From sequence record PZ452579.1: DNA of 64,000 nucleotides; one strand, 5' to 3'. Below are positions 1 to 64,000 of the stretch, one piece after another. The translations under genes were made by a program, and so were the position numbers. The stretch comes from a phage. A model generated the notes under the pieces. That model did not search any database and was not told the DNA's origin. It saw only the letters and a list, made by a program, of their open reading frames with translations. Each line of letters starts with the position of its first letter. Position 1 is the first letter of the stretch.

Positions 1-447
1 GATTTTAGTCATCACGATTTCATCGGCATAAGGCAGGGCTTGTTTTAATAGAGCAGGGCCACCAATAACAGATACATCAACATGTTCAGTAGAAAGTTTA
101 AACGGTACGTCAGTTGCAGGGCTAAACAGGTTAATTTCACCACCCATTACCAAGGTAATAAATTCAGATTGGGTGATATAGAAATGCGCAAATTCGTTGG
201 TTTTGGACCTAGGCAGTTTTCTGGCCATATCAGTGACAACCACATGAGTACGATCTGGGAGTAGACGAGGTAATGATGCAAAAGTCTTAGCACCCATAAC
301 CATTACAGTGTTTTTAGTGCGAGCAACAAAGTTACTCATATCTTGTTTGATATGCTTCCATGGAAGTCCATCACCTAATCCAAAAGCATATTCCAGTTTA
401 TCATCAACTGTTTTAGACGGTGCGCATGCGAATACTAATTTAAGCAT
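1..447 (-). CDS. frd: dihydrofolate reductase, partial (C-terminus lies beyond window start)
   Basis: Minus-strand translation from ATG at 447 gives MLKLVFACAPSKTVDDKLEYAFGLGDGLPWKHIKQDM...VIGGPALLKQALPYADEIV, matching the T4 Frd/DHFR pattern (GLGDGLPW, VIGGPALL); runs off the window edge. Confidence 0.8.
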   Translation of the reverse strand, partial: MLKLVFACAPSKTVDDKLEYAFGLGDGLPWKHIKQDMSNFVARTKNTVMVMGAKTFASLPRLLPDRTHVVVTDMARKLPRSKTNEFAHFYITQSEFITLVMGGEINLFSPATDVPFKLSTEHVDVSVIGGPALLKQALPYADEIVMTKI

Positions 448-688
448 TTTTAAGTCCTTTAATAACTTTTTGGATTTGTGATTTAGACGAAACTAGTTCT
501 GTCTGAATTTCCCAACCATCGGTTTGGTCAAATGTTGTAACACAAACACGAGGTTTTGTTGTGTATCGTCCAGACAAATCAAATGCATCACCAATGAATT
601 CGGCCAAATCCGGATGGTCTAAATTAACTGAAGTATAAACTTCATATCCGACATCAGCGCCTTGAGAGTATTCAACAACAACATTCAT
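440..688 (-). CDS. hypothetical protein (frd-32 intergenic small gene)
   Basis: 82-aa ORF; its TAA stop overlaps the frd ATG region; preceded by SD-like GAGGA. Confidence 0.5.
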   Translation of the reverse strand: MNVVVEYSQGADVGYEVYTSVNLDHPDLAEFIGDAFDLSGRYTTKPRVCVTTFDQTDGWEIQTELVSSKSQIQKVIKGLKNA

Positions 689-690
689 AA

Positions 691-954
691 TTATTTCCTC
701 AGATTTTTCTTAACAACTTTCCAATCAGCTTTAAACGATTCAACATCAGAGTGGTGAATCCAGAATCCTGCACTTTCACCATCTTCGTAGAGTGGACATC
801 CATCACATTCTTCGTTCCAACCCATTTCACGTAAAGCTTCTTCAGCTTGTTCAAGGAGTTCAGCGTCTTTACCAACGATGTTGAAGTACCATTTACCTCT
901 AACTTCAGAATCTTTGATGCTCTGGCGTTGCAATCTCATTTTATTCTCCTTCAC
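691..954 (-). CDS. hypothetical protein
   Basis: 87-aa ORF tightly packed with neighbours on the same strand. Confidence 0.5.
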   Translation of the reverse strand: MKENKMRLQRQSIKDSEVRGKWYFNIVGKDAELLEQAEEALREMGWNEECDGCPLYEDGESAGFWIHHSDVESFKADWKVVKKNLRK

Positions 955-1000
955 TTTTATTTGATAGGGCTATGTTATAGTAGCCCTATCTTGTTATAAA

Positions 1001-1393
1001 CTACTTTTTAAAAGTTTTTTGCAAAAGTTTGATGATTTCGTCGACGTTGGTTTCATCTACGATACAATGGATTTTTGTTACACCTAAAGTTATACCTTCG
1101 TTAGTAGGTTGAGGCTTTACTAAATCTACCTCAGTAAAGTATTTGAACTCATCATAATAAATCTCAAAATAAGTTTCAATTTCACCACCAGCAGAACATA
1201 CAGTACCATCTTCCATAGTTACACTTACTACGTTTGACGTATCGCTATCATAATCAGGTTCCATTCCGTTTACAACAAAACTAGGCCCGTGGAGTTCAAT
1301 CAATTTTAACATCTTAGCGTTATTGTGTGGTGCTTCTTGAACAAAGTCGTCTTTAAATAAAGGGTTAATGATATAAGATTTTCCGATTTCCAT
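1001..1393 (-). CDS. hypothetical protein
   Basis: 130-aa ORF; upstream early-promoter-like GTTTAC/-10 and SD GAGGA. Confidence 0.55.
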   Translation of the reverse strand: MEIGKSYIINPLFKDDFVQEAPHNNAKMLKLIELHGPSFVVNGMEPDYDSDTSNVVSVTMEDGTVCSAGGEIETYFEIYYDEFKYFTEVDLVKPQPTNEGITLGVTKIHCIVDETNVDEIIKLLQKTFKK

Positions 1394-1475
1394 TTTGATT
1401 TCCTCATGTTGTTGATAGGTCTATACTAACACATCCAGGGAAGAAGTAAACAACTTTTTCGGCAATTTACAGATA

Positions 1476-1500
1476 CTCAAAAGGGAGACCGAAGTCTCCC
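1476..1500 (-). terminator. rho-independent terminator downstream of gene 32
   Basis: GGGAGAC-cgaa-GTCTCCC hairpin; on the minus strand followed by TTTTG. Confidence 0.6.
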
Positions 1501-1506
1501 GATTTA

Positions 1507-2409
1507 TTATAGACCAGCTAACAGGTCATCGAGGTCGCCATCATCAGAGGATGAGGTAGAGCTCATGAAGTCATCTTCAGTTTTTGCAGAACTAAAGGCT
1601 TCCATGTCTTTATCAAAATCGTCAAGGTCAGAAGCAACTTTATCTGCAACAGAAGCTGCTGCGGCTGCTGCACCACCAAGAGCGGCAGTACCAAGAACCT
1701 TAGCGAAAGATTCATTTAATTTTTCAAAGGATTTGAACTGGTCTTTAGCCGTCAAAGTAGTAAGGTCTACCATCTGGTCATATAGTTCTTTCTGGAATGC
1801 TTCGTCATTAATACGAGGAATTTCAGATTGACCCAAGAATTTAGATTCGTCATAGTTACTAAAACCGGAAACCTGCTTAGCTTTCAGAACGAAGTTAGCA
1901 CCTTCAAACGGACAAGTAACATCAACTGGAGTTTCACCCATTTCGGTATCAACAGCAATCATTGCATTGATTTTGTCCCAAATCTTTTTGCCGAAACGAT
2001 ATTTAAATACTTTACCTTCGTTATCTGGAGCTTGAGGGTCTTTAACAACCAGAATATTAGCCCAATAAGAAGTTTTACGTTTCAGTTGAGAATATTCAGT
2101 TTTGTTGGTATTGTACAGGTCATTTTTACTAATGTACTGACATACAGGACAAGAGTCATAATCACCATGTGTAGAAGAGCAATTTTCAATATACCATTTA
2201 CCATTTTTCTTGAAACCGTGGTTAACAAGAATTGCAAATGGTAGTGCATCATCAGTTTTTGCTGGCAAGAAACGAATTACCGCTTGACCATTACCGGATG
2301 CATCTAGCTTCAGCTTCCATTCGCCTTTATCTTCTGAAGAGAAACCTTTGTTACCATTCAGTTTAGCCATTTGAGCAGCGAGGTCAGCAGTAGATTTACG
2401 TTTAAACAT
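1507..2409 (-). CDS. 32: single-stranded DNA-binding protein gp32
   Basis: 300 aa; [36 protein letters not shown]... with acidic C-terminal tail, near-identical in pattern to T4 gp32. Confidence 0.95.
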
Positions 2410-2488
2410 TATATTTACCTTTATTTAGATTATTTAATTTATTTACAGTTGGTTGCTACGACACTTATACCTCGTAGCTGGTATGATT

Positions 2489-2496
2489 TATTTATA
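2489..2496 (-). promoter_or_regulatory. late-promoter-like TATAAATA (minus strand) upstream of gene 32
   Basis: plus-strand tatttata = TATAAATA on minus strand, about 80 nt upstream of the gene 32 start. Confidence 0.35.
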
Positions 2497-2524
2497 AAGT
2501 AATTTTAACACACAAGAATAAAGC

Positions 2525-3178
2525 TTAATACTTACATGATTTGATTGTTTCTATGAACAATTTCTTAGCAGCATTTCCATCGATTTGAAGTATTTTTCGA
2601 TATGCCTTTAATTTGGTAGAATAATTTTGCCAGACTAAGTTATCGGTGAGTTCGTCGTGCTTATCTATAATATTCAAAAACGAGTCCAACAATAAGAAAG
2701 TTTCAAATGAAATTATATTGCTTTGTAGCAATTTAAATATGTAGCTCGACTGAACGTTGTTATTATAATCAAATATATCTTGAAGCGCACTAACTTCAAC
2801 TTTCTTACTGAAATAGTAGATGTTACGTACATCTTCAGCAAACGTCTCCTTGGCTTGTTTGAGACGTCCAATATATTCCCTATAGAAAACTAATGCATCA
2901 GCGTCCGATATCTCACCAATCCATGCGTCTTGGTTAGCAACTAAGTTGCTTATGAATATCAAGGTGAGTTCCTTCAATTTATATTTCTCTGCTAGTTTTT
3001 CAAAGAAATATTTATCTCGGCGTTTTTGATACGCATTATCCGAAACACGCATGCACCAGTTATATTTGATTACGTCATACCGACCATTAAAATGTTGTTT
3101 GCACATCAAGTATAGTTTGTATACCGATTTTCCGTTAATATAACGTTCTCCATCAGGAGGCATGCGTATTTTAATCAT
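2525..3178 (-). CDS. 59: helicase loader gp59
   Basis: 217 aa; MIKIRMPPDGERYINGKSVYKLYLM...NWCMRVSD matches T4 gp59. Confidence 0.9.
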   Translation of the reverse strand: MIKIRMPPDGERYINGKSVYKLYLMCKQHFNGRYDVIKYNWCMRVSDNAYQKRRDKYFFEKLAEKYKLKELTLIFISNLVANQDAWIGEISDADALVFYREYIGRLKQAKETFAEDVRNIYYFSKKVEVSALQDIFDYNNNVQSSYIFKLLQSNIISFETFLLLDSFLNIIDKHDELTDNLVWQNYSTKLKAYRKILQIDGNAAKKLFIETIKSCKY

Positions 3179-3513
3179 AATAAGAAATCTAACGTATTAG
3201 TTTTTTCGCCACGAGCAACTGATGGGCGAAGCATGTTTTCGTCAATTGCTTCGCTTGTAATTTTTTCAACAATTCCTGTAGGAATAAATTTAGCAAATTG
3301 TGTTTCTGGAATAGAATTTTCTTCCAAGAAAGCAGTTGTTGCTTCTAAATAAGACATACCAAATTGTTCAACCATGGATTCGATAATGAATCCGTTTTCT
3401 TGACGGTCAAGCAATTTAGCGATATCATCTTTATCGTGTTTTACTGCTAATTCTTGTTCAGATAAACCGGTCTCATCAACCGGTTTAATATCACTTAGTG
3501 AAAACTGTGTCAT
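3175..3513 (-). CDS. 33: late transcription co-activator gp33
   Basis: 112 aa; MTQFSLSDIKPVDETGLSEQEL...TNTLDFLL matches T4 gp33; 4-nt overlap with gene 59. Confidence 0.9.
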   Translation of the reverse strand: MTQFSLSDIKPVDETGLSEQELAVKHDKDDIAKLLDRQENGFIIESMVEQFGMSYLEATTAFLEENSIPETQFAKFIPTGIVEKITSEAIDENMLRPSVARGEKTNTLDFLL

Positions 3514-3760
3514 AAAGCTCGACTACCTCTTCGTTTTCAGCTTCAAATTGGTCACGAGCATCTTTATGATAAAGAGCTAACAAACGATTAAACATTTTTC
3601 CATCAACGCCAAGCTCTTCTTTAGCACGAGTACGAATGTCTTTAATCAGTTCATTATAACCAGAAATTTTAAGTTTGTTATCGGAAGCTTCCTTGACTAG
3701 TTTAGCCAGTTCTTCACCATGCACATCTTGATTAAATTCAACTGCTTCTTTCTTAGCCAT
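3491..3760 (-). CDS. dsbA: dsDNA-binding protein DsbA
   Basis: Start set at internal ATG (MAKKEAVEF...) giving 89 aa as in T4 DsbA; SD GAGGT upstream; the track ORF begins further upstream. Confidence 0.85.
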   Translation of the reverse strand: MAKKEAVEFNQDVHGEELAKLVKEASDNKLKISGYNELIKDIRTRAKEELGVDGKMFNRLLALYHKDARDQFEAENEEVVELYDTVFTK

Positions 3761-3767
3761 GTTTACC

Positions 3768-4685
3768 TCAGAATTCATTAATTACACTTGTTAATTTAGA
3801 AAGACCAGATTTTACAAAGTATGAATAAATCTTGCCTTTAGGTTGTGGTTGATATGAGTTATAATACTCTATAATGGTTGAAGCAATATTATCAGGGATA
3901 TAATCAAAATCAATGAGAACCAAATTTTCTTGGTACCGTTTATATTCTTCTGCACTTAATAATACTTCAGCTTGAGAACGATCATTGGCAATTGCTTCAA
4001 TGATCGTTGTTTTCATGCTTGGAGTTCGTTCGCCTTCAACTCGAGTAAACCAGAAATCACCACGAACTCGAACAGACGCAACACCATCTTTACGGTCGCC
4101 TTTAAGAATTTTAGTCATGCAATCAATTTCGGCAGAACCATTCTTAATTTTAACCCATTTTTTCTGCGGTGGCGACCACTGTTTAACGTTAGGATATTTG
4201 TGTAATTGTGTAAAGTCACCATCTGATGCAACAATACATACCTTATGACCAGCTAATGACAAATATTTAGTTAATACACCGATATGGTCGTCCGCTTCAT
4301 ACTTGTCAATATCCATTACAACGTATGGCATGTATTTCTTAATCTCATCAACAACTTGATGGAGTGCAGTAAAATATCCTTCCCAATCCCACTTTGAAGC
4401 TTCACGATCAGTTTTACGATTTTTCTTGTAGTAGTAAGCAAAGTCGCGTCGCCAATACCCAGAAGTAGCGTTATCCATGCACAATACAAATTTTGTATAA
4501 CCTTGCTTACGGAACATCACTACGTTTTTACGAATTGAATTCAAGACTACATGACGAACCATCGGAACGGTAATTTTATCACCATCTTCAAAGTTGTTTA
4601 ATGCAGCTGCCAATGCAATGTTACTAAAGTCTGCAAGCGCAATACCTTCTTTGTAATCTTCATCCAACATCATTTCTAAATCCAT
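3768..4685 (-). CDS. rnh: RNase H (5'-3' exonuclease, FEN-1 family)
   Basis: 305 aa; MDLEMMLDEDYKEG...YEADDHIGVL...SDGDFTQL matches T4 RNase H. Confidence 0.95.
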   Translation of the reverse strand: MDLEMMLDEDYKEGIALADFSNIALAAALNNFEDGDKITVPMVRHVVLNSIRKNVVMFRKQGYTKFVLCMDNATSGYWRRDFAYYYKKNRKTDREASKWDWEGYFTALHQVVDEIKKYMPYVVMDIDKYEADDHIGVLTKYLSLAGHKVCIVASDGDFTQLHKYPNVKQWSPPQKKWVKIKNGSAEIDCMTKILKGDRKDGVASVRVRGDFWFTRVEGERTPSMKTTIIEAIANDRSQAEVLLSAEEYKRYQENLVLIDFDYIPDNIASTIIEYYNSYQPQPKGKIYSYFVKSGLSKLTSVINEF

Positions 4686-4763
4686 ATGAACCTCTTGTTC
4701 AGTTAGTCAACTTGGACTATAGTAACATACTAGTTCGAAAGCGTAAATAGTCTTTTACTCATT

Positions 4764-4771
4764 TATAAATA
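4764..4771 (+). promoter_or_regulatory. late promoter TATAAATA for gene 34
   Basis: exact TATAAATA about 35 nt upstream of the gene 34 ATG. Confidence 0.6.
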
Positions 4772-4805
4772 GTAAAATAGAACACATAATGATAAGAGGA
4801 CTACC

Positions 4806-7800
4806 ATGGTTGACATCAAACGTAAGTTCAGGGCCGAAGATGGTCTTGACGCAGGCGGTGATAAGATAGTTAACGTTGCGCTTGCTGACCGCACAGTTGG
4901 CACCGATGGCGTGAACGTTGACTTTTTGGTGCAAGAAAACACCGTACAGAATTATGACGAGACGCGCGCGTATACAAAAGATTTTATTGTTCTTTATGAT
5001 AATCGTTTTTATCAAGCTTTAAGCGATATTCCAGCTCCGGCGGGCCCTTTCTCTTTGGCTAAATGGAAGGCAACTCGTACAGATGCAGAATGGATTACAG
5101 TTCAAGGCGGAGATTTCCAATTATCAGTAGGTAACTCTATTGCGGTTGATACTTCAGCTGGCACTGATATTAATTTCACTTTGCCTCAAAATCCTTTAGA
5201 TGGCGATACAGTTATTTTGTCTGATATTGGCGGTAGAGTAGGCTATGTAAAAGTTCAAATTACTGCAGCGGCTCAAAGTATTGTAAACTTTAGAGGACAA
5301 CAGGTTCGTTCAGTTTTAATGACGCACCCAAAATCTAAAATGGTCTTCATTTTTAGCAACCGCCTATGGCAAATGTATGTTTCTGATTACGAACGTAATG
5401 CAGTCACAGTAACTCCTGCTACGCCATATCAAGCGCAACCTAATGATTTTATCATTCGACGTTTTACATCAGCCGCTCCTATTAATATTACATTGCCTCG
5501 TAATGCTAATAATGGCGATATTATTAATTTAGTGGATTTAGACAAATTAAACCCATTATATCACACAATTGTCAAAACTTACGATGATACAACTTCTATA
5601 CGAGAAGCTGGTGTTCATGTAGCAGAAGGACGTAATACTGCGGAAGCATTCTTTGTTTATGATTCTGCCAATAGTTTATGGCGTGTTTGGGAAGGTGACC
5701 AGAAATCTCGTTTACGTATAGTTCGTAATGATACTGATTTACGCCCTAATGAAGAAGTTCTTGTTTTTGGAACTAATAATGATACAATCTCGACGGTAAA
5801 TCTTACTTTGCCTACAGATATTTTGTCTGGCGATACTGTTAAAATATCGTTGAATTATATGCGTAAAGGGCAAACTGTAAAAATTAAAGCTGCTGAAGGC
5901 GATACAATTGCTAGCAGTATTTCTTTATTACAGTTCCCAAAACGTTCGGAGTATCCACCTGATGCACAATGGGTTTCTGTTAGTGAGCTGGAATTTAATG
6001 GTGATACTTCGTATGTACCTGTACTTGAGTTAGCTTATATAGAAGATTATTCATCTGAAACAAAATATTGGGTAGTTCAACAAAACACCGTAACCGTCGA
6101 ACGAGTCGATGCATCGAGCAATAACACTCGAGCTCGTTTAGGTGTTATTGCTCTTGCTTCTCAAGCGCAAGCAAATGTCGATTTAGAAAATGCTCCTGGT
6201 AAAGAACTGGCTATTACTCCGGAAACATTAGCAAATCGTACAGCAACTGAAACTCGTCGTGGTATTGCTCGTATTGCAACAACTGCACAAGTTAACCAGA
6301 ATACCGATTTTGCATTCCAAGACGACTTGATTATTTCTCCTAAGAAATTGAACGAACGTACAGCAACTGAAACCCGTAGAGGTGTTGCTGAAGTTGCAAC
6401 TCAGGCTGAAACTAATGCTGGCACAGATGATACCACTATTATTACTCCTAAGAAATTGGATGCCCGTCAAGGTTCTGAAGTTTTATCTGGTATTGTAAAA
6501 TACACATCTACGACTGGTACTACAGCTGCTACTATTCGTGGTAATGCTGGGACTAACGTTTATAACAAAGCCGTAGATAATTTAACTATTTCTCCAAAGG
6601 CTCTTGACCAGTATAAAGCTACCCCTACTCAGCAGGGTGCAGTAATTCTTGCTATTGAAAGTGAAGTTATCGCTGGCGAATCACAAGCTGGTTGGGCTAA
6701 TGCTGTAGTGACCCCTGAAACTCTGCATAAGAAAACTTCTACTGATGGACGTATTGGTTTAATTGAAATTGCTACGCAAGCAGAAACTAACACTGGAACT
6801 GATTATACTAGAGCAGTAACGCCTAAGACGTTAAATGATAGGAAAGCTACGGAAGGATTATCTGGCATAGCCGAAATTGCTACGCAAGTTGAATTTGATA
6901 CTGGAACTGACGATACTCGTATCTCGTCTCCACTGAAAATTAAAACTCATTTTGATTCTTCTGGCCGTACTAGTGTTAATTCTGATTCCGGACTTATTGA
7001 AGAAGGAACCTTGTGGAACCATTATACTCTTGATATTTCTAAAGCAAATGAAACACAACGCGGTACACTTCGCGTAGCGACCCAGGCAGAATCTAATGCA
7101 GGAACTTTAGATGATGTTCTTATTACTCCTAAAAAGCTTTTAGGGACTAAGTCCACTGAAACGTCTGAAGGCGTAATTAAGGTTGCTACTCAGGCTGAAA
7201 CTGTAACAGGAACTTCTGCTAATACTGCTGTATCACCTAAGAATTTAAAATGGATTGTTCAATCAGAACCATCATGGACTGCTACTACGGCAATTCGTGG
7301 ATTCGTTAAAACTTCATCTGGTTCTATTACATTTGTCGGTGACGATACTCAAGGTAATACCCAGGATTTGAATCTTTATGAGAAAAATAGTTATGCTATT
7401 TCTCCATATGAATTAAACCGTGTACTTGCTAACTACTTACCGTTGAAAGCTAAAGCAGCTGATAGTAATTTGTTAGATGGTCTAGATTCTCTTCAGTTCA
7501 TCCGTAGAGACATCGACCAAACGGTTAATGGTTCTTTAAGTCTTACTAAACAGACCAACCTGAGTGCTCCTTTAGTATCTACAAGCACCGCTTCTTTTGG
7601 TTCCGAAGCATCTGTTACTCGTAGATTAACTCTTAATGACTCTAGCGGTTCCGAAATAGTTTTCACTAAAGGAACCCAATCTCTTAGTAATAAAGAGAAT
7701 TTCGTTGTTAGAGCATGGGGTAATAGCGCTACAGATGGTGACCGTGATACAGTATTTGAAGCGGGTGACGAAACCGGATACCATTTCTATTCTCAGCGCG

Positions 7801-8639
7801 CTGCTGATAATAAAGTATCATTTAATATTAATGGAACACTTTATTCAACAGGCATTGTTTCTACAAATGGATTAAATGTTACAGGTGTTTCTACCTTTAC
7901 CGGGCCTATTAGTGCTACAGGCGAAATTGTTTCTAGTTCTCCTATTGCATTCAGAGCTATTAACGGTAACTATGGTGTTATGCTTTATAACGCTGGTAAC
8001 AGTTCTTATATTGCATTAACTAACTCAGGTGACCAGACCGGGACGTTTAATAACTTACGCCCGATCACGATTAACAACGCCACAGGCTTAGTTCGTCTTG
8101 ACAATGGTGTTCAAATCACAAGTGGTGCAACAATAACTACCGGTGGGTTAACTGTAAATAACAGAATTATTTCTAACGGCGTTAAAACTGCCACTGTTTA
8201 TACCGATAAACCAACAGCTTCTACTGTAGGTTTTTGGTCTATTGACATTAACGATTCTGCTGTATATAGCCAATTCCCTGGATACTGGACGCGTGATAAC
8301 AAAGGTAACCGTGACCAAGAAATTAAATATCCTGGTACTTTGACTCAATTCGGCAATAGCTTAGATTCGCTTTATCAGGATTGGATTTGTTATCCTACAG
8401 GTGCAAATGGTGGTAGCATTCGATATACTCGTACCTGGCAGAAAAATAAAGATGCTTGGACTTCATTTGCAATGGTATTTGATAGTGGCAACCCACCTTC
8501 ACCTAGCGATGTCGGTGCTATCCCATCTGATAATGCTGTTATTGGAAACCTTACTATTCGAGACTTCTTACAATTAGGAAATGTGAGAATTGTTCCAGAC
8601 CCGGTTAACAAAACAGTTAAATTTATATGGGTTGAATAA
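4806..8639 (+). CDS. 34: long tail fibre proximal subunit gp34
   Basis: 1277 aa; MVDIKRKFRAEDGLDAGGDKIVNVALADRTVGTDGVNVDF... matches the T4 gp34 N-terminus; SD AAGAGGA. Confidence 0.95.
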   Translation: MVDIKRKFRAEDGLDAGGDKIVNVALADRTVGTDGVNVDFLVQENTVQNYDETRAYTKDFIVLYDNRFYQALSDIPAPAGPFSLAKWKATRTDAEWITVQGGDFQLSVGNSIAVDTSAGTDINFTLPQNPLDGDTVILSDIGGRVGYVKVQITAAAQSIVNFRGQQVRSVLMTHPKSKMVFIFSNRLWQMYVSDYERNAVTVTPATPYQAQPNDFIIRRFTSAAPINITLPRNANNGDIINLVDLDKLNPLYHTIVKTYDDTTSIREAGVHVAEGRNTAEAFFVYDSANSLWRVWEGDQKSRLRIVRNDTDLRPNEEVLVFGTNNDTISTVNLTLPTDILSGDTVKISLNYMRKGQTVKIKAAEGDTIASSISLLQFPKRSEYPPDAQWVSVSELEFNGDTSYVPVLELAYIEDYSSETKYWVVQQNTVTVERVDASSNNTRARLGVIALASQAQANVDLENAPGKELAITPETLANRTATETRRGIARIATTAQVNQNTDFAFQDDLIISPKKLNERTATETRRGVAEVATQAETNAGTDDTTIITPKKLDARQGSEVLSGIVKYTSTTGTTAATIRGNAGTNVYNKAVDNLTISPKALDQYKATPTQQGAVILAIESEVIAGESQAGWANAVVTPETLHKKTSTDGRIGLIEIATQAETNTGTDYTRAVTPKTLNDRKATEGLSGIAEIATQVEFDTGTDDTRISSPLKIKTHFDSSGRTSVNSDSGLIEEGTLWNHYTLDISKANETQRGTLRVATQAESNAGTLDDVLITPKKLLGTKSTETSEGVIKVATQAETVTGTSANTAVSPKNLKWIVQSEPSWTATTAIRGFVKTSSGSITFVGDDTQGNTQDLNLYEKNSYAISPYELNRVLANYLPLKAKAADSNLLDGLDSLQFIRRDIDQTVNGSLSLTKQTNLSAPLVSTSTASFGSEASVTRRLTLNDSSGSEIVFTKGTQSLSNKENFVVRAWGNSATDGDRDTVFEAGDETGYHFYSQRAADNKVSFNINGTLYSTGIVSTNGLNVTGVSTFTGPISATGEIVSSSPIAFRAINGNYGVMLYNAGNSSYIALTNSGDQTGTFNNLRPITINNATGLVRLDNGVQITSGATITTGGLTVNNRIISNGVKTATVYTDKPTASTVGFWSIDINDSAVYSQFPGYWTRDNKGNRDQEIKYPGTLTQFGNSLDSLYQDWICYPTGANGGSIRYTRTWQKNKDAWTSFAMVFDSGNPPSPSDVGAIPSDNAVIGNLTIRDFLQLGNVRIVPDPVNKTVKFIWVE
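6200..7260 (+). repeat. in-frame degenerate tandem repeat units within gp34 shaft
   Basis: At least six units of about 40 aa with core ...TP(E/K)(T/K)L..(R/K).(A/S)TE..RG...(I/V)AT(Q/T)AE(T/S)N.GTD...; reflected at DNA level by recurrent acagcaactgaaac..cgt. Confidence 0.6.
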
Positions 8640-8647
8640 GAGGTTAT

Positions 8648-9772
8648 ATGGAAAAATTTATGGCAAGGTTTGGACAGGGATACGTCCAAACGCCGTTTTT
8701 ATCGGAAAGCAATTCAGTTAGATTTAAGCTAAGTATAGCGGGTTCATGCCCGCTTTCAACAACTAATCCGTATATTTTGTTCCAAAACGAGCCTTTAGGG
8801 TTGCAGTCTTTTGGTATTGGACTAAATGTTAGGGTAATAAATCCGGAAAATGGAACTATAGTTGATAGTAAATTATACAATTTTGCGCCTACAAATAATG
8901 CAACTTCAGCTGCATTTATTTCGTTTGTTAATACATACGCAGATAATTTCATTTTCGCATTTATTTCTAATAACAAATTTAATTTGCCGCCAGAAATAAT
9001 TGAATGGTTTAAAGCTGCTGGGAGTTCAGTTATACCGTCAATTGAAGTTGCTAGTCTTGTTGATATTTCATATTCAGCGTTTTATGTTTCAGGTAAAAAT
9101 ACTATTGCATTAGAACACATAAAATACAGTAATAAGAAAACAATTTCTGATTACGCAACTCCATTAGATATTGTATATGACTCTATTGCTGATATAGGTG
9201 CTACCGGCTATCCTAGACGTACATATGAAGCTCTAGAAACGTTTTTATCTCCTGTTGGAGGAACTAACAATGAAATAAAAAGGATGCCTACATCATCCCT
9301 TGTTACTCCTATCGCAAACTATGGATTAAAACCTACAGATTTTCTTTATTTGAAATTTCAATTAATGGCTGATGAAGAATTATTAGAGGAAGGAACCACA
9401 AGACTTTCAATTCGTTTCTTTAAGACTCCATCTAGCTCTCCTATATCATCTAAAGATATAAACTTTGATGGAACTGCCGGGGAGTGGAAGTTATATGAAG
9501 AATACGTTGAAATACCAGCTGAAGCTGATGGCTTTACAGTATATTGTTACCGTACGGCCTCAGTCGGTCAAGGTGGACTAAGAAATGTTATTTTCACTGA
9601 AGTATCATGTAACGGAAGTATAGCAAAACCCGCCGAGTTTGGTATAAACGGTATTCGTGTTAATTACATTGATGAATCATTAACCGGTAATGATATAATG
9701 GACTTGCCTACTCAGTTATCTAACGACACAGGTAAGGTATTTGGGCAGGAATTTAAAGAGTACACAGAATAA
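8648..9772 (+). CDS. 35: long tail fibre hinge connector gp35
   Basis: 374 aa; position and size match T4 gp35. Confidence 0.85.
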   Translation: MEKFMARFGQGYVQTPFLSESNSVRFKLSIAGSCPLSTTNPYILFQNEPLGLQSFGIGLNVRVINPENGTIVDSKLYNFAPTNNATSAAFISFVNTYADNFIFAFISNNKFNLPPEIIEWFKAAGSSVIPSIEVASLVDISYSAFYVSGKNTIALEHIKYSNKKTISDYATPLDIVYDSIADIGATGYPRRTYEALETFLSPVGGTNNEIKRMPTSSLVTPIANYGLKPTDFLYLKFQLMADEELLEEGTTRLSIRFFKTPSSSPISSKDINFDGTAGEWKLYEEYVEIPAEADGFTVYCYRTASVGQGGLRNVIFTEVSCNGSIAKPAEFGINGIRVNYIDESLTGNDIMDLPTQLSNDTGKVFGQEFKEYTE

Positions 9773-9773
9773 A

Positions 9774-9794
9774 GGAGACTTCGGTCTCCTTTTC
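9774..9794 (+). terminator. hairpin with T-run after gene 35
   Basis: GGAGAC-ttcg-GTCTCC followed by TTTT. Confidence 0.55.
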
Positions 9795-9797
9795 GCG

Positions 9798-9805
9798 TAT
9801 AAATA
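9798..9805 (+). promoter_or_regulatory. late promoter TATAAATA for gene 36
   Basis: exact TATAAATA about 27 nt upstream of the gene 36 ATG. Confidence 0.6.
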
Positions 9806-9831
9806 CTTTAATATTAATAAGGAGACACGAA

Positions 9832-10488
9832 ATGGCCGATTTAAAAGCCGGAAGTACAGTTGGTGGTTCCGTCATATGGCATCAAGGCAATTTTCCTTTA
9901 ATGCCAGCTGGCGATGACATCCTATATAAAACATTTAAATTATATACCGAATATAACAAGCCAAAAGCGGCTGATAACGATTTCGTATCTAAAGCAAATG
10001 GTGGGACATATCTCAAAAAGGTAATCTTTAACGAAGGTGTTGCAGTCAAAACAGCAGATGACCAAACGAATGGTATTTTTTCTGGTGGTGGTGACGCCGC
10101 GACATTCGACCAAACAAACATGGATATTGTTTCGTGGTATGGTATTGGGTTTAAATCATCTCAAGGTACAGGTGAAAGAACTGTTGTAATTGATACTCGC
10201 ACCGGTAATATAAGTTCTAAAGGCATTATTGAAGCATCTCAATTCAGAGCCACAACGTTAGCACCTTTAAATAATTACGACCTTACTCGCAAAGATTATG
10301 TTGATAGTCAAATAAATACAGTTAATGCTAATGCAAACAGTCGTGTACTCCGTTCAGGAGATACGATGACCGGCGCGCTAACCGCCCCAAACTTTTTCTC
10401 ACAGAATCCTGCATCTCAACCCTCGCATGTTCCACGATTTGACCAAATTGTTATTAAGGATTCTGTTCAAGATTTCGGCTATTATTAA
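9832..10488 (+). CDS. 36: long tail fibre proximal connector gp36
   Basis: 218 aa; MADLKAGSTVGGSVIWHQGNFPL... typical gp36 N-terminus. Confidence 0.9.
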   Translation: MADLKAGSTVGGSVIWHQGNFPLMPAGDDILYKTFKLYTEYNKPKAADNDFVSKANGGTYLKKVIFNEGVAVKTADDQTNGIFSGGGDAATFDQTNMDIVSWYGIGFKSSQGTGERTVVIDTRTGNISSKGIIEASQFRATTLAPLNNYDLTRKDYVDSQINTVNANANSRVLRSGDTMTGALTAPNFFSQNPASQPSHVPRFDQIVIKDSVQDFGYY

Positions 10489-10496
10489 GAGGACTT

Positions 10497-13400
10497 ATGG
10501 CTACTTTAAAACAAATACAATTTAAAAGAAGCAAAACTGCAGGAGCACGTCCTGCCGCTTCAGTATTAGCCGAAGGTGAATTGGCTATAAACTTAAAAGA
10601 CCGTGTACTTTTTACTAAAGATGACCAAGGAAATATTATTGATCTGGGTTTTGCTAAAGGCGGTAGTATTGACGGGAATGTTATTCATACAGGCAATTAT
10701 AACCAAACTGGCGATTATACTTTAAATGGCGTCTTCACCCAGACTGGTAATTTTAATTTAACTGGTATTGCTCGAGTAACTCGCGATATTATTGCCGCTG
10801 GGCAGATTATGACTGAAGGCGGAGAACTTATTACAAAAAGTTCAGGTACAGCACATGTTCGTTTTCATGATTCGGCTGATCGTGAACGTGGCATTATTTA
10901 TGCACCGGCTAATGATGGATTAACTACGCAAGTAGTTAATATCCGCGTTAAAGACTACGCCGCTGGTGATGAAAGCACCTATGCATTTTCGGGCAGTGGA
11001 CTATTTACTTCACCTGAAGTGTCAGCATGGAAATCTATGTCAACTCCTCAGATTTTGACAAATAGAGTTATTACTAATAATAAATCTACGAGCGATTATG
11101 ACATTTATTCTATGGCAGACAACGTTCCATTGTCTGAAAGCACTACTGCTATTAATCATCTCCGTGTTATGCGCAATGCTGTAGGCGCTGGTGTATTCCA
11201 TGAAGTTAAAGATAATGATGGAATAACTTGGTATACTGGAGATGGCTTAGACACTTATCTTTGGTCGTTTACCTGGTCCGGTGGATTGAAAGCAGGCCAT
11301 TCTATTTCTGTTGGTACTCCTGGTGGCAATAAAGGATACTCTGAATTAGGGACTGCTTCAATTTCTCTTGGCGATAATGATACCGGGCTAAAATGGCATC
11401 AGGATGGATATTATTTCAGCGTCAATAATGGAACGAAAACATTTTTATTTAGTCCCAACGAAACAACTAGCCTAAGAAAATTTGTAGCTGGATATTCTAC
11501 TACCGGAACCGATTTAACTACTCCTCCAACTGAAAACTATGCTTTGGCCACTGTTGTTACTTACCATGATAATAACGCGTTTGGAGACGGTCAGACTCTT
11601 TTAGGATATTATCAAGGCGGTAACTATCATCATTATTTTCGCGGTAAGGGTACTACAAACATTAATACTCACGGCGGTTTGTTAGTTACTCCAGGTAATA
11701 TTGATGTTATTGGCGGTTCTGTTAATATCGATGGTAGAAATAATGCTTCTACACTGATGTTTAGAGGTAACACAACTGGTAGTAGTTCAGTTGATAATAT
11801 GACAATTTCTGTGTGGGGTAATACGTTTACTAATCCTAGTGTAGGTGATCGTAAAAACGTCATGGAAATTTCTGATGCAACTGGTTGGATGAGCTATATT
11901 CAAAGACTTACAACAGGTGAAGTAGAAATGAACGTTAACGGTTCATTTGAATCATCTGGTGTTACTGCTGGAAATAGAGGAGTTCACACAACAGGTGAAA
12001 TTTCATCTGGAGCAGTGAATGCGCTTCGCATTTGGAATGCAGATTATGGAGCTATTTTTAGACGTTCAGAAGGAAGTCTTCATATTATTCCAACTGCTTA
12101 TGGTGAAGGCAAAAATGGTGATATCGGTCCACTTCGCCCGTTTAGTATGGCTTTAGATACCGGTAAAGTTACTATTCCAGATTTACAATCAAGTTACAAT
12201 ACGTTCGCTGCGAACGGCTATATTAAATTTGTTGGTCATGGAGCGGGTGCCGGCGGTTATGACATTCAATATGCTCAAGCGGCTCCTATTTTCCAGGAAA
12301 TTGATGACGATGCTGTAAGCAAATATTATCCGATTGTTAAGCAGAAGTTTTTAAACGGTAAAGCAGTTTGGTCTTTAGGTACTGAAATTAATTCGGGTAC
12401 ATTCGTTATTCATCATCTGAAAGAAGATGGTTCACAAGGACATACATCTCGTTTTAATCAAGACGGTACAGTTAATTTCCCTGATAATGTTCAGGTTGGT
12501 GGTGGTGAAGCTACTATTGCTCGCAACGGTAATATTTTCTCTGATATTTGGAAAACGTTTACTTCTGCAGGTGATGTAACTAATACCCATGACGCTATTG
12601 CTACTCGTGTTGCCAAAGAAGGTGATACGATGACCGGGCGCTTAACTCTTAATGCAAACTCGGATGCTATTGTTATTAACAGTGCTGCAACCGAATCTGG
12701 TTATGTGAAAGGACAAAAAGCAGGCGTTGATAACTGGTATGTAGGTAATGGTGGGGCTGATAATGCTATATCGTTTTATAGTTTCCGAACTAATTCAGGC
12801 ATATATGTTAATAATGGCGGTGATATTGCTTTAAACCCGGAAGGGTCTGCTACTTTTAATTTTAATAGGGATCGAATTTATATAAATGGGTCAGTCTGGA
12901 CCGCACACCAGGCTGGCGATTGGGGAAATCAATGGCGCCAGGAAGCTCCTGTATTTGTGGATTTTGGTAATGTCGGTAATGATAGTTATTATCCTATTAT
13001 TAAAGGAAAATCTGGTATTACTAATGAAGGTTATATATCTGGTGTAGATTTTGGTATGCGCCGTATCACTAATACATGGGCACAAGGTATTATTCGTGTA
13101 GGCAACCAGGAAGGCGATTCTGACCCACAAGCGATCTATGAATTCCACCACAATGGAGTTATGTATGTTCCTAACATGGTTAAAACCGGAGCAAGATTAT
13201 CGGCTGGCGGTGGTGACCCGGTGTGGACTGGACCATGTCTTGTTATTGGTGATAATGATACCGGATTAGTTCATGGTGGTGATGGGCGAATTAACATGGT
13301 TGCAAATGGAGTGCATATTGCTTCGTGGTCTTCATCTTATCATTCTCATCCTGGCCTTTGGGATTCAAACGGTGCTTTGTGGACAGAAGTTGGCAAAGCA

Positions 13401-13808
13401 GTTATTTCTCATGGTCATTTAGTTCAGGCGAATGACAACTATTCAACATATGTCCGCGATGTTTATGTCCGCTCTGATATTCGTGTTAAAAAGAACCTCG
13501 TTAAATTTGAAAATGCTTCTGAGAAGCTTTCTAAAATTAACGGTTACACTTATATACAGAAGCGAGGCCTAGATGAAGAAGGTAATCAGAAATGGGAACC
13601 AAACGCTGGGTTAATTGCTCAAGAAGTTCAAGCTATTTTACCTGAATTAGTTGAAGGTGATCAGGATGGTGAAGCTTTACTTCGTTTGAACTATAACGGT
13701 GTAATTGGTTTAAATACAGCTGCAATCAATGAGCATACTGCAGAAATTGCAGAACTTAAGTCAGAGATTGAAGAGCTTAAAAAATTAGTTAAATCATTGT
13801 TAAAATAA
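10497..13808 (+). CDS. 37: long tail fibre distal subunit gp37
   Basis: 1103 aa; [39 protein letters not shown]... gp37 N-terminus; C-terminal chaperone-like domain. Confidence 0.95.
13473..13805 (+). other. C-terminal intramolecular chaperone / autoproteolytic domain of gp37 (peptidase S74-like)
   Basis: SDIRVKKNL...[15 protein letters not shown]...[33 protein letters not shown] pattern typical of auto-cleaving tail-fibre chaperone domains. Confidence 0.6.
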
Positions 13809-13839
13809 TAAGAGGGGCTTCGGCCCCTTGGAGGTTTAT

Positions 13840-14613
13840 ATGGCAGTTGAAGGACCGTGGGTAGGATGGTCTGCAAGGGTACAGACTGGAGATCCTTGGA
13901 TGGGTGGTGCCGCACAGAGATTGAGAATGGGAATTCCGTTTTGGATGAGTAATATGATAGGTCGATCTGTTGAAGTAATTCACACACTTGGAGCAGACCA
14001 TAACTTCAATGGTCAATGGTTCCGAGATAGATGTTTTGAGGCAGGTAGTGCACCTATAGTGTTTAATATCACTGGAAATTTAGTATCATATAGTAAAGAT
14101 GTTCCATTATTCTTTATGTATGGCGATACACCAAATGAATATGTTACTTTGAATATTCACGGTGGAGTTCATATGTGGGGACGAGGTGGTAACGGTACTG
14201 TAAACGGAAACCCAGGCACAAATGGCGGCGATGTAATCCAAAATGATATCGGCGGAAGACTTCGTATTTGGAACTATGGCGTTATTGCATCAGGCGGCGG
14301 CGGTGGTGGTGCAATGTCGTTACAGAATAGCTGGGCGCCAAATGCTACAGCAGGTGGCGGTGGTGGTAGACCATTTGGCCTCGGCGGAGGCGGCGTTAAT
14401 TGGCCGGGTGGTAATGCTAGTTATGACGCCCCGGGCGGTGCCGGTTACACTTCCCAATTCGGCGGAGGCAATGGCGGTGATGCTGGAGGTCGTGGCGGAG
14501 ACGGATGGGGTAATCACTTATCTAGATCTGGCGGTGGTGCTCCTGGCAGAGCAGTATTCGGAAGTTCACCGTCATGGGGTGCTACAGGCACAATCTACGG
14601 CTCCTGGATTTAA
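13840..14613 (+). CDS. 38: T2-type receptor-recognising adhesin gp38 with glycine-rich motifs
   Basis: Start at ATG 13840 (SD GGAGG 5 nt upstream); [10 protein letters not shown]...; several poly-Gly blocks ([42 protein letters not shown]) separating variable segments. Confidence 0.85.
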
Positions 14614-14631
14614 ACGATAATACCTCTCAAT

Positions 14632-14639
14632 TATAAATA
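14632..14639 (+). promoter_or_regulatory. late promoter TATAAATA for holin gene t
   Basis: exact TATAAATA about 20 nt upstream of the t start. Confidence 0.6.
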
Positions 14640-14658
14640 TTGATAAATGGGAGGTAAT

Positions 14659-15318
14659 ATGGCAGCACCAAAAGTATCATTTTCGCCTAGTGATATTTTA
14701 TTTGGGTTGCTAGACCGCATTTTCAAAGATAACGCCTCTGGAAATATTCTTATTTCAAGAGTTGCTGTTGTAGTTCTTTTGTTCCTAATGGCACTAATAT
14801 GGTACAAAGGGAATATTTTTATGGATTATTACGTGAGGTCGAAATATGATACTTACACAGAAGTAATTCAAAAAGAAAGAAATACACGATTTGAATCTGC
14901 GGCTTTAGAACAACTACAAATAGTCCACGTCACATCAAGGGCGGATTTTAGTTCGGTGTATTCTTTCAGACCTAAAAATCTAAATTATTTCGTCGACCTT
15001 ATTGCGTATGAAGGTAAGTTACCTAGCACAGTAACTGAAAAATCTATGGGAGGATTTCCTGTTGATAAAACGACAGCAGAATATTCGGTCCATTTAAGTG
15101 GACTTCACTTTACTTCTAAAACAGATTTTGCTTTCTTACCTACCAAATCAAAAACTCCGGAACTGGCGTATATGTATAGTTGTCCTTACTTCAATTTGGA
15201 TAACATATATGCGGGAACTGTTTCTATGTATTGGTATAAGGGGTCGGATGTGTTAAATGAAGAACGCTTGGCTGCAATATGCAACCAAGCAGCAAGGATA
15301 TTAGGGCGGGCTAAATAA
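14659..15318 (+). CDS. t: holin T
   Basis: Start at ATG 14659 (SD GGGAGG); MAAPKVSFSPSDILFGLLDRIFKDNASGN...YMYSCPYFNLDNIYAGT matches T4 holin. Confidence 0.95.
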   Translation: MAAPKVSFSPSDILFGLLDRIFKDNASGNILISRVAVVVLLFLMALIWYKGNIFMDYYVRSKYDTYTEVIQKERNTRFESAALEQLQIVHVTSRADFSSVYSFRPKNLNYFVDLIAYEGKLPSTVTEKSMGGFPVDKTTAEYSVHLSGLHFTSKTDFAFLPTKSKTPELAYMYSCPYFNLDNIYAGTVSMYWYKGSDVLNEERLAAICNQAARILGRAK

Positions 15319-15591
15319 TTAGTTGTTAGAATACATCGTCAAATGGCGATAAATATTTTCAAAACCTTCATTGAATTCACTAATCAGTGTTTTCTTTTCT
15401 TCGGCAGTTAAATTTGTAATTAGTTTTCTGAACGAATTCTGATTTAGCTGCCGACCATCTTTTTTAATTCCAATCTCATTCAAGAATCCGATGAAATTTG
15501 CTCGGTCTTCAACAATATCTTCCCTCGAGAATTTAATCAAAATAGAAGCAACCGTAATAATTTCACGTACAATTTCAATATCTTTATTCAT
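15319..15591 (-). CDS. asiA: anti-sigma70 factor AsiA
   Basis: 90 aa; MNKDIEIVREIITVASILIKFSREDIVEDRANFIGFLNEIG... near-identical pattern to T4 AsiA. Confidence 0.95.
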   Translation of the reverse strand: MNKDIEIVREIITVASILIKFSREDIVEDRANFIGFLNEIGIKKDGRQLNQNSFRKLITNLTAEEKKTLISEFNEGFENIYRHLTMYSNN

Positions 15592-15637
15592 AACGTTTTA
15601 TTCATTCCATTTGGTTGATATGAGTATAGTACCATTA

Positions 15638-15853
15638 TCAGTGTTGATTGTAAACAGCTTTTTCTACACTTTTAACGTAATCAGTGTAGTCTTCCTGTTC
15701 ATACGAGTGTAAGGCCAAGAATGTGGCTAATAGTTCATTATAGACTAAAGCCTCACGCTCACGTTCTGCCTCTACTACGTTCTGAAGATTATGGCTCATA
15801 TCATTCCTTATAACTATCAATGTAGTCCTGTATGTCAAAGAATGACATTTCAT
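15638..15853 (-). CDS. hypothetical early protein
   Basis: 71-aa ORF; overlaps next ORF, true start may be internal. Confidence 0.4.
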   Translation of the reverse strand: MKCHSLTYRTTLIVIRNDMSHNLQNVVEAEREREALVYNELLATFLALHSYEQEDYTDYVKSVEKAVYNQH

Positions 15854-16088
15854 ATTCTAGGGCGTTAAGAGCCCGTTCTTCAGTATAGTCAGAACCAAAG
15901 ACGATAGTGATTTCACCAGGCTTCATGTGATTGAAATCAACACTAAAAGGAATACGAGAACATACTTCGTCTGCCATATCTACGATAACACTACGACACA
16001 CTTCTCGGTTAACCTGATAAAGCTCTGCAAGTTCTTCGCAACGAATAACAAGTTCAGTGGCAGGATTTTCTTTTATTTTAGTAAGCAT
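15801..16088 (-). CDS. hypothetical acidic protein, possible Arn-like (anti-restriction) by position
   Basis: 95 aa, acidic; occupies the T4 arn neighbourhood next to asiA; identity not verified. Confidence 0.45.
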   Translation of the reverse strand: MLTKIKENPATELVIRCEELAELYQVNREVCRSVIVDMADEVCSRIPFSVDFNHMKPGEITIVFGSDYTEERALNALEYEMSFFDIQDYIDSYKE

Positions 16089-16162
16089 AGTCTTTACCCT
16101 TATGTTTTTGTTTACGTTTAGATTGAAGTTCCGATTTCTTCTTGTCCTTATGGACAGAAGCC

Positions 16163-16390
16163 TTATTGAAATCGTGTTTTGCTACAAGATTGTTCATAAT
16201 GATTTATAACCTCATTTAAACATTTATAGGTAAAAGAAAACTTTTTAGCCACAGAACATTCGATGATGTGTTCTTTCAAATCTTTAGAGTCAGTATAACC
16301 CATCTCAGTAATAAAGTGGCGAATTAAAGCTTTATTCTTATCATTAACAGAATTAAAATAATCTGCTTTAGAATCAATTATTCTCATCAT
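16163..16390 (-). CDS. hypothetical protein
   Basis: 75-aa ORF. Confidence 0.45.
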   Translation of the reverse strand: MMRIIDSKADYFNSVNDKNKALIRHFITEMGYTDSKDLKEHIIECSVAKKFSFTYKCLNEVINHYEQSCSKTRFQ

Positions 16391-16655
16391 CTAATTTCCT
16401 TAATTGATATTGCAACGAGCTAATAATTTCTTCGTTCATTTTAATATACATGTCGCGCAAGAAAGGTTTTAACCCATCACGAATAATTGCTAACGTATCA
16501 CCTTTACATAAATTAACCAAATAAGGATGGTCTAAAGCATCCCAACCAGGCTGATTAGCATACATACCATAGTTTTCTTCCATCATATGATTAAGACGTT
16601 TGATATCTTGGATACGTGATTCAATAGCATCTTTCTGGAGTTGTTTAATATTCAT
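16374..16655 (-). CDS. hypothetical protein
   Basis: 93-aa ORF. Confidence 0.5.
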   Translation of the reverse strand: MNIKQLQKDAIESRIQDIKRLNHMMEENYGMYANQPGWDALDHPYLVNLCKGDTLAIIRDGLKPFLRDMYIKMNEEIISSLQYQLRKLDDENN

Positions 16656-17116
16656 TAATAAAGGTCCTCTGAATAAAGTTCTTTCTCACTTCCGCCACGT
16701 TCAATACGTACCTGTCCAGCATATGTTGCAATAATCATTGCTTCTTCACGAGTCCAGTAATTAGAGTATTGGTCGATAAAGCCTTGGTCGTCGCCACAAA
16801 CTTGTTGCGAGACTAATTGAGGACCAACTATATCAAGTACTTCAGCCATATCTTTAGAGTAATGACGAACTCCAGGAATAACCAGAGTTCCACCGCTCTT
16901 CAATTTAAACCTATTAGCTGCACATACTATAACACGTTGAACTTTTTGGTCATTATTCCAATAGCACGTTTGCCAACAGATTTCAGGAACTTCATTTATT
17001 ACATCATCAACAGAATAATTATAACCGTAGGACTGGAATTTTTCTGCTAGACTTTCAGGAGTCTCACGAGACAAGGCTAAATCTAATAACTCTAAACGTT
17101 CTTTAAATGATTTCAT
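16655..17116 (-). CDS. hypothetical protein
   Basis: 153-aa ORF; ATG overlaps upstream stop. Confidence 0.55.
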
Positions 17117-17442
17117 TTAAACCATTCCTTAATACGTTGCCAAATAGATTTTTGTGCTTGTTTATTTACACCAATCGAACGAATAACCGGTTGTGACTGC
17201 TGGTATTCTTTATAATCTTCTTTATAAATTTCGTAAGCTGCATCAACAAATGAACTGATCGCTGCCATGTAGTTTTTACGAAGGCCAAATGGCGCGTCAT
17301 TATTTTCACGAATAACCGTATATTGGCCTGCTTTAATCTTTACAATTGTCCCTAAATAAGCCCCGTGGTACCAAATATCCCATCCTTCCTGAGTAGGTTC
17401 TGCACATTTACGAAGTTCGTTAATAATATTCAGCTTATTCAT
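17113..17442 (-). CDS. hypothetical protein (motA-adjacent)
   Basis: 109-aa ORF with 4-nt overlap. Confidence 0.55.
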
Positions 17443-17452
17443 TATGTATTCC

Positions 17453-18085
17453 TCACAGTACGTTAGTTACAAGGGTAATGATTTCTTTGGACACATTAGG
17501 GAAGTCAATATAAGTATATTTACCACCGATCTTAATCTTAACATCATTTTCAAGAGAAGTAAACAGCTTTGATTCAGTTTCTGACATGTTGTATGCAAAG
17601 ATTCTAAGAGCGCCATCTCGACGAATTTCGATCTGACGAATACCTAGAACTCGTTTTGCAAATCGAACTTCCAAGTTACTACGGTTTTCACCAATTTCCT
17701 TAACTTCAACTTTATCTTTAATATTTTCAAAAACAAAGTTTGCTAATTCATGCATTTCAGGAGTAACTCCACGTGCTTTTCTAGTGTTACGTTTCTGAAG
17801 AAGTTCTGGAGCGTTTTCTTGGGCAAAGAGGTCTGCAGCTTTTTGGATAATATCCATTGCTTCGCCTGTTGCTACAAGTCCATCACCGGATTTTTCGACT
17901 AAACCTTTCTTAATCAATACACCAATGTTAGAGTTAACAACTGATGCATTGTATTCCGCTTCCAGAGCTTCACGGACATTGGCAGCAGTGGTGAAGTTGT
18001 TCTTAATGATATAAACCATTATTGCAGCAGTTTTTTCATTCAGAGCGTTTTCAGAAGCTTTGATGATGTAAGTAACTTTAGACAT
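17453..18085 (-). CDS. motA: middle transcription activator MotA
   Basis: 210 aa; MSKVTYIIKASENALNEKTAAIMVYIIKNNF...GVLIKKGLVEKSGDGL matches T4 MotA. Confidence 0.9.
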   Translation of the reverse strand: MSKVTYIIKASENALNEKTAAIMVYIIKNNFTTAANVREALEAEYNASVVNSNIGVLIKKGLVEKSGDGLVATGEAMDIIQKAADLFAQENAPELLQKRNTRKARGVTPEMHELANFVFENIKDKVEVKEIGENRSNLEVRFAKRVLGIRQIEIRRDGALRIFAYNMSETESKLFTSLENDVKIKIGGKYTYIDFPNVSKEIITLVTNVL

Positions 18086-18169
18086 TTTATTTCTCCAATT
18101 TGGTTGTTTTGTTTTGATAGGTCTATAATATCATGTTTGAAGCACATGTAAACTGTTTTGTGAGAAAAA

Positions 18170-18194
18170 TGCACAAAAGGGAGCCGAAGCTCCC
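18170..18194 (-). terminator. rho-independent terminator downstream of gene 52
   Basis: GGGAGC-cgaa-GCTCCC hairpin; minus strand followed by TTTTGTG. Confidence 0.55.
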
Positions 18195-18270
18195 TAATCA
18201 TGTTTGTCCAACCAATACAGCCAAATCACTAGTGCAGCTATTGCACTGAGAAATCCTAAGGCTAGGGCAC

Positions 18271-19596
18271 TCAAAGTGCCTCCAAGTCTTTAGTGTACTC
18301 TGTCACAACATCAGTAGACTTCCAATACTCATTTTCTTCTTTCTTAGCTTTAGCTTCTTCTGCCAGTTTACGTGCTTCGTCGGAAGTGATATGGAAGATG
18401 TTAAGACCTACCAGTTTATCGACATGTTCTTTATACATTTCGATTTGTGCTAGCTCTTCAGTCAAAGCTTTACGAGTCTTGCCCTGAATCACAATTTCGC
18501 CACTGATAACTTTTTTGATGAAGTGTGCCTTAGCAAAAGCAAGTTTAAATGCTTTTTCAGATTCAAGGATTTTGTTGTCAATACGTTTCTGAACGTAAGT
18601 CTTACGGACTTCAACAAAATCTTTGATTAAGTCCACTACGTTATCGTAGACCGCTAATTTACCCTTTTCATTAATCACTGTGATGTTTTGTGAACGACGT
18701 TCGATGAGACTGAAATCTTTCATGATTTTTTCATGACGTAGCTCTTCATCATCAGGAAGCGAGTACTCTTTACGGAACTTCACCTTAAACCCAAAGCCGT
18801 GTTCACCGCAATCATCTTCCCATGAGATTAGACCTTTATCTTCCAACGGGTCGAGAACCTTACTCACATACGTTTCACGGTCGAATTTATATGGGATTTC
18901 AGTTATCTGCATTTGAGTGCGAGATGTGAACTTATATGTTCCGTGAATCTCATAACGCCCATCAACTTCATGTACTTCACCACGGAATTCCGGGAATTCA
19001 ACTTTTGGCTTAGTGACATTTTTACCTTGAAGAGCTTGTAATACAGCCTTTTTGACTGATTTAAAACTATGAGGCAGAATATTTGTTGCGTAACCGGTTG
19101 CAATACCAGAGACACCATTCAAAAGAACTGTCGGAATAATAGGAAGATAGAATTTTGGTGGAATATGTTCTTTATCTTCATGAGCTGGAGCATATTCAGT
19201 ATCTTTATATACGTTATAGAAATTTTTACTTACACGAGCAAAAATATAACGAGATGCTGCAGCTTTTTGGACTGTTCTAGAACCAAAGTTGCCTTGGCCA
19301 TCTAACAGTGGATAGTTGTTGTTCCATGTGTTAGCCATTAATGCACCTGCATCTTGTGCAGAAGATTCACCATGGTGATAACCTAAATCTGCAACACCGC
19401 CTGCAATTGACGCAAGTTTATGAAATTTTTCTTTATTACCACGAGCCAAATCTAACGCACGATGAACCACAAAACGTTGAACCGGCTTAAATCCATCAAT
19501 CATGTTTGGGATTGCACGGTTTTCAACGGTGTACATCGCATATGCTAAGGCTTCGTTATCAATAATACTTTTTAGATTACGAGAATTCAATTGCAT
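18271..19596 (-). CDS. 52: DNA topoisomerase II medium subunit gp52 (GyrA-like)
   Basis: 441 aa; MQLNSRNLKSIIDNEALAYAMYTVENRAIPNMIDGFKPVQRF... matches T4 gp52. Confidence 0.95.
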   Translation of the reverse strand: MQLNSRNLKSIIDNEALAYAMYTVENRAIPNMIDGFKPVQRFVVHRALDLARGNKEKFHKLASIAGGVADLGYHHGESSAQDAGALMANTWNNNYPLLDGQGNFGSRTVQKAAASRYIFARVSKNFYNVYKDTEYAPAHEDKEHIPPKFYLPIIPTVLLNGVSGIATGYATNILPHSFKSVKKAVLQALQGKNVTKPKVEFPEFRGEVHEVDGRYEIHGTYKFTSRTQMQITEIPYKFDRETYVSKVLDPLEDKGLISWEDDCGEHGFGFKVKFRKEYSLPDDEELRHEKIMKDFSLIERRSQNITVINEKGKLAVYDNVVDLIKDFVEVRKTYVQKRIDNKILESEKAFKLAFAKAHFIKKVISGEIVIQGKTRKALTEELAQIEMYKEHVDKLVGLNIFHITSDEARKLAEEAKAKKEENEYWKSTDVVTEYTKDLEAL

Positions 19597-19600
19597 ATTT

Positions 19601-19741
19601 TCACCATATTAATGAACGAATAACCATTATAACATCTGAAATGAAAAGCACTACTTGGATTAGTCCAAACATCACACCATAGTACAGAACCGTAAGCAAC
19701 AACAAGAGCCCGAAGGCTCCTGCTAAGATTTTCTTAAACAT
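19601..19741 (-). CDS. small predicted membrane protein (not in ORF track)
   Basis: 46 aa MFKKILAGAFGLLLLLTVLYYGVMFGLIQVVLFISDVIMVIRSLIW; its ATG overlaps the upstream stop (TAATG). Confidence 0.45.
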   Translation of the reverse strand: MFKKILAGAFGLLLLLTVLYYGVMFGLIQVVLFISDVIMVIRSLIW

Positions 19742-19887
19742 TACTCGCCTTTTAATACGTTAAGAAGAGCTAAGACCGCTAAGGTACCTTGTGATACGGC
19801 CTGTTGAAATACTGTTGTTTCGCCTGTAACTAAAGTGTTAACGAATAAAAACGACCAACACAGCAATGCAATAATCCATGCTACCAT
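19741..19887 (-). CDS. small predicted membrane protein (not in ORF track)
   Basis: 48 aa MVAWIIALLCWSFLFVNTLVTGETTVFQQAVSQGTLAVLALLNVLKGE; SD GAGGT upstream. Confidence 0.45.
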   Translation of the reverse strand: MVAWIIALLCWSFLFVNTLVTGETTVFQQAVSQGTLAVLALLNVLKGE

Positions 19888-19939
19888 TTTAATTACCTCA
19901 AAAATAAATTAAAGGCCTATTAAGCTAGGCCTATATAAA

Positions 19940-20386
19940 TTAGTAACTCTGCAGAATGAATTTGAAATTATCTGCCAGAAGACGGTTCATTTCAGTGAGT
20001 GTTTGATATTCTGATGTATGATTGCGAGTGAATGCCAGAGCCAATTGTCCTTTACCGTAACCAGTAGTCAGGGGTTTCATGTTCTTAGCTGCAACAAAGA
20101 TTACATCATATTCAATATTGTTAGTGCCCATGGTACGGGCTAGTTGCGAACGGCCTTGACGAATGTGAGAAAGAATTGCATCCAACCCTTGTTTAGAACG
20201 TTGACGTCCTACAAAGAATCGTGCTGCTACTTGTCGCCAATCAGATGAACCTTTAACAAAGAAGTAAAAACCTTCACGAGAACGAAACTCTTTAGAAACT
20301 TCAGAACCGTATTCACCATTACGAACTACTGCAACAACTTCACCACCAACTGCCAGAAGGTCTTTACGAGTTAAATATTTGGACAT
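19940..20386 (-). CDS. ndd: nucleoid disruption protein Ndd
   Basis: 148 aa; ...[32 protein letters not shown]...[32 protein letters not shown] matches T4 Ndd. Confidence 0.9.
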
Positions 20387-20462
20387 ACTAATTTCCTCAA
20401 TTGATTAATGTTTTTGTAATCCATGAGAGCATTATACTCTGCTCTCAAGAGTTTGTACAATT

Positions 20463-20663
20463 TTATTCGGTCATATCAGAACGTTCAAAAAGCTCTTCAA
20501 CAGTTAAACATTCGGTGTCATCCTCAATAAAGAATCGGGTCCAACACGTTGGGGCGATGCAGTTATGAGTTTGTCCGGCTATAGAAGCTACACGAATAAG
20601 CTGCTGACCATTATTCAGGACAAATTTTTCACCAATTTCAACATCTTTAAAAAGCTTAGCCAT
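20463..20663 (-). CDS. hypothetical protein
   Basis: 66-aa ORF with early-promoter-like element and a 5' leader matching that of ORF 1001..1393. Confidence 0.5.
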   Translation of the reverse strand: MAKLFKDVEIGEKFVLNNGQQLIRVASIAGQTHNCIAPTCWTRFFIEDDTECLTVEELFERSDMTE

Positions 20664-20692
20664 TTTGATTTCCTCATGTTGTTGATAGGACT

Positions 20693-20722
20693 ACTATACC
20701 ATAATCCTACCTTGATGTAAAC
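20693..20722 (-). promoter_or_regulatory. T4-type early promoter (-35 GTTTAC, -10 TATAGT)
   Basis: minus strand GTTTAC, 18-nt spacer, TATAGT, followed by conserved CCTATCAA leader. Confidence 0.5.
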
Positions 20723-20914
20723 AATTAAATTACATTAAAATATGTTAAAGCCAACCATGTTCCAGTGAACGAACATGCGATGTAAAAACCCGTATCACAA
20801 ATTGTTCTTAGTACAATAAGAAGTGCATTTTTCATAAGTACCTCAATACAATTGAAAATATTATACAAATCATAGGGATACTAAGCAACCATATTCCGAT
20901 CCACATTTTAGAGC

Positions 20915-21178
20915 TCATATCTCAACTTCCGCGAGTTCCATATATCCTTTGTTGATAACCTCTTTAAGGTCTTTAGAAAGAATAACACTAAAATGGTCGT
21001 TCATATGTCCATTAACTAAACGAGTTATTTCGGCTTCAGATGACATATAAGGCACGTCTGAGTCCCAATGAGATAGACCTAAATGGGTATAAATCATCCC
21101 TTCGTCGTCTGCAGTGTTGTACATTGAAACAAATTCGCCTGTTACTTTATGTTTTGCGTAGAAAAATTTAAATTTCAT
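20915..21178 (-). CDS. hypothetical protein
   Basis: 87-aa ORF. Confidence 0.5.
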   Translation of the reverse strand: MKFKFFYAKHKVTGEFVSMYNTADDEGMIYTHLGLSHWDSDVPYMSSEAEITRLVNGHMNDHFSVILSKDLKEVINKGYMELAEVEI

Positions 21179-21246
21179 GATGTTATCCTCTTTTAGATAG
21201 GACTACTATATCATAGTCCTACTTAGTTGTAAACACTTTTATGAAA

Positions 21247-21804
21247 TTAAAGATGAAGATACCACCCGTTGTAGTTGCTCTTGCGGACGATTTTCTTTAG
21301 GTCTTCATGGTCTCCCACGAACTTTATAGAATAAGAGAAGACGTCAGGTGAGGTTTCTTTGACATCTAATATAATAATGCAATCTGCGACTCGATGGTTC
21401 AAGAAGGGCCCTATATTGATTCCATTACCACCAGGATAATCACCACTGTATCCTGTGGTAACCGAAATCCATTTAGAATCTATCTGGTGCGTCTTGACTT
21501 CGACACGCAACCCGCAGTATTTAGGATGAGCTAACACGTCCCATGCATACGTGTACGGGTCTTCTACGTCTTCATTACCTTTATTAACATATCCGTCTAG
21601 CCAATTTGCTACTACATACTCTGCAAAGACTGCAACCTTACAACGTCGAACAACGTCTTCTTTTATTTGACCTGGATCTTGTTTCAACGAGTACCGAGCA
21701 GTATCAGCGATCTTAACCTTCATTTCGCTAGTCAAAAACTCATTCGACAGGATAAATGTCGGAAGACTCTTCAGCCTCAACAGCCCCAAGTTCGTCTTTA
21801 CCAT
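21247..21804 (-). CDS. denB: endonuclease IV-like protein (denB position)
   Basis: Start chosen at internal ATG (MVKTNLGLLRL...) with SD GAGGT, giving 185 aa as in T4 DenB; assignment by position and size. Confidence 0.6.
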   Translation of the reverse strand: MVKTNLGLLRLKSLPTFILSNEFLTSEMKVKIADTARYSLKQDPGQIKEDVVRRCKVAVFAEYVVANWLDGYVNKGNEDVEDPYTYAWDVLAHPKYCGLRVEVKTHQIDSKWISVTTGYSGDYPGGNGINIGPFLNHRVADCIIILDVKETSPDVFSYSIKFVGDHEDLKKIVRKSNYNGWYLHL

Positions 21805-22027
21805 AGATACCTCTGATGTGTAGTTCACCAAAATAAATGCGGTCACCTTCTTCAAGATATTCTGCATCTACAGGCGGAATTTCAATAACAACTTCGTCGC
21901 ATTCTAACCAGCCGTAGTGTGCATCGCCAGGATGTTTTACCAATTTAGCACAATAAACTGATTTACACTTATGATGACCACGAAGATTAGCAATTTTGGA
22001 TTCTGATACGTCAAATGGATGAATCAT
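21740..22027 (-). CDS. hypothetical protein (denB.1 position)
   Basis: 95-aa ORF; overlaps the chosen denB start by about 65 nt, so boundaries are uncertain. Confidence 0.35.
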   Translation of the reverse strand: MIHPFDVSESKIANLRGHHKCKSVYCAKLVKHPGDAHYGWLECDEVVIEIPPVDAEYLEEGDRIYFGELHIRGIYGKDELGAVEAEESSDIYPVE

Positions 22028-22068
22028 AATTACCCCTAAAGAAAAAAGGGGGCCGAAGTCCCCAATTA

Positions 22069-23004
22069 TTATTCTGCAAATAATTCAGTAACGTCTGAAA
22101 TTACTTCGTAACGACAAGTACGCATCTTAGCATCACCATAGTCAACTGGGATAGACACAACATCACGTGGATGAACTTTAACCTTAACAACTTTATCTGA
22201 GCTAGAACCAAAGTAACGAATATATGATTTAGCACAAACATGTAGACCACGTGAGCAGGTTTGAGTATCATCATCGTTAACACGAGTACGAGGCATTGAA
22301 ACAACTTTACCAGGCGAGTTATCAAATGTGCCGCTATAGCAATCTAAATAGTCTTTACGAACTACTTTCCACGCATAGAAATGCCCATCTTCAGTGATTT
22401 CAATATCATTTGCAACCAAGAAGTCGAATAAACGTTGTACAGCTTTTTCGCTTGGGTTTTCTAACAGGTTTTCAAGGAACGGCAGATAGAATTTAAAGTC
22501 TTCGCCTTTTTCCATAGAATCAATAATACGATTAACCAGTCCTGAACGAATTTCTATACCTTGATAAAATAAACTACCACCTTCAATAGTAACATTACCG
22601 TCAACAAACTTAGTAATAGCTTTCTTGATGTTAATAAGTTCGACAGCTTTACTAAGGTTTCCTGCGACCAAATTAGCTTTAATTTCTTCAAAATTTGCAT
22701 GACTTGATGGGGTCGCATTGTATGCTACGCGTCCTTCAATGATTGAAATAAATTTAGATGACGCGTTCCATACGATTTCTGGACGATGACCGGTAATAAT
22801 AGGTTCATTATTTTCTGGGACCTGTTCTTCGTCTTCAAATTCAGCTGCTTTCTCTTCATCTTTAAAATTCTTAACAATCTTACGAAGAGTATCTGTTGAA
22901 ATGTCGAAGTAATCGGCAATTTCTTTACGAGTCCATTTGCCCGATTCAACCAGGCCGTAAGCTTCTAACTGTTCTTCTTGGGACAAGCATTTGATATTGT
23001 ACAT
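22069..23004 (-). CDS. rIIB: rIIB protein
   Basis: 311 aa; MYNIKCLSQEEQ...FYLPFLENLLENPSEKAVQRLFDFLVANDIEITEDGHFYAWKVVR matches T4 rIIB. Confidence 0.95.
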   Translation of the reverse strand: MYNIKCLSQEEQLEAYGLVESGKWTRKEIADYFDISTDTLRKIVKNFKDEEKAAEFEDEEQVPENNEPIITGHRPEIVWNASSKFISIIEGRVAYNATPSSHANFEEIKANLVAGNLSKAVELINIKKAITKFVDGNVTIEGGSLFYQGIEIRSGLVNRIIDSMEKGEDFKFYLPFLENLLENPSEKAVQRLFDFLVANDIEITEDGHFYAWKVVRKDYLDCYSGTFDNSPGKVVSMPRTRVNDDDTQTCSRGLHVCAKSYIRYFGSSSDKVVKVKVHPRDVVSIPVDYGDAKMRTCRYEVISDVTELFAE

Positions 23005-23013
23005 AATGTTTCC

Positions 23014-25227
23014 TTATTTGGCCGCTTCCACGGCCTTCATGAATTTAACGATTTGAGCGACTTGTTCTTTAGAAAGAGTACCACGTCGTCCCATGTAGTC
23101 TGACACAATATGATAATTGGTTTCGAATTCAATAACCATTTTATCATCATTATCGTAAGCATTATCTTTAAGCTTATCGAAAATTTTAGCACACAATTCT
23201 AACTTCCTGTTCAGGTCTCTGTTATCAGCACCTGCGAATCGATTCCATCCCCAACGATTATTTACTGTTGAAAGTTTTGCAAAATCTTTACTTATTTCTT
23301 TGTTCTTAGAGCTAAAATACTTACTAAGGAAGTTAAGCTCTTCATTACGAGTAATATGATTCAAATAAGGCTGTGCTCTACGACTTGGTGATACATACTC
23401 ATCATAATCCACTTTATCAATTAGCGTAATATAGTCATTAATTGATTTTTCGAACAAGCATTCTACTTCACCAAGTTTACGAACTTTCTTAGCAATCTGT
23501 GGACGGACTACAGTGAACTCTTTAATACCTGACAAATCAGCGATGCGGGTCAAGAAATTAGAATCATAGTTCAACCAACCTTTATCTGCGTCAAGACATT
23601 CAGCGTTAGAACGATTACGAATTACAACATAACCTTGAATCTCATCAGCTTCACTCGCTGGAATAAAGAGATCTTCTGATACCCAAACATCGTTTTCATT
23701 CTTAAAGAACCGATGAGCGCTTGGGGATTTAGGACGAGGCTGCGATGAACGTTCTTTAACTTCAATCCATGGTTTAACTAATGCAAGAATTTCAGAGGTC
23801 TTATAAAATTTAAGGCTATCACCAGCGAAAATAACCTTTAATCGTTCCAGAAGTTTCATTGCAACTTCATCTTCCGGGTTAATGAATAATACGCTACTAC
23901 CCAGTCCGGAAGGAACCTTATCAACGAGTGTTGATGCATCCGTGGAAGTCAAAGCATCATTCAGAGCACGCATCATTGGTACTCGGCCTTTCACATCGTC
24001 AATAACAATATCAATATGCTTACGACTAATACCTAGCAGGCTATTAATTGAAATAGTTGCAGACGAGCTTCCGCTTTCACGAATACGACGAAGTCGTGGG
24101 TCTGAAACGATATCGTATACAACACCAAGGTTGCACCATTCGGGACCCATTTTAAACCGTTTGTACAACTCAGAATAAGTTAGCTGTTCTTTAGAATATT
24201 TCAGTGATTCAATATTAGAACCAGCTTTTTCCATGTATTTACGAGCAGAGTAACCAAGAGAATCGATTTCACGGAATACATGACGTGGATATTCACAATC
24301 AATCCATTTCTTAGAATCTTCAGCAAATAATTTTGCATCAATTTCTGCAACACGTTTATGGATATTTGCTACTGTACGTTTATCAAATGACAATGCTTCA
24401 CGAGACGGAGCTACATCTAGTTCACCCATAGGGAATTTAATATAAGCTGTAGTGCATCGCGTCATCATCCATGTTTGTTCTTTAATAACACTTCCGATTG
24501 GATATACAATACCACCATAAACAGCCATGATATTACCACGTTCACCCCATGGAGCTTCCTTGGCTAAATAAACATCATCGAATTCCGGGAAGTATTTGAT
24601 ATCTTTAACACCACGAACTTCTGCAATATCGCCGAGAGGACGCATAACATAAGCAATTTCGGATGCGAACTTTTCAAAATCTTCTGGGTTAACAGGCACA
24701 ACTACTTCAACGCCGGTTCGGTCATCAGGACCCATCTTATCTACGAAGGTTGGCTTAATTTGTGGACCTGTGTCATCTTGGTAGATTACGTAACCACGAA
24801 CTTCACCGTTGTGATAAGACGTAAGGTTAAATGTATCGGTATATGCTAGTGGAGCTTTAGAGCCGAGTCCGAATCCACCAATGAAATCGTTACTCGATGT
24901 TTTAGTTGAAGCAAAATATGAATTATAGATTCCTGGCTCTTCGTCATTACCTCGAATAGTGAAATCACTCATACCAGGACCAAAGTCTCGAACTACAAAA
25001 CGTGGGTCTAAACGACCTGGAGCCTGAACAATAAACTTATCAGTGCAACCATTAAGAATTTGTCCATCGATACAGTTTGTGATTAATTCACGTACACAAG
25101 CCAATTCTTTGTTTGTATAAAGGTCATTAGACAAAATCTTATAAACTTTGCTATTGCCTTGAATAGTGAATGCTGTGCTCTTACCGCCTGAACCAATAAT
25201 CGTTTCTTTAGCCGTTTCAATAATCAT
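23014..25227 (-). CDS. rIIA: rIIA protein
   Basis: 737 aa; MIIETAKETIIGSGGKSTAFTIQGNSKVYKILSNDLYTNK... T4 rIIA pattern. Confidence 0.95.
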   Translation of the reverse strand: MIIETAKETIIGSGGKSTAFTIQGNSKVYKILSNDLYTNKELACVRELITNCIDGQILNGCTDKFIVQAPGRLDPRFVVRDFGPGMSDFTIRGNDEEPGIYNSYFASTKTSSNDFIGGFGLGSKAPLAYTDTFNLTSYHNGEVRGYVIYQDDTGPQIKPTFVDKMGPDDRTGVEVVVPVNPEDFEKFASEIAYVMRPLGDIAEVRGVKDIKYFPEFDDVYLAKEAPWGERGNIMAVYGGIVYPIGSVIKEQTWMMTRCTTAYIKFPMGELDVAPSREALSFDKRTVANIHKRVAEIDAKLFAEDSKKWIDCEYPRHVFREIDSLGYSARKYMEKAGSNIESLKYSKEQLTYSELYKRFKMGPEWCNLGVVYDIVSDPRLRRIRESGSSSATISINSLLGISRKHIDIVIDDVKGRVPMMRALNDALTSTDASTLVDKVPSGLGSSVLFINPEDEVAMKLLERLKVIFAGDSLKFYKTSEILALVKPWIEVKERSSQPRPKSPSAHRFFKNENDVWVSEDLFIPASEADEIQGYVVIRNRSNAECLDADKGWLNYDSNFLTRIADLSGIKEFTVVRPQIAKKVRKLGEVECLFEKSINDYITLIDKVDYDEYVSPSRRAQPYLNHITRNEELNFLSKYFSSKNKEISKDFAKLSTVNNRWGWNRFAGADNRDLNRKLELCAKIFDKLKDNAYDNDDKMVIEFETNYHIVSDYMGRRGTLSKEQVAQIVKFMKAVEAAK

Positions 25228-25239
25228 ATTTTTCTCTCA

Positions 25240-25440
25240 TCACAAGTTACGTTTAAAAATTTCTGCTACTTCAAGAAGTTCTTCTTTAGTAGCTGTATCG
25301 GTTTGTATTTTATATCGAATTTCTTTAAAGCGTTCTTTAAAGGACTCTGCTGATTCGATATCAAAAAATCTTTGGATAAGCCGGAATTCCCGGAGCACTG
25401 CTTTATCAAAAAGTTCCAAGTCCACGTTATATGTTCTCAT
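25240..25440 (-). CDS. hypothetical protein (rIIA.1 position)
   Basis: 66-aa ORF immediately upstream of rIIA. Confidence 0.6.
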   Translation of the reverse strand: MRTYNVDLELFDKAVLREFRLIQRFFDIESAESFKERFKEIRYKIQTDTATKEELLEVAEIFKRNL

Positions 25441-25532
25441 AATATTCTCTTCAGTAGATTCCTAGGGCACTATTACTAAAGACCATATAATCTATCATCT
25501 TATGTGTAATAGTGCCTCAGGCTATTCAGGAT

Positions 25533-26633
25533 TTACGCTGTGAAGATTTTATCCCACATCGCAACAACTGCATCTCGGTTATACTTCTTCCATACTGCTT
25601 CAGCACGTTTAACTCGAGCTTCGTACGTGTCAGTGAATTCTAATACAGCTTTTGTGTAAAGCGCAACTACTTCTTTCTTAGGAGTAGAGGAATCAATTTC
25701 TACACGCACAGTATCTGGGTCGTATTCAAATGTCGCATGAGGATAATCCTTAAAAACTAACTGGATTACAGGGACACCTTTAGAGATGGCTTCAATAGAA
25801 CTATTCTCTACCGTACCTGTGTCAGGACACGTATTAATAAGTGCTTTAGCTGTTTTAAGACGTTCCATGATTTCACTGTGTGGAGCATCAATAATAACAG
25901 GATACTTAGCCGGTGGTGCCCATTTGCTTGGACAATAACCAATACCATTTTCGCCTAGTGCTTTAATCGCTTCAAGAGCAACATCAGTACGACGCATTTT
26001 AGTGTCATAACGTTGTGCACTAATAATCAGATCAGTCGCCGGAAGAACTTCAGGTTTCTCATTCAAACAAATAACCGGATAATCTTCGGCTTCAAACAAC
26101 GGATTTGCTCGCCAATAATCATAATCAATTTTGTCAGTCAGACCTGAAGTCATATGACAATATTTGCGTTCAAATTCACGGAAGGCTTTAGTAGGAGCAT
26201 AACTCTTACCACCATTCTTATGAATTTGAATAGTCTGGTCCCAAATTTGAACAATGCCACGAGATACCGGTTCAAATGGTGTTGCCATAAAATTCTTATG
26301 AACTTTAGAGAGACCTGCGTCTTTAATTGCCTGAACGGTTAGTTTAGTCGGTTCCATAGTAACAACAAAATCGTATTCATGGATGCCGGCTAGTTCAACA
26401 ATCTTACGAGCCATAGTATAACTCATACCTAGACTGAATTTAGTCAGATGACCAACAGGATGATGATTAACTTTCCAATCACCAAATGTGTCATTATCAA
26501 AACCGATATAATCAATATCGGCACCAATAGAAACTAAATATTTCAACACATTTAAATGTACTGCTTCAAGACCACCTTGTACACGGTCAGGATTAAATGG
26601 GACTGCACGAGATGGGATAAACATAACTTTCAT
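25533..26633 (-). CDS. putative DNA-modifying glycosyltransferase (candidate hmC sugar transferase)
   Basis: 366 aa MKVMFIPSRAVPFNPDRVQGGLEAVHLNVLKYL...; sits between rIIA.1 and gene 39 where T4 has gene 60/mobA; GT assignment rests on position and recalled RB69-type literature, not on a visible motif. Confidence 0.55.
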   Translation of the reverse strand: MKVMFIPSRAVPFNPDRVQGGLEAVHLNVLKYLVSIGADIDYIGFDNDTFGDWKVNHHPVGHLTKFSLGMSYTMARKIVELAGIHEYDFVVTMEPTKLTVQAIKDAGLSKVHKNFMATPFEPVSRGIVQIWDQTIQIHKNGGKSYAPTKAFREFERKYCHMTSGLTDKIDYDYWRANPLFEAEDYPVICLNEKPEVLPATDLIISAQRYDTKMRRTDVALEAIKALGENGIGYCPSKWAPPAKYPVIIDAPHSEIMERLKTAKALINTCPDTGTVENSSIEAISKGVPVIQLVFKDYPHATFEYDPDTVRVEIDSSTPKKEVVALYTKAVLEFTDTYEARVKRAEAVWKKYNRDAVVAMWDKIFTA

Positions 26634-26675
26634 AATTAAGCCTTATTAAAATTAAAATGAAGCTCCCGAAGGAGC

Positions 26676-28493
26676 TTAGGACATCCATTCTTTACGAAGT
26701 TCTGAATCATCACCCATCAACATTTCAAAGAGTTCTTTCCAATTTTCAGGAAGTTTAACTACGTCGTACACAGGGTTCTGAATCATTTCACGATATTCTG
26801 ACTTTTCAAGGGAGCCTAATCCCTTGATGTATCGAATACTATGCTTAGGAAGCGTATCTTTAACTTCTTCATACTCAGCTACAGTATAAAACCATTTTTG
26901 AGTTTTGCCAATTTGTGCAATAATTACAGGTGTTTTAACAAAGCGAATACGTCCTTGTTCAAACAATTCAGGCCAATTACTAAAGAAAGCAAGCAAAGCC
27001 GGATAGATACTTCCAAGACCGTCATGATCGGCATCGGTCATAATTGCAATATTACGATAGTTCGTATTCTCTGCCTTTTCACCAAGAATAAGACCCGTGA
27101 TAGCACAGATATCAAAGAGCTCTTTGTTCTTCATCATATCAGCATATGACATACCCCAGCTATTCATCACCTTACCACGTAATGGGAATCCACCGTGTAG
27201 TTCACGGTCACGAACATCAATGAGATAACCAATTGCCGAATCACCTTCTGTTAAGAACAATGTCGTATCTGCATCTTTACCACATTGGTTAGCTTTAATA
27301 TGCTTATGAACCTTAGCTTTAGTTGCCTTTTTAGCTGCTTTAGTTTCTGCAGCCTTTTCTGCCGCCAATTTACGAGCTAATGCGGCTTCAACAATAGGCA
27401 TAATCAAGGCTTCGTTTTTAAGAAGTGCCTGAGCAATTTTCTTAGCATCTAATTGGATATGATTACGAATATCACCATACGTTGACGTTAAACGTTCTTT
27501 AGTCTGAGAATCAAAACGCATGTTGCTCATGTCTCTAATAAACATCAACATTGTGAGACATTCTTTAACACGAGCTTTAGTGACTTCAATACCCTTATAT
27601 TTCTTTTTAATACCGGGCAAAAGATGTTCGCAGATATCATCCATTACACATTCAACATGATGACCACCATTTTTAGTATGGATGTTATTCACATAAGTTA
27701 AATGACGGAAGCCATCTGGTGATGTTGTGAATGCTATAGAGACTTTATCATTTTCTTGAATGATGTTATCTTCACCAAATTGTTTAGCAAATCGTTTAAA
27801 ATTACCATCAACCTTTTTACCATTAAATGTGAACTTGATATCAGGATAAACGACTGCCAATGTTTGAAGTCGGTCTAAAGTAATATCTAAATAAATTTGA
27901 GATAAATTATGCTCTTCAAATGAAGTGAAATCAGGAGTGAAGATTACTTTAGTGCCTTTACCTTTAGATTTCTTAGAAGACCATGATTTGTTTTCCATTC
28001 CGTTTGAACAGTTAACAGTGATTTCATTTTCGCCATCTGACGTGATGCCTGTAAACAACGTAGAGAAGATATTAGTTAAACTACTCCCGACGCCGTTCAT
28101 ACCACCAGTCTTGCGTTCAGAGTCATCACCAAAGTTACCACCGGCCTTTGGAATAGTCCAGGCTGCTACAGGCCCAGGAATTTGTTCACCTGTTTGGTCG
28201 GTAACTAAACCTTGAGGAATACCACGTCCGTTATCTTCCACCGAAACTTGATTATTTTTAATTTGCACATCAATTTTATTTGCAAACTTAAATGACGTAC
28301 GAATAGCTTCATCAACCGAGTTGTCAATAATCTCATCGATTAATTTAACCAGACCAGGAACATATTCAACTTGTTGATATTTACCAAACAAAAAACGCTC
28401 ATGTGCTTCTTTAGCAGAAGAACCAATATACATACCACTACGTTTCTTAATATGTTCTACATCTGATAATACCTTAATTTCATTTTTAATCAT
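26676..28493 (-). CDS. 39: DNA topoisomerase II large subunit, single uninterrupted gene (T4 39 + 60 equivalent, GyrB-like)
   Basis: 605 aa; MIKNEIKVLSDVEHIKKRSGMYIGS... GHKL ATPase plus TOPRIM region in one ORF. Confidence 0.95.
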   Translation of the reverse strand: MIKNEIKVLSDVEHIKKRSGMYIGSSAKEAHERFLFGKYQQVEYVPGLVKLIDEIIDNSVDEAIRTSFKFANKIDVQIKNNQVSVEDNGRGIPQGLVTDQTGEQIPGPVAAWTIPKAGGNFGDDSERKTGGMNGVGSSLTNIFSTLFTGITSDGENEITVNCSNGMENKSWSSKKSKGKGTKVIFTPDFTSFEEHNLSQIYLDITLDRLQTLAVVYPDIKFTFNGKKVDGNFKRFAKQFGEDNIIQENDKVSIAFTTSPDGFRHLTYVNNIHTKNGGHHVECVMDDICEHLLPGIKKKYKGIEVTKARVKECLTMLMFIRDMSNMRFDSQTKERLTSTYGDIRNHIQLDAKKIAQALLKNEALIMPIVEAALARKLAAEKAAETKAAKKATKAKVHKHIKANQCGKDADTTLFLTEGDSAIGYLIDVRDRELHGGFPLRGKVMNSWGMSYADMMKNKELFDICAITGLILGEKAENTNYRNIAIMTDADHDGLGSIYPALLAFFSNWPELFEQGRIRFVKTPVIIAQIGKTQKWFYTVAEYEEVKDTLPKHSIRYIKGLGSLEKSEYREMIQNPVYDVVKLPENWKELFEMLMGDDSELRKEWMS

Positions 28494-28538
28494 GTTGTCT
28501 CCTCGTTATGAAGGTATTCTATCATCCGAAATCTAAAG

Positions 28539-28556
28539 CAAAAAGGGCCGAAGCCC
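28539..28556 (-). terminator. rho-independent terminator
   Basis: GGGC-ttcg-GCCC hairpin followed by TTTTT on minus strand. Confidence 0.5.
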
Positions 28557-28982
28557 TTATTTAAATTTAATTTTCTGAAGTGCATCAATTGCAGCCAAAC
28601 GCCCTTGTTCACTTTTAACTGTAATGACTACATCGCCTGATACGATCACCGAACCATCAACAAATTCTATAGAGCCTTTTTTGAAATCGACAGCTGTATC
28701 TGGTTCCGGAACTTCTTCAAAGAATTTAAATTCTGCACCATAAAGCAGAATATCACCTTGCATACTATGAATAGTTCGGCCGTAATCGCCTACGGCTTCT
28801 ACAGCAATAATCGAAACGCCGTAACCAATCATCTCTTCCACAATAAAATCTTTGGACAATAAAGTAGTATGCAGATTAGTATTAAGACGTTTACCAGTCG
28901 TATTAAGAATTCTCAAGAAATTATCTTCCTGTCCTTTGATAATACGATATTTCTTACCAACTTCAAAACCTTTAAAAGCCAT
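28557..28982 (-). CDS. hypothetical protein (39-adjacent; goF-like by position)
   Basis: 141-aa ORF. Confidence 0.5.
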   Translation of the reverse strand: MAFKGFEVGKKYRIIKGQEDNFLRILNTTGKRLNTNLHTTLLSKDFIVEEMIGYGVSIIAVEAVGDYGRTIHSMQGDILLYGAEFKFFEEVPEPDTAVDFKKGSIEFVDGSVIVSGDVVITVKSEQGRLAAIDALQKIKFK

Positions 28983-28984
28983 AA

Positions 28985-29164
28985 TTAACCCTTCTTAAGT
29001 AAGTCGTAAAAACCACCGTTCACATGTTTAGGAGCAGAAACCCGACGAGTAGACAGACGATGACATTCAGGGCAAACATCGTTTTCTCGTTCAGAAATTC
29101 TTTTAATTTTTTCATATTCATGACCACAATCTTCAGATTGGCATTTATAGTCGTATAACGGCAT
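28985..29164 (-). CDS. FmdB-family zinc-ribbon protein (not in ORF track)
   Basis: 59 aa MPLYDYKCQSEDCGHEYEKIKRISERENDVCPECHRLSTRRVSAPKHVNGGFYDLLKKG; CxxC...CxxC zinc ribbon. Confidence 0.6.
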   Translation of the reverse strand: MPLYDYKCQSEDCGHEYEKIKRISERENDVCPECHRLSTRRVSAPKHVNGGFYDLLKKG

Positions 29165-29166
29165 TA

Positions 29167-29595
29167 TTATTCCTTAAAATGTGCTTTCAACATTTGATAC
29201 AAAGACCATGCCTGGTCATTATTTTTGATAGTAATCGTCATCACAGGAAATTCAGACAATTCATCAAGTTCACCAGAATCTTGCTCTTCGGACGCTTGAT
29301 ACGGATTTCCAACTTCGTCAAAGAACTCTGCTTCATTCGTGGAAAGCCAGATAAAGTTTTCATCAAGGATATCACCGCCTGTTGCGTATCCAACCATGCC
29401 AGTAGATGTCACAATTTTAGTAGGACGTCCAAGATGGTCAACATCTAATACTTTAAATGGTTCCATGCCAAGACGTCGTGCATAAATCCCATTATCAGTG
29501 TGGTCTTTAATAAACTCTTCTTGGGCACGTTTATCTTTAAATTGGTACCATGAGTTAACGCGGAATTTATTAGCCATTAGTAAGTTTCCTTCCAA
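29167..29595 (-). CDS. hypothetical protein
   Basis: 142-aa ORF. Confidence 0.5.
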
Positions 29596-29849
29596 TAAGT
29601 TGTACCGTTTTCAGTGATTTCACGGAAGATACCATAGATAGGCATTTCATCACCGAGTTTTTCGTAAACGTAAACCACTTCGGTGTAGCATAAAAATTCG
29701 GTCCAGTTTTTCTGTACAACAACTAAATCAGGATTAAACAGAACATCTTCAAACTCATCGATGTTTGAATCAGTAGTTACGTTTTTAATGATTTGACGTT
29801 TCATAATATTCTCCTCTTGTTTTGATAGGTCTATAGTATCATAGACCAT
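29577..29849 (-). CDS. hypothetical protein
   Basis: 90-aa ORF. Confidence 0.5.
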
Positions 29850-29861
29850 AGTTGTTGTACA

Positions 29862-30386
29862 TCATTTTAGCAAAATAAAATCAACTTGTTCTGCCAATGA
29901 ACGTCTGAACATTAATTGACAACTTCCGAGGATGAAATCAGGTGCTTCATAGACCGCGATGTAGTATCCTTTAGCTTTCAAGAGTTCAACATCCACCTGG
30001 TCATCAAACCATGCATAAACCGCGTCAACACTTTCAAATCCAAAATAGAACCCTTGAGCCCAATCTTCACTCAATTCAAATGTATGCTCAATTCTATAGT
30101 ATCTTAAGATATTTTGTTCAAGGAGTTTGTCTTCATTTACTGTAGGACGATTAGGGACATTATAGTTGTCGCCGTGATGGTAGAAGTTACCTGAGAGTAT
30201 TCCATGCTTATCAAGGAACTCCCATGTTTCTTCAGAGTTGTCGGTGCCCGACCAACCGTATGGCGAACGAGGTTCTTTATTCCAAGAGGTTTCCCAAATT
30301 CTGACGGCTTTACCGTCTTCGATAGCAATTCCTGGTAATGATTCACGTTGAGTACAAAAACTACGTTCTACGCGGTAAACTAACAT
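29862..30386 (-). CDS. hypothetical protein
   Basis: 174-aa ORF with own early promoter and SD inside a hairpin. Confidence 0.55.
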   Translation of the reverse strand: MLVYRVERSFCTQRESLPGIAIEDGKAVRIWETSWNKEPRSPYGWSGTDNSEETWEFLDKHGILSGNFYHHGDNYNVPNRPTVNEDKLLEQNILRYYRIEHTFELSEDWAQGFYFGFESVDAVYAWFDDQVDVELLKAKGYYIAVYEAPDFILGSCQLMFRRSLAEQVDFILLK

Positions 30387-30412
30387 ATTATTCTCCTCTG
30401 GTTGATATGGTT

Positions 30413-30441
30413 ATAATATCAAAACCAGAGGAGAAGTAAAC
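30413..30441 (-). promoter_or_regulatory. T4-type early promoter nested in SD-sequestering hairpin
   Basis: minus strand GTTTAC, 17 nt, TATTAT; 11-bp inverted repeat CTCCTCTGGTT (30393..30403) / AACCAGAGGAG (30423..30433) flanks the -10 and includes the SD. Confidence 0.55.
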
Positions 30442-30445
30442 AACT

Positions 30446-30865
30446 TTATGCGAAAGCAGCTGGGCTATATTTTTTAATTTGGAATTCAGGAACTACCATG
30501 AACTGTCCAGCGAAAACGATGTTATAAAGCTTAACACCATCTTCTACCCAACGGTCGCTAATAAATCCGGCGATTTGCTTAGTTTTCCACGGTGTTCCAT
30601 CAGTTGCCGCAGCAATAGTAAATTCATGGTCTTTTTCAACAGAAACTGATCTGCATAGTCCCCATTTGAACGCTTTTTCTTCTGGTTCAATGAATTGGCT
30701 TGAGACATAACCAATGTTACCATCAGCGTCACGAACTTTAACTTCGTTACGTCCAAAAACCGGATCACTCACAGAAAGAACTTCAACCAACTTCCCGGCA
30801 ACTTTAGAGCGAGAAGCAACGGATACATATACGTAATCACCTGTAGAGAGATTTACAATATTCAT
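30446..30865 (-). CDS. paralog A of a three-member tandem family (unknown function)
   Basis: 139 aa; C-terminal GFISDRWVEDGVKLYNIVFAGQFMVVPE shared with neighbours. Confidence 0.6.
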   Translation of the reverse strand: MNIVNLSTGDYVYVSVASRSKVAGKLVEVLSVSDPVFGRNEVKVRDADGNIGYVSSQFIEPEEKAFKWGLCRSVSVEKDHEFTIAAATDGTPWKTKQIAGFISDRWVEDGVKLYNIVFAGQFMVVPEFQIKKYSPAAFA

Positions 30866-30874
30866 AATAATTCC

Positions 30875-31330
30875 TTAAGCTTTACGAGGAGACACGTAGC
30901 GAGTGATTTCAGATTCTTTAACAACTCGGAAGTCACCTAAGAATACGATATTGTATAACTTTTCACCATCTTCAACCCATTGGTCACTAATGAAGCCACA
31001 CATAGTATCAGTTTTGCTTGGATAACCGTATTCATCGATGAAGTCAAATTCTTTATCAGTCTGGAATTCAACACCTTTGCAAAGGGCCCATTTGAACTGT
31101 ACATTAGGTTCAGTAGAAGCAAAATGAGCGCTCACATGAGTTTCCAAGAATTTAGGACTTACGTAAGCGTACTGAGTTTCAGTTTTTCCAGAACTAGGAA
31201 TGATTCGAACTTTAACTTCTTTAACACGACCAGTACCATTAGTACGAAGTCCTACCACTTCAACTAGACGACCTGCAGCTTTAGAACGAGATGCAGACGA
31301 TACACGCTTAATTTCACCAATAGTAATCAT
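30875..31330 (-). CDS. paralog B of tandem family
   Basis: Start set at internal ATG (MITIGEIKRVSSASRSKAAGRLVEV...) aligning with paralog A; track ORF extends to 31393 across a promoter-like element. Confidence 0.55.
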   Translation of the reverse strand: MITIGEIKRVSSASRSKAAGRLVEVVGLRTNGTGRVKEVKVRIIPSSGKTETQYAYVSPKFLETHVSAHFASTEPNVQFKWALCKGVEFQTDKEFDFIDEYGYPSKTDTMCGFISDQWVEDGEKLYNIVFLGDFRVVKESEITRYVSPRKA

Positions 31331-31392
31331 AATTTCTCTCTCTTTGTTTAAATTGAATTCACTATACTCCATCCATCCTTGGATGTACAACA

Positions 31393-31887
31393 TTAATTAA
31401 GGATATTAACCACAGCACTACGTGGAACTACACTAAAATCACCTGCATGAACAACGTTCAGAAGTTCAACACCGTCTTCAATCCACTGATCGGTTACCCA
31501 TCCACTCACTGGTCCTGCGAACGGACGTCGAATTGAAACAGCTTTACACAACAAATCAGTAGGCTCAATAGGCTTAATCAGAGTACCGTACATACAAGCG
31601 ATATCCATATCAATACAGATGTCTTTAACGGGTTCTACTTCTTCAATCAACAGTTCAAAGTCGGTGTTTGGAAGGGCGGTAGTAGAAATTGTACCGTATG
31701 AATTTTTAATTTCTAAGAATAACCAAGGGCCTTCAGCTTGTTTGATGAAGTTAACAATAGTGAAACTATTACCTTGAGTGGCGCCTAAAATTTCACAAAA
31801 CTTTTCATACGCTCGCACTGAAGCACCGTACCAGTTGATTTGTTTTTCGTCTTTCAGGATGTAAGTAGCCGTAGTATTGATATTCAT
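31393..31887 (-). CDS. paralog C of tandem family
   Basis: 164 aa; C-terminal GWVTDQWIEDGVELLNVVHAGDFSVVPR. Confidence 0.6.
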   Translation of the reverse strand: MNINTTATYILKDEKQINWYGASVRAYEKFCEILGATQGNSFTIVNFIKQAEGPWLFLEIKNSYGTISTTALPNTDFELLIEEVEPVKDICIDMDIACMYGTLIKPIEPTDLLCKAVSIRRPFAGPVSGWVTDQWIEDGVELLNVVHAGDFSVVPRSAVVNILN

Positions 31888-31918
31888 AATGTTTTTCCTG
31901 TTTGGTTAAGATAGAAAG

Positions 31919-31948
31919 ATTATACTCCAACCATCCTTGGTTGTAAAC
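31919..31948 (-). promoter_or_regulatory. T4-type early promoter upstream of paralog C
   Basis: minus strand GTTTAC, 18 nt, TATAAT; spacer contains palindrome CAACCA-aggA-TGGTTG. Confidence 0.5.
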
Positions 31949-31953
31949 TGGTT

Positions 31954-32631
31954 TTATCGCTGTTTTACACTTAACGGGTCAGGATTCTCAGGGACATCTT
32001 CAAGGCCAAGCGCATAACGCTGAGCATATTTTAACATCAAAATATCTTTAGCACAATCATGAATACTATCATGGGCAACGAATCCTTTTAGCGTACCCAT
32101 CGGTAATGGACACATACTTAATCCTCGTGTCAACGAGTAAGCTTCGATTGCCGTACGAATATCGCGTTGAGCCCAGAATTTAACCGGTTCTAATTTATCA
32201 GTATCAATCTCTGGTTCAAGAACACCTTCATCACGATAGAGGTCACGAATCAAATCGACCAATATCGGGAAGTCAAAGCTCATACCACGGCACCACATCT
32301 GTGATTTCCATTGGTCAACTTTATTAGCTCGACAATAATCTAAAAAGATTTTAATGCCTTCAAGCGTAGTGACATCGTCTTCAGACGGAGCCAAGTTTTT
32401 ACGCGCTTCAGTCGATTGTTCTTTCCACCATTTCATAGTGGATTTAGCGAAAACTCGCTTCCCTTTCTGAGAAGCTAAATTAAATTTAATTCGCTTACCT
32501 CGTTGAACAAGTTCTTCAAATGATTCAACAACTTCAGGGTCAGAATTATATGCAATAACCGCAAGGTCGATAACAGCCGCTTTTGATGTATTGCCGAATG
32601 TTTCAAAATCTATAATAACATCAGTGCTCAT
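31954..32631 (-). CDS. dexA: exonuclease A (DEDDh family)
   Basis: 225 aa; MSTDVIIDFETFGNTSKAAVIDLAVIAY... matches T4 DexA. Confidence 0.9.
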   Translation of the reverse strand: MSTDVIIDFETFGNTSKAAVIDLAVIAYNSDPEVVESFEELVQRGKRIKFNLASQKGKRVFAKSTMKWWKEQSTEARKNLAPSEDDVTTLEGIKIFLDYCRANKVDQWKSQMWCRGMSFDFPILVDLIRDLYRDEGVLEPEIDTDKLEPVKFWAQRDIRTAIEAYSLTRGLSMCPLPMGTLKGFVAHDSIHDCAKDILMLKYAQRYALGLEDVPENPDPLSVKQR

Positions 32632-32640
32632 AATTTTCTC

Positions 32641-33954
32641 TCAAATAAAATGGACGTCAAAACGACCACGAGTCGTGCCGACATACAATAACTGTTTAGC
32701 TAATTCTGAATCAGCATAATGGATACACGGTGTATAAACAAAGGCCGTGTCAACAGACATACCCTGGGCCTTATGGAAGGTTGATACCGGTAGTGCCTTC
32801 ACCTTAGTGAACATACGTTTAGCATCCCAGAATTCGCTCCATGGGGCTTTACCACCTTTATTCCAGAATTTGTATGTTTCTGCGGTCTTAGCCAAAAACA
32901 AATTGAATTTATAAAGCTCTTCTTCAGAAGAAATAACCTTTATATCTTCGCGGATGTATTCTTCATCATCGCCATATGTTTCTACTGTAAGATTCCAGTA
33001 TCGTATCATATACTCGCCTGAAACACCACGTGCTTTAACGAATGTAGACGTTTCTACAGCATCTCGAATACGAACGAATTGCCCGTTATTGAAAAGCATT
33101 TCGGTCATATTTTTACCATCTAGCTTATATGTCTTAGTAAATGGCTCTTGTAGAACAATGACTTCGTCTTTAATAAATGGTTTTTCTGTTTCAAAAAGTT
33201 TTCGTCGAATAATTGAATTTAACTTGTCCACCGACTTATTTGTGAATGCCATCATTCGATTTTCGAAAAGGTCTTCAGGAGTTTTAACGACGTTAAAATA
33301 GTTCATCATATACGATTTAAGGTCTGTATATCCATGAACACCGTGCCCATCAACTACTTTATCGTAAATCCATTTGCCATTACGAATATCAGTCGCAACA
33401 TCAATAATTGGTGCATTGCTACGTTTAACTTCTGTAAGGTCGCATTGCACGAAGTCTTTGTGAGTGAAGAAAGGACTTAGATACGCAGTTGATTCGCCTG
33501 GGTCTACCGGTCGAATCTGGCATCGGTCACCAATTCCAATTACTGTGCACCATTTAGGGATACTAGCTAACATTATTTTAAACAGAGAACGGTCGCACAT
33601 TGACGCTTCATCAAATAACAGTACACGACACAAGGCTAAGTCGGGAACCTTTTTCTGTTCAAACAATACGTTTTCTTCGTATGTAGTTGGGTTGATTTTA
33701 AGAATGCTATGAATAGTCGATGCTTCTTGACCCGCAAGTTTGCTTAGAACCTTTTTAGCAGCATGTGTAGGGGCTGCTAAAATAATACCTGATTCTCCAG
33801 AAGAAATAAGGGCTTCAACGATGAATCTAGTAAGGGTTGTTTTACCTGTACCAGCGGGACCATTAATAGTTACGTGATGTTTCTTTTCTTTAATAGCGTT
33901 CATAACAACGTTGAAGGCGTTTTTCTGGCCTTCAGTCAAATCATCAAATGTCAT
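32641..33954 (-). CDS. dda: Dda DNA helicase (SF1B)
   Basis: 437 aa; MTFDDLTEGQKNAFNVVMNAIKEKKHHVTINGPAGTGKTTL... matches T4 Dda. Confidence 0.95.
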   Translation of the reverse strand: MTFDDLTEGQKNAFNVVMNAIKEKKHHVTINGPAGTGKTTLTRFIVEALISSGESGIILAAPTHAAKKVLSKLAGQEASTIHSILKINPTTYEENVLFEQKKVPDLALCRVLLFDEASMCDRSLFKIMLASIPKWCTVIGIGDRCQIRPVDPGESTAYLSPFFTHKDFVQCDLTEVKRSNAPIIDVATDIRNGKWIYDKVVDGHGVHGYTDLKSYMMNYFNVVKTPEDLFENRMMAFTNKSVDKLNSIIRRKLFETEKPFIKDEVIVLQEPFTKTYKLDGKNMTEMLFNNGQFVRIRDAVETSTFVKARGVSGEYMIRYWNLTVETYGDDEEYIREDIKVISSEEELYKFNLFLAKTAETYKFWNKGGKAPWSEFWDAKRMFTKVKALPVSTFHKAQGMSVDTAFVYTPCIHYADSELAKQLLYVGTTRGRFDVHFI

Positions 33955-34262
33955 CGTAAAGTCCCTGCAATTGGAATACTAACAATACGGCCTGTGTCCA
34001 GAATTCGTTGATACAATCTTTGCGTCTCCGCATCTAGTTTAACGTGTTTCATTTCAAGCTTATTAAACCAGAACTTACGCGGAGTTTCGACCATTCTTAG
34101 AACTCCCATTTTTAAATCTGTTTTATACTGTGTTTTCAAAGTATCGAAAACTTTATCTGCAATATCCTTTCTAAAAAATACTGCAGGACGATGCTCATCA
34201 AGTGGAACCGGGACAGTAAATCCTTCCATATCTCGATAAACTATTGCATATACATAAACCAT
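33951..34262 (-). CDS. hypothetical protein (dda.1 position)
   Basis: 103-aa ORF, 4-nt overlap with dda. Confidence 0.55.
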   Translation of the reverse strand: MVYVYAIVYRDMEGFTVPVPLDEHRPAVFFRKDIADKVFDTLKTQYKTDLKMGVLRMVETPRKFWFNKLEMKHVKLDAETQRLYQRILDTGRIVSIPIAGTLR

Positions 34263-34264
34263 AA

Positions 34265-35011
34265 TTAACCTTTAATCAGTTGGAATAATGATGCGCTAAG
34301 TGGTAAGCCACGTTTCAATTTTAATTTACCAATGAAACCAATCTTTTCAAAACGTTGCAGACCTTGGATAACTTTATCATATGTATCGAAAAGCGATTCA
34401 GCGTCAGTTAATTTAGTTTTAGTTTTCCAGTCAGAGCCTTTAAGAAGAACGTTGAGTTTAGTAAGTTCATGGCCTTCTGCTTGATGTGAGCCATTAATGC
34501 GTGCTTTCAAAGCAACAATTCTAAGTTTAGATTCGTTAGATAAAGGTTGATTTTTCATCATGTTCGCCATATGCTTAACACGATTTTCACGTTTTGCTCG
34601 GATTTTTAAAATAGTGTCATAAACCTTTTTAATTTGGGCCCATTTCTTCTCGTCGAGATTAAGTTTCTCTACTTTACGGGCAGAAGGATTAGCGATACGT
34701 CTTGCAATGGCATCACGTTTCCTAATAAGTTCTTCTAATGTTAAATCAGAACGAGCCGTGTTATATTTTTTCTTAACTGGGATAACATTACCTTTAATGT
34801 AGCCTATATCATTATTAAAACGTTCTAAGGATAATTTCTCACCTTCAACAGAGTTATTAAAAGATTCACCTGAGTAAGCGCAGACCTTTTGATCAAGAAT
34901 GTTTTTAAGGTAATTAAAGTCTAAGTTAAAATCCTTAGAGCGTCTCTTCGCAGAAGCTCTGGTGTGGTCAAGACGACGATTGATTTTGTTAATTTTATTA
35001 TTTGATAACAT
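34265..35011 (-). CDS. srd: basic protein, Srd-like by position and size
   Basis: 248 aa, Lys/Arg-rich; T4 srd is about 250 aa at this locus. Confidence 0.5.
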   Translation of the reverse strand: MLSNNKINKINRRLDHTRASAKRRSKDFNLDFNYLKNILDQKVCAYSGESFNNSVEGEKLSLERFNNDIGYIKGNVIPVKKKYNTARSDLTLEELIRKRDAIARRIANPSARKVEKLNLDEKKWAQIKKVYDTILKIRAKRENRVKHMANMMKNQPLSNESKLRIVALKARINGSHQAEGHELTKLNVLLKGSDWKTKTKLTDAESLFDTYDKVIQGLQRFEKIGFIGKLKLKRGLPLSASLFQLIKG

Positions 35012-35164
35012 AATATTTTCCTCTGTCTTATGGACGTTAGGTCATTTAGCTGATAAGCTTTATAATATCATGCCCTCAGGTAGTGTACACTCTTTTTTCG
35101 TAAAATGCTTTAATTTTTTATGTGTTATAATGGTTCTGAGTTCCATCCGGTTATTCCAATTCAG

Positions 35165-35773
35165 TCAGTAACTGACAATAGACAGATTCCAGATTGTATA
35201 ACGCCCATCTTGAATAATAGAATCTACACGCAGTGTAGTCCCTATAGGGAGCATAAATTCACATTCGTCAGATATAAGTCTAGCATTAGACCGTCTTGTC
35301 GCTTCAGGGAAAGCTCCATTGAACTCACAAGATGGCGCAGCCAGAATCATGTTAAGCATATGTTCACGGAAGTTGAAAGCAAATGGTGCATCTTTGATGC
35401 AGAACATATTAAATGTTCCGTAAAAATTATACGAAGCAAAGTTACGTGCTACACCGAACACTGGACTGAAGCTCATTACTCTGTCAAATTTAATAATACT
35501 ACCAATGCCTTTATCATCGAGTGTGGCCATAGTTTTCTTAGAGATTCCACGATACATTGTCTCAGGAACAGAAGACGACCAATTTCTACGAACAATTGCA
35601 CTTAAATCTTGTTGGATGCTATCAGGCTTGTTTTCCATACACTGCCACAGTACACTTTGTTCAATGTCGCTGAATTGCTCATCGATTTTGTACTGAAGCA
35701 TATCTTGATAATCTGGACATTGAGCACGACGAACCATTTCTTCAATTTCACACTCGTTATACGGCATAAACAT
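35165..35773 (-). CDS. modA: ADP-ribosyltransferase ModA
   Basis: 202 aa; YRGIS...ECEFMLP arrangement of R / S / ExE ART motifs; paralog of next gene. Confidence 0.8.
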   Translation of the reverse strand: MFMPYNECEIEEMVRRAQCPDYQDMLQYKIDEQFSDIEQSVLWQCMENKPDSIQQDLSAIVRRNWSSSVPETMYRGISKKTMATLDDKGIGSIIKFDRVMSFSPVFGVARNFASYNFYGTFNMFCIKDAPFAFNFREHMLNMILAAPSCEFNGAFPEATRRSNARLISDECEFMLPIGTTLRVDSIIQDGRYTIWNLSIVSY

Positions 35774-35830
35774 TTAGGTTTCTCCTGTGGTTGATAAAGG
35801 TATAGTATCATCGTCTGTAGAGTTTGTACA

Positions 35831-36412
35831 CTAAAAATTCAACATTTTCAAATGAATGATTTTGTATAATCGAGATAAAGGGTCATATTCTAAGTCTTCA
35901 ATTTCCACAATCTCAAATCGAGAGATGCCTGAGACCATGTACTCTTGTTCAGATTCAATCATATCTAGGACGTCAACACGCGTTTCTTCCATAACATGCT
36001 TAGGGTTCTTTCCGGCAAGTACAATGTTAATCATGTTTTGGTAGTAATCAAAAATGAATGGAGCATTCCTGAGACTAAGAATAGTGTACGTCTGATATTC
36101 CCATCTCCCGGAGAATTGACGAGCTGTACTGAAATCAGTTGTGAACGATGTTACTCGTCCAGGAGACCAATGGCATCCAACAGAAAGAAGGGAAAGACGT
36201 TCTACTTCTTCTGGAGTTACACCACGGTAGAGTTCTACTGGTACTGTAGAAGTCATATGCTTACGAACAAGATGGTCTAATTCATAGTGGAAATCCGGGT
36301 CTTCCTTAGAATCGGTGCAAGCCCAGAGAATGTTTTGTTCTTGGCGGGTGAATTTGCTATCAATCAGATTTGTTAGGTATTCGCGTTCTTGAAGTTCAGA
36401 TTGACATGTCAT
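35831..36412 (-). CDS. modB: ADP-ribosyltransferase ModB
   Basis: 193 aa; LYRGVTPEE...EQEYMVSG; parallel motif layout to ModA. Confidence 0.8.
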   Translation of the reverse strand: MTCQSELQEREYLTNLIDSKFTRQEQNILWACTDSKEDPDFHYELDHLVRKHMTSTVPVELYRGVTPEEVERLSLLSVGCHWSPGRVTSFTTDFSTARQFSGRWEYQTYTILSLRNAPFIFDYYQNMINIVLAGKNPKHVMEETRVDVLDMIESEQEYMVSGISRFEIVEIEDLEYDPLSRLYKIIHLKMLNF

Positions 36413-36628
36413 GATAGACCTCCATTTAAAGATAAGCCTATCATAACATGAGAGGAGGGAATGTAAACTACTTTTTAAGCTTTCCTACTAAAGGTCCATC
36501 AGGGCCAGGTTGTTCTAACATGAATAAGGACGCTTTAAAAAGCAATGTCAACCCTTTCACCATTCGATACCATGTCTCAAAGTCTTTTTCCTTGATTTCT
36601 AGTAAGAATTTCTCTTTAAATTTCTCTT

Positions 36629-36817
36629 TCATTTCCAAGGACTCCATGGTGGAGGGTCGTCATAATAAGAGGCAAGGTCTTTCAGGGCTTCAACAGGTAA
36701 ACTAAAGCCGTGTCGTTGTATAATACTATCTAGTTCATCAACAAGTTCACTACGATGCACTTTAGGAGCCTCAACTTCAGGCTCGTCAAACATACTCATA
36801 AGGTCCATATTATTCAC
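36629..36817 (-). CDS. hypothetical protein
   Basis: 62-aa acidic ORF. Confidence 0.4.
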   Translation of the reverse strand: MNNMDLMSMFDEPEVEAPKVHRSELVDELDSIIQRHGFSLPVEALKDLASYYDDPPPWSPWK

Positions 36818-37274
36818 CTAAATAAAAACTAGGCTGCTCGGAGAATGTTTCTAGCGCTACACCTTTTGTCTTAAAAAATTTCCAAATAGCTCGTTGCAAA
36901 TGGATTAAATCTGCTAATGATGTAATAAAGTATTTTTTGGCAAAATACTTGTGGTCTCGCTTTTCAAACAAGTCTAAACGCTTTTCAGGATTCGCATAAA
37001 CGGCATTTTCCGTAGATTCATAACCTAAGTCCTTTATGCCTTCTTCAAGACTAAACGGAGAATTTTTAGAATGAGTAATAGCTCCAACTCGCTCTACACG
37101 AATTTTGTAACCTTTAGGAATCTGCAATTTGCAGAATTCTTCTACGATATATTGCGGATTATTTAGACTTTTGTTAATGAGAATAGCTATTTCTAGTGGA
37201 GTCTTATCTTCCACTGGTATATGTTTAAATGACTTGGCTTCAAGCAAATACATTTTAAATAACATAGCATCCAT
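36810..37274 (-). CDS. hypothetical protein (mrh position)
   Basis: 154-aa ORF. Confidence 0.5.
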   Translation of the reverse strand: MDAMLFKMYLLEAKSFKHIPVEDKTPLEIAILINKSLNNPQYIVEEFCKLQIPKGYKIRVERVGAITHSKNSPFSLEEGIKDLGYESTENAVYANPEKRLDLFEKRDHKYFAKKYFITSLADLIHLQRAIWKFFKTKGVALETFSEQPSFYLGE

Positions 37275-37453
37275 TATAATTTCCTCGATGGTTCACCCAT
37301 ATAAAGTTTTACAATACGTTCGCCTTCATCTTCGACGAGCTTTTCTTCATGTTTCTGGAATTCTTTAGCCATATTCTCTTCAAGAACATCCAGCCAATCT
37401 TCTGGACCGACACCATCGTCCCAGCTTTTAAACCATTTAACTATCTTGTTCAT
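37274..37453 (-). CDS. hypothetical protein
   Basis: Start set at internal ATG 37453, which overlaps the upstream stop as ATGA; 59 aa. Confidence 0.45.
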   Translation of the reverse strand: MNKIVKWFKSWDDGVGPEDWLDVLEENMAKEFQKHEEKLVEDEGERIVKLYMGEPSRKL

Positions 37454-37650
37454 TCGCAGCTCCCTGAGCTTGAACCACAATCAGAATAACTTGACCCAGA
37501 ATCACCAGGCCAAGACGATACGTATGAATGATTATAACTTGAAGAGCTTGAAGCATTAACATGTTTTGTTTTTGGACGAACAACTTCTTCCATCATTCCG
37601 TCACCGATATATTCCCAACTTTTTTCGTGTGTATCAGGAATAGGCATCAT
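37450..37650 (-). CDS. small protein with Ser/Gly/Cys-rich tail
   Basis: Start set at ATG 37650 (SD GAAGGT); MMPIPDTHEKSWEYIG...ASSSSSYNHSYVSSWPGDSGSSYSDCGSSSGSCE. Confidence 0.4.
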   Translation of the reverse strand: MMPIPDTHEKSWEYIGDGMMEEVVRPKTKHVNASSSSSYNHSYVSSWPGDSGSSYSDCGSSSGSCE

Positions 37651-37663
37651 ACCTTCGCCTGGC

Positions 37664-37891
37664 TTAACAGCAAACAACTTCTTCAGTATCGTAAGCATTA
37701 ATTGTTCCTCGAACAAAACGAACACCACCATCATCCCAACGGATTTCGGCATTAAATTTGACGTCTTCACCATCCATCATGAATGAGTGTACGACTACAT
37801 CATCATAATATCCAAGACCGTATTTCAACGAAACTTCTTGAGCAATCAAAGCACCTAATGTGTTATTAGGTTTAATCCAACGATTTACCAT
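37664..37891 (-). CDS. hypothetical protein
   Basis: 75-aa ORF. Confidence 0.45.
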   Translation of the reverse strand: MVNRWIKPNNTLGALIAQEVSLKYGLGYYDDVVVHSFMMDGEDVKFNAEIRWDDGGVRFVRGTINAYDTEEVVCC

Positions 37892-37957
37892 ATTGTTCTC
37901 CTCTTGAGTAAGTAAGAATATCTTAACACAGTTTTTAGTGGTTGTAAACTATAGAAA

Positions 37958-37987
37958 CAAAAAAAAAAAGGAATCCCGAAGGATTCC
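37958..37987 (-). terminator. strong rho-independent terminator
   Basis: GGAATCC-ttcg-GGATTCC hairpin followed by an 11-T run on minus strand. Confidence 0.75.
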
Positions 37988-37996
37988 TTAAATTAT

Positions 37997-38233
37997 TTAA
38001 CCACTTACTGGTGTAGGGGTAAACATTGCAGCGTTCTTAGTTTTCCAGTCAGCTGCATCAGAAACTACAGTAGAATATGCCGCCTTTTCAGAAGGAAAGG
38101 TCTGATAATGAGAATCTGCAATCCGATGTTCGTTTGAATAAATTTCAAACGGTACAGAAACTTCCATACCTTTAACTTCTTTGCCTTCACCAGCCGGACG
38201 TGTAAAGGTTTTGATATTAACGTAACCACCCAT
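37997..38233 (-). CDS. soc: small outer capsid protein Soc
   Basis: 78 aa; ...GYVNIKTF...HYQTFPSEKAAYSTV... matches T4 Soc. Confidence 0.9.
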   Translation of the reverse strand: MGGYVNIKTFTRPAGEGKEVKGMEVSVPFEIYSNEHRIADSHYQTFPSEKAAYSTVVSDAADWKTKNAAMFTPTPVSG

Positions 38234-38278
38234 AATTAACTCCTTTGTTGTTTAATTACAGGTGTATTTATAACTCAA

Positions 38279-38800
38279 TCAGTAACCATTATCCTGACGT
38301 TCAAAGTTGTGTTGGTTTTTCAAGTAGTAAAGTTTAAAGATTTCTTCAGCAGAAAGACCCAGACCTTGGAACATATTCAGAACAAAGTGGAGGATATCAA
38401 TCATTTCAAATTTAATTTCAAGCTGGTCTTCAGGAGACAGTTCATCGATACGACGATTTCGATATTCAGTATGTTGTGCTTTCCAAGGCTTCCATACAGA
38501 GCTAGCGGCTTTTTCACCATTGCTCATACCGCCGAGAGAAGTCAGCAGTTCACGGAATTCATCATCAATATAATCTTTCTGATTACGCAGCCAATCAACA
38601 ACATCACCGGCAGTAGCCAATTCATCAGGATGTTTGTTATGTTCAGGCTTGTCATTTGCCAGACGAACCTGTAAAGATTTCTGCATATCAAGCATTACCT
38701 GCAGTGGGTCTTTATCTTCGTGAATAAGAGCATTAAAATAAGCTTCTTCTGCTTTATCAACACCAGAAATAAGTTGTGAACATTCGTTAAAGTGCGCCAT
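38279..38800 (-). CDS. 56: dCTP pyrophosphatase gp56 (MazG-like)
   Basis: Start at ATG 38800 (MAHFNECSQLISGVDKAEE...; SD AAGGAAA); the track's longer ORF begins at an upstream TTG. Confidence 0.9.
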   Translation of the reverse strand: MAHFNECSQLISGVDKAEEAYFNALIHEDKDPLQVMLDMQKSLQVRLANDKPEHNKHPDELATAGDVVDWLRNQKDYIDDEFRELLTSLGGMSNGEKAASSVWKPWKAQHTEYRNRRIDELSPEDQLEIKFEMIDILHFVLNMFQGLGLSAEEIFKLYYLKNQHNFERQDNGY

Positions 38801-38888
38801 TATTTTTCCTTTCAATTCAGTATAAGAGAGTTAATTCTAACATTAATTTTATAAAGCGTAATAAATAATAGGTAACTAAGGAGATATT

Positions 38889-39086
38889 ATGTTTAAACTT
38901 CCATCGTTAATCAACGCTATTAAAGGCAATAAAAAGAAAACTGCTATCGCTGCAATAGTTGTAGGTGGCATTATTTCATGGAACTTCGGGATTGCACCAT
39001 TGTTAGTTGCCCATGGTATTATAGTTCCTTCTGTTCCATTGGATACTGTAGTTGATTTGGCCTTTGCTATTATAGGGCTTGTTTAA
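38889..39086 (+). CDS. small hydrophobic protein on opposite strand
   Basis: 65 aa MFKLPSLINAIKGNKKKTAIAAIVVGGIISWNFGIAPLLVAHGIIVPS...; strong SD AAGGAGA; converges on primase gene with 4-nt overlap. Confidence 0.5.
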   Translation: MFKLPSLINAIKGNKKKTAIAAIVVGGIISWNFGIAPLLVAHGIIVPSVPLDTVVDLAFAIIGLV

Positions 39087-40105
39087 ATCTTCGAATAACG
39101 AGATAATCTCATTTTAGCATGCAACCCACTTGAAATATTCTGTTTCATATATTCTAAAATTTCTTGTGGTGTTGCATTTTCTTTCATTACCATATCATTC
39201 ACATCCTTTGATCTCCATGGAGCTCGATCCCAGAACATGACACGTTCGCCTGCATCAACTAATCGCTTCATACGAGCTATAGTATCCGGATGCCTAGGTT
39301 CATTATCCATTACCCATACCCGACGTTCTTTAAATGGTACCACATCTAAATCTATTGAGCCGCCTGTAATAGCGATTGCATTGGGTATGAATAAACTATC
39401 AATAGGACCTTCCATTACCCAGACGTCTCCTTCCTTAACACGTTCAACACCATAAATTTTTGTTGCAGACTCAAACGCTTTAATAGTGATATATTTCTGA
39501 GGAGCATCTTTACGAAGTGCACGTCCTTGGAATGACTCGGCCTTCCCATCTTTATTAAAAATAGGAATCACTAAACGCGGTTCAGGAATCTCTTTCTTAT
39601 ACGTACCCGGTTGAATCTTGTTGACCAATTTAGGCCATTCTAATGTGAACCATAATCTGTTCCATGATTCTTTAGGAATACACCGAGACTTAACATATTT
39701 CACAATAGGATGCTCTTCAGGCAGCTTGTCCAGACGAGAACAAGACGGCAAAGAATTTATAGTCTTTTTCTCCGGTTCTGGTTTATGTTCAGGAACCTTT
39801 TCAATCTTTGGTTCCATTCTAGCTTTTTCTTTACGAACTTCCATTAGATATTCGCGATAAAGCTCTTCATCATACTCTTTTAAGTATCCGGAAATTGTAT
39901 TGTGGTATTGACAATTATAGCAATGTACATTACCAGGAGTACCACCGTAATACCATCCGCGGGCTTTCATTGCATCTGTCTGAGAGTCGCCACAAACTGG
40001 ACAACGAAACGTTAATTTAAATGTGCTTGAATTATTGATTTGTCTAAAACGAGGGAGGTGAGAAAACGCACGATAAGCAAATTCATTATCTATCCATTCA
40101 GCCAT
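39083..40105 (-). CDS. 61: DNA primase gp61
   Basis: 340 aa; zinc ribbon CPVCGDS...CYNC and TOPRIM region; matches T4 gp61. Confidence 0.95.
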   Translation of the reverse strand: MAEWIDNEFAYRAFSHLPRFRQINNSSTFKLTFRCPVCGDSQTDAMKARGWYYGGTPGNVHCYNCQYHNTISGYLKEYDEELYREYLMEVRKEKARMEPKIEKVPEHKPEPEKKTINSLPSCSRLDKLPEEHPIVKYVKSRCIPKESWNRLWFTLEWPKLVNKIQPGTYKKEIPEPRLVIPIFNKDGKAESFQGRALRKDAPQKYITIKAFESATKIYGVERVKEGDVWVMEGPIDSLFIPNAIAITGGSIDLDVVPFKERRVWVMDNEPRHPDTIARMKRLVDAGERVMFWDRAPWRSKDVNDMVMKENATPQEILEYMKQNISSGLHAKMRLSRYSKI

Positions 40106-40144
40106 AGTATTCTCCAGAGGCCTTAAATTAATAAGGCCATCATA

Positions 40145-40639
40145 TCACAACTTATTAATATTTACTTTAATTCGCTTTCTTTTCTTGGAAGGAATTTGTT
40201 CTGGACCTTTATTTACGACTGCACCTGTAGTTGTTCCTGATGCAATAGCTTGAGGACTACCGCCTGAATCACCAGCAACCATATCCTCAAATAAAGGGAG
40301 TTCTTTAAATATTTCTTTCTGTTGTTCTTCCGTAATGTTATAGCGTGAAGCTACAGCACTCCAGGCAGACATCATTGAGGCCATTCCATTAAGACCTGGA
40401 ACAGTGCTCATCATTCGCTTCATTGAACGAACTGAAGCATGAAAAGGTGTATACGCCGCTTTTTCTTCGGGAGTAGAAGGACGTTTAAGAACACTTCCAC
40501 GTTCATCGATGATTTTGGCTTCGTATGCTTTCCATTCGGTAAAAGGTTTTTGCATTAGTCGAATAAACTTATATGCATAAACAGAATCTATTGCAGTGTT
40601 AATAATACCCATAGGTACCTCCTGAGTATATTTAATCAA
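40145..40639 (-). CDS. hypothetical protein
   Basis: 164-aa ORF. Confidence 0.55.
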   Translation of the reverse strand: MIKYTQEVPMGIINTAIDSVYAYKFIRLMQKPFTEWKAYEAKIIDERGSVLKRPSTPEEKAAYTPFHASVRSMKRMMSTVPGLNGMASMMSAWSAVASRYNITEEQQKEIFKELPLFEDMVAGDSGGSPQAIASGTTTGAVVNKGPEQIPSKKRKRIKVNINKL

Positions 40640-40829
40640 TTACAAAGATTGCTTTGTCACCATTTATATCTGTGACTTCATATGTAGTGCCTTCATACTG
40701 TGGAATATTCCAAATTACACCATCATTAGCTTTTACACTAATATGGTATTGGTGTTTTGAAACAACTTCATAATCTTCAAAACTTGTAAAAACACTAATT
40801 TTAGAACCAGTGCAAATTGCAGTAGTCAT
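40632..40829 (-). CDS. hypothetical protein
   Basis: 65-aa ORF. Confidence 0.45.
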   Translation of the reverse strand: MTTAICTGSKISVFTSFEDYEVVSKHQYHISVKANDGVIWNIPQYEGTTYEVTDINGDKAIFVID

Positions 40830-40830
40830 T

Positions 40831-41490
40831 TTAACCTCGATTCATAAATGCATTAAATATTTGGTCATCAACAGAAATTTCTAATTCGACTTCAATTGCT
40901 TCAGCCTTTTCTTCAGGTGGTAATTCGTATCCACACACTACAATTTTTTCATCGATATCAAAATATACAGAAGCAATACGATTAATGTTATTTTCAGTTA
41001 AGTCTAAATCAACATCAACATCTTTTTGACCTACACTTAAAGGATAACTAATACGGGTTATTTTATTATCTTTAACAAAGAGACCACCAACATACTCTGT
41101 ACTACGTTTGAAGTTTACACGTTTCCGAATCGAAAGATATGATGCATCTTTACCGTGAGCTCGGCTCATAGGACATAATGAATAGCTAGAATAAGAGATG
41201 TCAAATCCTACACCTTCAATATGAGCCAACGTGTCATGATTAAACCAATTATAGTCATATGCCAAATCCATTATATTGTAATATGTGAAAGGCACAGGAT
41301 TAACATCATATGTTGTACCTTTAAAATCTGCCCAGGCAACGATTTCGTTATCTTTAACAATTACAAAAATTACACCGAGATGGTATCCGTTATTATTTTC
41401 ATTCGGCGTTATATTATAACATTGTGCATTAGGAAATTTACCATATTTAAATGGCGCATTTTTGTGCATATAATAAATCATATTATTCAC
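40831..41490 (-). CDS. hypothetical protein
   Basis: 219-aa ORF. Confidence 0.55.
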   Translation of the reverse strand: MNNMIYYMHKNAPFKYGKFPNAQCYNITPNENNNGYHLGVIFVIVKDNEIVAWADFKGTTYDVNPVPFTYYNIMDLAYDYNWFNHDTLAHIEGVGFDISYSSYSLCPMSRAHGKDASYLSIRKRVNFKRSTEYVGGLFVKDNKITRISYPLSVGQKDVDVDLDLTENNINRIASVYFDIDEKIVVCGYELPPEEKAEAIEVELEISVDDQIFNAFMNRG

Positions 41491-41776
41491 CTGTGATTTC
41501 GGTTACGATATCTTTGTTATCGAAATTAGGGTCACAATACAAAACATAGTTGTACTGCATGATACCGCCAGACTTAAGTTGTTCAACAACTTTATTAACC
41601 ATATTAGGACGGTCTCGTTTAGTGATGTTCATGATATCAGAGAAGATTTGTTGTTCAACATCTTCTTGATTTGCAGTCATTGACCACTCACAGAGGTCTT
41701 TATCATAACCTGCCGTAACTGGAGCCGGTGCACATGATACTGCAAGTAAGATTGCTGCCAATGATAACTTTTTCAT
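41483..41776 (-). CDS. sp: Spackle periplasmic protein (lysozyme inhibitor / superinfection exclusion)
   Basis: 97 aa; signal peptide MKKLSLAAILLAVSCAPAPVTAGYDKDLCEWSMTA...GGIMQYNYVLYCD matches T4 Sp. Confidence 0.85.
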   Translation of the reverse strand: MKKLSLAAILLAVSCAPAPVTAGYDKDLCEWSMTANQEDVEQQIFSDIMNITKRDRPNMVNKVVEQLKSGGIMQYNYVLYCDPNFDNKDIVTEITGE

Positions 41777-41839
41777 TTTAACTCCTTAGTTGATTTGATA
41801 GGACTACTATACTATAGTCCATCTATAATGTAAACAAGT

Positions 41840-42088
41840 TTATTCTTTTTCGCGAATAATAATTACTTGTTGAGGCTGCTGAGCAGATTTCTTTTCGGCA
41901 ACGATAGACCAAATTAAAGTTCCAATCCAACCAATCATCGTCCAGTTAAAGAGTAAAGATACAAAGAAGATTGCTGTTGTGCTTTTTGTGCCACGAATAA
42001 GTGCGATTACCCAAGGCAACATGTAAATGATGATTGAACCAATACCTGCGATTAAAACTGCTACTGAACTAGCTACGAATAATTCCAT
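41840..42088 (-). CDS. small membrane protein
   Basis: 82 aa with two hydrophobic spans. Confidence 0.55.
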   Translation of the reverse strand: MELFVASSVAVLIAGIGSIIIYMLPWVIALIRGTKSTTAIFFVSLLFNWTMIGWIGTLIWSIVAEKKSAQQPQQVIIIREKE

Positions 42089-42149
42089 GTTAATTTCCTC
42101 TTGATTTGTTATGTTTATAGTATCTTGTTTTAACTTTGGTGTAAACCAA

Positions 42150-42518
42150 TTAATTAAATTTGTTTAAACGTTCAATACGCTGGACGTAGTTATTCGCGAT
42201 TTGTTTCTGGGTAGGCTCTTTACCAGTTGTTTCAACATAGCGAATGAATGCGATTTCAGTAGCCTGTAAGCAATGTTCTTTAACGCGCTGTTCTTTTGAC
42301 ATAGCTACAGTATCAGAATCACGATAACGTTGAGCATGAGCATCAGCTTGAATCATTCGATTACCTACAGTAACCGGGTCTTCCACTTCAACTTTAGGTT
42401 GTTCATATTGTTTAACATTCGGATTGTAAATCAGTTGGCCAACGTTATTAGGAATAAAGCCATGGGCACCACATCCGGTTAATCCAAATACCATTGCTAA
42501 AGCGATTAATTTTTTCAT
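42150..42518 (-). CDS. predicted lipoprotein
   Basis: 122 aa; MKKLIALAMVFGLTGCGA lipobox. Confidence 0.6.
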   Translation of the reverse strand: MKKLIALAMVFGLTGCGAHGFIPNNVGQLIYNPNVKQYEQPKVEVEDPVTVGNRMIQADAHAQRYRDSDTVAMSKEQRVKEHCLQATEIAFIRYVETTGKEPTQKQIANNYVQRIERLNKFN

Positions 42519-42589
42519 TTCAATTTCCTCTGTAGTTGATAGAAAGATAGTAACACAGTATGCGGTGCTTGTAAACAGTTATTTTAAAA

Positions 42590-42778
42590 TTATCGAAAAT
42601 CTGCTTCGAAAACTTTCTCGTCATTAACAAATGCTTTAACTAATGCGTTGTTCACTTCAGCAAGTTGTACCGCAACCCACTCGATTTCTTCGCGATCACC
42701 TGATAACATGATATCTTTAGTGAACATATTATCATTTTTAAACCAGCCAATAAAAGTAACTTTAGTTAATTTGCTCAT
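42590..42778 (-). CDS. dmd: Dmd antitoxin-like protein (inhibitor of RnlA/LsoA-type toxins)
   Basis: Start set at ATG 42778 (ATGA overlap with upstream stop): MSKLTKVTFIGWFKNDNMFTKDI...ALVKAF matches T4 Dmd. Confidence 0.75.
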   Translation of the reverse strand: MSKLTKVTFIGWFKNDNMFTKDIMLSGDREEIEWVAVQLAEVNNALVKAFVNDEKVFEADFR

Positions 42779-43092
42779 ATTTCCTCGCAAAATGCCCATT
42801 CAGCGTGATAAACTGTAGCGCCTTTAGTATCATTCATTTGAACTACGTCTACCGGAGAAATTACTCGATAGAGACGTGGTTCACCTCCATAAGAGCGTGC
42901 TGCTCGTCCTGCATAAATCTTTGCTAAACCGATATCTTCAGTAAAGAATACACGATCCAAGTTTTTCTTACGTCCAGTTTCAGACAGAACTCCTGTTTCC
43001 TCAGGAGGACAAAGCATGTTTTCGATGTTAGCTGAACTACTTGAACCGTGATAAAAAATCTTAAATTCTGCTTTACAATCGATGGTTTTCAT
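42775..43092 (-). CDS. hypothetical protein
   Basis: 105-aa ORF; FYHGSSS motif; own promoter-in-hairpin upstream. Confidence 0.5.
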   Translation of the reverse strand: MKTIDCKAEFKIFYHGSSSSANIENMLCPPEETGVLSETGRKKNLDRVFFTEDIGLAKIYAGRAARSYGGEPRLYRVISPVDVVQMNDTKGATVYHAEWAFCEEI

Positions 43093-43118
43093 TTTGTTCT
43101 CCAGTAGTTGATAGGTCT

Positions 43119-43147
43119 ATAATAACACAACTACTGGAGAAGTAAAC
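43119..43147 (-). promoter_or_regulatory. T4-type early promoter nested in SD-sequestering hairpin
   Basis: minus strand GTTTAC, 17 nt, TATTAT; 12-bp inverted repeat CTCCAGTAGTTG (43099..43110) / CAACTACTGGAG (43128..43139); 3' arm contains SD GGAG. Confidence 0.55.
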
Positions 43148-43522
43148 TTAAAAACGTAATTTAGATATATCTGCGTTGATTTCGTTTTGGTTTGCATCGT
43201 ATGCAATTAAACGAACCGCTTTAGATGGGTCATTCAATGCATAGAAATGATGGAACATTGCTCGAACGATATCACCATTTACGAGTTCTACTTGGATAGG
43301 AGAACCTTTTTCGAGTTGGAAATGTTCATAAGCTTTGATGGTTCGTAGATAATCAAGTTTTTGATTTCCGGCTCCAACTATTTGTACGATACGTTTGCCC
43401 ATGTTTTCCATACGAGATACAATAGTTTTAGGAGCAAGAATAACGTAGGTTGCCAGTGGAGAAACTACTTCAACAGTTGTGTTTTCGGTGATTGCAGTAA
43501 AAATTGCTTGAGACATATTCAT
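43148..43522 (-). CDS. hypothetical protein
   Basis: 124-aa ORF. Confidence 0.55.
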   Translation of the reverse strand: MNMSQAIFTAITENTTVEVVSPLATYVILAPKTIVSRMENMGKRIVQIVGAGNQKLDYLRTIKAYEHFQLEKGSPIQVELVNGDIVRAMFHHFYALNDPSKAVRLIAYDANQNEINADISKLRF

Positions 43523-43588
43523 AATGTTTTCCTCTTGGTTGGTGTAAGTTCATCATATCATGCCTAGAGGAAGATGTAAACACCGAAA

Positions 43589-43610
43589 GGAGACCGAAGT
43601 CTCCTTTTTA
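43589..43610. terminator. hairpin terminator (best T-tract on plus strand) next to gene 41 stop
   Basis: GGAGAC-cgaa-GTCTCC followed by TTTTTATT on plus strand; minus-strand side has only TTTCGG. Confidence 0.45.
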
Positions 43611-45053
43611 TTAAAATTTTAACTCATTGGCTAAGCTATCTAGGTCAGCACGTGTTGCTTTGGCTTTACCTACGCGTTCCGTACGATTCACCTCTGCCTG
43701 ACGCATCTGAGCACCTGCGTTTTCATTTACTGTGTTAGGTGTGTTCATGCCTTCTTGCTCAATCTCAATCCATTTCTGGTTGCCTTTACGTACACCCATC
43801 AGGAATTTATTCCACTTATTCTTATCGCCGTATCGTGATTTGATTTGTTTGATAAGTTGTTGTTCAGCTTGTGCAAGTTCTTCGGTTTCAATTACGGCCA
43901 ACATGAAATCTGCCGTTGCTGGTAAACCTGCTGATTCTGCAATATCACTCATGTTCATATCCGAAGCATCCCATGCTGCACGTCCTACTTGAGCTGCAGT
44001 CCATAGAACTGTTTCAGATTCTACTGCTAATGCACGAAGTTCTTCTGCGATAGCTTTAACTAATGTGTAGCTATTTTCAGTGTAAACTCTGATACGACAA
44101 GACCCACAAATACCTAAGTAATCAACCATGATTACAGATGGCACAAAGTTCTTCTTAAGTTTTAACTCATTAAGCAATGCACGAAATGTATTAGCATTAG
44201 CTCCACCAGTAGGATACTGTTTAACTACTAAACGTCCTAATGTTGTTTTTGAACGCCATTTTTCCATCTTGGCTTTATATTCAGCATAAGATACGTTACC
44301 ATCATCGATATCATCGAGCGATACGTCAAGCATGTTTGCATCTATACGCTTAGCACAAACTTCTTCAGCCATTTCCATAGAAATATAAAGAACGTTATGA
44401 CCTGTTTGAAGATAATCTGCAGCAAGTGAACAAAGGCCTAAAGATTTACCAACGTTAACACCGGCCATTAAAACATTCAGTGTACCGGTTTCAGCACCAC
44501 CTTTAGTGATTTTATTTAGAATGTTTAATTTGAACGGGACCTTACGTGCTTTGTTCAGATAAGAAAGCCAGCGTGCTTCATAGTCTTCCATCCAGTCGTG
44601 TCCAACATAACTATCGAACGAAATTGAAAGTGCTTGACGCATAATATCAGGAATAGCTCCTACATCAGGCATTTTCTTGTTACGTTGTTCTGGAGGTAGT
44701 TCAGCATTAGACTGAATCTCAATGATTTTGGATGTAGCATTATACATCGCTTTTTGCTGGACATATTTCTCAGTTTCTTTAACCAACCATTCGTGGTCTT
44801 CAGGAGTATCAGCCAATTTTTCAATTAGGTCTGAAGTTCCTTTATATTCGGCTTCAGTTAAAGAACTGTTATCTAAAGCCACCTTTAATGCATTGATAGA
44901 TGGCATTGCATTATATTCGTTAACGTGGCTCTTTATAATTTTAAAGACATTTTTTGCCGGTCCACGCTCAAAATACTCAGAATCCATATAAGGCCAGACC
45001 TTAGAAAAATAAGCCTGGTCATATACTAGATGAGACAAAATAATTTCTACCAC
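43611..45053 (-). CDS. 41: replicative DNA helicase gp41 (DnaB-like)
   Basis: 480 aa; Walker A GVNVGKS; matches T4 gp41. Confidence 0.95.
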   Translation of the reverse strand: MVEIILSHLVYDQAYFSKVWPYMDSEYFERGPAKNVFKIIKSHVNEYNAMPSINALKVALDNSSLTEAEYKGTSDLIEKLADTPEDHEWLVKETEKYVQQKAMYNATSKIIEIQSNAELPPEQRNKKMPDVGAIPDIMRQALSISFDSYVGHDWMEDYEARWLSYLNKARKVPFKLNILNKITKGGAETGTLNVLMAGVNVGKSLGLCSLAADYLQTGHNVLYISMEMAEEVCAKRIDANMLDVSLDDIDDGNVSYAEYKAKMEKWRSKTTLGRLVVKQYPTGGANANTFRALLNELKLKKNFVPSVIMVDYLGICGSCRIRVYTENSYTLVKAIAEELRALAVESETVLWTAAQVGRAAWDASDMNMSDIAESAGLPATADFMLAVIETEELAQAEQQLIKQIKSRYGDKNKWNKFLMGVRKGNQKWIEIEQEGMNTPNTVNENAGAQMRQAEVNRTERVGKAKATRADLDSLANELKF

Positions 45054-45062
45054 GATAACTCC

Positions 45063-45425
45063 TTAAAAGAATTTAAATTTTTTCTTGGTTCGTTCATTAA
45101 AAGCTTGTTGTACTTGCATTGTAACACATTTTTCAACATGTGGTGCAAGTTCTGCTTTTCTGTCCTGGTCAAGAACTGCAAAGTCCATTACGATTTTACC
45201 ATCAACCCAGTCTAGTTTTGTAATATAGACTATATGATGGGAACCGTCTTCAAGTGTAATCAGAATCTCTTGAATGACATTTTCCATTGCTGAACGGATA
45301 ATTTTAAGAGATTCATTAAACACTCGTTCTTTGCGAATGTCTTCCCCTTCCGAAGAAGGGGATTCATCAACGATTTCTAGATTTAAATCATCGAGATTAT
45401 TCATCGAAATCTTCCATTTCGTCAA
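45063..45425 (-). CDS. 40: head assembly protein gp40-like
   Basis: 120-aa ORF between 41 and uvsX. Confidence 0.6.
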   Translation of the reverse strand: MTKWKISMNNLDDLNLEIVDESPSSEGEDIRKERVFNESLKIIRSAMENVIQEILITLEDGSHHIVYITKLDWVDGKIVMDFAVLDQDRKAELAPHVEKCVTMQVQQAFNERTKKKFKFF

Positions 45426-46569
45426 GGTCGTTTTCTATATCTGCTGCAGACGGAGCATCAGAAGTTTTAACCGGAACTTTAGTTGTTGCTTTGCAATTAA
45501 TAAGGTCGTTAACAGCGTCATCAACTTCTTTAATAGAAGAGATAGCACCTAGTTTATATTTAGTTTCAATTGCATCTCGGAAAGGTTTGTGTTTAAACAA
45601 AGGTCCCCAGAATTCTACACAATCAGTAGCTTTAGCACGCCATGATTTTTCTTCACGAATCATTTCACCTGTTTCTTCGTCAAGGAATTCGCGAGCATAC
45701 CAACCGGCTTTAGGCTTAACTACAAAACCAATTTCAGTTGCCATTTCTAACAAGCCACTGAATGGGTCAATACCGCCATCAAAATTAACCGTGATCGGGA
45801 AAGTAGATTTCTCTTTAACTGTGCGAGATTTTTCTGCTTTCAACGTGAAGTCATAACCGGTCAATTCTGTACCTTCTTTAACCTGACGTTTAGAGATAAA
45901 AAATACCGTGTTGGCAGAATAAAGAATACCTGTACCACCGCCCATAATCTCTTTAGGATACAATCCGCCGATTTCCATTGCTGTATGGTTAATTGCAACA
46001 CACGGAATATCTTTAATAGTCAAATACGGGGTCACAATACGGAAAAGAGATTTAAGTGCCTTAGCACGAGACATATCACCTACGACTTTCTCGTTCAATG
46101 CATCTTCGGTTTCTTTCTTAGATGCAGTATTACCAATCGAGTCAATAAAGATAATAACTTTATCACCGCGTTCAATAGCGTCAAGCTGATTAGTCATATC
46201 AACTTTAAGTTGTTCGACAGATTGAATCGGAGTATGAACTACACGGTCTAAATCAACACCCATTGAACGAAAATAAGATTCTGAAGCACCGAATTCTGAG
46301 TCATAAAACAAACAGATTGCATCTTTATATTTCTTCATATACGCTGCAACCATAGTTAGTCCAAACAACGTTTTAAAGTGTTTAGAAGGAGCAGCAAAAA
46401 TAGTTAAGCCTGATTGCAACCCTGCATTCAGAGCACCACCTAGTGCAATATTCAACATCGGAATACGAGTAGGGACTTCATCACGATTATTAAACAGCTT
46501 AGACTTAGTCAAGTCTGCAGTCATTTTAGAAGTAGAAGCTTTAATCAGACGAGATTTTAAATCAGACAT
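45397..46569 (-). CDS. uvsX: recombinase UvsX (RecA-like)
   Basis: 390 aa; MSDLKSRLIKASTSKMTADLTKSKLFNNRDE... matches T4 UvsX. Confidence 0.95.
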   Translation of the reverse strand: MSDLKSRLIKASTSKMTADLTKSKLFNNRDEVPTRIPMLNIALGGALNAGLQSGLTIFAAPSKHFKTLFGLTMVAAYMKKYKDAICLFYDSEFGASESYFRSMGVDLDRVVHTPIQSVEQLKVDMTNQLDAIERGDKVIIFIDSIGNTASKKETEDALNEKVVGDMSRAKALKSLFRIVTPYLTIKDIPCVAINHTAMEIGGLYPKEIMGGGTGILYSANTVFFISKRQVKEGTELTGYDFTLKAEKSRTVKEKSTFPITVNFDGGIDPFSGLLEMATEIGFVVKPKAGWYAREFLDEETGEMIREEKSWRAKATDCVEFWGPLFKHKPFRDAIETKYKLGAISSIKEVDDAVNDLINCKATTKVPVKTSDAPSAADIENDLDEMEDFDE

Positions 46570-46667
46570 TGTATTTTTCCATAGGCATCATTATATTTTA
46601 CTCATGTTTAAAAGATAAGATGATTATATACTAAGGGTTATACAGCATTTAAAACTTTAAATGGCTC

Positions 46668-47216
46668 TTAACGAGCCCATTTGATGATTTCTGTAATCAA
46701 ATCATTACGTTCGCTTGCATTAAATCCTATAACTTTGTTAGCACCATCATGATTAAGTAATTGATACGTTTGGATTTTGTTATGAATTGCAAACTCTTCA
46801 AAATGTGAAATGACTGTATTAAAACCGAATGAAGACAAAGTAATAAGGTCGTCTTCAAAACTTTCAGTCATTTCGTTACGTGTTAAAATAATTGTGAACA
46901 CATCATGGTTTTGGCAAAGACGAATATAATCCTGTTCATAAACGTCAAGAACCGAGTCCGCATCTTGTCGAATACGTCCATAAACCCAGTTACTAATATA
47001 TCCACGGTCTAACAGATAAATCTTAGTAGGGTCTAAATAATTCAACATCGTTTCGAAACAGCCAACTTCGTTTCGAGACTTAACATCGAAACGTCCATCA
47101 ACTGTTCGTTTAGGGAAATCAATCTTTACATATCTTTCACTAATTTCCATTATGTCATTAATGAAAGTTGTTTTACCAGCATTATCCGGGCCATCTACTA
47201 AAATAATTTTAGCCAT
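46668..47216 (-). CDS. P-loop kinase, thymidylate/dNMP-kinase-like
   Basis: 182 aa; Walker A ILVDGPDNAGKTT and DR(G)Y-like LLDRGYIS; occupies the T4 beta-gt position. Confidence 0.6.
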   Translation of the reverse strand: MAKIILVDGPDNAGKTTFINDIMEISERYVKIDFPKRTVDGRFDVKSRNEVGCFETMLNYLDPTKIYLLDRGYISNWVYGRIRQDADSVLDVYEQDYIRLCQNHDVFTIILTRNEMTESFEDDLITLSSFGFNTVISHFEEFAIHNKIQTYQLLNHDGANKVIGFNASERNDLITEIIKWAR

Positions 47217-47217
47217 T

Positions 47218-48117
47218 TTATTCCTCGATTACGACATCTTCGTATTTAGGTATATTATACGGCGAAGAAATTAAAGCATTAAAGTAGATGAACTCACCAA
47301 GACCTGGATGGAATACTTCTTCAGGATTTTCGAAATATTGAATCTTCGGACGTCCTTTAAGAATTTGATAGTACTCAGTTTTAGTCGGTTTAAAAATTCG
47401 AATCAGCGCTTCTTCAGGATACTTATTTCTGTCGAAGCTATTATTTGGATCGGTTATATAAAGCGGTTGACCTAATTGAATTGCACATTCAACCACTTGT
47501 TCAAAACGATAGCATGGGTCACTAATTCGAAATGGATGAAAAATACCATCTAGATGAATAGGAGCCAAATCACCTACAAGACGCTGCATGATGGAAGGAC
47601 GTATAACTTTCTGGGTTATGATAATCTTATTACCATCGGCACCAGCGTTAACCAGCACTTCCTTTTGACGTTTATTCAACACAGTTGTTTGGATTGAACG
47701 ATTAACCGACAACATGTCGGTTTTTAAGAATTCGTCAATATAAAAACGTGGTTTATTAGGGTCTGCGGTGATATTGAAATTGAATTCTACATCAAAAGCG
47801 CCGTCATATCCAGTGATATCTGTGATTAGAAAATCACAATCATAATAAGCAATTAATGAATCAACCACAAATTCATTTTCAGACCAGAAATATTTACGAG
47901 TGTTATACGCGTTATCTTTATACCATAATGGAACAAACTTAAATTCTGGGAAAAGACGTTCACATTCTTTAATATCAGATGCATTACGTGGATATGTAAT
48001 CACATCACCTGGATTAGCACGGTGCAAATGAAGTTGGAAGTTGCCATCCTTAAGGATAGCATACTGTCCAGTTTCATAAGACCGCATACTCAAGATAGGT
48101 ACGCGGAAAATAGCCAT
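47218..48117 (-). CDS. hypothetical protein, translationally coupled to gp42-like gene
   Basis: 299 aa; ATG overlaps the gp42-like stop (TAATG); no recognisable motif. Confidence 0.6.
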   Translation of the reverse strand: MAIFRVPILSMRSYETGQYAILKDGNFQLHLHRANPGDVITYPRNASDIKECERLFPEFKFVPLWYKDNAYNTRKYFWSENEFVVDSLIAYYDCDFLITDITGYDGAFDVEFNFNITADPNKPRFYIDEFLKTDMLSVNRSIQTTVLNKRQKEVLVNAGADGNKIIITQKVIRPSIMQRLVGDLAPIHLDGIFHPFRISDPCYRFEQVVECAIQLGQPLYITDPNNSFDRNKYPEEALIRIFKPTKTEYYQILKGRPKIQYFENPEEVFHPGLGEFIYFNALISSPYNIPKYEDVVIEE

Positions 48118-48833
48118 TAGTCAAGGAATCCTTTAACATAATCAAAATCACGTTCAAACACATGGGCACTTACCATGGTATGAGTATAATCACCAACTTC
48201 TACACCACATTCGTTAGCGATATAATGAAGTAATTTTCCTTGGAGATAAAAATCCAACTGCATAACAACAGCACAGTTCTGAGAACGCATATGACAGTGG
48301 GTATAAAGCTTACCATCGCGAATATAATAAGTCACTGAGTCAGTACATGGATATTCAAGTGTTTCGTCCGAATCAAGCAAAGCCTGATCAGAACTTTCTA
48401 GAATTTGGAACACAACTCTTCGAGAGTTAGGCTTCTCTTTAAGTTCTTTTAGAAGAGCTGGTAATTGGGCTGCAATGCGAGGACCATAGAAAGTGTTGAA
48501 GTTCGCAGGCAAAGCATCTGATTTTGGTTTAGAAATAAATTTAGCGACATTAGGATATGCCTTAAACGCTTCTTCTGCATCAGTACCACCAGAAATCATA
48601 AATTTCCAGAAGTCTTCGGCATATTCATAAGAGATGCGGTTAATACGTGGGTCGGTCATTTTGAATGATGATGGAGTGTCAACAACTACTGTCATAGACC
48701 CAATTTCATTACAACGTCCAATACGAGAATCAGTTACGAATTCCGGGTTTTCTAAAATTTCACGATTGACTGCTTTAAATGCGGCTTGAAAATCTGCGGC
48801 TTTGATATATTTCATTGTGTTATGTTTTCCCAT
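48117..48833 (-). CDS. 42: thymidylate-synthase-family pyrimidine hydroxymethylase (divergent gp42-like dCMP hydroxymethylase)
   Basis: 238 aa; TS-fold signatures NSRRVVFQ, EYPCTDS, HMRSQNCAVVMQLDF, GVEVGDYTHTMVSAHVF; SD GAGGT upstream. Confidence 0.7.
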   Translation of the reverse strand: MGKHNTMKYIKAADFQAAFKAVNREILENPEFVTDSRIGRCNEIGSMTVVVDTPSSFKMTDPRINRISYEYAEDFWKFMISGGTDAEEAFKAYPNVAKFISKPKSDALPANFNTFYGPRIAAQLPALLKELKEKPNSRRVVFQILESSDQALLDSDETLEYPCTDSVTYYIRDGKLYTHCHMRSQNCAVVMQLDFYLQGKLLHYIANECGVEVGDYTHTMVSAHVFERDFDYVKGFLD

Positions 48834-48874
48834 GTTTACCTCAATACAGTTATTATATACTCAATTCATAAAGC

Positions 48875-49114
48875 TTATTTGAATTTCTTGGCAATGTTGA
48901 TATAACGTAAAGCTTCAGCATCGATACTTCCAAGAACACTATGAAGAAATGCATCAGCGTAATATTCTAGTTGAACAGGTTCTTTAATCACTTTAGCCGC
49001 TTTGGTTTCAAACAGGCCCATAAGGGCCTTTTTAAGAATTTGTTCGTTAGTGTTCAGTTTCATAGTCAAAATCTCTTCATTAAGTTGGTGGTTAAAAGTT
49101 TTTCTAGAAATCAT
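48875..49114 (-). CDS. hypothetical protein
   Basis: 79-aa ORF; ATGA overlap with upstream stop. Confidence 0.45.
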   Translation of the reverse strand: MISRKTFNHQLNEEILTMKLNTNEQILKKALMGLFETKAAKVIKEPVQLEYYADAFLHSVLGSIDAEALRYINIAKKFK

Positions 49115-50286
49115 TCTGGGTACCTCAAAGCGTCGTCAGAGTTAGTTATATCAATAATAGATATAGAATTTTCTGATAACCCGTTTTTAGATAACTGACG
49201 TTTATAATATCTTTCACAATATGTACACGTCGTCCCGCAGATTTCATTAGCACAATCGAAATCTGGATGTCTGAACCACCTTTTTTCTAAAAAGCCATCT
49301 AACAAAGAGGTTTCAATATTTACTGTATGTGAAAACTCGGTCTCATTTTCAAGAGTGAAAATAGTCTCTAAAGGCTTCCACAGTTCTAACAAATTACCTT
49401 CAAACTTTTCAGAAGCGTATGCTTCAAGAACTTTCAAAATGTAGTCTGTGCTACCTGTACGTCCTGAAACTTTGAATTGAGTGATACCGATATCATTATA
49501 AAGTTTCAAATCTTGAGGACGAACAAAACGAGTTCTCAACCAGTTAAATGGGTCTGTATCACGAGCTTTAATACAGTGCTGCATTGGATATCCGTTTAAG
49601 GATTTAGCATCATCAGCTGTAACATCAGTACTATGGAAAATATAGCAAGAGTCACGATAGCTACAATGTGTTGTATACCCTTTACCAGCATTAGAACAGA
49701 ACTCATTTACAAGAACTTCAAATATTATATTGTTCTTATTGCAAAACTCTGCTGCACGCTTCAGGAAAGAAACTGAACGGTTCTTATGAATTCCGCAACA
49801 GACCTTTTTGATATTATATTGGTCATGCAAGTATTTGATTTGAGTTACAGCATCGACATGTAGAATTGTTGAAACTTCAATCTCAATGTCTTTATTGACT
49901 TCACGAACAATTTCCATAACAACAGGGTTAGCGATAGTAATACGCCATACGCCTATTGACCAAAGATACTGAACATAATCCTGAATAGCTTTCTTCTTCC
50001 ACTCAACTAGTTCTCTTTTTGAACCAGGATTTATCGTGTTGAGCGTATAGTTAAAGCAAATACCTAATTCGTTACAACGTTTAACGTAATCTTCTAACAT
50101 CTTTTTGTCAACGTCAGGAAGCCTAAAATCAGGTCTGGCTGCTACAAAAGCCATTTCTCTTGTAGAGCCGTATACTTCGTTTATCAAGCTATTAGGATAA
50201 GTTTTATTGAGCTCTACGATTTTATCAAGAAGAGCTAAATCAAAATTCGTTCCGATTTTAAAAGTATTCATTTTTTTGCATCTCAC
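49111..50286 (-). CDS. hypothetical Cys-rich protein, candidate modification enzyme
   Basis: 391 aa; C-terminal cluster CANEICGTTCTYCERYY (Cx4Cx3Cx2C), possible metal or Fe-S site. Confidence 0.6.
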   Translation of the reverse strand: MRCKKMNTFKIGTNFDLALLDKIVELNKTYPNSLINEVYGSTREMAFVAARPDFRLPDVDKKMLEDYVKRCNELGICFNYTLNTINPGSKRELVEWKKKAIQDYVQYLWSIGVWRITIANPVVMEIVREVNKDIEIEVSTILHVDAVTQIKYLHDQYNIKKVCCGIHKNRSVSFLKRAAEFCNKNNIIFEVLVNEFCSNAGKGYTTHCSYRDSCYIFHSTDVTADDAKSLNGYPMQHCIKARDTDPFNWLRTRFVRPQDLKLYNDIGITQFKVSGRTGSTDYILKVLEAYASEKFEGNLLELWKPLETIFTLENETEFSHTVNIETSLLDGFLEKRWFRHPDFDCANEICGTTCTYCERYYKRQLSKNGLSENSISIIDITNSDDALRYPE

Positions 50287-50327
50287 GTTAATTGATGCGA
50301 TGGTTTTTGCAGGTCTTACTTAAATTA

Positions 50328-50729
50328 TTATAGATTCGGTTTATATGATTTAAATGTTTCGAATTCGCCTTTATTCATAAGAGCTTTGAATTCGTCAGGA
50401 CGCATAGCTTTGTCGTCGATAATCCAATCATATACTGGTTTATGTGTTAGCAAATTATGGTACTTTAAGCCAATGTTTGCCAAGTTCTGGATCAGACTTG
50501 GGAGAATGTCAATTGCTATACGACCAGGACCTACTGACTTCATACCGCGAGCAGTGTAAAGCGTTATGGTATGCCCTGCATCATACAGGGCATTAATGGC
50601 AGACACCATTTCGACGTCTGGTTTGAAGTTCACGTAATCACGATTGTTATTCCACTCTGTTATACAATCATCGACATCAAAACAAAGATTAAGCATGTTT
50701 TCTACACGGTGCATTAGATTCGTTCCCAT
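50328..50729 (-). CDS. HAD-superfamily phosphatase-like protein
   Basis: 133 aa; motif I LCFDVDDCIT (DxDxT); small KdsC-like size. Confidence 0.6.
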   Translation of the reverse strand: MGTNLMHRVENMLNLCFDVDDCITEWNNNRDYVNFKPDVEMVSAINALYDAGHTITLYTARGMKSVGPGRIAIDILPSLIQNLANIGLKYHNLLTHKPVYDWIIDDKAMRPDEFKALMNKGEFETFKSYKPNL

Positions 50730-52399
50730 TGATGAGTGATATCGCCACCGATTGGACGATAGGAAACACCAGTTTCTTTATCAGTTAGTACCCATTTACC
50801 AGGATTTTTTGTAATCAGAGTAGCCGTTACAGGTTCTGCTACGTCATAACTAATAGAGCCGTCTTGAAGTACACGGCCCATATTACGTAATTGCTTAGTC
50901 AGAAGTTCCATACCTTTATAATATGCGGCTACCGCTTTAAGTGGATTATTCTTGAAATAACCACCTAATGCAATCCAGATAATTGCCACTGCCAAATGAT
51001 GATACTCGTTAAACGAACTCATCTTTCCATATTTGTAAACTAATGGATTGATGTTAATAGTCACATTACAAGTTGTTTCATCAATAGTAAACTGTCCCCA
51101 GGTCGGATTAGCGTTGAATTCATCATAACCTGAAACAGCATAAAGCACTTTAGCTTCATCGTACAATTTTGGCCCGTAAATCTTGGTTTCGCCAAAATAT
51201 CCACGAGGGTCGATAAACTTGACTTCGCCGTTATCAGTAATCATAGTATTACTGAAGTTCGGGTCACCATGAATAACAGAGTACTGTCCCTGAGAACGGT
51301 TATGATAACGAATAAGGTGTTCTAAAGCTTGTTTCAGCATTGGCTTCAGACGTCCAATCTTAGTGTAGTTCACATGTGTGATTTTACCAAATGAATCAAT
51401 CAATGGTTGAATGCTTTCACAACGATCAATAACTTTCGTATAGAATTCTTTAGTGAAATCACGACGAACAGTTTCAGGACTTACAAAATAAGTGTCTGTG
51501 CTGAATTTCAGTGCATCTAAAATTGCATCAACAATTTGTGGACGAGCAAGACTTGATTTGGATTTAATATATTCAAATGCCGGCTTACCTTTAATGCGTT
51601 CCATTTCAAAGTTATTTTCATTAACAGAAACTAACTGAGGAACTGAATCTGATTTCACTTTAAGATACCATGAAATCTCATCTTTCTGAAGAGCTCGGCC
51701 CTGTTCGGTTAATGCGAATTTAGTTACAGTTTCTTCACCAATTTCAACTGCATTAAAACTACGATTAAGTTCACGAACTTCATGAGCTTTTTCAAGTTTA
51801 GGCATATCACCTAAATCAATTAGATTCATAAGCTCTGATTTATTGAATGCACTGCCGTAAAGGAATTCTACGAAATCACGTCCTTTGCAGTATTCGTGAA
51901 TTTCCTCATCAGTAGAACCCATGTAGAATTCCCAGTCTTTGAACTGATAAATTCCTACAACATTACCACCTGTTGAACCTACGTTAGTGATATTTTCACC
52001 GTCGAAATTATATCGACATTCGTCACCCTTAACATAGATTGCGTTAACATTCCAAGACCATGAACCAAAATCAGGAATAATATCACACCAGTTAACAATT
52101 ACATTATGGCCGTCTAAATCTTTGTGTAATTTAGCAAGAGCATAAGCAGAACCATACGCTTCATCAACTGTACGAATAGTCACATTGAACCCTTCTTGCT
52201 CACAATAAGCTCGAACAGTTTCAGCAAATTTTGAATGAACTACTACAATAATTTCATCTGCGCCAAGGTCAGAATAAATTGTATACAAATTGCTCAGAAT
52301 AGTGTCTTGTTTATAGTTCACAAGAACTTTTGGAATATGGTGAGTAATTGGATATAAACGAGTTGCCAGTCCAGCACCAAGAATAACAGCTTTTTTCAT
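50714..52399 (-). CDS. bifunctional sugar-1-phosphate nucleotidyltransferase / APH-like (anomeric) sugar kinase
   Basis: 561 aa; N-terminal AVILGAGLATRLYPIT (RmlA-like G-x-G-x-R-L); C-terminal VIHGDPNFSNTMI and FIDPRGYFGE (APH/choline-kinase Brenner and DFG-like motifs). Confidence 0.7.
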   Translation of the reverse strand: MKKAVILGAGLATRLYPITHHIPKVLVNYKQDTILSNLYTIYSDLGADEIIVVVHSKFAETVRAYCEQEGFNVTIRTVDEAYGSAYALAKLHKDLDGHNVIVNWCDIIPDFGSWSWNVNAIYVKGDECRYNFDGENITNVGSTGGNVVGIYQFKDWEFYMGSTDEEIHEYCKGRDFVEFLYGSAFNKSELMNLIDLGDMPKLEKAHEVRELNRSFNAVEIGEETVTKFALTEQGRALQKDEISWYLKVKSDSVPQLVSVNENNFEMERIKGKPAFEYIKSKSSLARPQIVDAILDALKFSTDTYFVSPETVRRDFTKEFYTKVIDRCESIQPLIDSFGKITHVNYTKIGRLKPMLKQALEHLIRYHNRSQGQYSVIHGDPNFSNTMITDNGEVKFIDPRGYFGETKIYGPKLYDEAKVLYAVSGYDEFNANPTWGQFTIDETTCNVTININPLVYKYGKMSSFNEYHHLAVAIIWIALGGYFKNNPLKAVAAYYKGMELLTKQLRNMGRVLQDGSISYDVAEPVTATLITKNPGKWVLTDKETGVSYRPIGGDITHQWERI

Positions 52400-52440
52400 G
52401 TTGAAGTCCTCATTGGTAAGTAGGAGTATTGTACACTATT

Positions 52441-52584
52441 CTAGTTAAAGCATTCATACTTTGCTTGTAGTCCAATCATAATCCATCCAATTACAAGTGT
52501 TGGAATCATTACTGGAGCCGTTAAGCTCCAGTAGATAGTCATGACAAGCATCAATAGTAAAAGTCCTATTGTTATTGCTTTCAT
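52441..52584 (-). CDS. small membrane protein (not in ORF track)
   Basis: 47 aa MKAITIGLLLLMLVMTIYWSLTAPVMIPTLVIGWIMIGLQAKYECFN; ATGA overlap with SIS gene stop. Confidence 0.45.
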   Translation of the reverse strand: MKAITIGLLLLMLVMTIYWSLTAPVMIPTLVIGWIMIGLQAKYECFN

Positions 52585-53216
52585 TGTTCGCCTCGTAACA
52601 TGGCACCTAGTGCACCGCCTGGATGGAACTTAAGGAAATCATTAGAGGTAAATCCGCGTTCAGACGAAAGGTTGATAGCGAACGTATCGATAAGCGCTAA
52701 CAACAATGTAGTAGACATTGTCGGAGCTAAAGAGTTCTCGTCAACTTCTACCGCGATACCGGTACAGAACGTATAATCAAAAAGAGCTTCGTATTCTTGT
52801 GGAATGTCAGGGTTACAATGTAACAGAATCTGTTTAACCTGAGGACGAATCATACGAAGATGTTTAGCAACACCTATCATTTCTTCAGTCTTACCAGAAC
52901 GACTGATGTGAATCAACACATCATTAGGTGCAATAAATCCTGCGTCACCATGAGAATAATGCCCAGTGTTCAAATACATGCTAGGAATACCTAGTGAAGC
53001 AAAAGTCTCGGAAGCTTTAGTTGCGATATTAGCATTCTTACCAACACCTGTAATAATTACACGACTTTCATAATTACTCAGTCCAGGGCGACGAAGAGTT
53101 TCAAGAATAGCATTATATCGGGCAGGGTTTTGACTAATTACTTTAGCCATAGTGGCAAGAGATGAAGCTTGTTTTACGATTGCGTCAATAGCGATAGTGA
53201 TTGGTGTAGTTTTCAT
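52581..53216 (-). CDS. SIS-domain sugar-phosphate isomerase, KdsD-like arabinose-5-phosphate isomerase
   Basis: 211 aa; GVGKNANIATKASETFASLG, SHGDAGFI, ISRSGKTEE, LAPTMSTT, FHPGGALG, closely paralleling E. coli KdsD SIS-domain motifs; no CBS domains. Confidence 0.8.
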   Translation of the reverse strand: MKTTPITIAIDAIVKQASSLATMAKVISQNPARYNAILETLRRPGLSNYESRVIITGVGKNANIATKASETFASLGIPSMYLNTGHYSHGDAGFIAPNDVLIHISRSGKTEEMIGVAKHLRMIRPQVKQILLHCNPDIPQEYEALFDYTFCTGIAVEVDENSLAPTMSTTLLLALIDTFAINLSSERGFTSNDFLKFHPGGALGAMLRGEQ

Positions 53217-53256
53217 ATTTCTCTCATTTAATTAGTTGGCCGTCCTTGGCATTATA

Positions 53257-55968
53257 TCAAAAATCAAACATATCGAACAGAGATGCTTTCTTCTCGTAAT
53301 CGAGTTTCGCTGCTGATGTGAATCCTTCAAGCGGTTTAATAAATGTCTTCTCAAGGAGAACAGTGTAGTCCATCCAATGAAGTACATCATCTTTGATTAA
53401 ATCAGTGATTTCCGTACCAGAAGGCCATGCGATACATTTATCACCGAATGGGTTTCCTTCACGTAAAGGCAGAACATATACTTTTTCACCTTCTACAACT
53501 TGTGGAGCATCAATATTACCTTTGATAGCCCGGTTATATGTCAGAATTCCACGAATATGGAACGGGCATTTAGGTCCTGGATATCCACCTACATCATATT
53601 TAGCAATGTTATTCGCAGAAGATACCGACGCGATGCTAATATAATTCAATTGACGGAATTCTTTTTCAAACTCTTTAAAATATTCTTGTAATGATTCTTC
53701 ACCTTCTTGAAGCATACGACGAATACATTCTTTAAGAGCTTTCTGTACTGCTTTAGGAGTCGAAGATTTCTGAGTCTCTAGACCCATGATTTTGAGTTTA
53801 GGCTCAGCGTATCTGGTTCCTTCCATATCCCACACGTTTAATGCATAACGTTTCTTACCAGTCCAGAATCCACCAATACCTTTAGAACCGAGCGGAGGAC
53901 CAGCGATAGCTTCTCGGTCCATGAACATTAAGTGTTGTTTATTGTTCATGTATTCACACATTTCACGGAAACCTTTATCAATAGCTGGTTCCATACGTTC
54001 ACGTGCAAACTTATCTAAGAAGTCTACCCAATGGTTGGTATCACGGAATTTAGATTCACCAACCTTATCGATAATTTTATCAGCAGATACGTAAATAGAG
54101 TCTGTATCACCATAAAGAACGAAAGCTTCACCTTCTGTACCACAAACTTCATTCAGATATTCATTAACTTTACGTTCAATCCACTGTAAAGCCATTTGAC
54201 CAAATGTTGTGATTGCAGTAGCATTACGCAAATCATAATAACGGAACCAAACGTTGCCAAGTGCACCATAAAGTGAGTTGATAAGCAATTTACGGTTAAT
54301 CTGTGCAGTCATACCTGCAACTTCAGTACGTTGAGCTCTAAACAACATTTCATTAAGAGATTTAGCAGACAACTTTTTAATCTTTTCTTTAATCTCATCA
54401 CTGAAGTCGAAACGATAATCAACATCTAATGGTTCGTCAACAGAAAGATTAGGATTATGTAAGGCCTCTTTAATTATTTCACCATTACGTTGAGCCGCAA
54501 GCATATAACCTTTATGTTCTTTACGTTGATTAAAGACTTTAGTGATTTCAGTTGGAACAACACCGTCACGGTCTTTATAATACATCATGCCGTTAGGAGA
54601 ACAACTGTACACATCAGAAGGACGTTCAGCAACAGCGTTAATATAATCATGTAATGGAGCTACTTTAAACGTTCCTGCTATTGTTTCTGGGCTAATATTC
54701 ACTTGGCGAATGATGCTTGGATACAGAGATGTTAGGTCGAAGCTCATCACATATTTGTATCGATTTGGAATAGGTTCCTTAACAAAAGCACCCGGGTAAG
54801 GTTGAACTGGATGCGAACGACCTTGTGGAATCACCTTGTTTTGTTCTTTAAGGCTATTAAAAATAATAGCGTCCCACGTTTTAATTGGGCTAAACACAGA
54901 TTGAATCTGTATCTTAGCATAATAACCCATGTCCAAGCTCAAGTTAATGAACTGACGCTTAGCATCAATTTGCAATACACGATACACGTCGATAATGTTA
55001 TAAGAAATATATCGTTGGTGATTGCTTTCACGAAGCTTAGAAATAGGGCCATCATATTTCAGTTTACCAACGTTCAATTCAAATTCTGAAATGTAATCCA
55101 GAGAATACGACGGTTGATTGGTAAAAGAGAATTTTTTGTAAAGGTCGATGTAATCAAGAACAGAGATACCGAACAATGTAATGATTTCTCGTGAACCATA
55201 CATGTTTTCAATAACTTTAACACGAGTCTTGCGATGTGGTGACAACCGTTTTGCTGTGGATTCGCCAAAAATATTCTTGATTCGGTTATACACATATGGA
55301 ATATCAAATGACTCAACGTTCCATCCAGTCAAAATGACAGGAGTTTTCTGTTGCCAGAAGTTGAGATATTCCATCAACAATTCTTTTTCGTTATCGAACG
55401 GCATATAAATGATTTTATCGATAATTTCAGATGGAACTTCATCACCGCCTTGTTCTTGAAGCTTAGCAGCGATTTCAATAGACCATTCTTCTACATTACC
55501 ATATGGAGAATTCAATAGATCAAATACGTAGAACCTGTCGTCAATTGAGTCATAATGGGTGATAGCATCAATCGGATGTTTTGCTTGTGACGGCTCAGGG
55601 AACCCGTCCGGAGATGTTACTTCGATGTCGAAGTTAGCCACACGAATTTTTGTATGGTCGTATTTGATTTCATAGTTATAAGTGTCAGACAAATACGCCA
55701 ATTTGAAATCGTCCATGCCAAGTGCTTCAAGTCCGATATCTTCCATGCGTTTAATCCATTGTGAGGCATCACGCATATTAGCGAACAACTTACGAGTACA
55801 CGGCTTACCGTAGATATCGAAATATTTCGTAGCCTGACTTTCTGGACAATGAGCAAACAGTGATGGTTTATATTCTACTTCACGAGTACGTTCACGGCCG
55901 TTAGAATCGATGTAACGTTCAAAAATTGAATCACCGATCTGTTCAACCGTTAAGTAAAATTCTTTCAT
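53257..55968 (-). CDS. 43: DNA polymerase gp43 (family B), RB69-type
   Basis: 903 aa; MKEFYLTVEQIGDSIFERYIDSNGRERTREVEYKPSLFAHCPESQATKYFDIYGKPCTRKLFANMRDASQW...; exo motif FDIE, pol motifs DTDS, KILINSLYG. Confidence 0.97.
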   Translation of the reverse strand: MKEFYLTVEQIGDSIFERYIDSNGRERTREVEYKPSLFAHCPESQATKYFDIYGKPCTRKLFANMRDASQWIKRMEDIGLEALGMDDFKLAYLSDTYNYEIKYDHTKIRVANFDIEVTSPDGFPEPSQAKHPIDAITHYDSIDDRFYVFDLLNSPYGNVEEWSIEIAAKLQEQGGDEVPSEIIDKIIYMPFDNEKELLMEYLNFWQQKTPVILTGWNVESFDIPYVYNRIKNIFGESTAKRLSPHRKTRVKVIENMYGSREIITLFGISVLDYIDLYKKFSFTNQPSYSLDYISEFELNVGKLKYDGPISKLRESNHQRYISYNIIDVYRVLQIDAKRQFINLSLDMGYYAKIQIQSVFSPIKTWDAIIFNSLKEQNKVIPQGRSHPVQPYPGAFVKEPIPNRYKYVMSFDLTSLYPSIIRQVNISPETIAGTFKVAPLHDYINAVAERPSDVYSCSPNGMMYYKDRDGVVPTEITKVFNQRKEHKGYMLAAQRNGEIIKEALHNPNLSVDEPLDVDYRFDFSDEIKEKIKKLSAKSLNEMLFRAQRTEVAGMTAQINRKLLINSLYGALGNVWFRYYDLRNATAITTFGQMALQWIERKVNEYLNEVCGTEGEAFVLYGDTDSIYVSADKIIDKVGESKFRDTNHWVDFLDKFARERMEPAIDKGFREMCEYMNNKQHLMFMDREAIAGPPLGSKGIGGFWTGKKRYALNVWDMEGTRYAEPKLKIMGLETQKSSTPKAVQKALKECIRRMLQEGEESLQEYFKEFEKEFRQLNYISIASVSSANNIAKYDVGGYPGPKCPFHIRGILTYNRAIKGNIDAPQVVEGEKVYVLPLREGNPFGDKCIAWPSGTEITDLIKDDVLHWMDYTVLLEKTFIKPLEGFTSAAKLDYEKKASLFDMFDF

Positions 55969-56049
55969 TTAATTTCCTTTAGACGAGTTATTGTCTTTTG
56001 TTTGTTGATGAACTTATTATACTCCAAATGGGACCGAAGTCCCATTGCT

Positions 56050-56418
56050 TTAATTACCAATTGTATATTTTGCTTTCAAAGTCCAGTCATCTTTCTGTTT
56101 AAAAGAGATAACTCGGAAGTTATTAGTCAGGCTAAATAGATCTTCACGAGCAGAGTCTTCAATAACAATCAATCCCCAGTCTTCAAGCAACTGGGCAATC
56201 GAATCACGTCGCTGATAGTCTTCACCGTCAATATCAACCTGACGTCCATCCATACGCAACATTTCTTTAAAGTGGACGATATAGTACTTACCTTGCTTTT
56301 GGAGGATATGACAAGACTGGTAAAGGACTTTATCCTTGTTATTAGCGATGCCCATACGGGTCAAAGTCTCTTTGACTTTCAGAAAATCTTCAGGGTTCTT
56401 CAATTTAATTTCAATCAT
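56050..56418 (-). CDS. regA: translational repressor RegA
   Basis: Start at ATG 56418 (MIEIKLKNPEDFLKVKETLTRMGIANNKDKVLYQSCHILQK...) gives 122 aa as in T4. Confidence 0.9.
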   Translation of the reverse strand: MIEIKLKNPEDFLKVKETLTRMGIANNKDKVLYQSCHILQKQGKYYIVHFKEMLRMDGRQVDIDGEDYQRRDSIAQLLEDWGLIVIEDSAREDLFSLTNNFRVISFKQKDDWTLKAKYTIGN

Positions 56419-56420
56419 TT

Positions 56421-56984
56421 TTACCATTCCAATGCTATTTTTTTAAATTGTTTTTGTTCTTTCACATTTTTTGTAACTTCTTTGAGAAACTCATCAGTGA
56501 CCATGGCCTTCAGTTCTTTAAGGACTATTGGCAACTTGTTATTTTTTTCAAGGAGCCGCTTATACTCGGTAGCATCATTCATGTTGATTGTGTAATGTTT
56601 CATCAACAGTTTGATAACTAGTAACTCTGAAGTGTCTTCGACTAGTTTAGCCCATTTAGAGAATCGACGACCACGCGGAATTGCCGCCATCATATAGTTG
56701 AAGTGCGCTTCATCACTTAATTCAGAACCGACTAAGTTCATCATGTAAACAGCTGGCATACATTCTGGGAACTGTGATAATGAGTTCTCAACCATAAATT
56801 TTGAGTAGTCGACCTGAGCAATTGACATAGATTTCTTTTCATTAATAGCATTAATGATTTTAAAGAATTCATTCTCAGGTTTTTCTTTAAACATATCAGC
56901 ACATTTTTGAATCGCATCAGCGTCATTAGACTTCCATGCAATTTGGTGCTCGTTAAGCCGGACGTCATCATCAAATAAGTTCAT
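56421..56984 (-). CDS. 62: clamp loader small subunit gp62
   Basis: 187 aa; position and size as T4 gp62. Confidence 0.9.
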
Positions 56985-56985
56985 A

Positions 56986-57948
56986 TTATTTCCAAGTCAG
57001 TTCGCAGGTCAGTTGAAGAAGCATATACATAACATGTAATTCAATATTACTTGCTAATCCATGAAACTTATTGTTTTCGCCTGCAATTTCATAAAGCGAA
57101 ATAATACTTTTACCAGGTGCAACTTGGTCATAACATTCTGAAACTAATTTATCGATGAACCATGAATAATCTGCAGCGTATTTTGGAGCTAATGCACGAA
57201 GCTGTTTGATATCTTTGTTCTTCATTGCTTCGATAACATCAGAGACTGTGCCACGGTCATTAGTTACGATAGACAAAATACCCGCATCAAGAACACCTTT
57301 AGACGAGTACTGGTCTAATTGACCAATTGTACGACGAAAGTCCGGGAAGTTCTTTTTAACCAGAGCTGCAACAACTTTCATATCGGCGATTTCGATATTT
57401 TCATTCTTACAGATTTCAACCATACGATGAATCATTTTCTTCATCATCGAGATTTTATCTTCTTCGGTTGGACGACCGAATTCGATAACTCGACAACGAC
57501 TACGTAATGGTTCAATAATTCCATCGATGTTGTTAGCAGTAATAACAATAGAGCAGTTACTAGAGAATTCTTCCATAAACGTACGAAGGTGTCGTTGTGA
57601 TTCGGCGAGGCCACTACGGTCAAATTCATCGATAACGATAACTTTAGGCTTGCCTTCCATTGAGACCGAACGAGCGAATGCAGTTAACGGACCACGCACA
57701 AAATCAATCTTACAATCAGAACCGTTGACGAACATCATTTCGGCATTGATATCATTACATAATGCTTTTGCTACGGTTGTTTTACCTGTACCAGGAGAAG
57801 GAGAGTGCAAAATAATATGAGGAAGTTTTCCTTTAGATACTAAAGACTTGAATGTTTCATGGTCATACTCAGGCAGAATACATTCGTCAATGGAAGAAGG
57901 ACGATATTTCTGTTCTAGAATGTGTTCTTTGGAATTGATAGTAATCAT
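56986..57948 (-). CDS. 44: clamp loader large subunit gp44 (AAA+)
   Basis: 320 aa; [29 protein letters not shown]...[10 protein letters not shown] matches T4 gp44. Confidence 0.95.
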
Positions 57949-58023
57949 GTAATTTTCCTCATTATCATTAAACTGGAGGATTTCTCCTCCATAATCGTAT
58001 CACAATAAACGTAAAGCTTTGAC

Positions 58024-58710
58024 TTAGAAGTCGTGAGTAGAATCGGCTTCCATCGCAATAACATAACTTACTTGAGAGCTTTCAAACTTGGCTGCAACTT
58101 TATCACCAGCTCCCCACAACATTACTTTATAGTTACCTGGCTGGATTTTCATATTAGCCATATTGATTACGAAGTTAAAGTTGTTAGAACCATCATAATC
58201 GGTAAGAGTCAAAGAATACTTAGGACGAGTTAGTCCAGAATCTTCAACTTTATTATAGCCATTGATAACAATTTTACCATCTTTATTTGTAATAGCAATT
58301 GTATCAATCTGAAGACCACGTGAAACTCGAAGTAATTGTTGAAGGTCTTCAGCTTTAATTTCAGTAATCACAGAAGCCACTGGGAATTGAATTGGCTTAT
58401 TAGGAAAAACAATGGTGCTCTTGTCAGCGGCAGGCCAATAAACTGTGGAACGTGTATCTGCAATTTTAATATTGCCATCAGTGTGCATTGAAATTTCAGC
58501 ATCGTCAGACACTAGACTCAAAATGCTTAAGAAGCTATTCAAATCATAAAGTGCTACGTCAAAATCAATTTCATCGGAGATATTTGCTTCCGCATAAGTG
58601 GTGCCATTAACTGCACGAGTCATAATAAATTTACCTTGACTCAGCAGAATGCCGGAGTTAATAGAGGCAAAGTTTTTCAGAATAGCGATAGTATCTTTAG
58701 ACAGTTTCAT
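58024..58710 (-). CDS. 45: sliding clamp gp45
   Basis: Start at ATG 58710 (MKLSKDTIAILKNFASINSGILL...; SD AAGGAAA); track ORF starts at an upstream TTG. Confidence 0.95.
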   Translation of the reverse strand: MKLSKDTIAILKNFASINSGILLSQGKFIMTRAVNGTTYAEANISDEIDFDVALYDLNSFLSILSLVSDDAEISMHTDGNIKIADTRSTVYWPAADKSTIVFPNKPIQFPVASVITEIKAEDLQQLLRVSRGLQIDTIAITNKDGKIVINGYNKVEDSGLTRPKYSLTLTDYDGSNNFNFVINMANMKIQPGNYKVMLWGAGDKVAAKFESSQVSYVIAMEADSTHDF

Positions 58711-58752
58711 TTTATTTCCTTTCAAGACAATTCAAAGTTTATAACAAATTTA

Positions 58753-59169
58753 TTATGCAGCAACCATCTGCTTTTTAATAGCTTCAGGCAGTGATTCAAT
58801 ATATTCTGGAATTTTAGAAGCAACAATTTCGCCAGCTGCAATTAGTTGTTCGTCGGCATCAACACAGTAGAAATCTTCTAGACGCTCAGAACCGTCTTTA
58901 TCAAGAACGATTTTTCCGCCAGCTTCAATAGAATCTTTATAGTGCTTACGCATTAGATGAATCCACATATCAGATACATCGTTATCAATAAAACCATAAA
59001 TCATAAAACGAGTTTCTTGTGGCAAAGATTGGAGTTTTTTAGCACTTGCGTCATCACAATGCAGGACCCATGCTTTACGAACACGATTATGGTTATGTGG
59101 GTTAGAGTCAGTACGGATAGAAGTAACTTTCAGATCAGCAGCAGTGAAACCTTTAGCAGTAGTAAACAT
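58753..59169 (-). CDS. rpbA: RpbA-like protein (RNA polymerase binding), by position
   Basis: 138-aa ORF immediately upstream of gene 45. Confidence 0.5.
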   Translation of the reverse strand: MFTTAKGFTAADLKVTSIRTDSNPHNHNRVRKAWVLHCDDASAKKLQSLPQETRFMIYGFIDNDVSDMWIHLMRKHYKDSIEAGGKIVLDKDGSERLEDFYCVDADEQLIAAGEIVASKIPEYIESLPEAIKKQMVAA

Positions 59170-59181
59170 ATTATTTCTCTC

Positions 59182-59373
59182 TTATTCGTAGAAGTCGGTA
59201 ACTGTCCATGCGGTATTGCGATTAGACATTATTTTATTATACTCGTCTTTAAAAGCAGATTTGAGCATTTGTTCAGTAACAATATGTTCTTCACCTGAAA
59301 ACGTATTGGTCAAAACATATTTTTTAATTTCAGGGACAACGAGAAGATGTTGGCCGGTTGAATACTCCGCCAT
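59182..59373 (-). CDS. hypothetical protein
   Basis: 63-aa ORF. Confidence 0.45.
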   Translation of the reverse strand: MAEYSTGQHLLVVPEIKKYVLTNTFSGEEHIVTEQMLKSAFKDEYNKIMSNRNTAWTVTDFYE

Positions 59374-59397
59374 TATAAATCTCCGAGATTAAAGCAA

Positions 59398-59405
59398 TAT
59401 AAATA
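59398..59405 (+). promoter_or_regulatory. late promoter TATAAATA for HNH endonuclease gene
   Basis: exact TATAAATA about 46 nt upstream of ATG 59451. Confidence 0.5.
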
Positions 59406-59450
59406 GGTTTATCAATTTATCTGTTGCTGTATCAAATAAGGATTTAGTAA

Positions 59451-60167
59451 ATGAATTATAACTCAATATACGAAAAGCTTATCACCAATGCTAAATCAAG
59501 AAGTTTAGATGGTTATACAGAACGTCATCACATTATACCACAATGTTTAGGTGGAAGTGATGATGCTTTAAACTTAGTAGACTTAACACCGGAAGAACAT
59601 TATTTGGCACATCAACTGTTGGTAAAAATCCATCCAGATAATGCCTCTTTAATATATGCCGCTCGTATGATGACCATATCATCTCCTAAAGCAGATAGAA
59701 GCAAAAACAAATTATTTGGATGGCTTCGACGTAAGAATCAAGAAGTTCAAAAGAACAAAGAATTCACTGCTGAAACCCGTAAGAAAATGTCTGAGTCTGC
59801 AAAAAATAAACCAAAGATTACATGTCCACACTGCGGTTTAACCGGCACTGAAGGAAACATGAGACGTTGGCATTTTGATAACTGTAAACAAGGCCCTACG
59901 CCTAAAATAGTAAAACTTGATCAAGAAACAAAAGATAAAATAATTAAAACCATGGCCACGAAAATTTGGAAAGAAGATTCTTGCCCGTTTTGTGGCTTAA
60001 CTACTAAGTTATCGGCGTTAAAGCCACATATAAAATTCTGTAAATCAAATCCTAACAGAAAGAAAAAAGAGGACAAGAAAATTAAATGTCCTCATTGCGA
60101 TAAAATAGGGATCCCTGCTAATATGCATCGTTGGCATTTTGATAACTGTAAACATAAGCCTCATTAA
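59451..60167 (+). CDS. free-standing HNH homing endonuclease with three C-terminal zinc-finger repeats
   Basis: 238 aa; HNH core YTERHHIIPQCLGGSDDALNLVDLTPEEHYLAHQ; repeats KITCPHCGLTGTEGNMRRWHFDNCK / DSCPFCGLTTKLSALKPHIKFCK / KIKCPHCDKIGIPANMHRWHFDNCK; opposite strand to flanking genes. Confidence 0.85.
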   Translation: MNYNSIYEKLITNAKSRSLDGYTERHHIIPQCLGGSDDALNLVDLTPEEHYLAHQLLVKIHPDNASLIYAARMMTISSPKADRSKNKLFGWLRRKNQEVQKNKEFTAETRKKMSESAKNKPKITCPHCGLTGTEGNMRRWHFDNCKQGPTPKIVKLDQETKDKIIKTMATKIWKEDSCPFCGLTTKLSALKPHIKFCKSNPNRKKKEDKKIKCPHCDKIGIPANMHRWHFDNCKHKPH

Positions 60168-61852
60168 GAGGCTTTCATTACAGTAAATCGTCCAACTTTG
60201 CTCATTTGCAAATGTTGTCCATAAGCTTGTGGGTCATGGTCTCTGTGACTAATTATAAACACGTTTGCATCGGTTAGAGAGTTAAGAATTGTTGAAATAG
60301 CTTTAATACCTTCAGAATCAGTCGCGGAATCCATGACTTCGTCCATAATTAATGTATTGATTCTAACACCAGAGACCTTTTCAGCAATATCTCGCCATGT
60401 AAACAACAATGCGATATCGATACGTGCCTTTTCACCTTGACTAAACGAAGCATAACTGAATTCTTCACGACCACGTGATTTTATAGATTCATTGAATTCT
60501 TCGTCAATAGAAAACACGTAATCAGCTTCCATGATTTTAAGATAATGGTTAATCTGCTTATTGAACAAAGGCACATATTTTTTAATGATAGCACCTTTAA
60601 TACCAGAATCTTTTAACATATCTGTGATAATACCACGATGGTATTTTTCAAGAACGATATCCGATTTTGTTTTAATGATTTTATCAAGTTCTTTTTGAAG
60701 CAAAGCTATCTCATCGGCATGGTCGATAAATTCCGCCGAGGCTTGTTCTATTGCCGCTTTAACTTTCTTAGCTTTATCAATAGTGGCAATCATTGCTTGT
60801 TTCTTGGTACGAATATCAGATGCAAGGTCCTGTTTAGTCTTAACATTAGCTCTATATTCGTCCACTAGGACACTCAGATTATCTCTGTGACATGTAAGTT
60901 GCTCGAATGAGTGATTACATTCGTGAAGCTTATCGGTAATCTTAGAGACAATAGGATCACCCTGGTGTAACTGTGATGCACAAGTAGGACATGTACCGCC
61001 ATCATGATACATCTTAATAACTTTGTTATATGAGTCAATTTTAGATTTAATCAAGAATGCTTCTTGTCCTATCTTGTTGAATGCCTCAGTAGGGTCTTCA
61101 TCAAGAACGATATTAAGTAGTCGCTCATTAGCTTCTTCGATTTCTGCTTTTAATGAACGAGCTTCTTTGGCTAGGTCGTCATACATATTCTGTAGACGCG
61201 CTACATTATCACCAGATAATTTCTTTTGACGTTCGATATTCTCGTTATAAATCTTAATTTGTTGGATAACACCATCTTTCTTGGCATCAAGAACTTGTCC
61301 CTGAGAATTAAGTTCGCGAACTTGAGACTTATTGATTTTATCCATTTCAGCGAGTGTGCCGACTTCTAAAAGGTCTTCGACAAGTTTTCTACGAGCAGGG
61401 GTGCTAAGAGCCATGAAAGGGGTATACCCTGCCGTCCCAAGCACAACGATTTGTTTAAAAGACGCGTATGACATTCCGATGCTACGTTCAAATTCTTCTT
61501 GGAAGTCACGACTGCTGGCAGATTCATCAAGACGAACGCCGTCAACGGAGATTTCGAAAATATTGGGCTTTTGACCACGTCTAATGAAGTATTTTTTATC
61601 ATCGAATTCCATCCAAAGCTCAACTAAGAGCTCTTTCTTGTTCGTGCTATTAATGATTTGCCCTTTCTTAACATCACGAAATGGTTTACCGAAAAGTCCG
61701 AAAGTAATGGCTTCTAACATCGTAGATTTACCGCCGCCATTTTTACCGGTGATTAATGTCTTTTGGACTTTATCTAATTGGATATCAATAGGATTCCCAC
61801 CTACCGACATGATGTTTTGATAACGAACACGATTTAATTTAAATGATTTCAT
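60164..61852 (-). CDS. 46: recombination endonuclease subunit gp46 (Rad50/SbcC-like)
   Basis: 562 aa; Walker A GKNGGGKST; matches T4 gp46. Confidence 0.95.
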   Translation of the reverse strand: MKSFKLNRVRYQNIMSVGGNPIDIQLDKVQKTLITGKNGGGKSTMLEAITFGLFGKPFRDVKKGQIINSTNKKELLVELWMEFDDKKYFIRRGQKPNIFEISVDGVRLDESASSRDFQEEFERSIGMSYASFKQIVVLGTAGYTPFMALSTPARRKLVEDLLEVGTLAEMDKINKSQVRELNSQGQVLDAKKDGVIQQIKIYNENIERQKKLSGDNVARLQNMYDDLAKEARSLKAEIEEANERLLNIVLDEDPTEAFNKIGQEAFLIKSKIDSYNKVIKMYHDGGTCPTCASQLHQGDPIVSKITDKLHECNHSFEQLTCHRDNLSVLVDEYRANVKTKQDLASDIRTKKQAMIATIDKAKKVKAAIEQASAEFIDHADEIALLQKELDKIIKTKSDIVLEKYHRGIITDMLKDSGIKGAIIKKYVPLFNKQINHYLKIMEADYVFSIDEEFNESIKSRGREEFSYASFSQGEKARIDIALLFTWRDIAEKVSGVRINTLIMDEVMDSATDSEGIKAISTILNSLTDANVFIISHRDHDPQAYGQHLQMSKVGRFTVMKAS

Positions 61853-62103
61853 ATGTATTCTCTTCGAATGAAGTCCTCTACATATTTTAACATGTCATCC
61901 CTATCAGCAAAATATTCATCTAGTTCTGCATACATAACAACACCTGGTGCGTACTCACAGGTAACATACATTGTTCCAAAGAAACGAGGAGTTGATTCCT
62001 CGTAATTCTCAGTCCATTCAACGATACCAATATAACCGTCACCAATACTAAATTCATGACGATGGATTTCATAATCAGTCTTCGTCATTATACGCATCCT
62101 CAA
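61849..62103 (-). CDS. hypothetical protein (46.1 position)
   Basis: 84-aa ORF; 4-nt overlap with gene 46. Confidence 0.55.
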   Translation of the reverse strand: MRMRIMTKTDYEIHRHEFSIGDGYIGIVEWTENYEESTPRFFGTMYVTCEYAPGVVMYAELDEYFADRDDMLKYVEDFIRREYI

Positions 62104-62332
62104 TACACGCTTCAGCCATTTTAAGAATAGAGCCAGGAGTATCGTTGTCCATTATATTAAAGCTAAATTCAATAGCCCAGTCGGTGCAGACATGAACTGC
62201 TTTAACTTCATTGCCTTCAACGCGTAATGGCTCAATCCAATACTTGATAGTGTTCTCGAATCCATCATCATCTTTAACGTCCATTTCAACTTCAAGCCTG
62301 AGTCCAGCATTGTTAAATTCATCTAAAGTCAT
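62075..62332 (-). CDS. hypothetical protein (46.2 position)
   Basis: 85-aa ORF. Confidence 0.55.
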   Translation of the reverse strand: MTLDEFNNAGLRLEVEMDVKDDDGFENTIKYWIEPLRVEGNEVKAVHVCTDWAIEFSFNIMDNDTPGSILKMAEACIEDAYNDED

Positions 62333-63348
62333 TGTGTTGCCTCAATATAAAGTTCGTTGGAATATTTGACCAGCGCTTCTCTGTCTTCGTCTGAGATATC
62401 TGGAATCGCGTCAATATATTCTTTAATGATATCTTGAAGTGATTTAATCTCGATTTCCTGGTCGTCATCAGATTCAACACTGTTATCAACTTTAGAAACC
62501 ATACGAAGAGAGTGAACTACTTTTTCAAGTTCAGATTCAAACTTAGTCAACTCTGAATCAATTTCTGATACTATAACACGTACGGCTAGATTGGTATAAT
62601 CAGAATAATTGATTTTGCCTTTAAATGGATAAGTGATTCGTCGATGCCATGTTGTTTCATTAGGAATAAATTCCATACGTTCAACATCAGTGTCAAATAC
62701 CCAGAATCCGCGCGGGTCGTTCTCATCACCTGCAGTAAGGGTCCATGGTGTCCCAATATATTTGACGTTAGCAGCTTCAGAGATTGTGTGGAAGTGGCCG
62801 GACCAGACTTGTTTATAGGTCTTTAAGAAATCAGGTTCAAGCCCATGAGACTTCATTCCTTTATAGAAATAAAAGCCATTCAGTTCCCAGTGACCAACAC
62901 AATACGCAGCAGAAGAAGTCTTGATGTGCTCTAAGATTTCACCTGTATTTTCTTCACACATCCATGGAACGATATCAATCAGACATCCATCAAAATCTAC
63001 AGTAGTTGGATGCTCGTAAATAGTAAAGTTTTCAAATTGAGTTAACAATTCAGAAACAGTGTTAGGTGTTATTGTATTCTTAAACGCCATGTCATGGTTT
63101 CCTATCGTGACATGAACGTGAATGCCTGCTTTAGAAATCATATCAACGATTTCACGATTGAATTCCATTGTACGATGTGTTATTGCTTTACGGACGTCAA
63201 ACCAATCACCGTACTGAATCCAAGTTTTAATCCCGTGTTTCTTAGAGTATTCAATTGCTTGTCGAATACCATCACGTTGAATATCTTGAACCCATGGGTC
63301 GTCTTGTTTGACTCCGATATGGAAGTCGCCTAAGTGCAAAATTTTCAT
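62329..63348 (-). CDS. 47: recombination endonuclease subunit gp47 (Mre11/SbcD-like)
   Basis: 339 aa; MKILHLGDFHIG...GNHD phosphoesterase motifs; matches T4 gp47. Confidence 0.95.
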   Translation of the reverse strand: MKILHLGDFHIGVKQDDPWVQDIQRDGIRQAIEYSKKHGIKTWIQYGDWFDVRKAITHRTMEFNREIVDMISKAGIHVHVTIGNHDMAFKNTITPNTVSELLTQFENFTIYEHPTTVDFDGCLIDIVPWMCEENTGEILEHIKTSSAAYCVGHWELNGFYFYKGMKSHGLEPDFLKTYKQVWSGHFHTISEAANVKYIGTPWTLTAGDENDPRGFWVFDTDVERMEFIPNETTWHRRITYPFKGKINYSDYTNLAVRVIVSEIDSELTKFESELEKVVHSLRMVSKVDNSVESDDDQEIEIKSLQDIIKEYIDAIPDISDEDREALVKYSNELYIEATQ

Positions 63349-63392
63349 ATTATTTCCTCATTAGTTAATTCATTCTATCATCCGTTTATAAA

Positions 63393-63422
63393 GCAAAAAA
63401 AAAAGGAACTCCGAAGAGTTCC
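63393..63422 (-). terminator. rho-independent terminator upstream of gene 47
   Basis: GGAACT-cttcgg-AGTTCC hairpin followed by a 10-T run on minus strand. Confidence 0.7.
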
Positions 63423-63595
63423 TATCCACATAGTACACCGTACAGAGGCTCATTTGAACTTTTAAATCGAATGGGCTTGTATGTAATAGTTCCTTCGGCT
63501 TTAGCTTTATCATAAGACTCTTTAAAACGTCTCATTCTTTCTGCTTTGCCTTTACGGATTTTATCGAAATTTTCAGAAGTCGGGATGTTCGTCAT
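63422..63595 (-). CDS. small basic protein (not in ORF track)
   Basis: 57 aa MTNIPTSENFDKIRKGKAERMRRFKESYDKAKAEGTITYKPIRFKSSNEPLYGVLCG; ends at the terminator. Confidence 0.45.
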   Translation of the reverse strand: MTNIPTSENFDKIRKGKAERMRRFKESYDKAKAEGTITYKPIRFKSSNEPLYGVLCG

Positions 63596-63634
63596 GCATA
63601 AGCACCTCTCAGAAAATGCCTAAATCAATTTCTC

Positions 63635-63856
63635 TCATCGTTTCCACCATTTCTTAACTTGAAACGAATCAACCCACACGAGTTGTTTTGGGTCTGCCTT
63701 TACAATAGGCGGACAAATTTCTGTAATAGAACCGTCGTGATATTCCTTTTCAGAAATTTTAACACAAAGAGGACCTCCCAATTTAAGGGTGAACCCTGCG
63801 TTCAGCTTCAGACGTTTAAACTTTGTTTGAACTAGCGCCATTAATGATGTCCTCAA
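63635..63856 (-). CDS. hypothetical protein
   Basis: 73-aa ORF. Confidence 0.45.
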   Translation of the reverse strand: MRTSLMALVQTKFKRLKLNAGFTLKLGGPLCVKISEKEYHDGSITEICPPIVKADPKQLVWVDSFQVKKWWKR

Positions 63857-64000
63857 TAGCCTGACGAGTAGTAACCCACTGGATTTTAATTAACTTGTCA
63901 TTATATGGTTGTCGTAGAATATCCCGAGATTTCTTAATAGCATATTCGTAAGCTTCGAAGTTGTTTTGAATTGCTGCTTCTTGAGCATGAGCATAAAGAC
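63814..64000 (-). CDS. hypothetical protein, partial (start beyond window end)
   Basis: open frame from window edge: ...LYAHAQEAAIQNNFEAYEYAIKKSRDILRQPYNDKLIKIQWVTTRQAIEDIINGASSNKV. Confidence 0.35.

What the first reader, a model, noticed from the sequence alone, without database searches (positions are those of the whole stretch)
46668..48833. gp42-like hydroxymethylase translationally coupled to an unknown 299-aa protein and a thymidylate-kinase-like P-loop kinase
Three genes are linked by 1-nt stop/start junctions (TAATG at 48117, and stop 47218..47220 next to ATG 47216), which implies stoichiometric co-expression. The TS-family enzyme is clearly diverged from T4 gp42 while most replication proteins in the window are conserved. 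The kinase (GPDNAGKTT, LLDRGYIS) sits exactly where T4 encodes beta-glucosyltransferase. P-loop kinases acting on hydroxymethyl-pyrimidines in DNA are known from thymidine-hypermodifying phages, so a phosphorylated intermediate or an extra dNMP kinase step is possible. The 299-aa protein has no motif I can recognise.
Basis: partly seen in the sequence, partly recalled or inferred. Interest (0 to 1): 0.75.

Follow-up and report, generated by a model that had tools for sequence, protein, structure and literature searches.

The report
Arabinosyl-hydroxycytosine DNA modification gene core
These three tightly packed genes of an RB69-like phage are the already published core of the pathway that replaces cytosine in the phage DNA by sugar-coated 5-hydroxycytosine; the first enzyme is a hydroxylase rather than a hydroxymethylase, and only the kinase's exact job is still open.

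Summary
Three minus-strand ORFs (238, 299 and 182 aa) are joined by a 1-nt overlap and a 1-nt spacer. The window is an RB69-like Mosigvirus. The three proteins are 97-100% identical to RB69 gp48, gp47+46 and gp45.

- **238-aa protein:** it is not a gp42-type hydroxymethylase. It carries the C146/E143/N169/D177 signature of the FMN/O2-dependent 5-hydroxy-dCMP synthase, shown experimentally for RB69 gp48 (Lee et al., NAR 2026). It is 98.7% identical to PDB 9IQC.

The hydroxylase-GT-kinase trio, with its tight junctions, recurs in about 50 distant phage loci. One phage (Morganella MP1) keeps the kinase alone.

Verdict: already known; moderate to low interest.

A side lead may be new. The adjacent U32 Fe-S protein (gp50) pairs with the kinase and GT in phages that lack the TS homolog. 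It is coupled to a chorismate mutase in relatives and occurs in anaerobes. This suggests an O2-independent, prephenate-dependent second route to 5-hydroxycytosine.

The parts
48117..48833 (-). 5-hydroxy-dCMP synthase (238 aa). A thymidylate-synthase-fold, flavin/O2-dependent dCMP C5-hydroxylase; ortholog of RB69 gp48.
   Evidence: Pfam Thymidylat_synt E 2.4e-15. 99.6% identical to RB69 gp48. 235/238 identical to PDB 9IQC/9IR2. Residues E143, C146, N169 and D177 in E. coli ThyA numbering. Activity was shown for RB69 gp48 in PMC13326640.
47218..48117 (-). GT-B fold glycosyltransferase (299 aa); ortholog of RB69 gp47+gp46. Proposed to attach the base-proximal arabinofuranose to the 5-OH of 5-hydroxycytosine. 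The activity has not been demonstrated.
46668..47216 (-). Thymidylate-kinase-fold P-loop NMP kinase (182 aa); ortholog of RB69 gp45. Inferred to phosphorylate the modified dCMP (5-hydroxy-dCMP, or possibly its arabinoside).
48875..49114 (-). 79-aa gp49-like small protein of unknown function. It overlaps the U32 gene's stop by 4 nt and occupies the slot where relatives carry a chorismate mutase.
   Evidence: phrog_8601 E 5e-52 and no Pfam hit. Slot comparison.
49111..50286 (-). U32-family Fe-S protein (391 aa; RB69 gp50). Hypothesised here to be an O2-independent, prephenate-dependent cytosine-5 hydroxylase.
   Evidence: Pfam Peptidase_U32, 42.2 bits against a cut-off of 22.4. Invariant Cys208/214/238 align with UbiU ligands C169/C176/C193. 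Context evidence.
50328..50729 (-). HAD-type phosphatase (133 aa; RB69 gp51, AfhF-like). Part of the UDP-arabinofuranose supply.
   Evidence: phrog_1238 E 5e-43. Role taken from PMC13326640.
50714..52399 (-). Bifunctional sugar-1-kinase / nucleotidyltransferase (561 aa; RB69 gp53+52, AfhE-like). Makes UDP-arabinofuranose.
   Evidence: Pfam NTP_transferase E 8.5e-10 plus weak APH-type kinase hits. Role taken from PMC13326640.
52581..53216 (-). Arabinose-5-phosphate isomerase-like SIS protein (211 aa; RB69 gp55).
   Evidence: The ORF is listed. The equivalent gene is annotated as a phosphosugar isomerase in Bas46 and as GutQ-like in RB69. Role taken from PMC13326640.
25533..26633 (-). Second DNA arabinosyltransferase (366 aa; RB69 gp3-like GT4), located outside the cluster.
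   Evidence: E 4e-251 to PDB 9IQZ/9IR0, 'phage HY126 glycosyltransferase'. Proposed second arabinosyltransferase in PMC13326640.

Best explanation
The three genes are the conserved core of the phage pathway that replaces cytosine in virion DNA by arabinosylated 5-hydroxycytosine.

**Step 1 (shown for a 99.6%-identical protein).** The 238-aa thymidylate-synthase-fold enzyme hydroxylates dCMP at C5, using a flavin and O2, to give 5-hydroxy-dCMP.

**Step 2 (inferred).** The 182-aa thymidylate-kinase-fold enzyme phosphorylates this modified monophosphate to the diphosphate. In T4-like phages it does so alongside the gene-1-type dNMP kinase. Host Ndk then makes the triphosphate, and the phage polymerase incorporates it.

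**Step 3 (inferred from fold, synteny and literature).** The 299-aa GT-B enzyme transfers arabinofuranose from UDP-Araf, which the upstream genes make, onto the 5-hydroxyl. The 366-aa GT elsewhere in the window adds the second arabinose.

Hydroxylase, GT and kinase travel together as a portable cassette among unrelated phages. Their tight junctions reflect that co-inheritance and probable co-translation.
For: **Identity of the phage and proteins**
- The window is 98% identical in DNA to RB69 and Bas46.
- The three proteins are 97-100% identical to RB69 gp48, gp47+46 and gp45.

**Chemistry from the literature**
- RB69 DNA carries mono- and di-arabinofuranosyl-5-hydroxycytosine.
- gp48 makes 5-hydroxy-dCMP, with 18O2 incorporation and bound FMN (PMC13326640).

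**Tested here**
- The hydroxylase signature E143/C146/N169/D177 is present.
- A near-identical crystal structure exists, 9IQC.

**Co-occurrence**
- All complete IMG/VR loci whose GT is at least 33% identical carry an N169-type TS and the kinase. These include a 356-kb jumbo-phage contig, a 122-kb contig and a marine T4-like contig.
- More distant GT relatives are still flanked by a TMK-like P-loop kinase.
- This holds even where the hydroxylase is a U32 protein instead of a TS homolog.

**Synteny**
- The GT replaces beta-gt directly after the TS-family gene.
Against: - No biochemical activity has been reported for the 299-aa GT or the 182-aa kinase in the papers I could read.
- Lee et al. saw no arabinosylation by single DLP3 GTs on 5hoC-DNA. 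They state they cannot tell whether the first sugar goes onto the nucleotide or onto DNA.
- RB69 gp159 (the gene-1 homolog) already phosphorylates 5-hydroxy-dCMP, and with gp48 it suffices for incorporation in E. coli. The kinase may therefore be redundant.
- Morganella phage MP1 keeps an intact kinase (54% identical, all invariant residues) but has no N169 TS, GT or sugar genes in the 150 of 163 kb examined.
- The kinase fails the curated dTMP-kinase models (TIGR00041 16 bits against a cut-off of 83; no PF02223 hit). It also has no obvious catalytic Arg in the P-loop or lid.
- The Thanatos ortholog of the GT was reported as a UDP-xylose pyrophosphorylase in vitro (PMC12838424).
- He et al. 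(Nat Chem Biol 2026) and Mahler et al. (Cell Host Microbe 2025) could not be read and may assign these genes differently.
Confidence: 0.8

Rival explanations
1. First reader's version. A gp42-like dCMP hydroxymethylase makes hm-dCMP, and the P-loop kinase phosphorylates hydroxymethyl-pyrimidine in DNA, as the 5-hmdU DNA kinases of thymidine-hypermodifying phages do. This would create a phosphorylated intermediate for further modification.
For: The enzyme belongs to the TS family, with the dCMP-specifying Asp at position 177 and an acidic residue at 143, as in T4 gp42. A P-loop kinase is adjacent. RB69 was originally reported to carry arabosyl-hmC (PMC6024577, listed).
Against: - Position 169 is Asn, as in all verified 5-hydroxy-dCMP synthases. 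T4 gp42 has Asp there (RSND against RSQN).
- The 99.6%-identical RB69 gp48 makes 5-hydroxy-dC with oxygen from O2.
- The earlier hmC assignment has been corrected.
- The kinase's best structural matches are mononucleotide thymidylate kinases.
- The C5 oxygen is retained as the ether bridge, so activating it as a phosphate leaving group makes no chemical sense.
Confidence: 0.03
2. The 182-aa protein is an ordinary pyrimidine dNMP (dTMP/dCMP) kinase. It boosts the nucleotide supply and is linked to the modification genes only by genome neighbourhood. It is redundant with gene 1 and dispensable for modification.
For: - It has a thymidylate-kinase fold.
- Morganella phage MP1 keeps it, with all invariant residues, between gp43 and uvsX. 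MP1 lacks the hydroxylase, GT and sugar genes and has its own gene-1-type kinase.
- RB69 gp159 plus gp48 suffice for 5hodC incorporation in E. coli.
- Distant TMK-like relatives sit beside ThyX or MazG-type nucleotide genes in high-GC phages.
- The kinase has moved away from the GT in 12 loci.
Against: - The kinase accompanies the GT in essentially every complete locus over a 25-99% identity range. This includes non-T4 phages and cassettes with a different hydroxylase.
- It usually has overlapping junctions with the GT.
- It is retained in about 200 T4-like genomes that already encode a gene-1 kinase.
- It does not score as a dTMP kinase with curated models.
- The Arg that reads thymine O4 in thymidylate kinases appears to be replaced, with an invariant Phe-Glu pair instead (my reading; not verified by superposition).
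Confidence: 0.2
3. Gene order equals pathway order. The GT arabinosylates 5-hydroxy-dCMP at the mononucleotide level. The kinase is a dedicated arabinosyl-5-O-dCMP kinase that the gene-1 enzyme cannot replace. The polymerase then incorporates an already glycosylated nucleotide.
For: - Lee et al. found no activity of single GTs on 5hoC-DNA. They explicitly leave open a nucleotide-level first glycosylation.
- The kinase is conserved despite a gene-1 kinase that accepts 5-hydroxy-dCMP.
- The GT is directly coupled to the hydroxylase upstream and the kinase downstream in most loci.
- The GT family is acidic (median pI 5.3), whereas DNA-binding T4 beta-GT has pI 9.05.
- Free 5-hydroxycytosine in DNA is a known mutagenic lesion and repair substrate (general knowledge), so pre-glycosylation would avoid exposing it.
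Against: - The T-even paradigm is post-replicative glycosylation.
- The second and third arabinoses are added on DNA.
- 5hodC is readily incorporated unglycosylated.
- The 366-aa DNA GT is also not basic (pI 6.4), so pI is weak evidence.
- MP1 keeps the kinase without any GT.
- There is no direct observation of arabinosyl-dCMP or arabinosyl-dCTP.
Confidence: 0.13
4. The 299-aa protein is a sugar-nucleotide pyrophosphorylase that helps to make the activated pentose. It is not the DNA or nucleotide glycosyltransferase.
For: The syntenic 300-aa protein TH1_063 of Shewanella phage Thanatos was reported to have UDP-xylose pyrophosphorylase activity in vitro (PMC12838424).
Against: - The cluster already encodes a bifunctional kinase/pyrophosphorylase, assigned to UDP-Araf synthesis by analogy with the characterised HY126 AfhE.
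- The protein also occurs in cassettes with no sugar-activation genes within 10 kb.
Confidence: 0.05

Closest known systems
RB69 gp45-gp48 / Acinetobacter phage DLP3 gp78-gp80 / Rhizobium phage RL38J1 gp214-216 (Lee et al., NAR 2026, PMC13326640; bioRxiv 2025.06.16.659550)
   Same: These are essentially the same genes: 97-100% identity to RB69 gp45, gp46:47 and gp48. The order is the same (kinase, GT, TS homolog), and so is the surrounding UDP-arabinose cluster between gp43 and uvsX.
   Different: Nothing substantive. The window has the intact 299-aa and 561-aa ORFs that the old RB69 record splits through sequencing errors.
Phage HY126 Afh pathway (He et al., Nat Chem Biol 2026; PDB 9IQC/9IR2/9IQU hydroxylase, 9IQZ/9IR0 glycosyltransferase)
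   Same: The hydroxylase is 235/238 identical to 9IQC. The window's 366-aa GT matches 9IQZ at E 4e-251.
   Different: The paper could not be read. Neither the 299-aa GT nor the 182-aa kinase has a PDB entry, so what that study says about them is unknown to me.
T4 gene 42 (dCMP hydroxymethylase) followed by beta-glucosyltransferase
   Same: The genomic slot between gene 43 and uvsX is the same. The logic is the same: a TS-family enzyme makes a C5-oxygenated dCMP and a glycosyltransferase decorates it.
   Different: - Identity to gp42 is 25%, with Asn instead of Asp at ThyA position 169.
- The chemistry is flavin/O2 hydroxylation rather than folate-dependent hydroxymethylation.
- The GT has no sequence similarity to beta-gt.
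- The sugar is arabinofuranose, not glucose.
- There is an extra TMK-like kinase.
Cellular and viral thymidylate kinases (e.g. vaccinia A48R, PDB 2V54)
   Different: - Identity is 8-19%.
- The protein falls below the curated model cut-offs.
- Only the P-loop aligns to E. coli Tmk by hhalign.
- The P-loop Arg is replaced by an invariant Asn, and the lid segment is acidic.
5-hydroxymethyl-dU DNA kinases of thymidine-hypermodifying phages (Lee et al. 2018/2021)
   Same: Both are P-loop kinases encoded next to a TS-family enzyme in a phage base-modification cluster.
   Different: Those enzymes act on DNA to create a pyrophosphate or phosphate leaving group. Here the fold is that of mononucleotide kinases, and the product keeps the C5 oxygen. 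No sequence model of that family was available to test.
U32-family O2-independent hydroxylases RlhA (ho5C2501 of 23S rRNA), TrhP (ho5U34 of tRNA) and UbiU/UbiV. This is the comparison for the neighbouring gene gp50, not for the trio.
   Same: gp50 hits the Peptidase_U32 domain above threshold. Its invariant Cys residues align with UbiU Fe-S ligands. Relatives have an adjacent chorismate mutase, which makes prephenate, the oxygen donor of this enzyme class.
   Different: Identity to UbiU/UbiV is 19-22%. gp50 has an extra invariant C-terminal CX4CX3CX2C motif. The presumed substrate is a deoxynucleotide rather than RNA or a quinone precursor. No activity is known.

Membership tests
[quoted passage not shown] | TS fold or domain with the catalytic Cys (ThyA C146) | tested here: met
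   PF00303, 56.9 bits against a cut-off of 24.3. Cys is aligned with C146.
[quoted passage not shown] | Asn at ThyA position 169 (the D169N diagnostic of Lee et al.), together with Asp at 177 and Glu at 143 | tested here: met
   E143, N169 and D177 are present in the window protein. 50 of the 51 TS homologs found next to this GT family also have Asn at position 169; the exception has Ser. The criterion comes from PMC13326640.
[quoted passage not shown] | Near identity to an experimentally verified member | tested here: met
   99.6% identical to RB69 gp48. 98.7% identical to the HY126 enzyme, PDB 9IQC.
[quoted passage not shown] | Flavin- and O2-dependent hydroxylation of dCMP | not testable with these tools
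   Known only from the literature for the RB69 and HY126 orthologs.
T4 gp42-type dCMP hydroxymethylase | Asp retained at ThyA position 169 and close similarity to gp42 | tested here: not met
   The window has Asn (RSQN) where T4 has Asp (RSND). Identity is 25%. gp42 is absent from the 60 best PDB sequence hits.
GT-B fold glycosyltransferases (GT4-like) | Two Rossmann-like domains superposable on GT-B enzymes | tested here: met
GT-B fold glycosyltransferases (GT4-like) | Match to the curated sequence models (Glycos_transf_1 / Glyco_trans_4) | tested here: not met
   No Pfam or NCBIfam family at E up to 0.1. Only phrog_3891, 'unknown function'.
GT-B fold glycosyltransferases (GT4-like) | Transfer of arabinofuranose from UDP-Araf to 5-hydroxycytosine | not testable with these tools
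   Proposed but not shown in PMC13326640.
T4 beta-glucosyltransferase family | Sequence or closest structural similarity to T4 beta-gt | tested here: not met
Thymidylate (dTMP) kinase family | NMP-kinase fold closest to thymidylate kinases, with a P-loop | tested here: met
Thymidylate (dTMP) kinase family | Score above the curated family cut-offs (PF02223, TIGR00041) | tested here: not met
   No PF02223 hit at E up to 0.1. TIGR00041 gives 16.4 bits against a cut-off of 83.25. hhalign to E. coli Tmk aligns only the P-loop.
Thymidylate (dTMP) kinase family | Catalytic Arg in the P-loop (type I) or lid (type II), and a D-R-Y/H motif | tested here: inconclusive
   D70-R71-G72-Y73 is present. The P-loop position is an invariant Asn12. 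The lid-equivalent segment (R113...F120-E-D-D-L-I) is acidic. Distant module kinases have GxDRxGK. No superposition was possible.
5-hmdU-type DNA kinases (thymidine hypermodification) | Homology to the 5-HMUDK family and action on DNA | not testable with these tools
   No profile of that family is in the libraries offered. The structural neighbours are mononucleotide kinases.
U32 O2-independent hydroxylases (for neighbouring gp50, 49111-50286) | Peptidase_U32 domain above threshold, with the conserved Fe-S cysteines | tested here: met
   42.2 bits against a cut-off of 22.4. C208/C214/C238 are invariant in 23 homologs and align with UbiU C169/C176/C193. The ligand identities come from PMC6747719.
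U32 O2-independent hydroxylases (for neighbouring gp50, 49111-50286) | Dependence on prephenate | tested here: inconclusive
   A CM_2 chorismate mutase (36-68 bits against a cut-off of 27) is coupled to the U32 gene in most related phages and in an Erysipelotrichales MAG. The window itself has none.

The most novel reading that the evidence does not exclude
The kinase-glycosyltransferase pair of this finding is the invariant core of a portable 'O-glycosyl-5-hydroxycytosine' cassette. Two non-homologous cytosine-5 hydroxylases can feed it: the FMN/O2-dependent TS-fold enzyme of the finding, and the adjacent U32 Fe-S protein (gp50, 49111-50286) working without O2 and taking the oxygen from prephenate.

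Phages of facultative anaerobes such as this one would carry both, in the way T4 carries aerobic and anaerobic ribonucleotide reductases. Phages of strict aerobes would carry only the TS-type enzyme. Phages of strict anaerobes would carry only the U32-type enzyme, often with their own chorismate mutase. On this reading the kinase is the committed step that captures 5-hydroxy-dCMP whichever hydroxylase made it.

I found no statement of this in the papers I could read.
Probability: 0.45. Interest if true: 0.8.

Novelty: already known. Interest (0 to 1): 0.3.

Why it matters
The trio is the genetic core of a recently recognised DNA hypermodification, arabinosylated 5-hydroxycytosine. This modification shields a large group of T4-like phages, including therapeutic candidates, from restriction enzymes, DNA glycosylases and some CRISPR systems.

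For annotation, these genes are still widely labelled 'dCMP hydroxymethylase / thymidylate synthase', 'hypothetical protein' and 'thymidylate kinase'. The N169 signature plus the GT-kinase pair is a reliable marker of 5-hydroxycytosine chemistry.

Two questions remain open and are now directly testable: what the dedicated kinase phosphorylates, and whether the first sugar is added to the nucleotide or to DNA.

The neighbouring U32/chorismate-mutase lead would matter more if confirmed. It would be the first prephenate-dependent hydroxylation of a DNA precursor, and it would explain how these phages keep their DNA modified in the anoxic gut, where the O2-dependent hydroxylase cannot work.

Tried and rejected
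- **Promoter and terminator scan of 46300-53400.** It found no more sites than shuffled sequence (21 against 27 expected; 4 against 3.6). I therefore make no claim that the trio is a separate transcription unit. The hairpin GGCTC-GTTAA-GAGCC after the kinase stop was seen by eye only.
- **Sequence search of the kinase and the GT against PDB.** No meaningful hits.
- **hhalign of the kinase family against E. coli Tmk.** Only the P-loop aligned, so substrate-pocket residues could not be mapped. My reading of the invariant F54-E55 pair as a cytosine-reading feature is unverified.
- **Literature access.** He et al. 2026, Mahler et al. 2025 and any text naming AfhA-D could not be obtained. The transposon-mutagenesis preprint gave no essentiality data for Bas46.
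- **Net charge of the GT (pI 5.3 against 9.05 for T4 beta-gt).** Considered as evidence for a nucleotide acceptor, but judged weak because the DNA-acting 366-aa GT has pI 6.4.
- **Search for isolates or prophages of the U32-only cassette.** There is no close relative among GenBank phages, and the GT patterns found none in bacterial genomes. The hosts of those four contigs remain unknown.
- **phmmer with the hydroxylase against MP1.** It failed to detect even MP1's ordinary td thymidylate synthase. Absence of a divergent TS homolog in MP1 therefore rests on annotation and on PMC8056088 as well. The last 13 kb of MP1 were not fetched.


Full report
**1.

Searches show three ORFs on the minus strand at the coordinates given:
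- 48833..48117 (238 aa)
- 48117..47218 (299 aa)
- 47216..46668 (182 aa)

The first junction is TAATG, a 1-nt overlap. The second is TAA-A-ATG, a 1-nt spacer, preceded by GAGGA inside the upstream ORF. The quoted kinase motifs are present.

Such junctions are common in this genome. 8 of 18 junctions in the annotated 14 kb of a 98%-identical phage overlap or abut. The junctions alone therefore do not prove special stoichiometric coupling. Their conservation in distant relatives, described below, is what makes them meaningful.

**2. What the window is**

Megablast places the region at 98% identity to RB69, Bas46 (ChristianSchoenbein) and about 150 other Mosigvirus genomes.

The three proteins compare to RB69 as follows:
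- The 238-aa protein is 99.6% identical to gp48.
- The 299-aa protein is 97-100% identical to gp47+gp46. The old RB69 record splits this gene; Bas46 and the window have one 299-aa ORF.
- The 182-aa protein is 98.9% identical to gp45.

The T4 order in this region is 43, imm.1, imm, 42, beta-gt, segA, uvsX, 40, 41. In the window the order is:
1. gene 43
2. an arabinose-5-P isomerase-like gene
3. a small ORF
4. a 561-aa nucleotidyltransferase/kinase
5. a HAD phosphatase
6. a U32 protein
7. a 79-aa ORF
8. the TS homolog
9. the 299-aa protein
10. the 182-aa kinase
11. uvsX, 40 and 41

The 299-aa protein, not the kinase, therefore sits in the beta-gt slot.

**3. The literature already covers this cluster**

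Lee et al. (NAR 2026, PMC13326640; preprint June 2025) report the following:
- RB69 and Acinetobacter phage DLP3 replace cytosine by mono- and poly-arabinofuranosylated 5-hydroxycytosine. The sugar is joined by an ether to C5, not through a hydroxymethyl group.
- RB69 gp48 converts dCMP to 5-hydroxy-dCMP. It incorporates 18O from O2 and binds FMN.
- gp46:47 is a predicted GT-B 'arabinosyltransferase 1'.
- gp45 is a predicted 'nucleotide kinase' of thymidylate-kinase fold.
- RB69 gp159 (the gene-1 homolog) phosphorylates 5-hydroxy-dCMP.
- The same kinase-GT-TS order occurs in DLP3 (gp78-80) and in Rhizobium phage RL38J1 (gp214-216).

The role of gp45 is never discussed in that paper. No activity of single GTs on 5hoC-DNA was seen. 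The authors state that they cannot tell whether the first arabinose is added to the mononucleotide or to DNA.

A 2021 comparative paper had already listed RB69p045, 047, 049, 050 and 051 as presumed members of the arabinosylation pathway (PMC8056088).

He et al. (Nat Chem Biol 2026, phage HY126) and Mahler et al. (Cell Host Microbe 2025) are cited for the flavin mechanism, the crystal structure and the UDP-Araf enzymes. I could not read either.

**4. My own tests agree**

*The TS homolog.*
- It hits PF00303 and is 235/238 identical to PDB 9IQC/9IR2.
- It is only 25% identical to T4 gp42.
- It has Glu143, Cys146, Asn169 and Asp177 in ThyA numbering. T4 gp42 has Asp at 169.
- It is therefore a member of the hydroxylase branch, not a hydroxymethylase.

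*The 299-aa protein.*
- It has no Pfam, NCBIfam or PDB sequence match.
- It folds with pLDDT 95.5 into two Rossmann-like domains.

*The 182-aa protein.*
- It folds with pLDDT 87.9.
- It fails the curated dTMP-kinase models and aligns to E. coli Tmk only at the P-loop.
- It has the TMK-typical P-loop Asp and a D-R motif.
- It has an invariant Asn where type-I enzymes have the catalytic Arg, and its lid segment is acidic.

**5. Comparative genomics of the trio**

Homologs of the GT were found in 137 protein clusters and 56 IMG/VR loci.

- Every complete locus with a GT at least 33% identical carries an adjacent TS homolog and the kinase.
- 50 of the 51 TS homologs have Asn at position 169; one has Ser.
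- The loci include a 356-kb jumbo-phage contig, a 122-kb contig and a marine T4-like contig. There the three proteins are only 28-55% identical to the window's.
- TS-to-GT spacing is -4 or -1 nt in 30 of 51 loci. GT-to-kinase junctions overlap or abut in 36 of 36 loci where the kinase is downstream.
- In 12 loci the kinase lies upstream instead, in six of them overlapping the start of the TS gene.
- GT relatives at 24-29% identity are still flanked by a TMK-like kinase with a GxDRxGK(D/T) P-loop.

The hydroxylase-GT-kinase set therefore behaves as a portable cassette.

There is one informative exception. Morganella phage MP1 keeps an intact kinase (54% identical, all invariant residues) between gp43 and uvsX. 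It has no N169 TS, no GT and no sugar genes in the 150 of 163 kb examined, and it has its own gene-1 kinase. An independent paper also lists MP1 as lacking all known modification enzymes. The kinase can therefore persist without the rest.

**6. Mechanism I commit to**

1. **Shown for the ortholog.** The 238-aa enzyme makes 5-hydroxy-dCMP.
2. **Inferred.** The 182-aa kinase makes the diphosphate of the modified nucleotide. In T4-like phages this overlaps with the gene-1 enzyme.
3. **Inferred.** The 299-aa GT puts the first arabinofuranose on the 5-OH, and the 366-aa GT at 25533-26633 adds the second. The 366-aa GT matches PDB 9IQZ at E 4e-251.

My probabilities for the kinase are about 0.6 that it acts on a C5-oxygenated dCMP, of which about 0.13 is for the arabinoside, and about 0.2 that it is a housekeeping pyrimidine-NMP kinase.

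The fold is that of mononucleotide kinases, and the C5 oxygen is kept in the product.

The report that the Thanatos ortholog of the GT is a UDP-xylose pyrophosphorylase (PMC12838424) conflicts with the fold. It also conflicts with the presence of a dedicated pyrophosphorylase in the cluster.

**7. Side lead, outside the finding's coordinates but in the same cluster**

*The protein.* The 391-aa protein at 49111-50286 (RB69 gp50) is a Peptidase_U32 family member (42 bits against a cut-off of 22). Lee et al. call it a 'sugar or heterocycle reductase' and do not mention U32, prephenate or chorismate.

*What the U32 family does.* It contains the only other known route to 5-hydroxycytidine: RlhA, which needs Fe-S clusters and prephenate (PMC5727448). 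It also contains the O2-independent hydroxylases TrhP and UbiU/UbiV, for which prephenate is the oxygen donor (PMC10990095).

*What I found.*
- **(a) Cysteines.** gp50 Cys208/214/238 are invariant in 23 homologs and align with the UbiU cluster ligands C169/C176/C193. There is also an invariant C-terminal CX4CX3CX2C motif.
- **(b) Cassettes without a TS homolog.** Four low-GC phage contigs carry kinase-GT-U32 with overlapping junctions. The U32 protein is 48-50% identical to gp50. There is no TS homolog and no UDP-Araf gene within 10 kb.
- **(c) Host range among GenBank phages.**
  - gp50 occurs in 222 records, all from Enterobacterales or Shewanella hosts, and all at least 80% identical.
  - The GT occurs in 343 records, including 57 Acinetobacter phages.
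  - Acinetobacter is not among the ten organism names listed for U32, so at most 3 of the 222 records could be Acinetobacter phages.
  - The Acinetobacter and Pseudomonas loci I fetched lack U32.
  - DLP3 makes tri-arabinosyl-5hoC without a U32 gene. gp50 is therefore not needed for the sugar pathway.
- **(d) Chorismate mutase in T4-like phages.** In most U32-bearing T4-like phages, but not in the window or RB69 lineage, a roughly 80-aa AroQ chorismate mutase lies between the U32 gene and the TS gene with overlapping junctions. It scores 36-50 bits on Pfam CM_2 against a cut-off of 27. Chorismate mutase makes prephenate.
- **(e) Relatives in bacterial genomes.**
  - Relatives of gp50 at 44-52% identity occur only in MAGs and genomes of Erysipelotrichales, Bacillota, Lachnospiraceae, BRC1, Tannerella and Phocaeicola.
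  - In the Erysipelotrichales contig, a CM_2 chorismate mutase (68 bits), a TMK-like kinase and a GT relative lie together 3 kb from the U32 gene.
  - The other contigs carry nucleotide enzymes next to the U32 gene: a guanylate-kinase/methyltransferase fusion, an NT5C deoxynucleotidase, a PnuC transporter and a deoxynucleoside kinase.

*Reading.* Together this supports gp50 as an O2-independent, prephenate-dependent nucleotide cytosine-5 hydroxylase. It would be the anaerobic counterpart of the O2-dependent enzyme of the finding. This is an inference from context only.

*Bearing on the kinase.* The kinase-GT pair stays constant whichever hydroxylase is present. This fits a nucleotide-level hydroxylation followed by a dedicated kinase.

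**8. Verdict**

The finding is a real and biologically important gene set. Its identity, its chemistry and most of its parts were published in 2025-2026.

I rate it 'already known', with interest 0.3.

Two things remain open: the kinase's substrate, and the level at which the first sugar is added. The U32/chorismate-mutase lead is the item most worth taking further.

Noticed in passing
window 49111-50286 (-): The 391-aa U32-family Fe-S protein (RB69 gp50) lies inside a 5-hydroxycytosine cluster. U32 proteins are the known O2-independent, prephenate-dependent hydroxylases (RlhA makes 5-hydroxycytidine in rRNA).

- Its conserved Cys residues align with UbiU Fe-S ligands.
- It pairs with the kinase and GT in phage contigs that have no TS homolog.
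- It is absent, or nearly so, from Acinetobacter phages that carry the GT.
- Its closest cellular relatives are in anaerobes.

It may be an anaerobic route to 5-hydroxy-dCMP.
   Followed up: partly
window 48875-49114 (-); L095 5655-5894; L008 5067-5306; L089 10297-10581: The slot between the U32 gene and the TS homolog holds a 79-aa protein of unknown function in the window (phrog_8601, no Pfam hit). In Klebsiella, Edwardsiella, Yersinia, Proteus and other related phages the same slot holds an AroQ chorismate mutase (Pfam CM_2, 36-50 bits against a cut-off of 27), translationally coupled to U32. An Erysipelotrichales MAG has chorismate mutase (68 bits), kinase and GT next to each other.
   Followed up: partly
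L080 20500-21030 (Morganella phage vB_MmoM_MP1, NC_031020): MP1 keeps the TMK-like kinase (54% identical, all invariant residues) between gp43 and uvsX. It lacks the hydroxylase, the GT and all sugar-activation genes, and it encodes a gene-1-type dNMP kinase as well. It is a natural test case for a modification-independent role of the kinase.
   Followed up: yes
L004 4739-5293: In a 122-kb metagenomic phage contig, a Flavodoxin_2 (NAD(P)H:FMN reductase-like) gene lies directly upstream of the N169 TS homolog, GT and kinase. This fits the flavin dependence of the hydroxylase.
   Followed up: no
L092-L094 about 4000-8100; L090 7013-9900: Cellular relatives of gp50 in Phocaeicola, Tannerella and BRC1 sit in a conserved three-gene set: a guanylate-kinase/methyltransferase fusion (425 aa), a 267-aa protein of unknown function, and U32. 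In a Bacillota MAG the U32 gene is followed by an NT5C deoxynucleotidase, a PnuC-type transporter and a deoxynucleoside kinase. This may be an uncharacterised anaerobic nucleotide hydroxylation (and methylation?) pathway.
   Followed up: partly
window 25533-26633 (-): A 366-aa GT4-like glycosyltransferase, ortholog of RB69 gp3. It is essentially identical to the solved 'phage HY126 glycosyltransferase' 9IQZ/9IR0 (E 4e-251). It is the presumed second arabinosyltransferase and lies 20 kb from the cluster.
   Followed up: partly
L054 3615-6201; L056 4755-9300: Two variant cassettes.
- L054 has a TS homolog with Ser instead of Asn at position 169, followed by the GT and a gene whose product starts with an FAD-binding motif and looks like a UDP-galactopyranose mutase (my reading of the sequence only).
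- L056 (GC 21.5%) has the GT fused to an N-terminal segment with a HAD-like DxD motif (my reading), followed by homologs of the window's SIS isomerase and nucleotidyltransferase/kinase.

No kinase was detected in either.
   Followed up: no
L002 4719-5619 and 8216-9902 (RB69 AY303349): The reference RB69 record splits the GT (ORF046c/047c) and the nucleotidyltransferase/kinase (ORF052c/053c) into two ORFs each. The window and Bas46 have single intact ORFs of 299 and 561 aa, in line with the sequencing errors noted by Lee et al..
   Followed up: yes
phage GenBank records under: In hundreds of deposited genomes the hydroxylase is annotated as 'thymidylate synthase' or 'dCMP hydroxymethylase', the GT as 'hypothetical' or 'RNA polymerase binding protein', and the U32 protein as 'peptidase' or 'collagenase'. 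This is systematic mis-annotation of the pathway.
   Followed up: no

Follow-up and report, generated by a model that had tools for sequence, protein, structure and literature searches.

The window, a stretch of 64,000 nucleotides, is DNA of a Mosigvirus, a T-even phage resembling RB69, HY126 or Bas46, and carries at 46668-53216 the cytosine hypermodification cluster of this phage (Table 1). Its core is a block of five minus-strand ORFs which, with their motifs and short overlaps, lie exactly where an earlier note on this DNA had placed them. The SIS gene and the gene of the 47-aa peptide overlap by 4 nt, the fusion and HAD genes by 16 nt, and the U32 gene and the downstream 79-aa ORF by 4 nt. 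DNA polymerase flanks the block on one side and a TS homologue, a glycosyltransferase, a Tmk-like kinase and uvsX flank it on the other. The block is found at about 98% nucleotide identity in about 155 Mosigvirus (RB69-like) records, with 158 phage records covering at least 80% of it, a conservation far beyond chance.

Table 1. Genes of the hypermodification cluster, in window coordinates
Feature	Position	Strand	Characteristics
SIS protein	52581-53216	-	211 aa; GVGKN, ISRSGKTEE, FHPGGALG; RB69 gp55 equivalent
Small membrane peptide	52441-52584	-	47 aa, hydrophobic throughout; imm.1 position
Nucleotidyltransferase-kinase fusion	50714-52399	-	561 aa; GAGLATRLYPIT, HGDPNFSN, IDPRGYFGE; AfhE-type; RB69 gp52:53
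HAD phosphatase	50328-50729	-	133 aa; DVDDCIT; AfhF-type, Mg-dependent; RB69 gp51
Peptidase_U32 Fe-S protein	49111-50271 (GTG alternative 50286)	-	RB69 gp50
Conserved ORF phrog_8601	48875-49114	-	79 aa; overlaps U32 stop codon
TS homologue = 5-hydroxy-dCMP synthase	48117-48833	-	RB69 gp48; PDB near-identity
DNA arabinosyltransferase 1 candidate	47218-48117	-	299 aa; RB69 gp46:47, intact here
Thymidylate-kinase-like nucleotide kinase	46668-47216	-	182 aa; RB69 gp45

The cluster is an already published system by which RB69-like phages transfer arabinose from UDP-arabinose onto 5-hydroxycytosine in DNA. A role of the module in UDP-arabinose synthesis was proposed by Thomas et al. 2018, and BASEL phage records annotate it as 'UDP-arabinose biosynthesis'. 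The statement in the earlier note that the route is not biochemically established has thus been overtaken by Lee 2026, by He 2026 as far as it is summarised there, and by PDB 9iqc and 9iqw. While the rest of the system is known, the role of the 391-aa U32 protein seems to be unreported.

Two small ORFs accompany these genes. The 47-aa membrane peptide is present inside the block as described but is not peculiar to the module, since homologues turn up by tblastn in 576 phage records, T4, T2, T6 and RB14 among them; the 49-aa homologue of T4, ORF MKSKIIAALLLILMIIISIYYSVTVPLMIPTIILGWSLLLLQVKYECIN, is located between gene 42 and imm, and in its distribution the peptide follows SIS/imm and not U32. 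It is a generic T-even gene at the T4 imm.1 position, without a particular tie to the arabinose pathway. The 79-aa ORF, without a match in Pfam or NCBIfam, occupies a slot that holds a chorismate mutase in most related phages; its reading as a chorismate mutase was rejected (BLASTP E 0.15, CM-HMM E 0.04), and in four loci the ORF and a chorismate mutase occur together.

Synthesis of UDP-arabinose

The SIS protein matches Pfam SIS (4e-10), phrog_5670 'arabinose 5-phosphate isomerase' (1.5e-116) and the NCBIfam profiles KpsF/GutQ (5e-32) and KdsD (2e-30), both under the equivalog cut-off (106 vs 505 bits) because the C-terminal CBS pair is absent; profile searches found no CBS domain in the protein. 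Its PDB matches (3etn at 7e-25, 5uqi and 2xhz) are all API catalytic domains, and the profiles place it with KpsF/GutQ/KdsD and not with the heptose isomerase GmhA. As anticipated, it is a CBS-less D-arabinose-5-phosphate isomerase converting Ru5P to Ara5P, the role proposed in Lee 2026.

The 561-aa protein is likewise the fusion of a sugar-1-phosphate nucleotidyltransferase and a kinase that it had been taken for, with Pfam NTP_transferase at residues 3-99 (8.5e-10), NCBIfam matches to sugar-1-phosphate nucleotidyltransferases and weak kinase matches at about residues 308-409. The choline/LicAC families are represented by a weak N-terminal LicC match only, and the protein is 97% identical to AfhE of phage HY126. 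The C-terminal domain, which is APH/choline-kinase-like, places a phosphate on C1 of Ara5P, and the N-terminal domain forms UDP-arabinofuranose from Ara-1-P and UTP, activities attributed to He 2026 in the summary given by Lee 2026. The 133-aa protein, correctly recognised as a HAD phosphatase, matches PDB 9iqw (7.8e-88, near-identical), 1xpj (5e-10) and the NCBIfam capsule biosynthesis phosphatase EcbF/BcbF (4e-13); it converts Ara-1,5-bisphosphate to Ara-1-P (Lee 2026, and He 2026 as summarised there). The published functions can be transferred to this phage because the proteins are near-identical. The SIS protein diverts ribulose-5-P to D-arabinose-5-P, from which the kinase domain forms arabinofuranose-1,5-bisphosphate; after removal of the 5-phosphate by the HAD protein, the nucleotidyltransferase domain yields UDP-arabinofuranose.

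Hydroxylation and glycosylation of the base

The TS homologue lies outside 49111-53216, the interval given in the earlier note, yet is part of the system. It matches PDB 9iqc/9ir2/9iqu (4.5e-162), is near-identical to 9iqc and carries the published 5hoC signature (ThyA D169N, N177D, L143E) with the catalytic Cys kept, whereas T4 gp42 retains D169. This 'gp42-like' neighbour is therefore not the hydroxymethylase it was thought to be but a flavin/O2-dependent dCMP 5-hydroxylase, described in Lee 2026 as an O2/flavin-dependent 5hodCMP synthase, with 18O2 labelling, that by itself enables aerobic E. coli to form 5hodC.

The 299-aa protein matches phrog_3891 (5.8e-156) but no Pfam family; it is listed as arabinosyltransferase 1 in Lee 2026 Table 1, and its place beside the TS homologue is conserved throughout the T4-like loci. 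The 182-aa nucleotide kinase, also in that table, matches phrog_761 'thymidylate kinase' (1.9e-45) and, weakly, an NCBIfam dTMP kinase. In the published mechanism, likewise transferable by near-identity, the TS homologue hydroxylates dCMP at C5 with flavin and O2, the 5-hydroxy-dCMP is phosphorylated and then replaces dC in the DNA, and glycosyltransferases arabinosylate the 5-hydroxycytosine there. DNA modified in this way blocks many nucleases.

The U32 protein and its possible function

The Cys-rich protein previously listed as unknown is an Fe-S protein of the Peptidase_U32 family (Pfam 7.5e-11, above gathering). The ORF encodes 391 aa from a GTG at 50286 or 386 aa from an ATG at 50271, the latter being more probably the start because homologues begin there. 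Its AF2 model (pLDDT 92.9) is a TIM-barrel with 5d88, the only solved U32 protein, as best Foldseek match. Ten Cys are invariant, among them C158, C192, C203, C209, C233 and C340/345/349/352. E185/C192/C209 align with E162/C170/C177 of TrhP, the residues that are essential in RlhA and TrhP, and GYPxxxC233 corresponds to GYPTLC232 of UbiU. Three of the four canonical cluster Cys can be mapped, and the fourth is presumably supplied by a family-specific insertion. The relationship to RlhA, TrhP and UbiU is distant, with weak profile E-values and an NCBIfam UbiU score of 18 bits against a 440-bit cut-off. The protein is the most conserved of the cluster, at 82-89% across genera compared with 41-72% for AfhE, and is 100% identical to its HY126 counterpart, which is labelled 'hypothetical protein'; Lee 2026 calls it a 'sugar or heterocycle reductase'. 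The phage U32 forms a separate, essentially viral subfamily, with 485 clusters at E<=1e-30 as against no more than 7 loci among 100,044 species genomes; its cellular homologues come from obligate-anaerobe lineages only.

Genes for the enzymes that supply prephenate, chorismate mutase and/or DAHP synthase, stand beside U32 in 15 of the 18 T4-like loci and also in several viral contigs unrelated to them. In Winklervirus a bona fide CM_2 adjoins U32, all 54 chorismate mutase matches in the phage database fall in U32-bearing genera inside the U32-TS interval, and DAHPS or DAHPS-CM fusions lie 0-2 genes from U32 in six loci, while no more than 11 of 50,697 phage records have DAHPS. U32 homologues are also part of complete 'sugar + kinase + U32' operons from which a TS homologue is missing. 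Prephenate is the oxygen donor for the U32 family, and the product of RlhA is 5-hydroxycytidine; so far no U32 protein is known to hydroxylate a substrate in vitro. We give about an even chance to the phage U32 being a prephenate-dependent, O2-independent pyrimidine C5 hydroxylase, with dCMP, dCTP, dUMP or DNA as candidate substrates. When oxygen is lacking, it would make the same 5-hydroxypyrimidine nucleotide as the TS homologue or a related one, and the two would parallel the E. coli pairs TrhO/TrhP and UbiIHF/UbiUV. Related phages would supply prephenate through the adjacent chorismate mutase; this phage, with no chorismate mutase in the window, would rely on PheA/TyrA of the host. On a facultative anaerobe a phage can do without U32, as the Dhakaviruses that infect E. 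coli do.

Two other functions seem improbable, each to a similar degree. U32 could assist the sugar branch as an accessory enzyme, for instance by reducing, epimerising or ring-contracting an arabinose intermediate, as its gene lies inside the sugar block between HAD and the TS homologue, some divergent homologues adjoin AfhE-like, SIS and HAD genes, and BASEL and Lee 2026 Table 1 use labels such as 'putative enzyme involved in UDP-arabinose biosynthesis' and the reductase label given above. However, the published route to UDP-Araf, in the summary of it in Lee 2026, is complete without U32, and U32 is missing from Acinetobacter and Dhakavirus phages with a complete arabinose pathway; the DNA of DLP3, listed with the Acinetobacter phages, is tri-arabinosylated. 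Other homologues occur without arabinose genes in nucleotide-metabolism contexts (dCMP deaminase, dNK, NT5C, Tmk), pentose chemistry gives no reason for the recurrent linkage to chorismate mutase and DAHP synthase, and the family precedent is aromatic or pyrimidine hydroxylation. We infer that U32 is not a sugar enzyme.

The linkage to chorismate mutase argues for the use of prephenate only and does not identify the substrate, and every characterised U32 member acts on RNA or ubiquinone precursors, so that U32 could instead hydroxylate host tRNA, rRNA or quinone and tune translation or respiration during infection. Against this, all T4-like loci have U32 in the midst of nucleotide-modification genes, and the genes found most often near it elsewhere encode nucleotide kinases, dUTPase, UDG and dCMP deaminase, with Tmk-like genes the commonest beside divergent homologues. 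RlhA, TrhP and UbiU/V are already encoded by the E. coli host, and the C-terminal extensions found in RlhA (653 aa) and TrhP (453 aa) are missing from the phage protein.

For the cluster as a whole, the earlier note had proposed dephosphorylation of Ara5P to free arabinose, phosphorylation at C1 and an NDP-arabinose glycosylating hmC made by a gp42-type hydroxymethylase. Glycosylation of phage DNA from NDP-arabinose stands, but the scheme as such is very improbable, even though the domain content fits it, Lee 2026 Table 1 retains the older order of an earlier bioinformatic proposal with dephosphorylation first, and Thomas 2018 had reported ara-hmC. The base is arabosylated 5-hydroxycytosine and not hmC (Lee et al. 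2026; He et al. 2026 in its summary there): NMR/MS show the sugar ether-linked directly to C5 through 5-hydroxycytosine, the hmC assignment is termed erroneous (Lee 2026), and an independent LC-MS study of Mosigvirus NP also speaks against hmC. The D169N-bearing TS homologue, near-identical to the solved hydroxylase, agrees with this. According to He 2026 as summarised in Lee 2026, the kinase acts on Ara5P and the HAD protein, which resembles the heptose-1,7-bisphosphate phosphatase GmhB, then strips the 5-phosphate from the 1,5-bisphosphate; free arabinose is not an intermediate of the pathway. A collagenase-like (PrtC) peptidase processing phage or host proteins, as the name 'peptidase' in Pfam, PHROG and GenBank would have it, can be dismissed almost entirely in view of the missing protease catalytic apparatus, the invariant Cys typical of Fe-S binding, the reinterpretation of the U32 family as hydroxylases and the nucleotide-metabolism context. 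The best explanation of the whole, in which we have good confidence, is the known arabinosyl-5-hydroxycytosine cluster together with U32 as a putative prephenate-dependent, O2-independent hydroxylase.

Comparison with known systems

The clusters of RB69 (gp45-gp55), HY126 (Afh genes), Bas46/Bas47 and NP contain the same genes in the same order, with HY126 proteins 97-100% identical and Bas46 about 98% at the nucleotide level. Apart from sequencing frameshifts in the fusion and GT genes of the RB69 reference, both intact here, there is no substantive difference. The glucosyl-hmC system of T4 occupies the same slot between genes 43 and uvsX; it likewise employs a TS-fold enzyme with dCMP as substrate, glycosylates the DNA after replication and serves against restriction. 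T4, however, adds a hydroxymethyl group from methylene-THF and takes UDP-glucose from the host, while this phage adds a hydroxyl group with flavin/O2 (D169N signature) and makes its donor, which is not a host metabolite, with phage enzymes; imm of T4 is absent and the imm.1-like peptide is kept.

The ADP-heptose pathway employs the SIS isomerase GmhA, the bifunctional kinase/adenylyltransferase HldE and the HAD 1,7-bisphosphate phosphatase GmhB. Its logic is identical, with isomerisation of a ketose-P to an aldose-P, anomeric phosphorylation that gives a bisphosphate, removal of the distal phosphate and nucleotidyl transfer by the same bifunctional protein, and the HAD protein here is structurally similar to GmhB. 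By contrast, the isomerase is KdsD/GutQ-like and not GmhA-like, the kinase is APH/choline-kinase-like and not ribokinase-like, and the pathway leads from a pentose to a UDP-furanose. The SIS catalytic domain of KdsD/GutQ/KpsF gives the best profile and PDB matches of the phage isomerase, but these enzymes carry the C-terminal CBS pair and feed Kdo, while the phage enzyme lacks the pair and feeds a nucleotide sugar.

Among the U32 Fe-S hydroxylases, RlhA forms ho5C2501 in 23S rRNA, TrhP forms ho5U34 in tRNA and UbiU/UbiV serve anaerobic ubiquinone synthesis. The phage U32 shares with RlhA/TrhP/UbiU the Pfam domain, the TIM-barrel, the conserved Glu and two Cys, a UbiU-like GYPxxC, the prephenate-supply linkage and, as a proposal in the case of the phage, a partner enzyme that performs the same reaction with O2. 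It differs in the insertion bearing C203, in an extra C-terminal CX4CX3CX2C cluster, in the lack of RNA-binding extensions and in its presumed substrate, a deoxynucleotide instead of RNA or quinone.

The arabinosyl-5-hydroxycytosine cluster

The five minus-strand open reading frames (ORFs) of the block at 49111-53216, and the sequence motifs listed for them in the earlier note, were all found exactly as described there. The ORFs are tightly packed: the SIS gene and the 47-aa ORF share 4 nt, the fusion and HAD genes share 16 nt, and the Cys-rich ORF shares 4 nt with a 79-aa ORF downstream. The base composition of the block is unremarkable against the rest of the window, and its neighbour is the DNA polymerase gene. 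Between gene 43 and uvsX lies an orthologous set of SIS, AfhE fusion, AfhF HAD, TS-type hydroxylase, GT and Tmk-like genes, in the gene order of phage Bas46. The best matches to 49000-53300 are Mosigvirus records (RB69-like T-even phages) with 97.8-98.4% identity, and identities of 95-99% are seen in 155 records. Together with the polymerase gene beside it, the block assigns the window to a Mosigvirus. The proteins are 97-100% identical to those of phage HY126, with 97% for the fusion protein and 100% for the U32 protein encoded by the Cys-rich ORF, so that results obtained on HY126 can be transferred to the window. For the Cys-rich ORF, the ATG at 50271 (386 aa) is a more probable start than the GTG at 50286 (391 aa), because homologues and the Bas46 annotation begin at that ATG. 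The GT and kinase-nucleotidyltransferase genes are each one intact ORF in the window; in the RB69 reference both are split (gp46/47 and ORF052c/053c) by sequencing errors known from the literature.

Features of the window and of compared loci in other phages, contigs and genomes
Feature	Record	Coordinates	Strand	Length (aa)
SIS isomerase	PZ452579.1	52581-53216	minus	211
47-aa peptide	PZ452579.1	52441-52584	minus	47
Fusion (AfhE)	PZ452579.1	50714-52399	minus	561
HAD phosphatase (AfhF)	PZ452579.1	50328-50729	minus	133
U32 (Cys-rich ORF)	PZ452579.1	49111-50271	minus	386
79-aa ORF (phrog_8601)	PZ452579.1	48875-49114	minus	79
TS homologue	PZ452579.1	48117-48833
GT	PZ452579.1	47218-48117
Tmk-like	PZ452579.1	46668-47216
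T4 counterpart of 47-aa peptide	L069	4714-4863	minus	49
T4 counterpart of 47-aa peptide	KJ477684.1	about 26213-26362		49
dCMP deaminase/U32 overlap	L002 (466-kb JGI contig, presumably viral)	9447-11086
Seg-like homing endonuclease	L006/L007 (Serratia phage LC53, Erwinia phage Virsaitis27)	5352-5990
Four-gene cassette ending in U32	L003/L061	7135-11098
Four-gene cassette ending in U32	L064	4929-9086
Four-gene cassette ending in U32	L065	3044-7137

This system is the already described arabinosyl-5-hydroxycytosine (5hoC) cluster, and the finding as first written adds nothing new. Thomas et al. 2018 (PMC6024577) reported arabinose in RB69 DNA and drew attention to the module that lies between gene 43 and uvsX. 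They showed that a single gene of 561 residues spans ORF053c and ORF052c, and proposed that ORF055c and ORF53_52c encode enzymes for UDP-arabinose; the record of the BASEL phage Bas46 is annotated in line with this proposal. By mass spectrometry and NMR, the DNA of RB69 and DLP3 carries 5-hydroxycytosine in mono- and poly-arabosylated form, the methylene bridge being absent; the modification cluster is gp45-gp55, and gp48, the TS homologue, makes 5hodCMP with flavin and O2, as shown by 18O2 labelling (Lee et al. 2026, PMC13326640). For Mosigvirus NP, an independent study found 5-ara-dC and 5-ara-ara-dC and called the earlier hmC assignment erroneous; in the literature, LC-MS or NMR places arabinosyl-5-hydroxy-dC in the virion DNA of RB69, NP and Bas46/47. 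In the part of He et al. 2026 that Lee et al. 2026 (PMC13326640) summarise, AfhF of HY126 converts arabinofuranose-1,5-bisphosphate to Ara-1-P. The earlier note had proposed that an activated arabinose made by this block is transferred to hydroxymethylcytosine, by a route not biochemically established. In the light of Lee et al. and the NP study, this chemistry stands in outline, but the acceptor base, the order of kinase and phosphatase, and the statement that the route was not established do not. Overall, the observation is confirmed and its interpretation partly supported.

The UDP-arabinose route shares the logic of the ADP-heptose pathway, whereas the window's enzymes belong to neither the GmhA nor the HldE family of that pathway. 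The best NCBIfam matches of the SIS protein are KpsF, KdsD and GutQ (KpsF/GutQ 5e-32, KdsD 2e-30; Pfam SIS 4e-10), with no GmhA model among them, and the heptose assignment that could have overturned the isomerase reading is not what was found. It also matches the solved catalytic domains of arabinose-5-phosphate isomerases (API; PDB 3etn, 5uqi, 2xhz). No CBS pair was found in its 211 residues by profile search, and its score of 106 bits compares with a cut-off of 505 for the full-length KdsD/GutQ equivalog. By these profiles it is a truncated stand-alone variant predicted to work like API, comparable to B. fragilis 3etn. The fusion protein joins an N-terminal sugar-1-phosphate nucleotidyltransferase domain to a C-terminal kinase-like region, which has weak matches to fructosamine kinase, EcKL and RIO; all matches to kinase profiles are sub-threshold. 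A choline assignment (LicC/LicA) does not hold either, the match to 1jyk being N-terminal and weak (2e-5 over 94 residues). Lee et al. 2026 (PMC13326640), in summarising He et al. 2026, report UDP-arabinose activity for an orthologue of the fusion protein. The HAD protein has matches in NCBIfam (the EcbF/BcbF capsule phosphatase model) and in the PDB (9iqw, 7.8e-88).

The TS homologue had been taken for a gp42-like hydroxymethylase. It matches PDB 9iqc/9ir2/9iqu at 4.5e-162, and when aligned with E. coli ThyA and T4 gp42 (motifs SQNCA, QLDFY, TLEYP and YPCTD) it carries D169N, N177D and L143E with Cys146 kept. These three are the published diagnostic residues of 5-hydroxy-dCMP synthases in ThyA numbering. 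T4 gp42, a dCMP hydroxymethylase, has Asp at position 169, whereas the TS homologue has Asn, and the hydroxymethylase reading has to be given up. The TS-type enzyme obtains its hydroxyl from O2 via flavin, in contrast to the methylene-THF chemistry that gives hmdCMP in T4 gp42.

The 47-aa hydrophobic peptide had been listed as part of the module but is the product of a generic T-even micro-gene and not a pathway component; T4, T2 and T6 are among the 576 phage records with homologues. In T4 its counterpart is a 49-aa ORF that lies between gene 42 and imm and is unannotated in KJ477684.1 and in many other records. A role as module component or redox partner is ruled out by the T4, T2 and T6 homologues and by the fact that the peptide tracks the SIS/imm position.

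Family and conserved residues of the U32 protein

The remaining interest of the block lies in the U32 gene. Its product had been described as a Cys-rich protein of unknown nature; the ORF and its richness in cysteine are confirmed, but the protein is a member of the Peptidase_U32 family (PF01136, 42.2 bits against a gathering threshold of 22.4, E 7.5e-11, residues 99-291). An AlphaFold (AF2) model built from 59 homologues has a pLDDT of 92.9 and the U32 TIM-barrel fold, with the only solved U32 protein, 5d88, as top Foldseek match in the PDB (E 1e-7, target TM 0.69). This match came from the fold search only, as sequence and profile searches of the PDB gave nothing useful. BLASTP against the four E. 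coli paralogues RlhA, TrhP, UbiU and UbiV gave nothing significant, and with the NCBIfam UbiU model the score is 18 bits, where 440 is the cut-off. By sequence, the protein belongs to a subfamily separate from all four.

The residues essential in these paralogues are nevertheless retained. TrhP E162/C170/C177, RlhA E161/C169/C176 and UbiU C176 align with phage E185, C192 and C209, which are invariant or at least 90% conserved in the 59 homologues, and the phage motif GYPmqhC233 matches UbiU GYPtlC232 and is nearly or fully invariant in the phage family. At the putative [4Fe-4S] site, C192, C209 and C233 map to UbiU C169, C176 and C232, with no cysteine at the position of UbiU C193; the alignment suggests that the invariant C203, located in an insertion, may replace it as fourth ligand. 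The phage family has ten conserved cysteines in all, including a C-terminal CX4CX3CX2C group.

RlhA makes 5-hydroxycytidine in 23S rRNA and TrhP makes 5-hydroxyuridine in tRNA, and both are prephenate-dependent and O2-independent. Lee et al. 2026 (PMC13326640) cite papers of the RlhA and TrhP type as "other pyrimidine hydroxylation pathways" and list the U32 protein only as "sugar or heterocycle reductase", and the words U32, peptidase, prephenate and chorismate do not occur in their paper; in the HY126 record it is a hypothetical protein. Full-text searches of the literature other than He 2026 and Mahler 2025 turned up no paper that connects phage 5hoC with U32, prephenate or chorismate mutase, and the literature holds no U32 enzyme that has been reconstituted or shown to hydroxylate anything in vitro.

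Gene neighbourhoods and distribution

The genes beside U32 point to the co-substrate. In Winklervirus the gene between U32 and the TS homologue encodes a type II chorismate mutase (CM; Pfam 1.7e-11), and a CM domain adjoins U32 in 15 of the 18 T4-like loci examined. All 54 phage-database matches to the Winklervirus CM lie in U32-bearing genera, and in all 54 the annotated features fit the interval between U32 and TS. Unrelated viral contigs carry U32 homologues 37-55% identical to the query, and the three genes on either side of these homologues are enriched in Thymidylate_kin (6), DAHP_synth_1 (5), CM_2 (4), dUTPase and UDG. CM and DAHP synthase (DAHPS) were searched at domain level, as CM-DAHPS fusion proteins otherwise bridge both profiles. 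One or both adjoin U32 in five different architectures, among them U32 then DAHPS, U32 then DAHPS-CM, DAHPS-CM followed by HAD and U32, and U32 with CM and Tmk further on. In phages at large DAHPS is rare (11 of 50,697 records). The two DAHP_synth_1 neighbours scanned with NCBIfam are genuine DAHP synthases; KdsA of the Kdo pathway is ruled out by 237 bits for DAHP synthase against 62 for KDO8P synthase. A seeming counter-example, MT837090.1 with DAHPS-CM and no U32, is uninformative, since the contig breaks off at that gene and is otherwise of the L042/L050 type. This genomic association suggests that the U32 protein depends on prephenate.

No CM or DAHPS was found within the 64-kb window, so that prephenate would have to be supplied by the host enzymes PheA/TyrA. 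The conserved 79-aa ORF overlaps the U32 stop codon and sits in the usual CM slot of related phages; in Yersinia, Pectobacterium and other phages the order is U32, 79-aa ORF, CM, TS. As a diverged CM it is ruled out by profile (no Pfam match even at E<=10; CM-HMM E 0.04, score -0.0), by BLASTP (E 0.15) and by its coexistence with a true CM in four loci.

Distribution separates U32 from the arabinose genes. Acinetobacter phages account for none of the 222 U32 records but for 57 records with the fusion gene, with Kimel checked directly, and E. coli Dhakaviruses, JS10 among them, lack U32 as well; the full SIS/AfhE/HAD/TS/GT set is kept in the two groups. Conversely, U32 homologues adjoin genes for dCMP deaminase, Tmk, UDG, dNK and NT5C without sugar genes. 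No other protein of the cluster is as conserved across genera as U32, at 82-89%; TS reaches 73-82% and AfhE 41-72%. Because of its absence beside a full sugar set, its nucleotide-gene neighbours and its conservation, the substrate is taken to be a nucleotide base and not a sugar. The L039 operon combines SIS-like, AfhE-like, Tmk-like, DAHPS-CM, HAD and U32 genes, and in operons of this kind no TS-type hydroxylase was found within 10 kb. Loci with TS only, with both and with U32 only look like the distribution of analogous enzymes for one step. A survey of 100,044 species genomes gave only seven loci with the subfamily, all in obligate-anaerobe lineages and several clearly prophage-like; in metagenomes it is represented by 485 clusters at E<=1e-30. 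Phages whose hosts are obligate anaerobes would appear to rely on U32 in place of the TS-type enzyme. A rule that U32 is present wherever the host is a facultative anaerobe holds only in part: all Acinetobacter phages are without it, but so are the E. coli Dhakaviruses.

Several other features recur around U32. A gene for a Seg-like homing endonuclease lies between HAD and U32 in two Winklervirus loci, and the same 637-nt spacing in several other T4-like loci marks the junction as a recurrent insertion point. In jumbo-phage-like contigs and Romboutsia MAGs (L042, L044, L047, L063, L066), a conserved ORF of about 82 aa, which has no family match, is always directly upstream of U32, and a 399-aa protein, an AfhE-like protein and HAD follow; the small ORF could encode a partner protein of U32.

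A predicted oxygen-independent hydroxylation route

The U32 protein is predicted to be a prephenate-dependent, O2-independent C5 hydroxylase of a pyrimidine deoxynucleotide with two Fe-S clusters, and would be the first viral and the first DNA-precursor U32 hydroxylase; the chances for and against this prediction are judged to be equal. A single U32 polypeptide would take the oxygen from prephenate and hydroxylate C5 of dCMP, the most likely substrate, without O2. 5hoC phages would have two routes, an aerobic one through the TS homologue, flavin and O2 and an anaerobic one through U32 and prephenate, and many relatives would raise the co-substrate through a chorismate mutase or DAHP synthase of their own. 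Arabinosylated cytidines replace dC completely, and a dCTPase is listed in Table 1 of Lee et al. 2026 (PMC13326640). Complete replacement, the dCTPase and a hydroxylase that requires O2 together imply that growth in the anoxic gut would need an O2-independent route. On the other hand, Dhakaviruses manage without U32, which counts against the proposal.

Candidate substrates may be dCMP, dUMP, dCTP or DNA. In L002 the start of the U32 homologue is overlapped by the gene for dCMP deaminase, in a neighbourhood of Tmk, UDG, MazG/dUTPase-like and PolIII-alpha genes. This arrangement hints that the compound hydroxylated in some phages may be dUMP and not dCMP.

If the prediction is true, it would account for anoxic growth of phages in which every cytosine is replaced by way of a hydroxylase that needs O2. 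Host range and fitness would then differ with O2 between phages with U32 (Mosigvirus, Winklervirus and others) and those without (Dhakavirus, Acinetobacter phages), a point relevant to gut phage therapy. An enzyme that is soluble, acts on a mononucleotide and is fed by a phage CM would also be the most tractable model of prephenate-dependent hydroxylation yet. Some 500-1,100 metagenomic clusters of the U32 subfamily point to a large, still unexplored stock of viral operons for DNA hypermodification in anaerobes.

U32 also ends a four-gene cassette found in Bacillota, BRC1 and Phocaeicola, in which it follows GP88 (PF17338), a guanylate-kinase-like/SAM methyltransferase fusion and a protein of about 270 aa without assigned function. 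In L003 the cassette is followed by genes for NT5C, a PnuC-like transporter, dNK, a radical SAM protein, a second U32 and a nucleoside deoxyribosyltransferase. The cassette may be a nucleotide or DNA modification system not yet known, and it resembles B. subtilis yrrMNO, in which hydroxylation is followed by O-methylation.

Follow-up and report, generated by a model that had tools for sequence, protein, structure and literature searches.

A U32-family protein in the DNA-modification island of an RB69-like phage, a candidate oxygen-independent cytosine-nucleotide hydroxylase

Every cytosine of RB69-type phages is a glycosylated 5-hydroxycytosine, and the sole known hydroxylase behind this modification depends on O2, although the gut is the habitat of these phages. 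Do they carry a second enzyme that would install the hydroxyl group without oxygen? We addressed this question in a stretch of 64,000 nucleotides of phage DNA (sequence record PZ452579.1, hereafter the window), where a gene with several cysteine motifs lies inside the DNA-modification island.

A U32-family gene in the modification island

Positions 49111–50286 hold a real open reading frame (ORF) on the minus strand, 391 codons long if counted from a GTG. The earlier note had described this 391-aa product without stating the strand; the frame is present, but translation is unlikely to begin at the GTG (50286). The ATG at 50271 is probably the true start, giving a predicted product of 386 aa (coding sequence 49114–50271, stop codon 49111–49113), as this is where the protein (MNTFK...) begins in its homologs, in the PHROG alignment, and, as annotated in GenBank, in near-identical phages. 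The protein is 98–100% identical to Mosigvirus proteins, and the gene is the RB69 gp50 homolog of a Mosigvirus (an RB69-like phage). Residue numbers below are those of the 386-aa form.

The co-operonic context claimed for the gene was confirmed, as its neighbors all lie on the same strand and its stop codon shares bases with the ATG that follows (ATGA). Scans of 46.5–53.4 kb for promoters and terminators returned no more sites than were found in shuffled sequences. The gene coupled by this overlap, a 79-aa ORF (48875–49114, minus strand), lies where a chorismate mutase gene is found in most relatives. It was considered as a decayed chorismate mutase and rejected, because it has no CM_2 or NCBIfam match and belongs to a small gene family of its own that coexists with chorismate mutase in three loci (L020, L022, and L028). 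No chorismate mutase was found anywhere in the 64-kb window.

Further along the minus strand lies a thymidylate-synthase homolog (RB69 gp48, 48117–48833; Pfam Thymidylat_synt), the 5-hydroxy-dCMP synthase, whose reaction depends on flavin and O2 according to 18O2 labelling and flavin binding (PMC13326640). It is followed by the putative first DNA arabinosyltransferase (RB69 gp46:47, 47218–48117, minus), which acts on the 5-hydroxyl (PMC13326640), and by a thymidylate-kinase-like nucleotide kinase (RB69 gp45, 46668–47216, minus) listed in Table 1 of PMC13326640 and belonging to the conserved cassette. On the other side of gp50, again on the minus strand, are an AfhF-like HAD phosphatase (RB69 gp51, 50328–50729), assigned from PMC13326640 and from its membership in the cassette; an AfhE-like bifunctional nucleotidyltransferase/kinase that makes UDP-arabinose (RB69 gp52:53, 50714–52399; PMC13326640), with Pfam NTP_transferase and weak kinase matches; and a SIS-domain arabinose-5-phosphate isomerase (RB69 gp55, 52581–53216; Pfam SIS and PMC13326640).

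gp50 is not a protein without a family: it matches Pfam Peptidase_U32 (PF01136) with 42.2 bits (cutoff 22.4) and PHROG 5757 at an E-value of 3e-267. The Peptidase_U32 match covers a TIM-barrel core at residues 94–286 (99–291 of the 391-aa ORF; 49414–49992, minus strand). A sequence search of the PDB with gp50 gave no match, and its TIM-barrel fold agrees with the solved U32 domain of Mk0906 (PDB 5D88, the U32 'peptidase' domain from Methanopyrus kandleri), which is 11–14% identical and has no counterpart of the C-terminal cysteine cluster region of gp50. The relatives of gp50 at E ≤ 1e-30 form 481 clusters at 50% identity, and a Pfam scan of the longer family members for domain fusions returned an intein and DUF2621 only.

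The family name, echoed by most GenBank records ('peptidase' or 'collagenase-like protease'), would make gp50 a genuine collagenase-like peptidase. This is hardly credible, given a gene context that is wholly one of nucleotide and DNA modification and the link of the relevant characterized U32 members to hydroxylation. The formation of ho5C needs RlhA, that of ho5U needs TrhP, and quinone hydroxylation needs UbiU/V; all three systems require Fe-S and prephenate but not O2 (PMC5727448, PMC6599085, PMC10990095), and their direct hydroxylase activity has never been reconstituted (PMC10990095).

The gp50 family HMM scores the E. coli U32 paralogs at 15, 10, 7, and −1 bits, the best yet weak score going to TrhP and 10 bits to RlhA, and among NCBIfam profiles gp50 matches only UbiU, with 18 bits where the cutoff is 440. 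Neither the DUF3656 domain of RlhA nor the Peptidase_U32_C domain of TrhP was found in gp50 (Pfam, E ≤ 1). Judged from these comparisons, gp50 is a separate, distinct U32 subfamily and not an RlhA or TrhP ortholog. As the characterized pyrimidine-C5 U32 systems all act on RNA and the top HMM score, albeit weak, goes to TrhP, one could still imagine an RNA hydroxylase that modifies host or phage tRNA or rRNA and tunes translation during infection; the missing accessory domains and neighbors that are consistently DNA-nucleotide genes make this very unlikely.

Two sets of conserved cysteines

The C-terminal four-cysteine cluster on which the earlier note had focused is real, and the string quoted for it, CANEICGTTCTYCERYY, was found in the protein. 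This cluster, C340-x4-C345-x3-C349-x2-C352 (49216–49254, minus strand), may form a second metal or Fe-S site. Composition by itself argues only weakly for it, as 4.8% of shuffles of gp50, which has 13 cysteines, reproduce four cysteines within 13 residues. Its conservation among homologs was judged decisive: C340, C345, C349, and C352 are present without exception in the 182 distinct homologs, paralogs of 18–24% identity among them, and the motif can be generalized as C-x3-4-C-x2-3-C-x-[YWF]-C.

The statement that the protein lacks a canonical CxxxCxxC has to be corrected, since the cluster itself contains one (C345-GTT-C349-TY-C352, that is, CxxxCxYC). The matching spacing with the aromatic residue in place, together with the radical-SAM/SPASM genes near some homologs, might indicate a non-canonical radical-SAM-type enzyme similar to ThiC, with its TIM barrel and C-terminal cluster. 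However, in gp50 these three cysteines are embedded in a four-cysteine motif that includes the invariant C340, and the variable spacing of this motif among paralogs counts against such a membership. As no Pfam Radical_SAM match was obtained for gp50 and no radical-SAM structure appeared among the top structural matches, we regard this reading as highly improbable.

A second, more N-terminal set of invariant cysteines (C158, C192, C203, C209, and C233) had been missed by the earlier note. Together with E185 and E190, these residues delineate a putative [4Fe-4S]/active-site region (49573–49800, minus strand). Among the 182 sequences, C192, C203, and C233 are conserved in 181–182 (C203 in all 182), C209 in 176, and C158 in 175, while E190 is invariant in A2; altogether, gp50 has nine invariant cysteines.

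C203, C209, and C233 align with C170, C177, and C193 of TrhP, C169, C176, and C192 of RlhA, and C169, C176, and C193 of UbiU. The position of the canonical fourth [4Fe-4S] cysteine is occupied in gp50 by an invariant arginine (R237), and the missing ligand may be provided instead by C192 or C158, both of them invariant. The U32 signature E-x-F-x2-G-[SA]-[LIVM]-C-x4-G-x-C is interrupted in gp50 by an insert with an invariant NEFC192, and its Glu and two Cys align: E185/E190, C203, and C209 correspond to the residues essential in TrhP (E162, C170, and C177) and RlhA (E161, C169, and C176). With nine invariant cysteines, three of them aligned with UbiU/TrhP/RlhA ligands, the Fe-S oxidoreductase that the earlier note had listed among its options is plausible, and gp50 is probably a metal- or Fe-S-dependent oxidoreductase belonging to the DNA-modification island.

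Cassettes, prephenate supply, and phyletic distribution

U32 loci outside the Straboviridae were dereplicated at 95% into 40 groups. gp46:47-like glycosyltransferases co-occur with U32 in 23 of these groups, AfhE-like proteins in 14, and the isomerase in 10, and kinase homologs are present in such cassettes as well; BLAST hits of gp46:47 to L010 and L012 illustrate that its homologs accompany U32 in unrelated phages. Six loci (L012, L030, L034, L039, L043, and L056) combine U32 and a glycosyltransferase without sugar-nucleotide genes, and two (L007 and L011) have U32 beside a dCMP deaminase without any glycosyltransferase. Another cassette joins U32 to a guanylate-kinase::methyltransferase fusion, which again indicates a nucleotide-level substrate. 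The consistent neighbors of U32 are dNMP kinases, dCMP deaminase, dUTPase, DNA glycosyltransferases, and polymerases.

These cassettes bear on the proposal of the earlier note that the protein edits the sugar or acts as a second transferase. A sugar-editing role in UDP-arabinose biosynthesis would suit the position of the gene, with the phosphatase on one side and the island's base-modifying genes on the other, the label 'sugar or heterocycle reductase' in Table 1 of PMC13326640, the BASEL annotation 'putative enzyme involved in UDP-arabinose biosynthesis', and the fact that sugar-phosphate enzymes are commonly TIM barrels. Yet the route from Ru5P to UDP-Araf is already covered by the isomerase, the kinase/nucleotidyltransferase, and the phosphatase, and two of these three enzymes were reported as reconstituted for phage HY126 (PMC13326640). 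Acinetobacter phages produce the same arabinosyl-5hoC without U32, and a sugar-editing gp50 would leave its linkage to chorismate mutase unexplained. Hence, with an arabinose pathway complete without gp50, cassettes lacking sugar-nucleotide genes, a recurrent prephenate-making partner, and the fold and family of O2-independent hydroxylases, the base is a likelier target than the sugar; sugar editing appears unlikely, and a role as second transferase is likewise unsupported.

In the related phages Entb_45 and LC53, a CM_2 chorismate mutase, an enzyme whose product is prephenate, is encoded immediately downstream of U32 (40.9 and 44.6 bits, gathering threshold 27). The chorismate mutase of these phages has 51 matches in a collection of 50,697 phage records, all from Straboviridae of Enterobacterales or Shewanella, and among the matches listed it always adjoins U32 and/or a gp48-like gene. 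The phage enzymes retain R11, R28, K39, S84, and Q88 of EcCM. On unrelated viral contigs from uncultured phages, U32 is partnered either with a DAHP-synthase+CM_2 fusion or with just a DAHP synthase, so that prephenate-supply genes (chorismate mutase or DAHPS-CM) adjoin U32 in two unrelated phage groups. We found no relevant literature on U32, phages, and chorismate mutase. As Mosigvirus lacks the chorismate mutase, its gp50 would depend on the host PheA/TyrA.

U32 and gp48 are adjacent in 15 of 15 Straboviridae loci, and gp50 carries two conserved cysteine clusters while gp48 requires reduced flavin, which could make gp50 an Fe-S electron-transfer or flavin-reducing partner of gp48 or of another enzyme. 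Against this stand the finding that gp48 and the kinase suffice for 5hodC in E. coli (PMC13326640), the lack of a gp48-like gene near U32 in all 40 non-Straboviridae groups (BLAST and HMM searches, ±10 kb), and, once more, the prephenate linkage, which such a helper would leave unexplained. We therefore see a redox-helper role as quite improbable.

Homologs of gp48 were found in 374 phage records, including 57 from Acinetobacter and 20 from Rhizobium phages, and those of the U32 protein in 222, without exception from phages of Enterobacterales or Shewanella. Phages of aerobes (Acinetobacter and Rhizobium) have gp48 without U32, as does Pseudomonas phage PspYZU05. Loci that have U32 but not gp48 occur in genomes or metagenome-assembled genomes of Clostridia, Bacteroidales, Erysipelotrichales, and similar lineages. 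In this pattern, the oxygen physiology of the hosts is deduced from taxonomy, and few independent gain or loss events lie behind it. In E. coli Dhakaviruses (JS98), the gp48 cassette is present and U32 is missing, showing that the gene is dispensable in at least some enteric phages.

A candidate anaerobic C5 hydroxylase

The family, fold, cysteine conservation, gene linkage, and phyletic pattern of gp50 were observed. Taken together, they suggest, with a probability that we estimate at roughly 0.6, that gp50 is an O2-independent, prephenate-dependent C5 hydroxylase of deoxypyrimidine nucleotides, converting dCMP to 5-hydroxy-dCMP in this phage. The need for such an enzyme follows from the origin of the oxygen inserted by gp48, which is O2, and from the dCTPase that the phage also encodes (PMC13326640). 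The distance from the E. coli paralogs, the R237 at the fourth ligand position, the lack of a chorismate mutase in Mosigvirus, and the JS98-type phages without U32 count against this assignment.

In the mechanism that we infer, which concerns the substrate, the oxygen donor, and the role of each cysteine cluster, the TIM barrel would hold the nucleotide and prephenate, and the core cluster (C192/C203/C209/C233) would take two electrons from the pyrimidine ring, perhaps relaying them via the C-terminal four-cysteine site. Prephenate decarboxylation would then deliver the hydroxyl to C5 and free phenylpyruvate, as proposed for UbiU/V. The 5-hydroxy-dCMP would be phosphorylated, built into DNA, and arabinosylated by the adjacent glycosyltransferases. 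In RB69-like phages, gp50 would serve as an anaerobic counterpart to the flavin/O2-dependent gp48, a pairing akin to TrhP/TrhO, UbiUV/UbiIHF, or the phage's own NrdDG/NrdAB.

The reaction type proposed for gp50, cytosine C5 hydroxylation, is that of RlhA (YdcP), without which 5-hydroxycytidine does not form at C2501 of E. coli 23S rRNA. RlhA shares with gp50 the U32 domain, including its essential Glu and two Cys, and needs extra C-terminal cysteines (C580 and C611), a precedent for the C-terminal cluster of gp50. However, RlhA has 653 aa, contains DUF3656, and acts on the ribosome, whereas gp50 has 386 aa without DUF3656 and presumably uses a free deoxynucleotide; the similarity is marginal (10 bits), the fourth core cysteine lies elsewhere, and gp50 has its compact Cx4Cx3Cx2C.

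TrhP (YegQ), another prephenate-requiring, anaerobic U32 protein, is paired in the same organism with the unrelated O2-dependent TrhO for ho5U34 in tRNA, and the published distribution of the two (TrhP only in anaerobes, both in facultative organisms) mirrors the phage U32/gp48 pattern. In contrast to gp50, TrhP has a tRNA substrate and a Peptidase_U32_C domain, and its aerobic partner is a rhodanese, not a flavin-using thymidylate-synthase homolog such as gp48. For UbiU/UbiV, U32 proteins with [4Fe-4S] clusters, 18O labelling proved that the oxygen comes from prephenate; each subunit contributes one of the two clusters of their working unit, and the two cysteine sets in the single gp50 chain may be a parallel to this arrangement. 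Unlike gp50, UbiU and UbiV work as a heterodimer, act on a lipid, and depend on UbiT as a carrier.

The gp48-type enzymes (RB69 gp48, DLP3 gp80, and the HY126 enzyme) have the same proposed product and the same cassette, two genes from U32, but an unrelated thymidylate-synthase fold with flavin and O2 chemistry, and they occur in phages of aerobes, where U32 is missing. No literature was found on U32, phages, and hydroxycytosine; He et al. 2026 and Mahler et al. 2025 may cover the gene, which is not discussed in the papers on Thanatos and the Durham collection.

It is possible, at just short of even odds, that prephenate-dependent, O2-independent C5 hydroxylases of deoxypyrimidine nucleotides form a widespread phage family, defined by gp50 and counting hundreds of clusters at 50% identity. 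If the proposed function is correct, phages of strict anaerobes would owe their 5-hydroxypyrimidine DNA to U32 alone, and enterobacterial T4-like phages would have in it an anaerobic backup. The phage chorismate mutase and DAHP synthase genes, to which our analysis would give a role, would then be carried specifically to feed U32. Cassettes combining a kinase::methyltransferase, an HhH-like protein, and U32 would hint at 5-alkoxy-pyrimidine DNA in gut bacteria or phages, and a large unstudied set of DNA-modification cassettes is indicated in phages of anaerobes. As U32 hydroxylases are established only genetically, a soluble phage enzyme using dCMP and prephenate would be an ideal test system; gp50 would differ from all U32 enzymes before it in using a small soluble substrate, and would offer a first realistic way to reconstitute U32 hydroxylation in vitro. 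For the phages themselves, gp50 would explain how sugar-coated DNA is copied in the oxygen-free gut, and phage fitness and sensitivity to host defenses would be expected to vary with oxygen, which would be relevant to phage therapy.

The gp50 gene and its neighbors

The window derives from a Mosigvirus, an RB69-like relative of T4, and more than 150 genomes of Escherichia and Shigella phages, RB69 among them, match it at 98-99% identity over positions 48000-52500. The gp50 ORF (49111-50286, minus strand) has 391 codons from a GTG, but the start in homologs, in the PHROG profile and in the GenBank annotation of phage Bas46 is the ATG at 50271, giving the 386-aa form used here for residue numbering. 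The gene is the homolog of RB69p050 (RB69 gp50), as named in Table 1 of PMC13326640. Its neighbors all lie on the same strand, in the order DNA polymerase, SIS arabinose-5-P isomerase, nucleotidyltransferase/kinase, HAD phosphatase, gp50, a 79-aa ORF, the thymidylate synthase homolog gp48, glycosyltransferase, and nucleotide kinase. The nucleotidyltransferase/kinase (50714-52399, minus strand, 561 aa) and glycosyltransferase (47218-48117, minus strand, 299 aa) genes are intact single ORFs that the RB69 reference splits as ORF052/053 and ORF046/047, which agrees with the published view that these splits are sequencing errors.

The 79-aa ORF (48875-49114, minus strand) is translationally coupled to gp50, its ATG overlapping the gp50 stop (ATGA), and belongs to a small family present in five Straboviridae loci. 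A decayed chorismate mutase was ruled out, since in other genera this family coexists with chorismate mutase and sits between it and the U32 gene where both are present.

Cysteine clusters of a U32 protein

The four-cysteine string CANEICGTTCTYC (C340, C345, C349, and C352, window 49216-49254), from which the earlier note had proposed a metal- or Fe-S-dependent enzyme, is present as described. Composition alone is unconvincing: the protein is rich in Cys, and shuffling it places four of them within 13 residues in 4.8% of cases. All 182 distinct relatives, however, keep all four cysteines, even paralogs with no more than 18-24% identity, and the family-wide motif is C-x3-4-C-x2-3-C-x-[YWF]-C. 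The same note had seen no CxxxCxxC, which is literally wrong, for C345-GTT-C349-TY-C352 has exactly that spacing; a radical-SAM-like enzyme is a lower-ranked reading. It had also overlooked a further invariant set, C158, C192, C203, C209, and C233.

Searched against 1.84 billion representatives, the family profile gathered 481 clusters (50% identity) with E ≤ 1e-30; it scored the E. coli U32 paralogs TrhP, RlhA, UbiU, and UbiV at 15, 10, 7, and −1 bits, respectively. Judged by sequence, gp50 is a separate U32 subfamily. We rank lower the possibility that it is a true peptidase, as the family name Peptidase_U32 would have it. In a MAFFT alignment, C203/C209/C233 fall on the Fe-S ligand positions of UbiU (C169/C176/C193), TrhP (C170/C177/C193), and RlhA (C169/C176/C192), E185/E190 match the essential Glu, and an invariant Arg (R237) replaces the canonical fourth Cys; the remaining ligand of the putative core cluster would need to be C192 or C158. 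The C-terminal cysteines would most simply form a putative second metal or Fe-S site, which could act as an electron relay, a role that the two UbiU/UbiV clusters may also have, or could be structurally essential like the C-terminal cysteines of RlhA.

In one family member, a 699-aa protein from the representative search (P0180), an intein sits precisely at the invariant C158 position; this protein may be a decayed copy because it lacks the C-terminal cluster and part of the core. A second U32 paralog, ~20% identical and with the same C-terminal four-Cys motif, occurs in two comparison loci (L008, 9116-15428, and L066) beside a radical-SAM/SPASM protein, an NT5C nucleotidase, a PnuC-like transporter, a deoxynucleoside kinase, and a nucleoside 2-deoxyribosyltransferase.

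Oxygen, prephenate, and the distribution of U32 cassettes

In RB69 DNA, all cytosine is replaced by mono- and di-arabosylated 5-hydroxycytosine. The enzyme that introduces the hydroxyl, acting on dCMP, is gp48, a flavin-binding protein that incorporates 18O from O2; a dCTPase is encoded by the phage as well (PMC13326640). An obligatory pathway of an enteric phage therefore contains an O2-dependent step. The same paper labels gp50 only a "sugar or heterocycle reductase", based on a match to 5D88, and refers to the pathways of RlhA and TrhP solely as unrelated systems. Among U32 proteins, RlhA is needed to form the 5-hydroxycytidine of 23S rRNA (C2501) and depends on Fe-S biogenesis, prephenate, Cys169, Cys176, and the two C-terminal cysteines C580 and C611 (PMC5727448). 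TrhP is required for O2-independent, prephenate-dependent 5-hydroxyuridine in tRNA and is paired with the O2-dependent TrhO, anaerobes having TrhP alone and facultative organisms both, according to the authors (PMC6599085). For UbiU/V, 18O labelling proved prephenate to be the oxygen donor, and U32 proteins were proposed to share a prephenate-dependent mechanism, an in vitro assay still lacking (PMC10990095). Neither RlhA's nor TrhP's accessory domains were found in gp50, and an RNA hydroxylase is ranked below a nucleotide hydroxylase.

IMG/VR, other metagenomes, and GTDB genomes supplied 66 loci that encode a close family member; these fall into 49 groups at 95% identity, and all their ORFs were clustered. 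The nine Straboviridae groups all carry gp48, the glycosyltransferase, and an AfhE-like gene for UDP-arabinose synthesis. No gp48-like gene was found by BLAST or HMM within ±10 kb in any of the 40 other groups, of which 23 have a gp46:47 glycosyltransferase homolog, 14 an AfhE-like kinase/nucleotidyltransferase, and 10 an isomerase, frequently with a KdsC-like phosphatase and a gp45-like kinase. U32 thus accompanies the remaining "5-hydroxy-pyrimidine plus sugar" machinery exactly where, within ±10 kb, the O2-dependent hydroxylase is missing. That gp50 is a redox helper for gp48, or the sugar-editing enzyme suggested in the earlier note, ranks lower. Other arrangements combine dUTPase, thymidylate kinase, glycosyltransferase, U32, and PolIII-alpha, or place a dCMP deaminase next to U32. 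A conserved four-gene cassette of anaerobe genomes and MAGs, comprising GP88 (PF17338), a guanylate-kinase::SAM-methyltransferase fusion, a weakly AGOG/HhH-GPD-like protein, and a gp50-like U32 (L076, Phocaeicola faecalis, 3044-7137; also L008, L009, L053, L066, and L072-L078), could lead to a pyrimidine modification of the 5-methoxy type, in nucleotides or in DNA.

In a group of large viral contigs (150-290 kb), the gene immediately upstream of U32 encodes a conserved protein of 82 aa that has a predicted hydrophobic segment at its N terminus and no match in Pfam (L071, 9648-9896; homologs in L044, L047, L049-L055, and L070).

U32 also repeatedly accompanies prephenate-supplying enzymes. Enterobacter phage Entb_45 and Serratia phage LC53 encode a type II chorismate mutase (CM_2, 40.9 and 44.6 bits, GA 27) in the gene that overlaps the stop of U32. 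This enzyme occurs in 51 of 50,697 phage records, all Straboviridae of Enterobacterales or Shewanella, retains EcCM residues R11, R28, K39, S84, and Q88, and, among the records listed, always lies beside U32 and/or a gp48-like gene; it was not found in Mosigvirus, the window's own lineage. DAHP synthase and/or chorismate mutase adjoins U32 in 8 of the 40 non-Straboviridae groups. Uncultured phages encode there DAHP_synth_1+CM_2 fusions with both Pfam domains above threshold (L038, 8411-9433; L042, 8332-9387; L052, 11079-12197) or DAHP synthase alone (L010, 9145-9891; L027, 9384-10130). This looks like phage reprogramming of shikimate pathway entry and exit.

Of the phage records, 374 have a gp48 homolog, with Acinetobacter phages accounting for 57 and Rhizobium phages for 20, and 222 have U32, the hosts of these 222 all being Enterobacterales or Shewanella. 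The U32-only loci of the genome collections belong to Erysipelotrichales, Oscillospiraceae, Lachnospiraceae, Romboutsia, Phocaeicola, Tannerella, Gastranaerophilaceae, Woesearchaeota, and similar lineages, which are anaerobes. From few events, and with host physiology that we infer, the distribution would split into gp48 only in aerobes, both in facultative hosts, and U32 only in anaerobes, paralleling TrhO/TrhP. A caveat is that U32 is missing from E. coli Dhakaviruses such as JS98. Since the gp48, sugar-pathway, and glycosyltransferase cassettes of JS98 (L079) and the Jiangsuvirus Pseudomonas phage PspYZU05 (L080) lack U32 and chorismate mutase, this module is apparently, in these lineages, an optional insert between phosphatase and gp48.

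A proposed role for gp50

The reading best supported by this entirely computational evidence, to which we assign a probability of about 0.6, makes gp50 an Fe-S enzyme that hydroxylates C5 of a deoxypyrimidine nucleotide in a prephenate-dependent, O2-independent reaction. Its substrate would be dCMP, dUMP, a triphosphate, or DNA, and the present phage would use it as an anaerobic counterpart to gp48. No link of gp50 or any phage U32 protein to hydroxylation or prephenate was found in the searchable papers, whose coverage is incomplete. If the hydroxylase reading holds, gp50 would extend the U32 hydroxylases to a new class of substrate and a new biological role, and would carry an additional Cys cluster.
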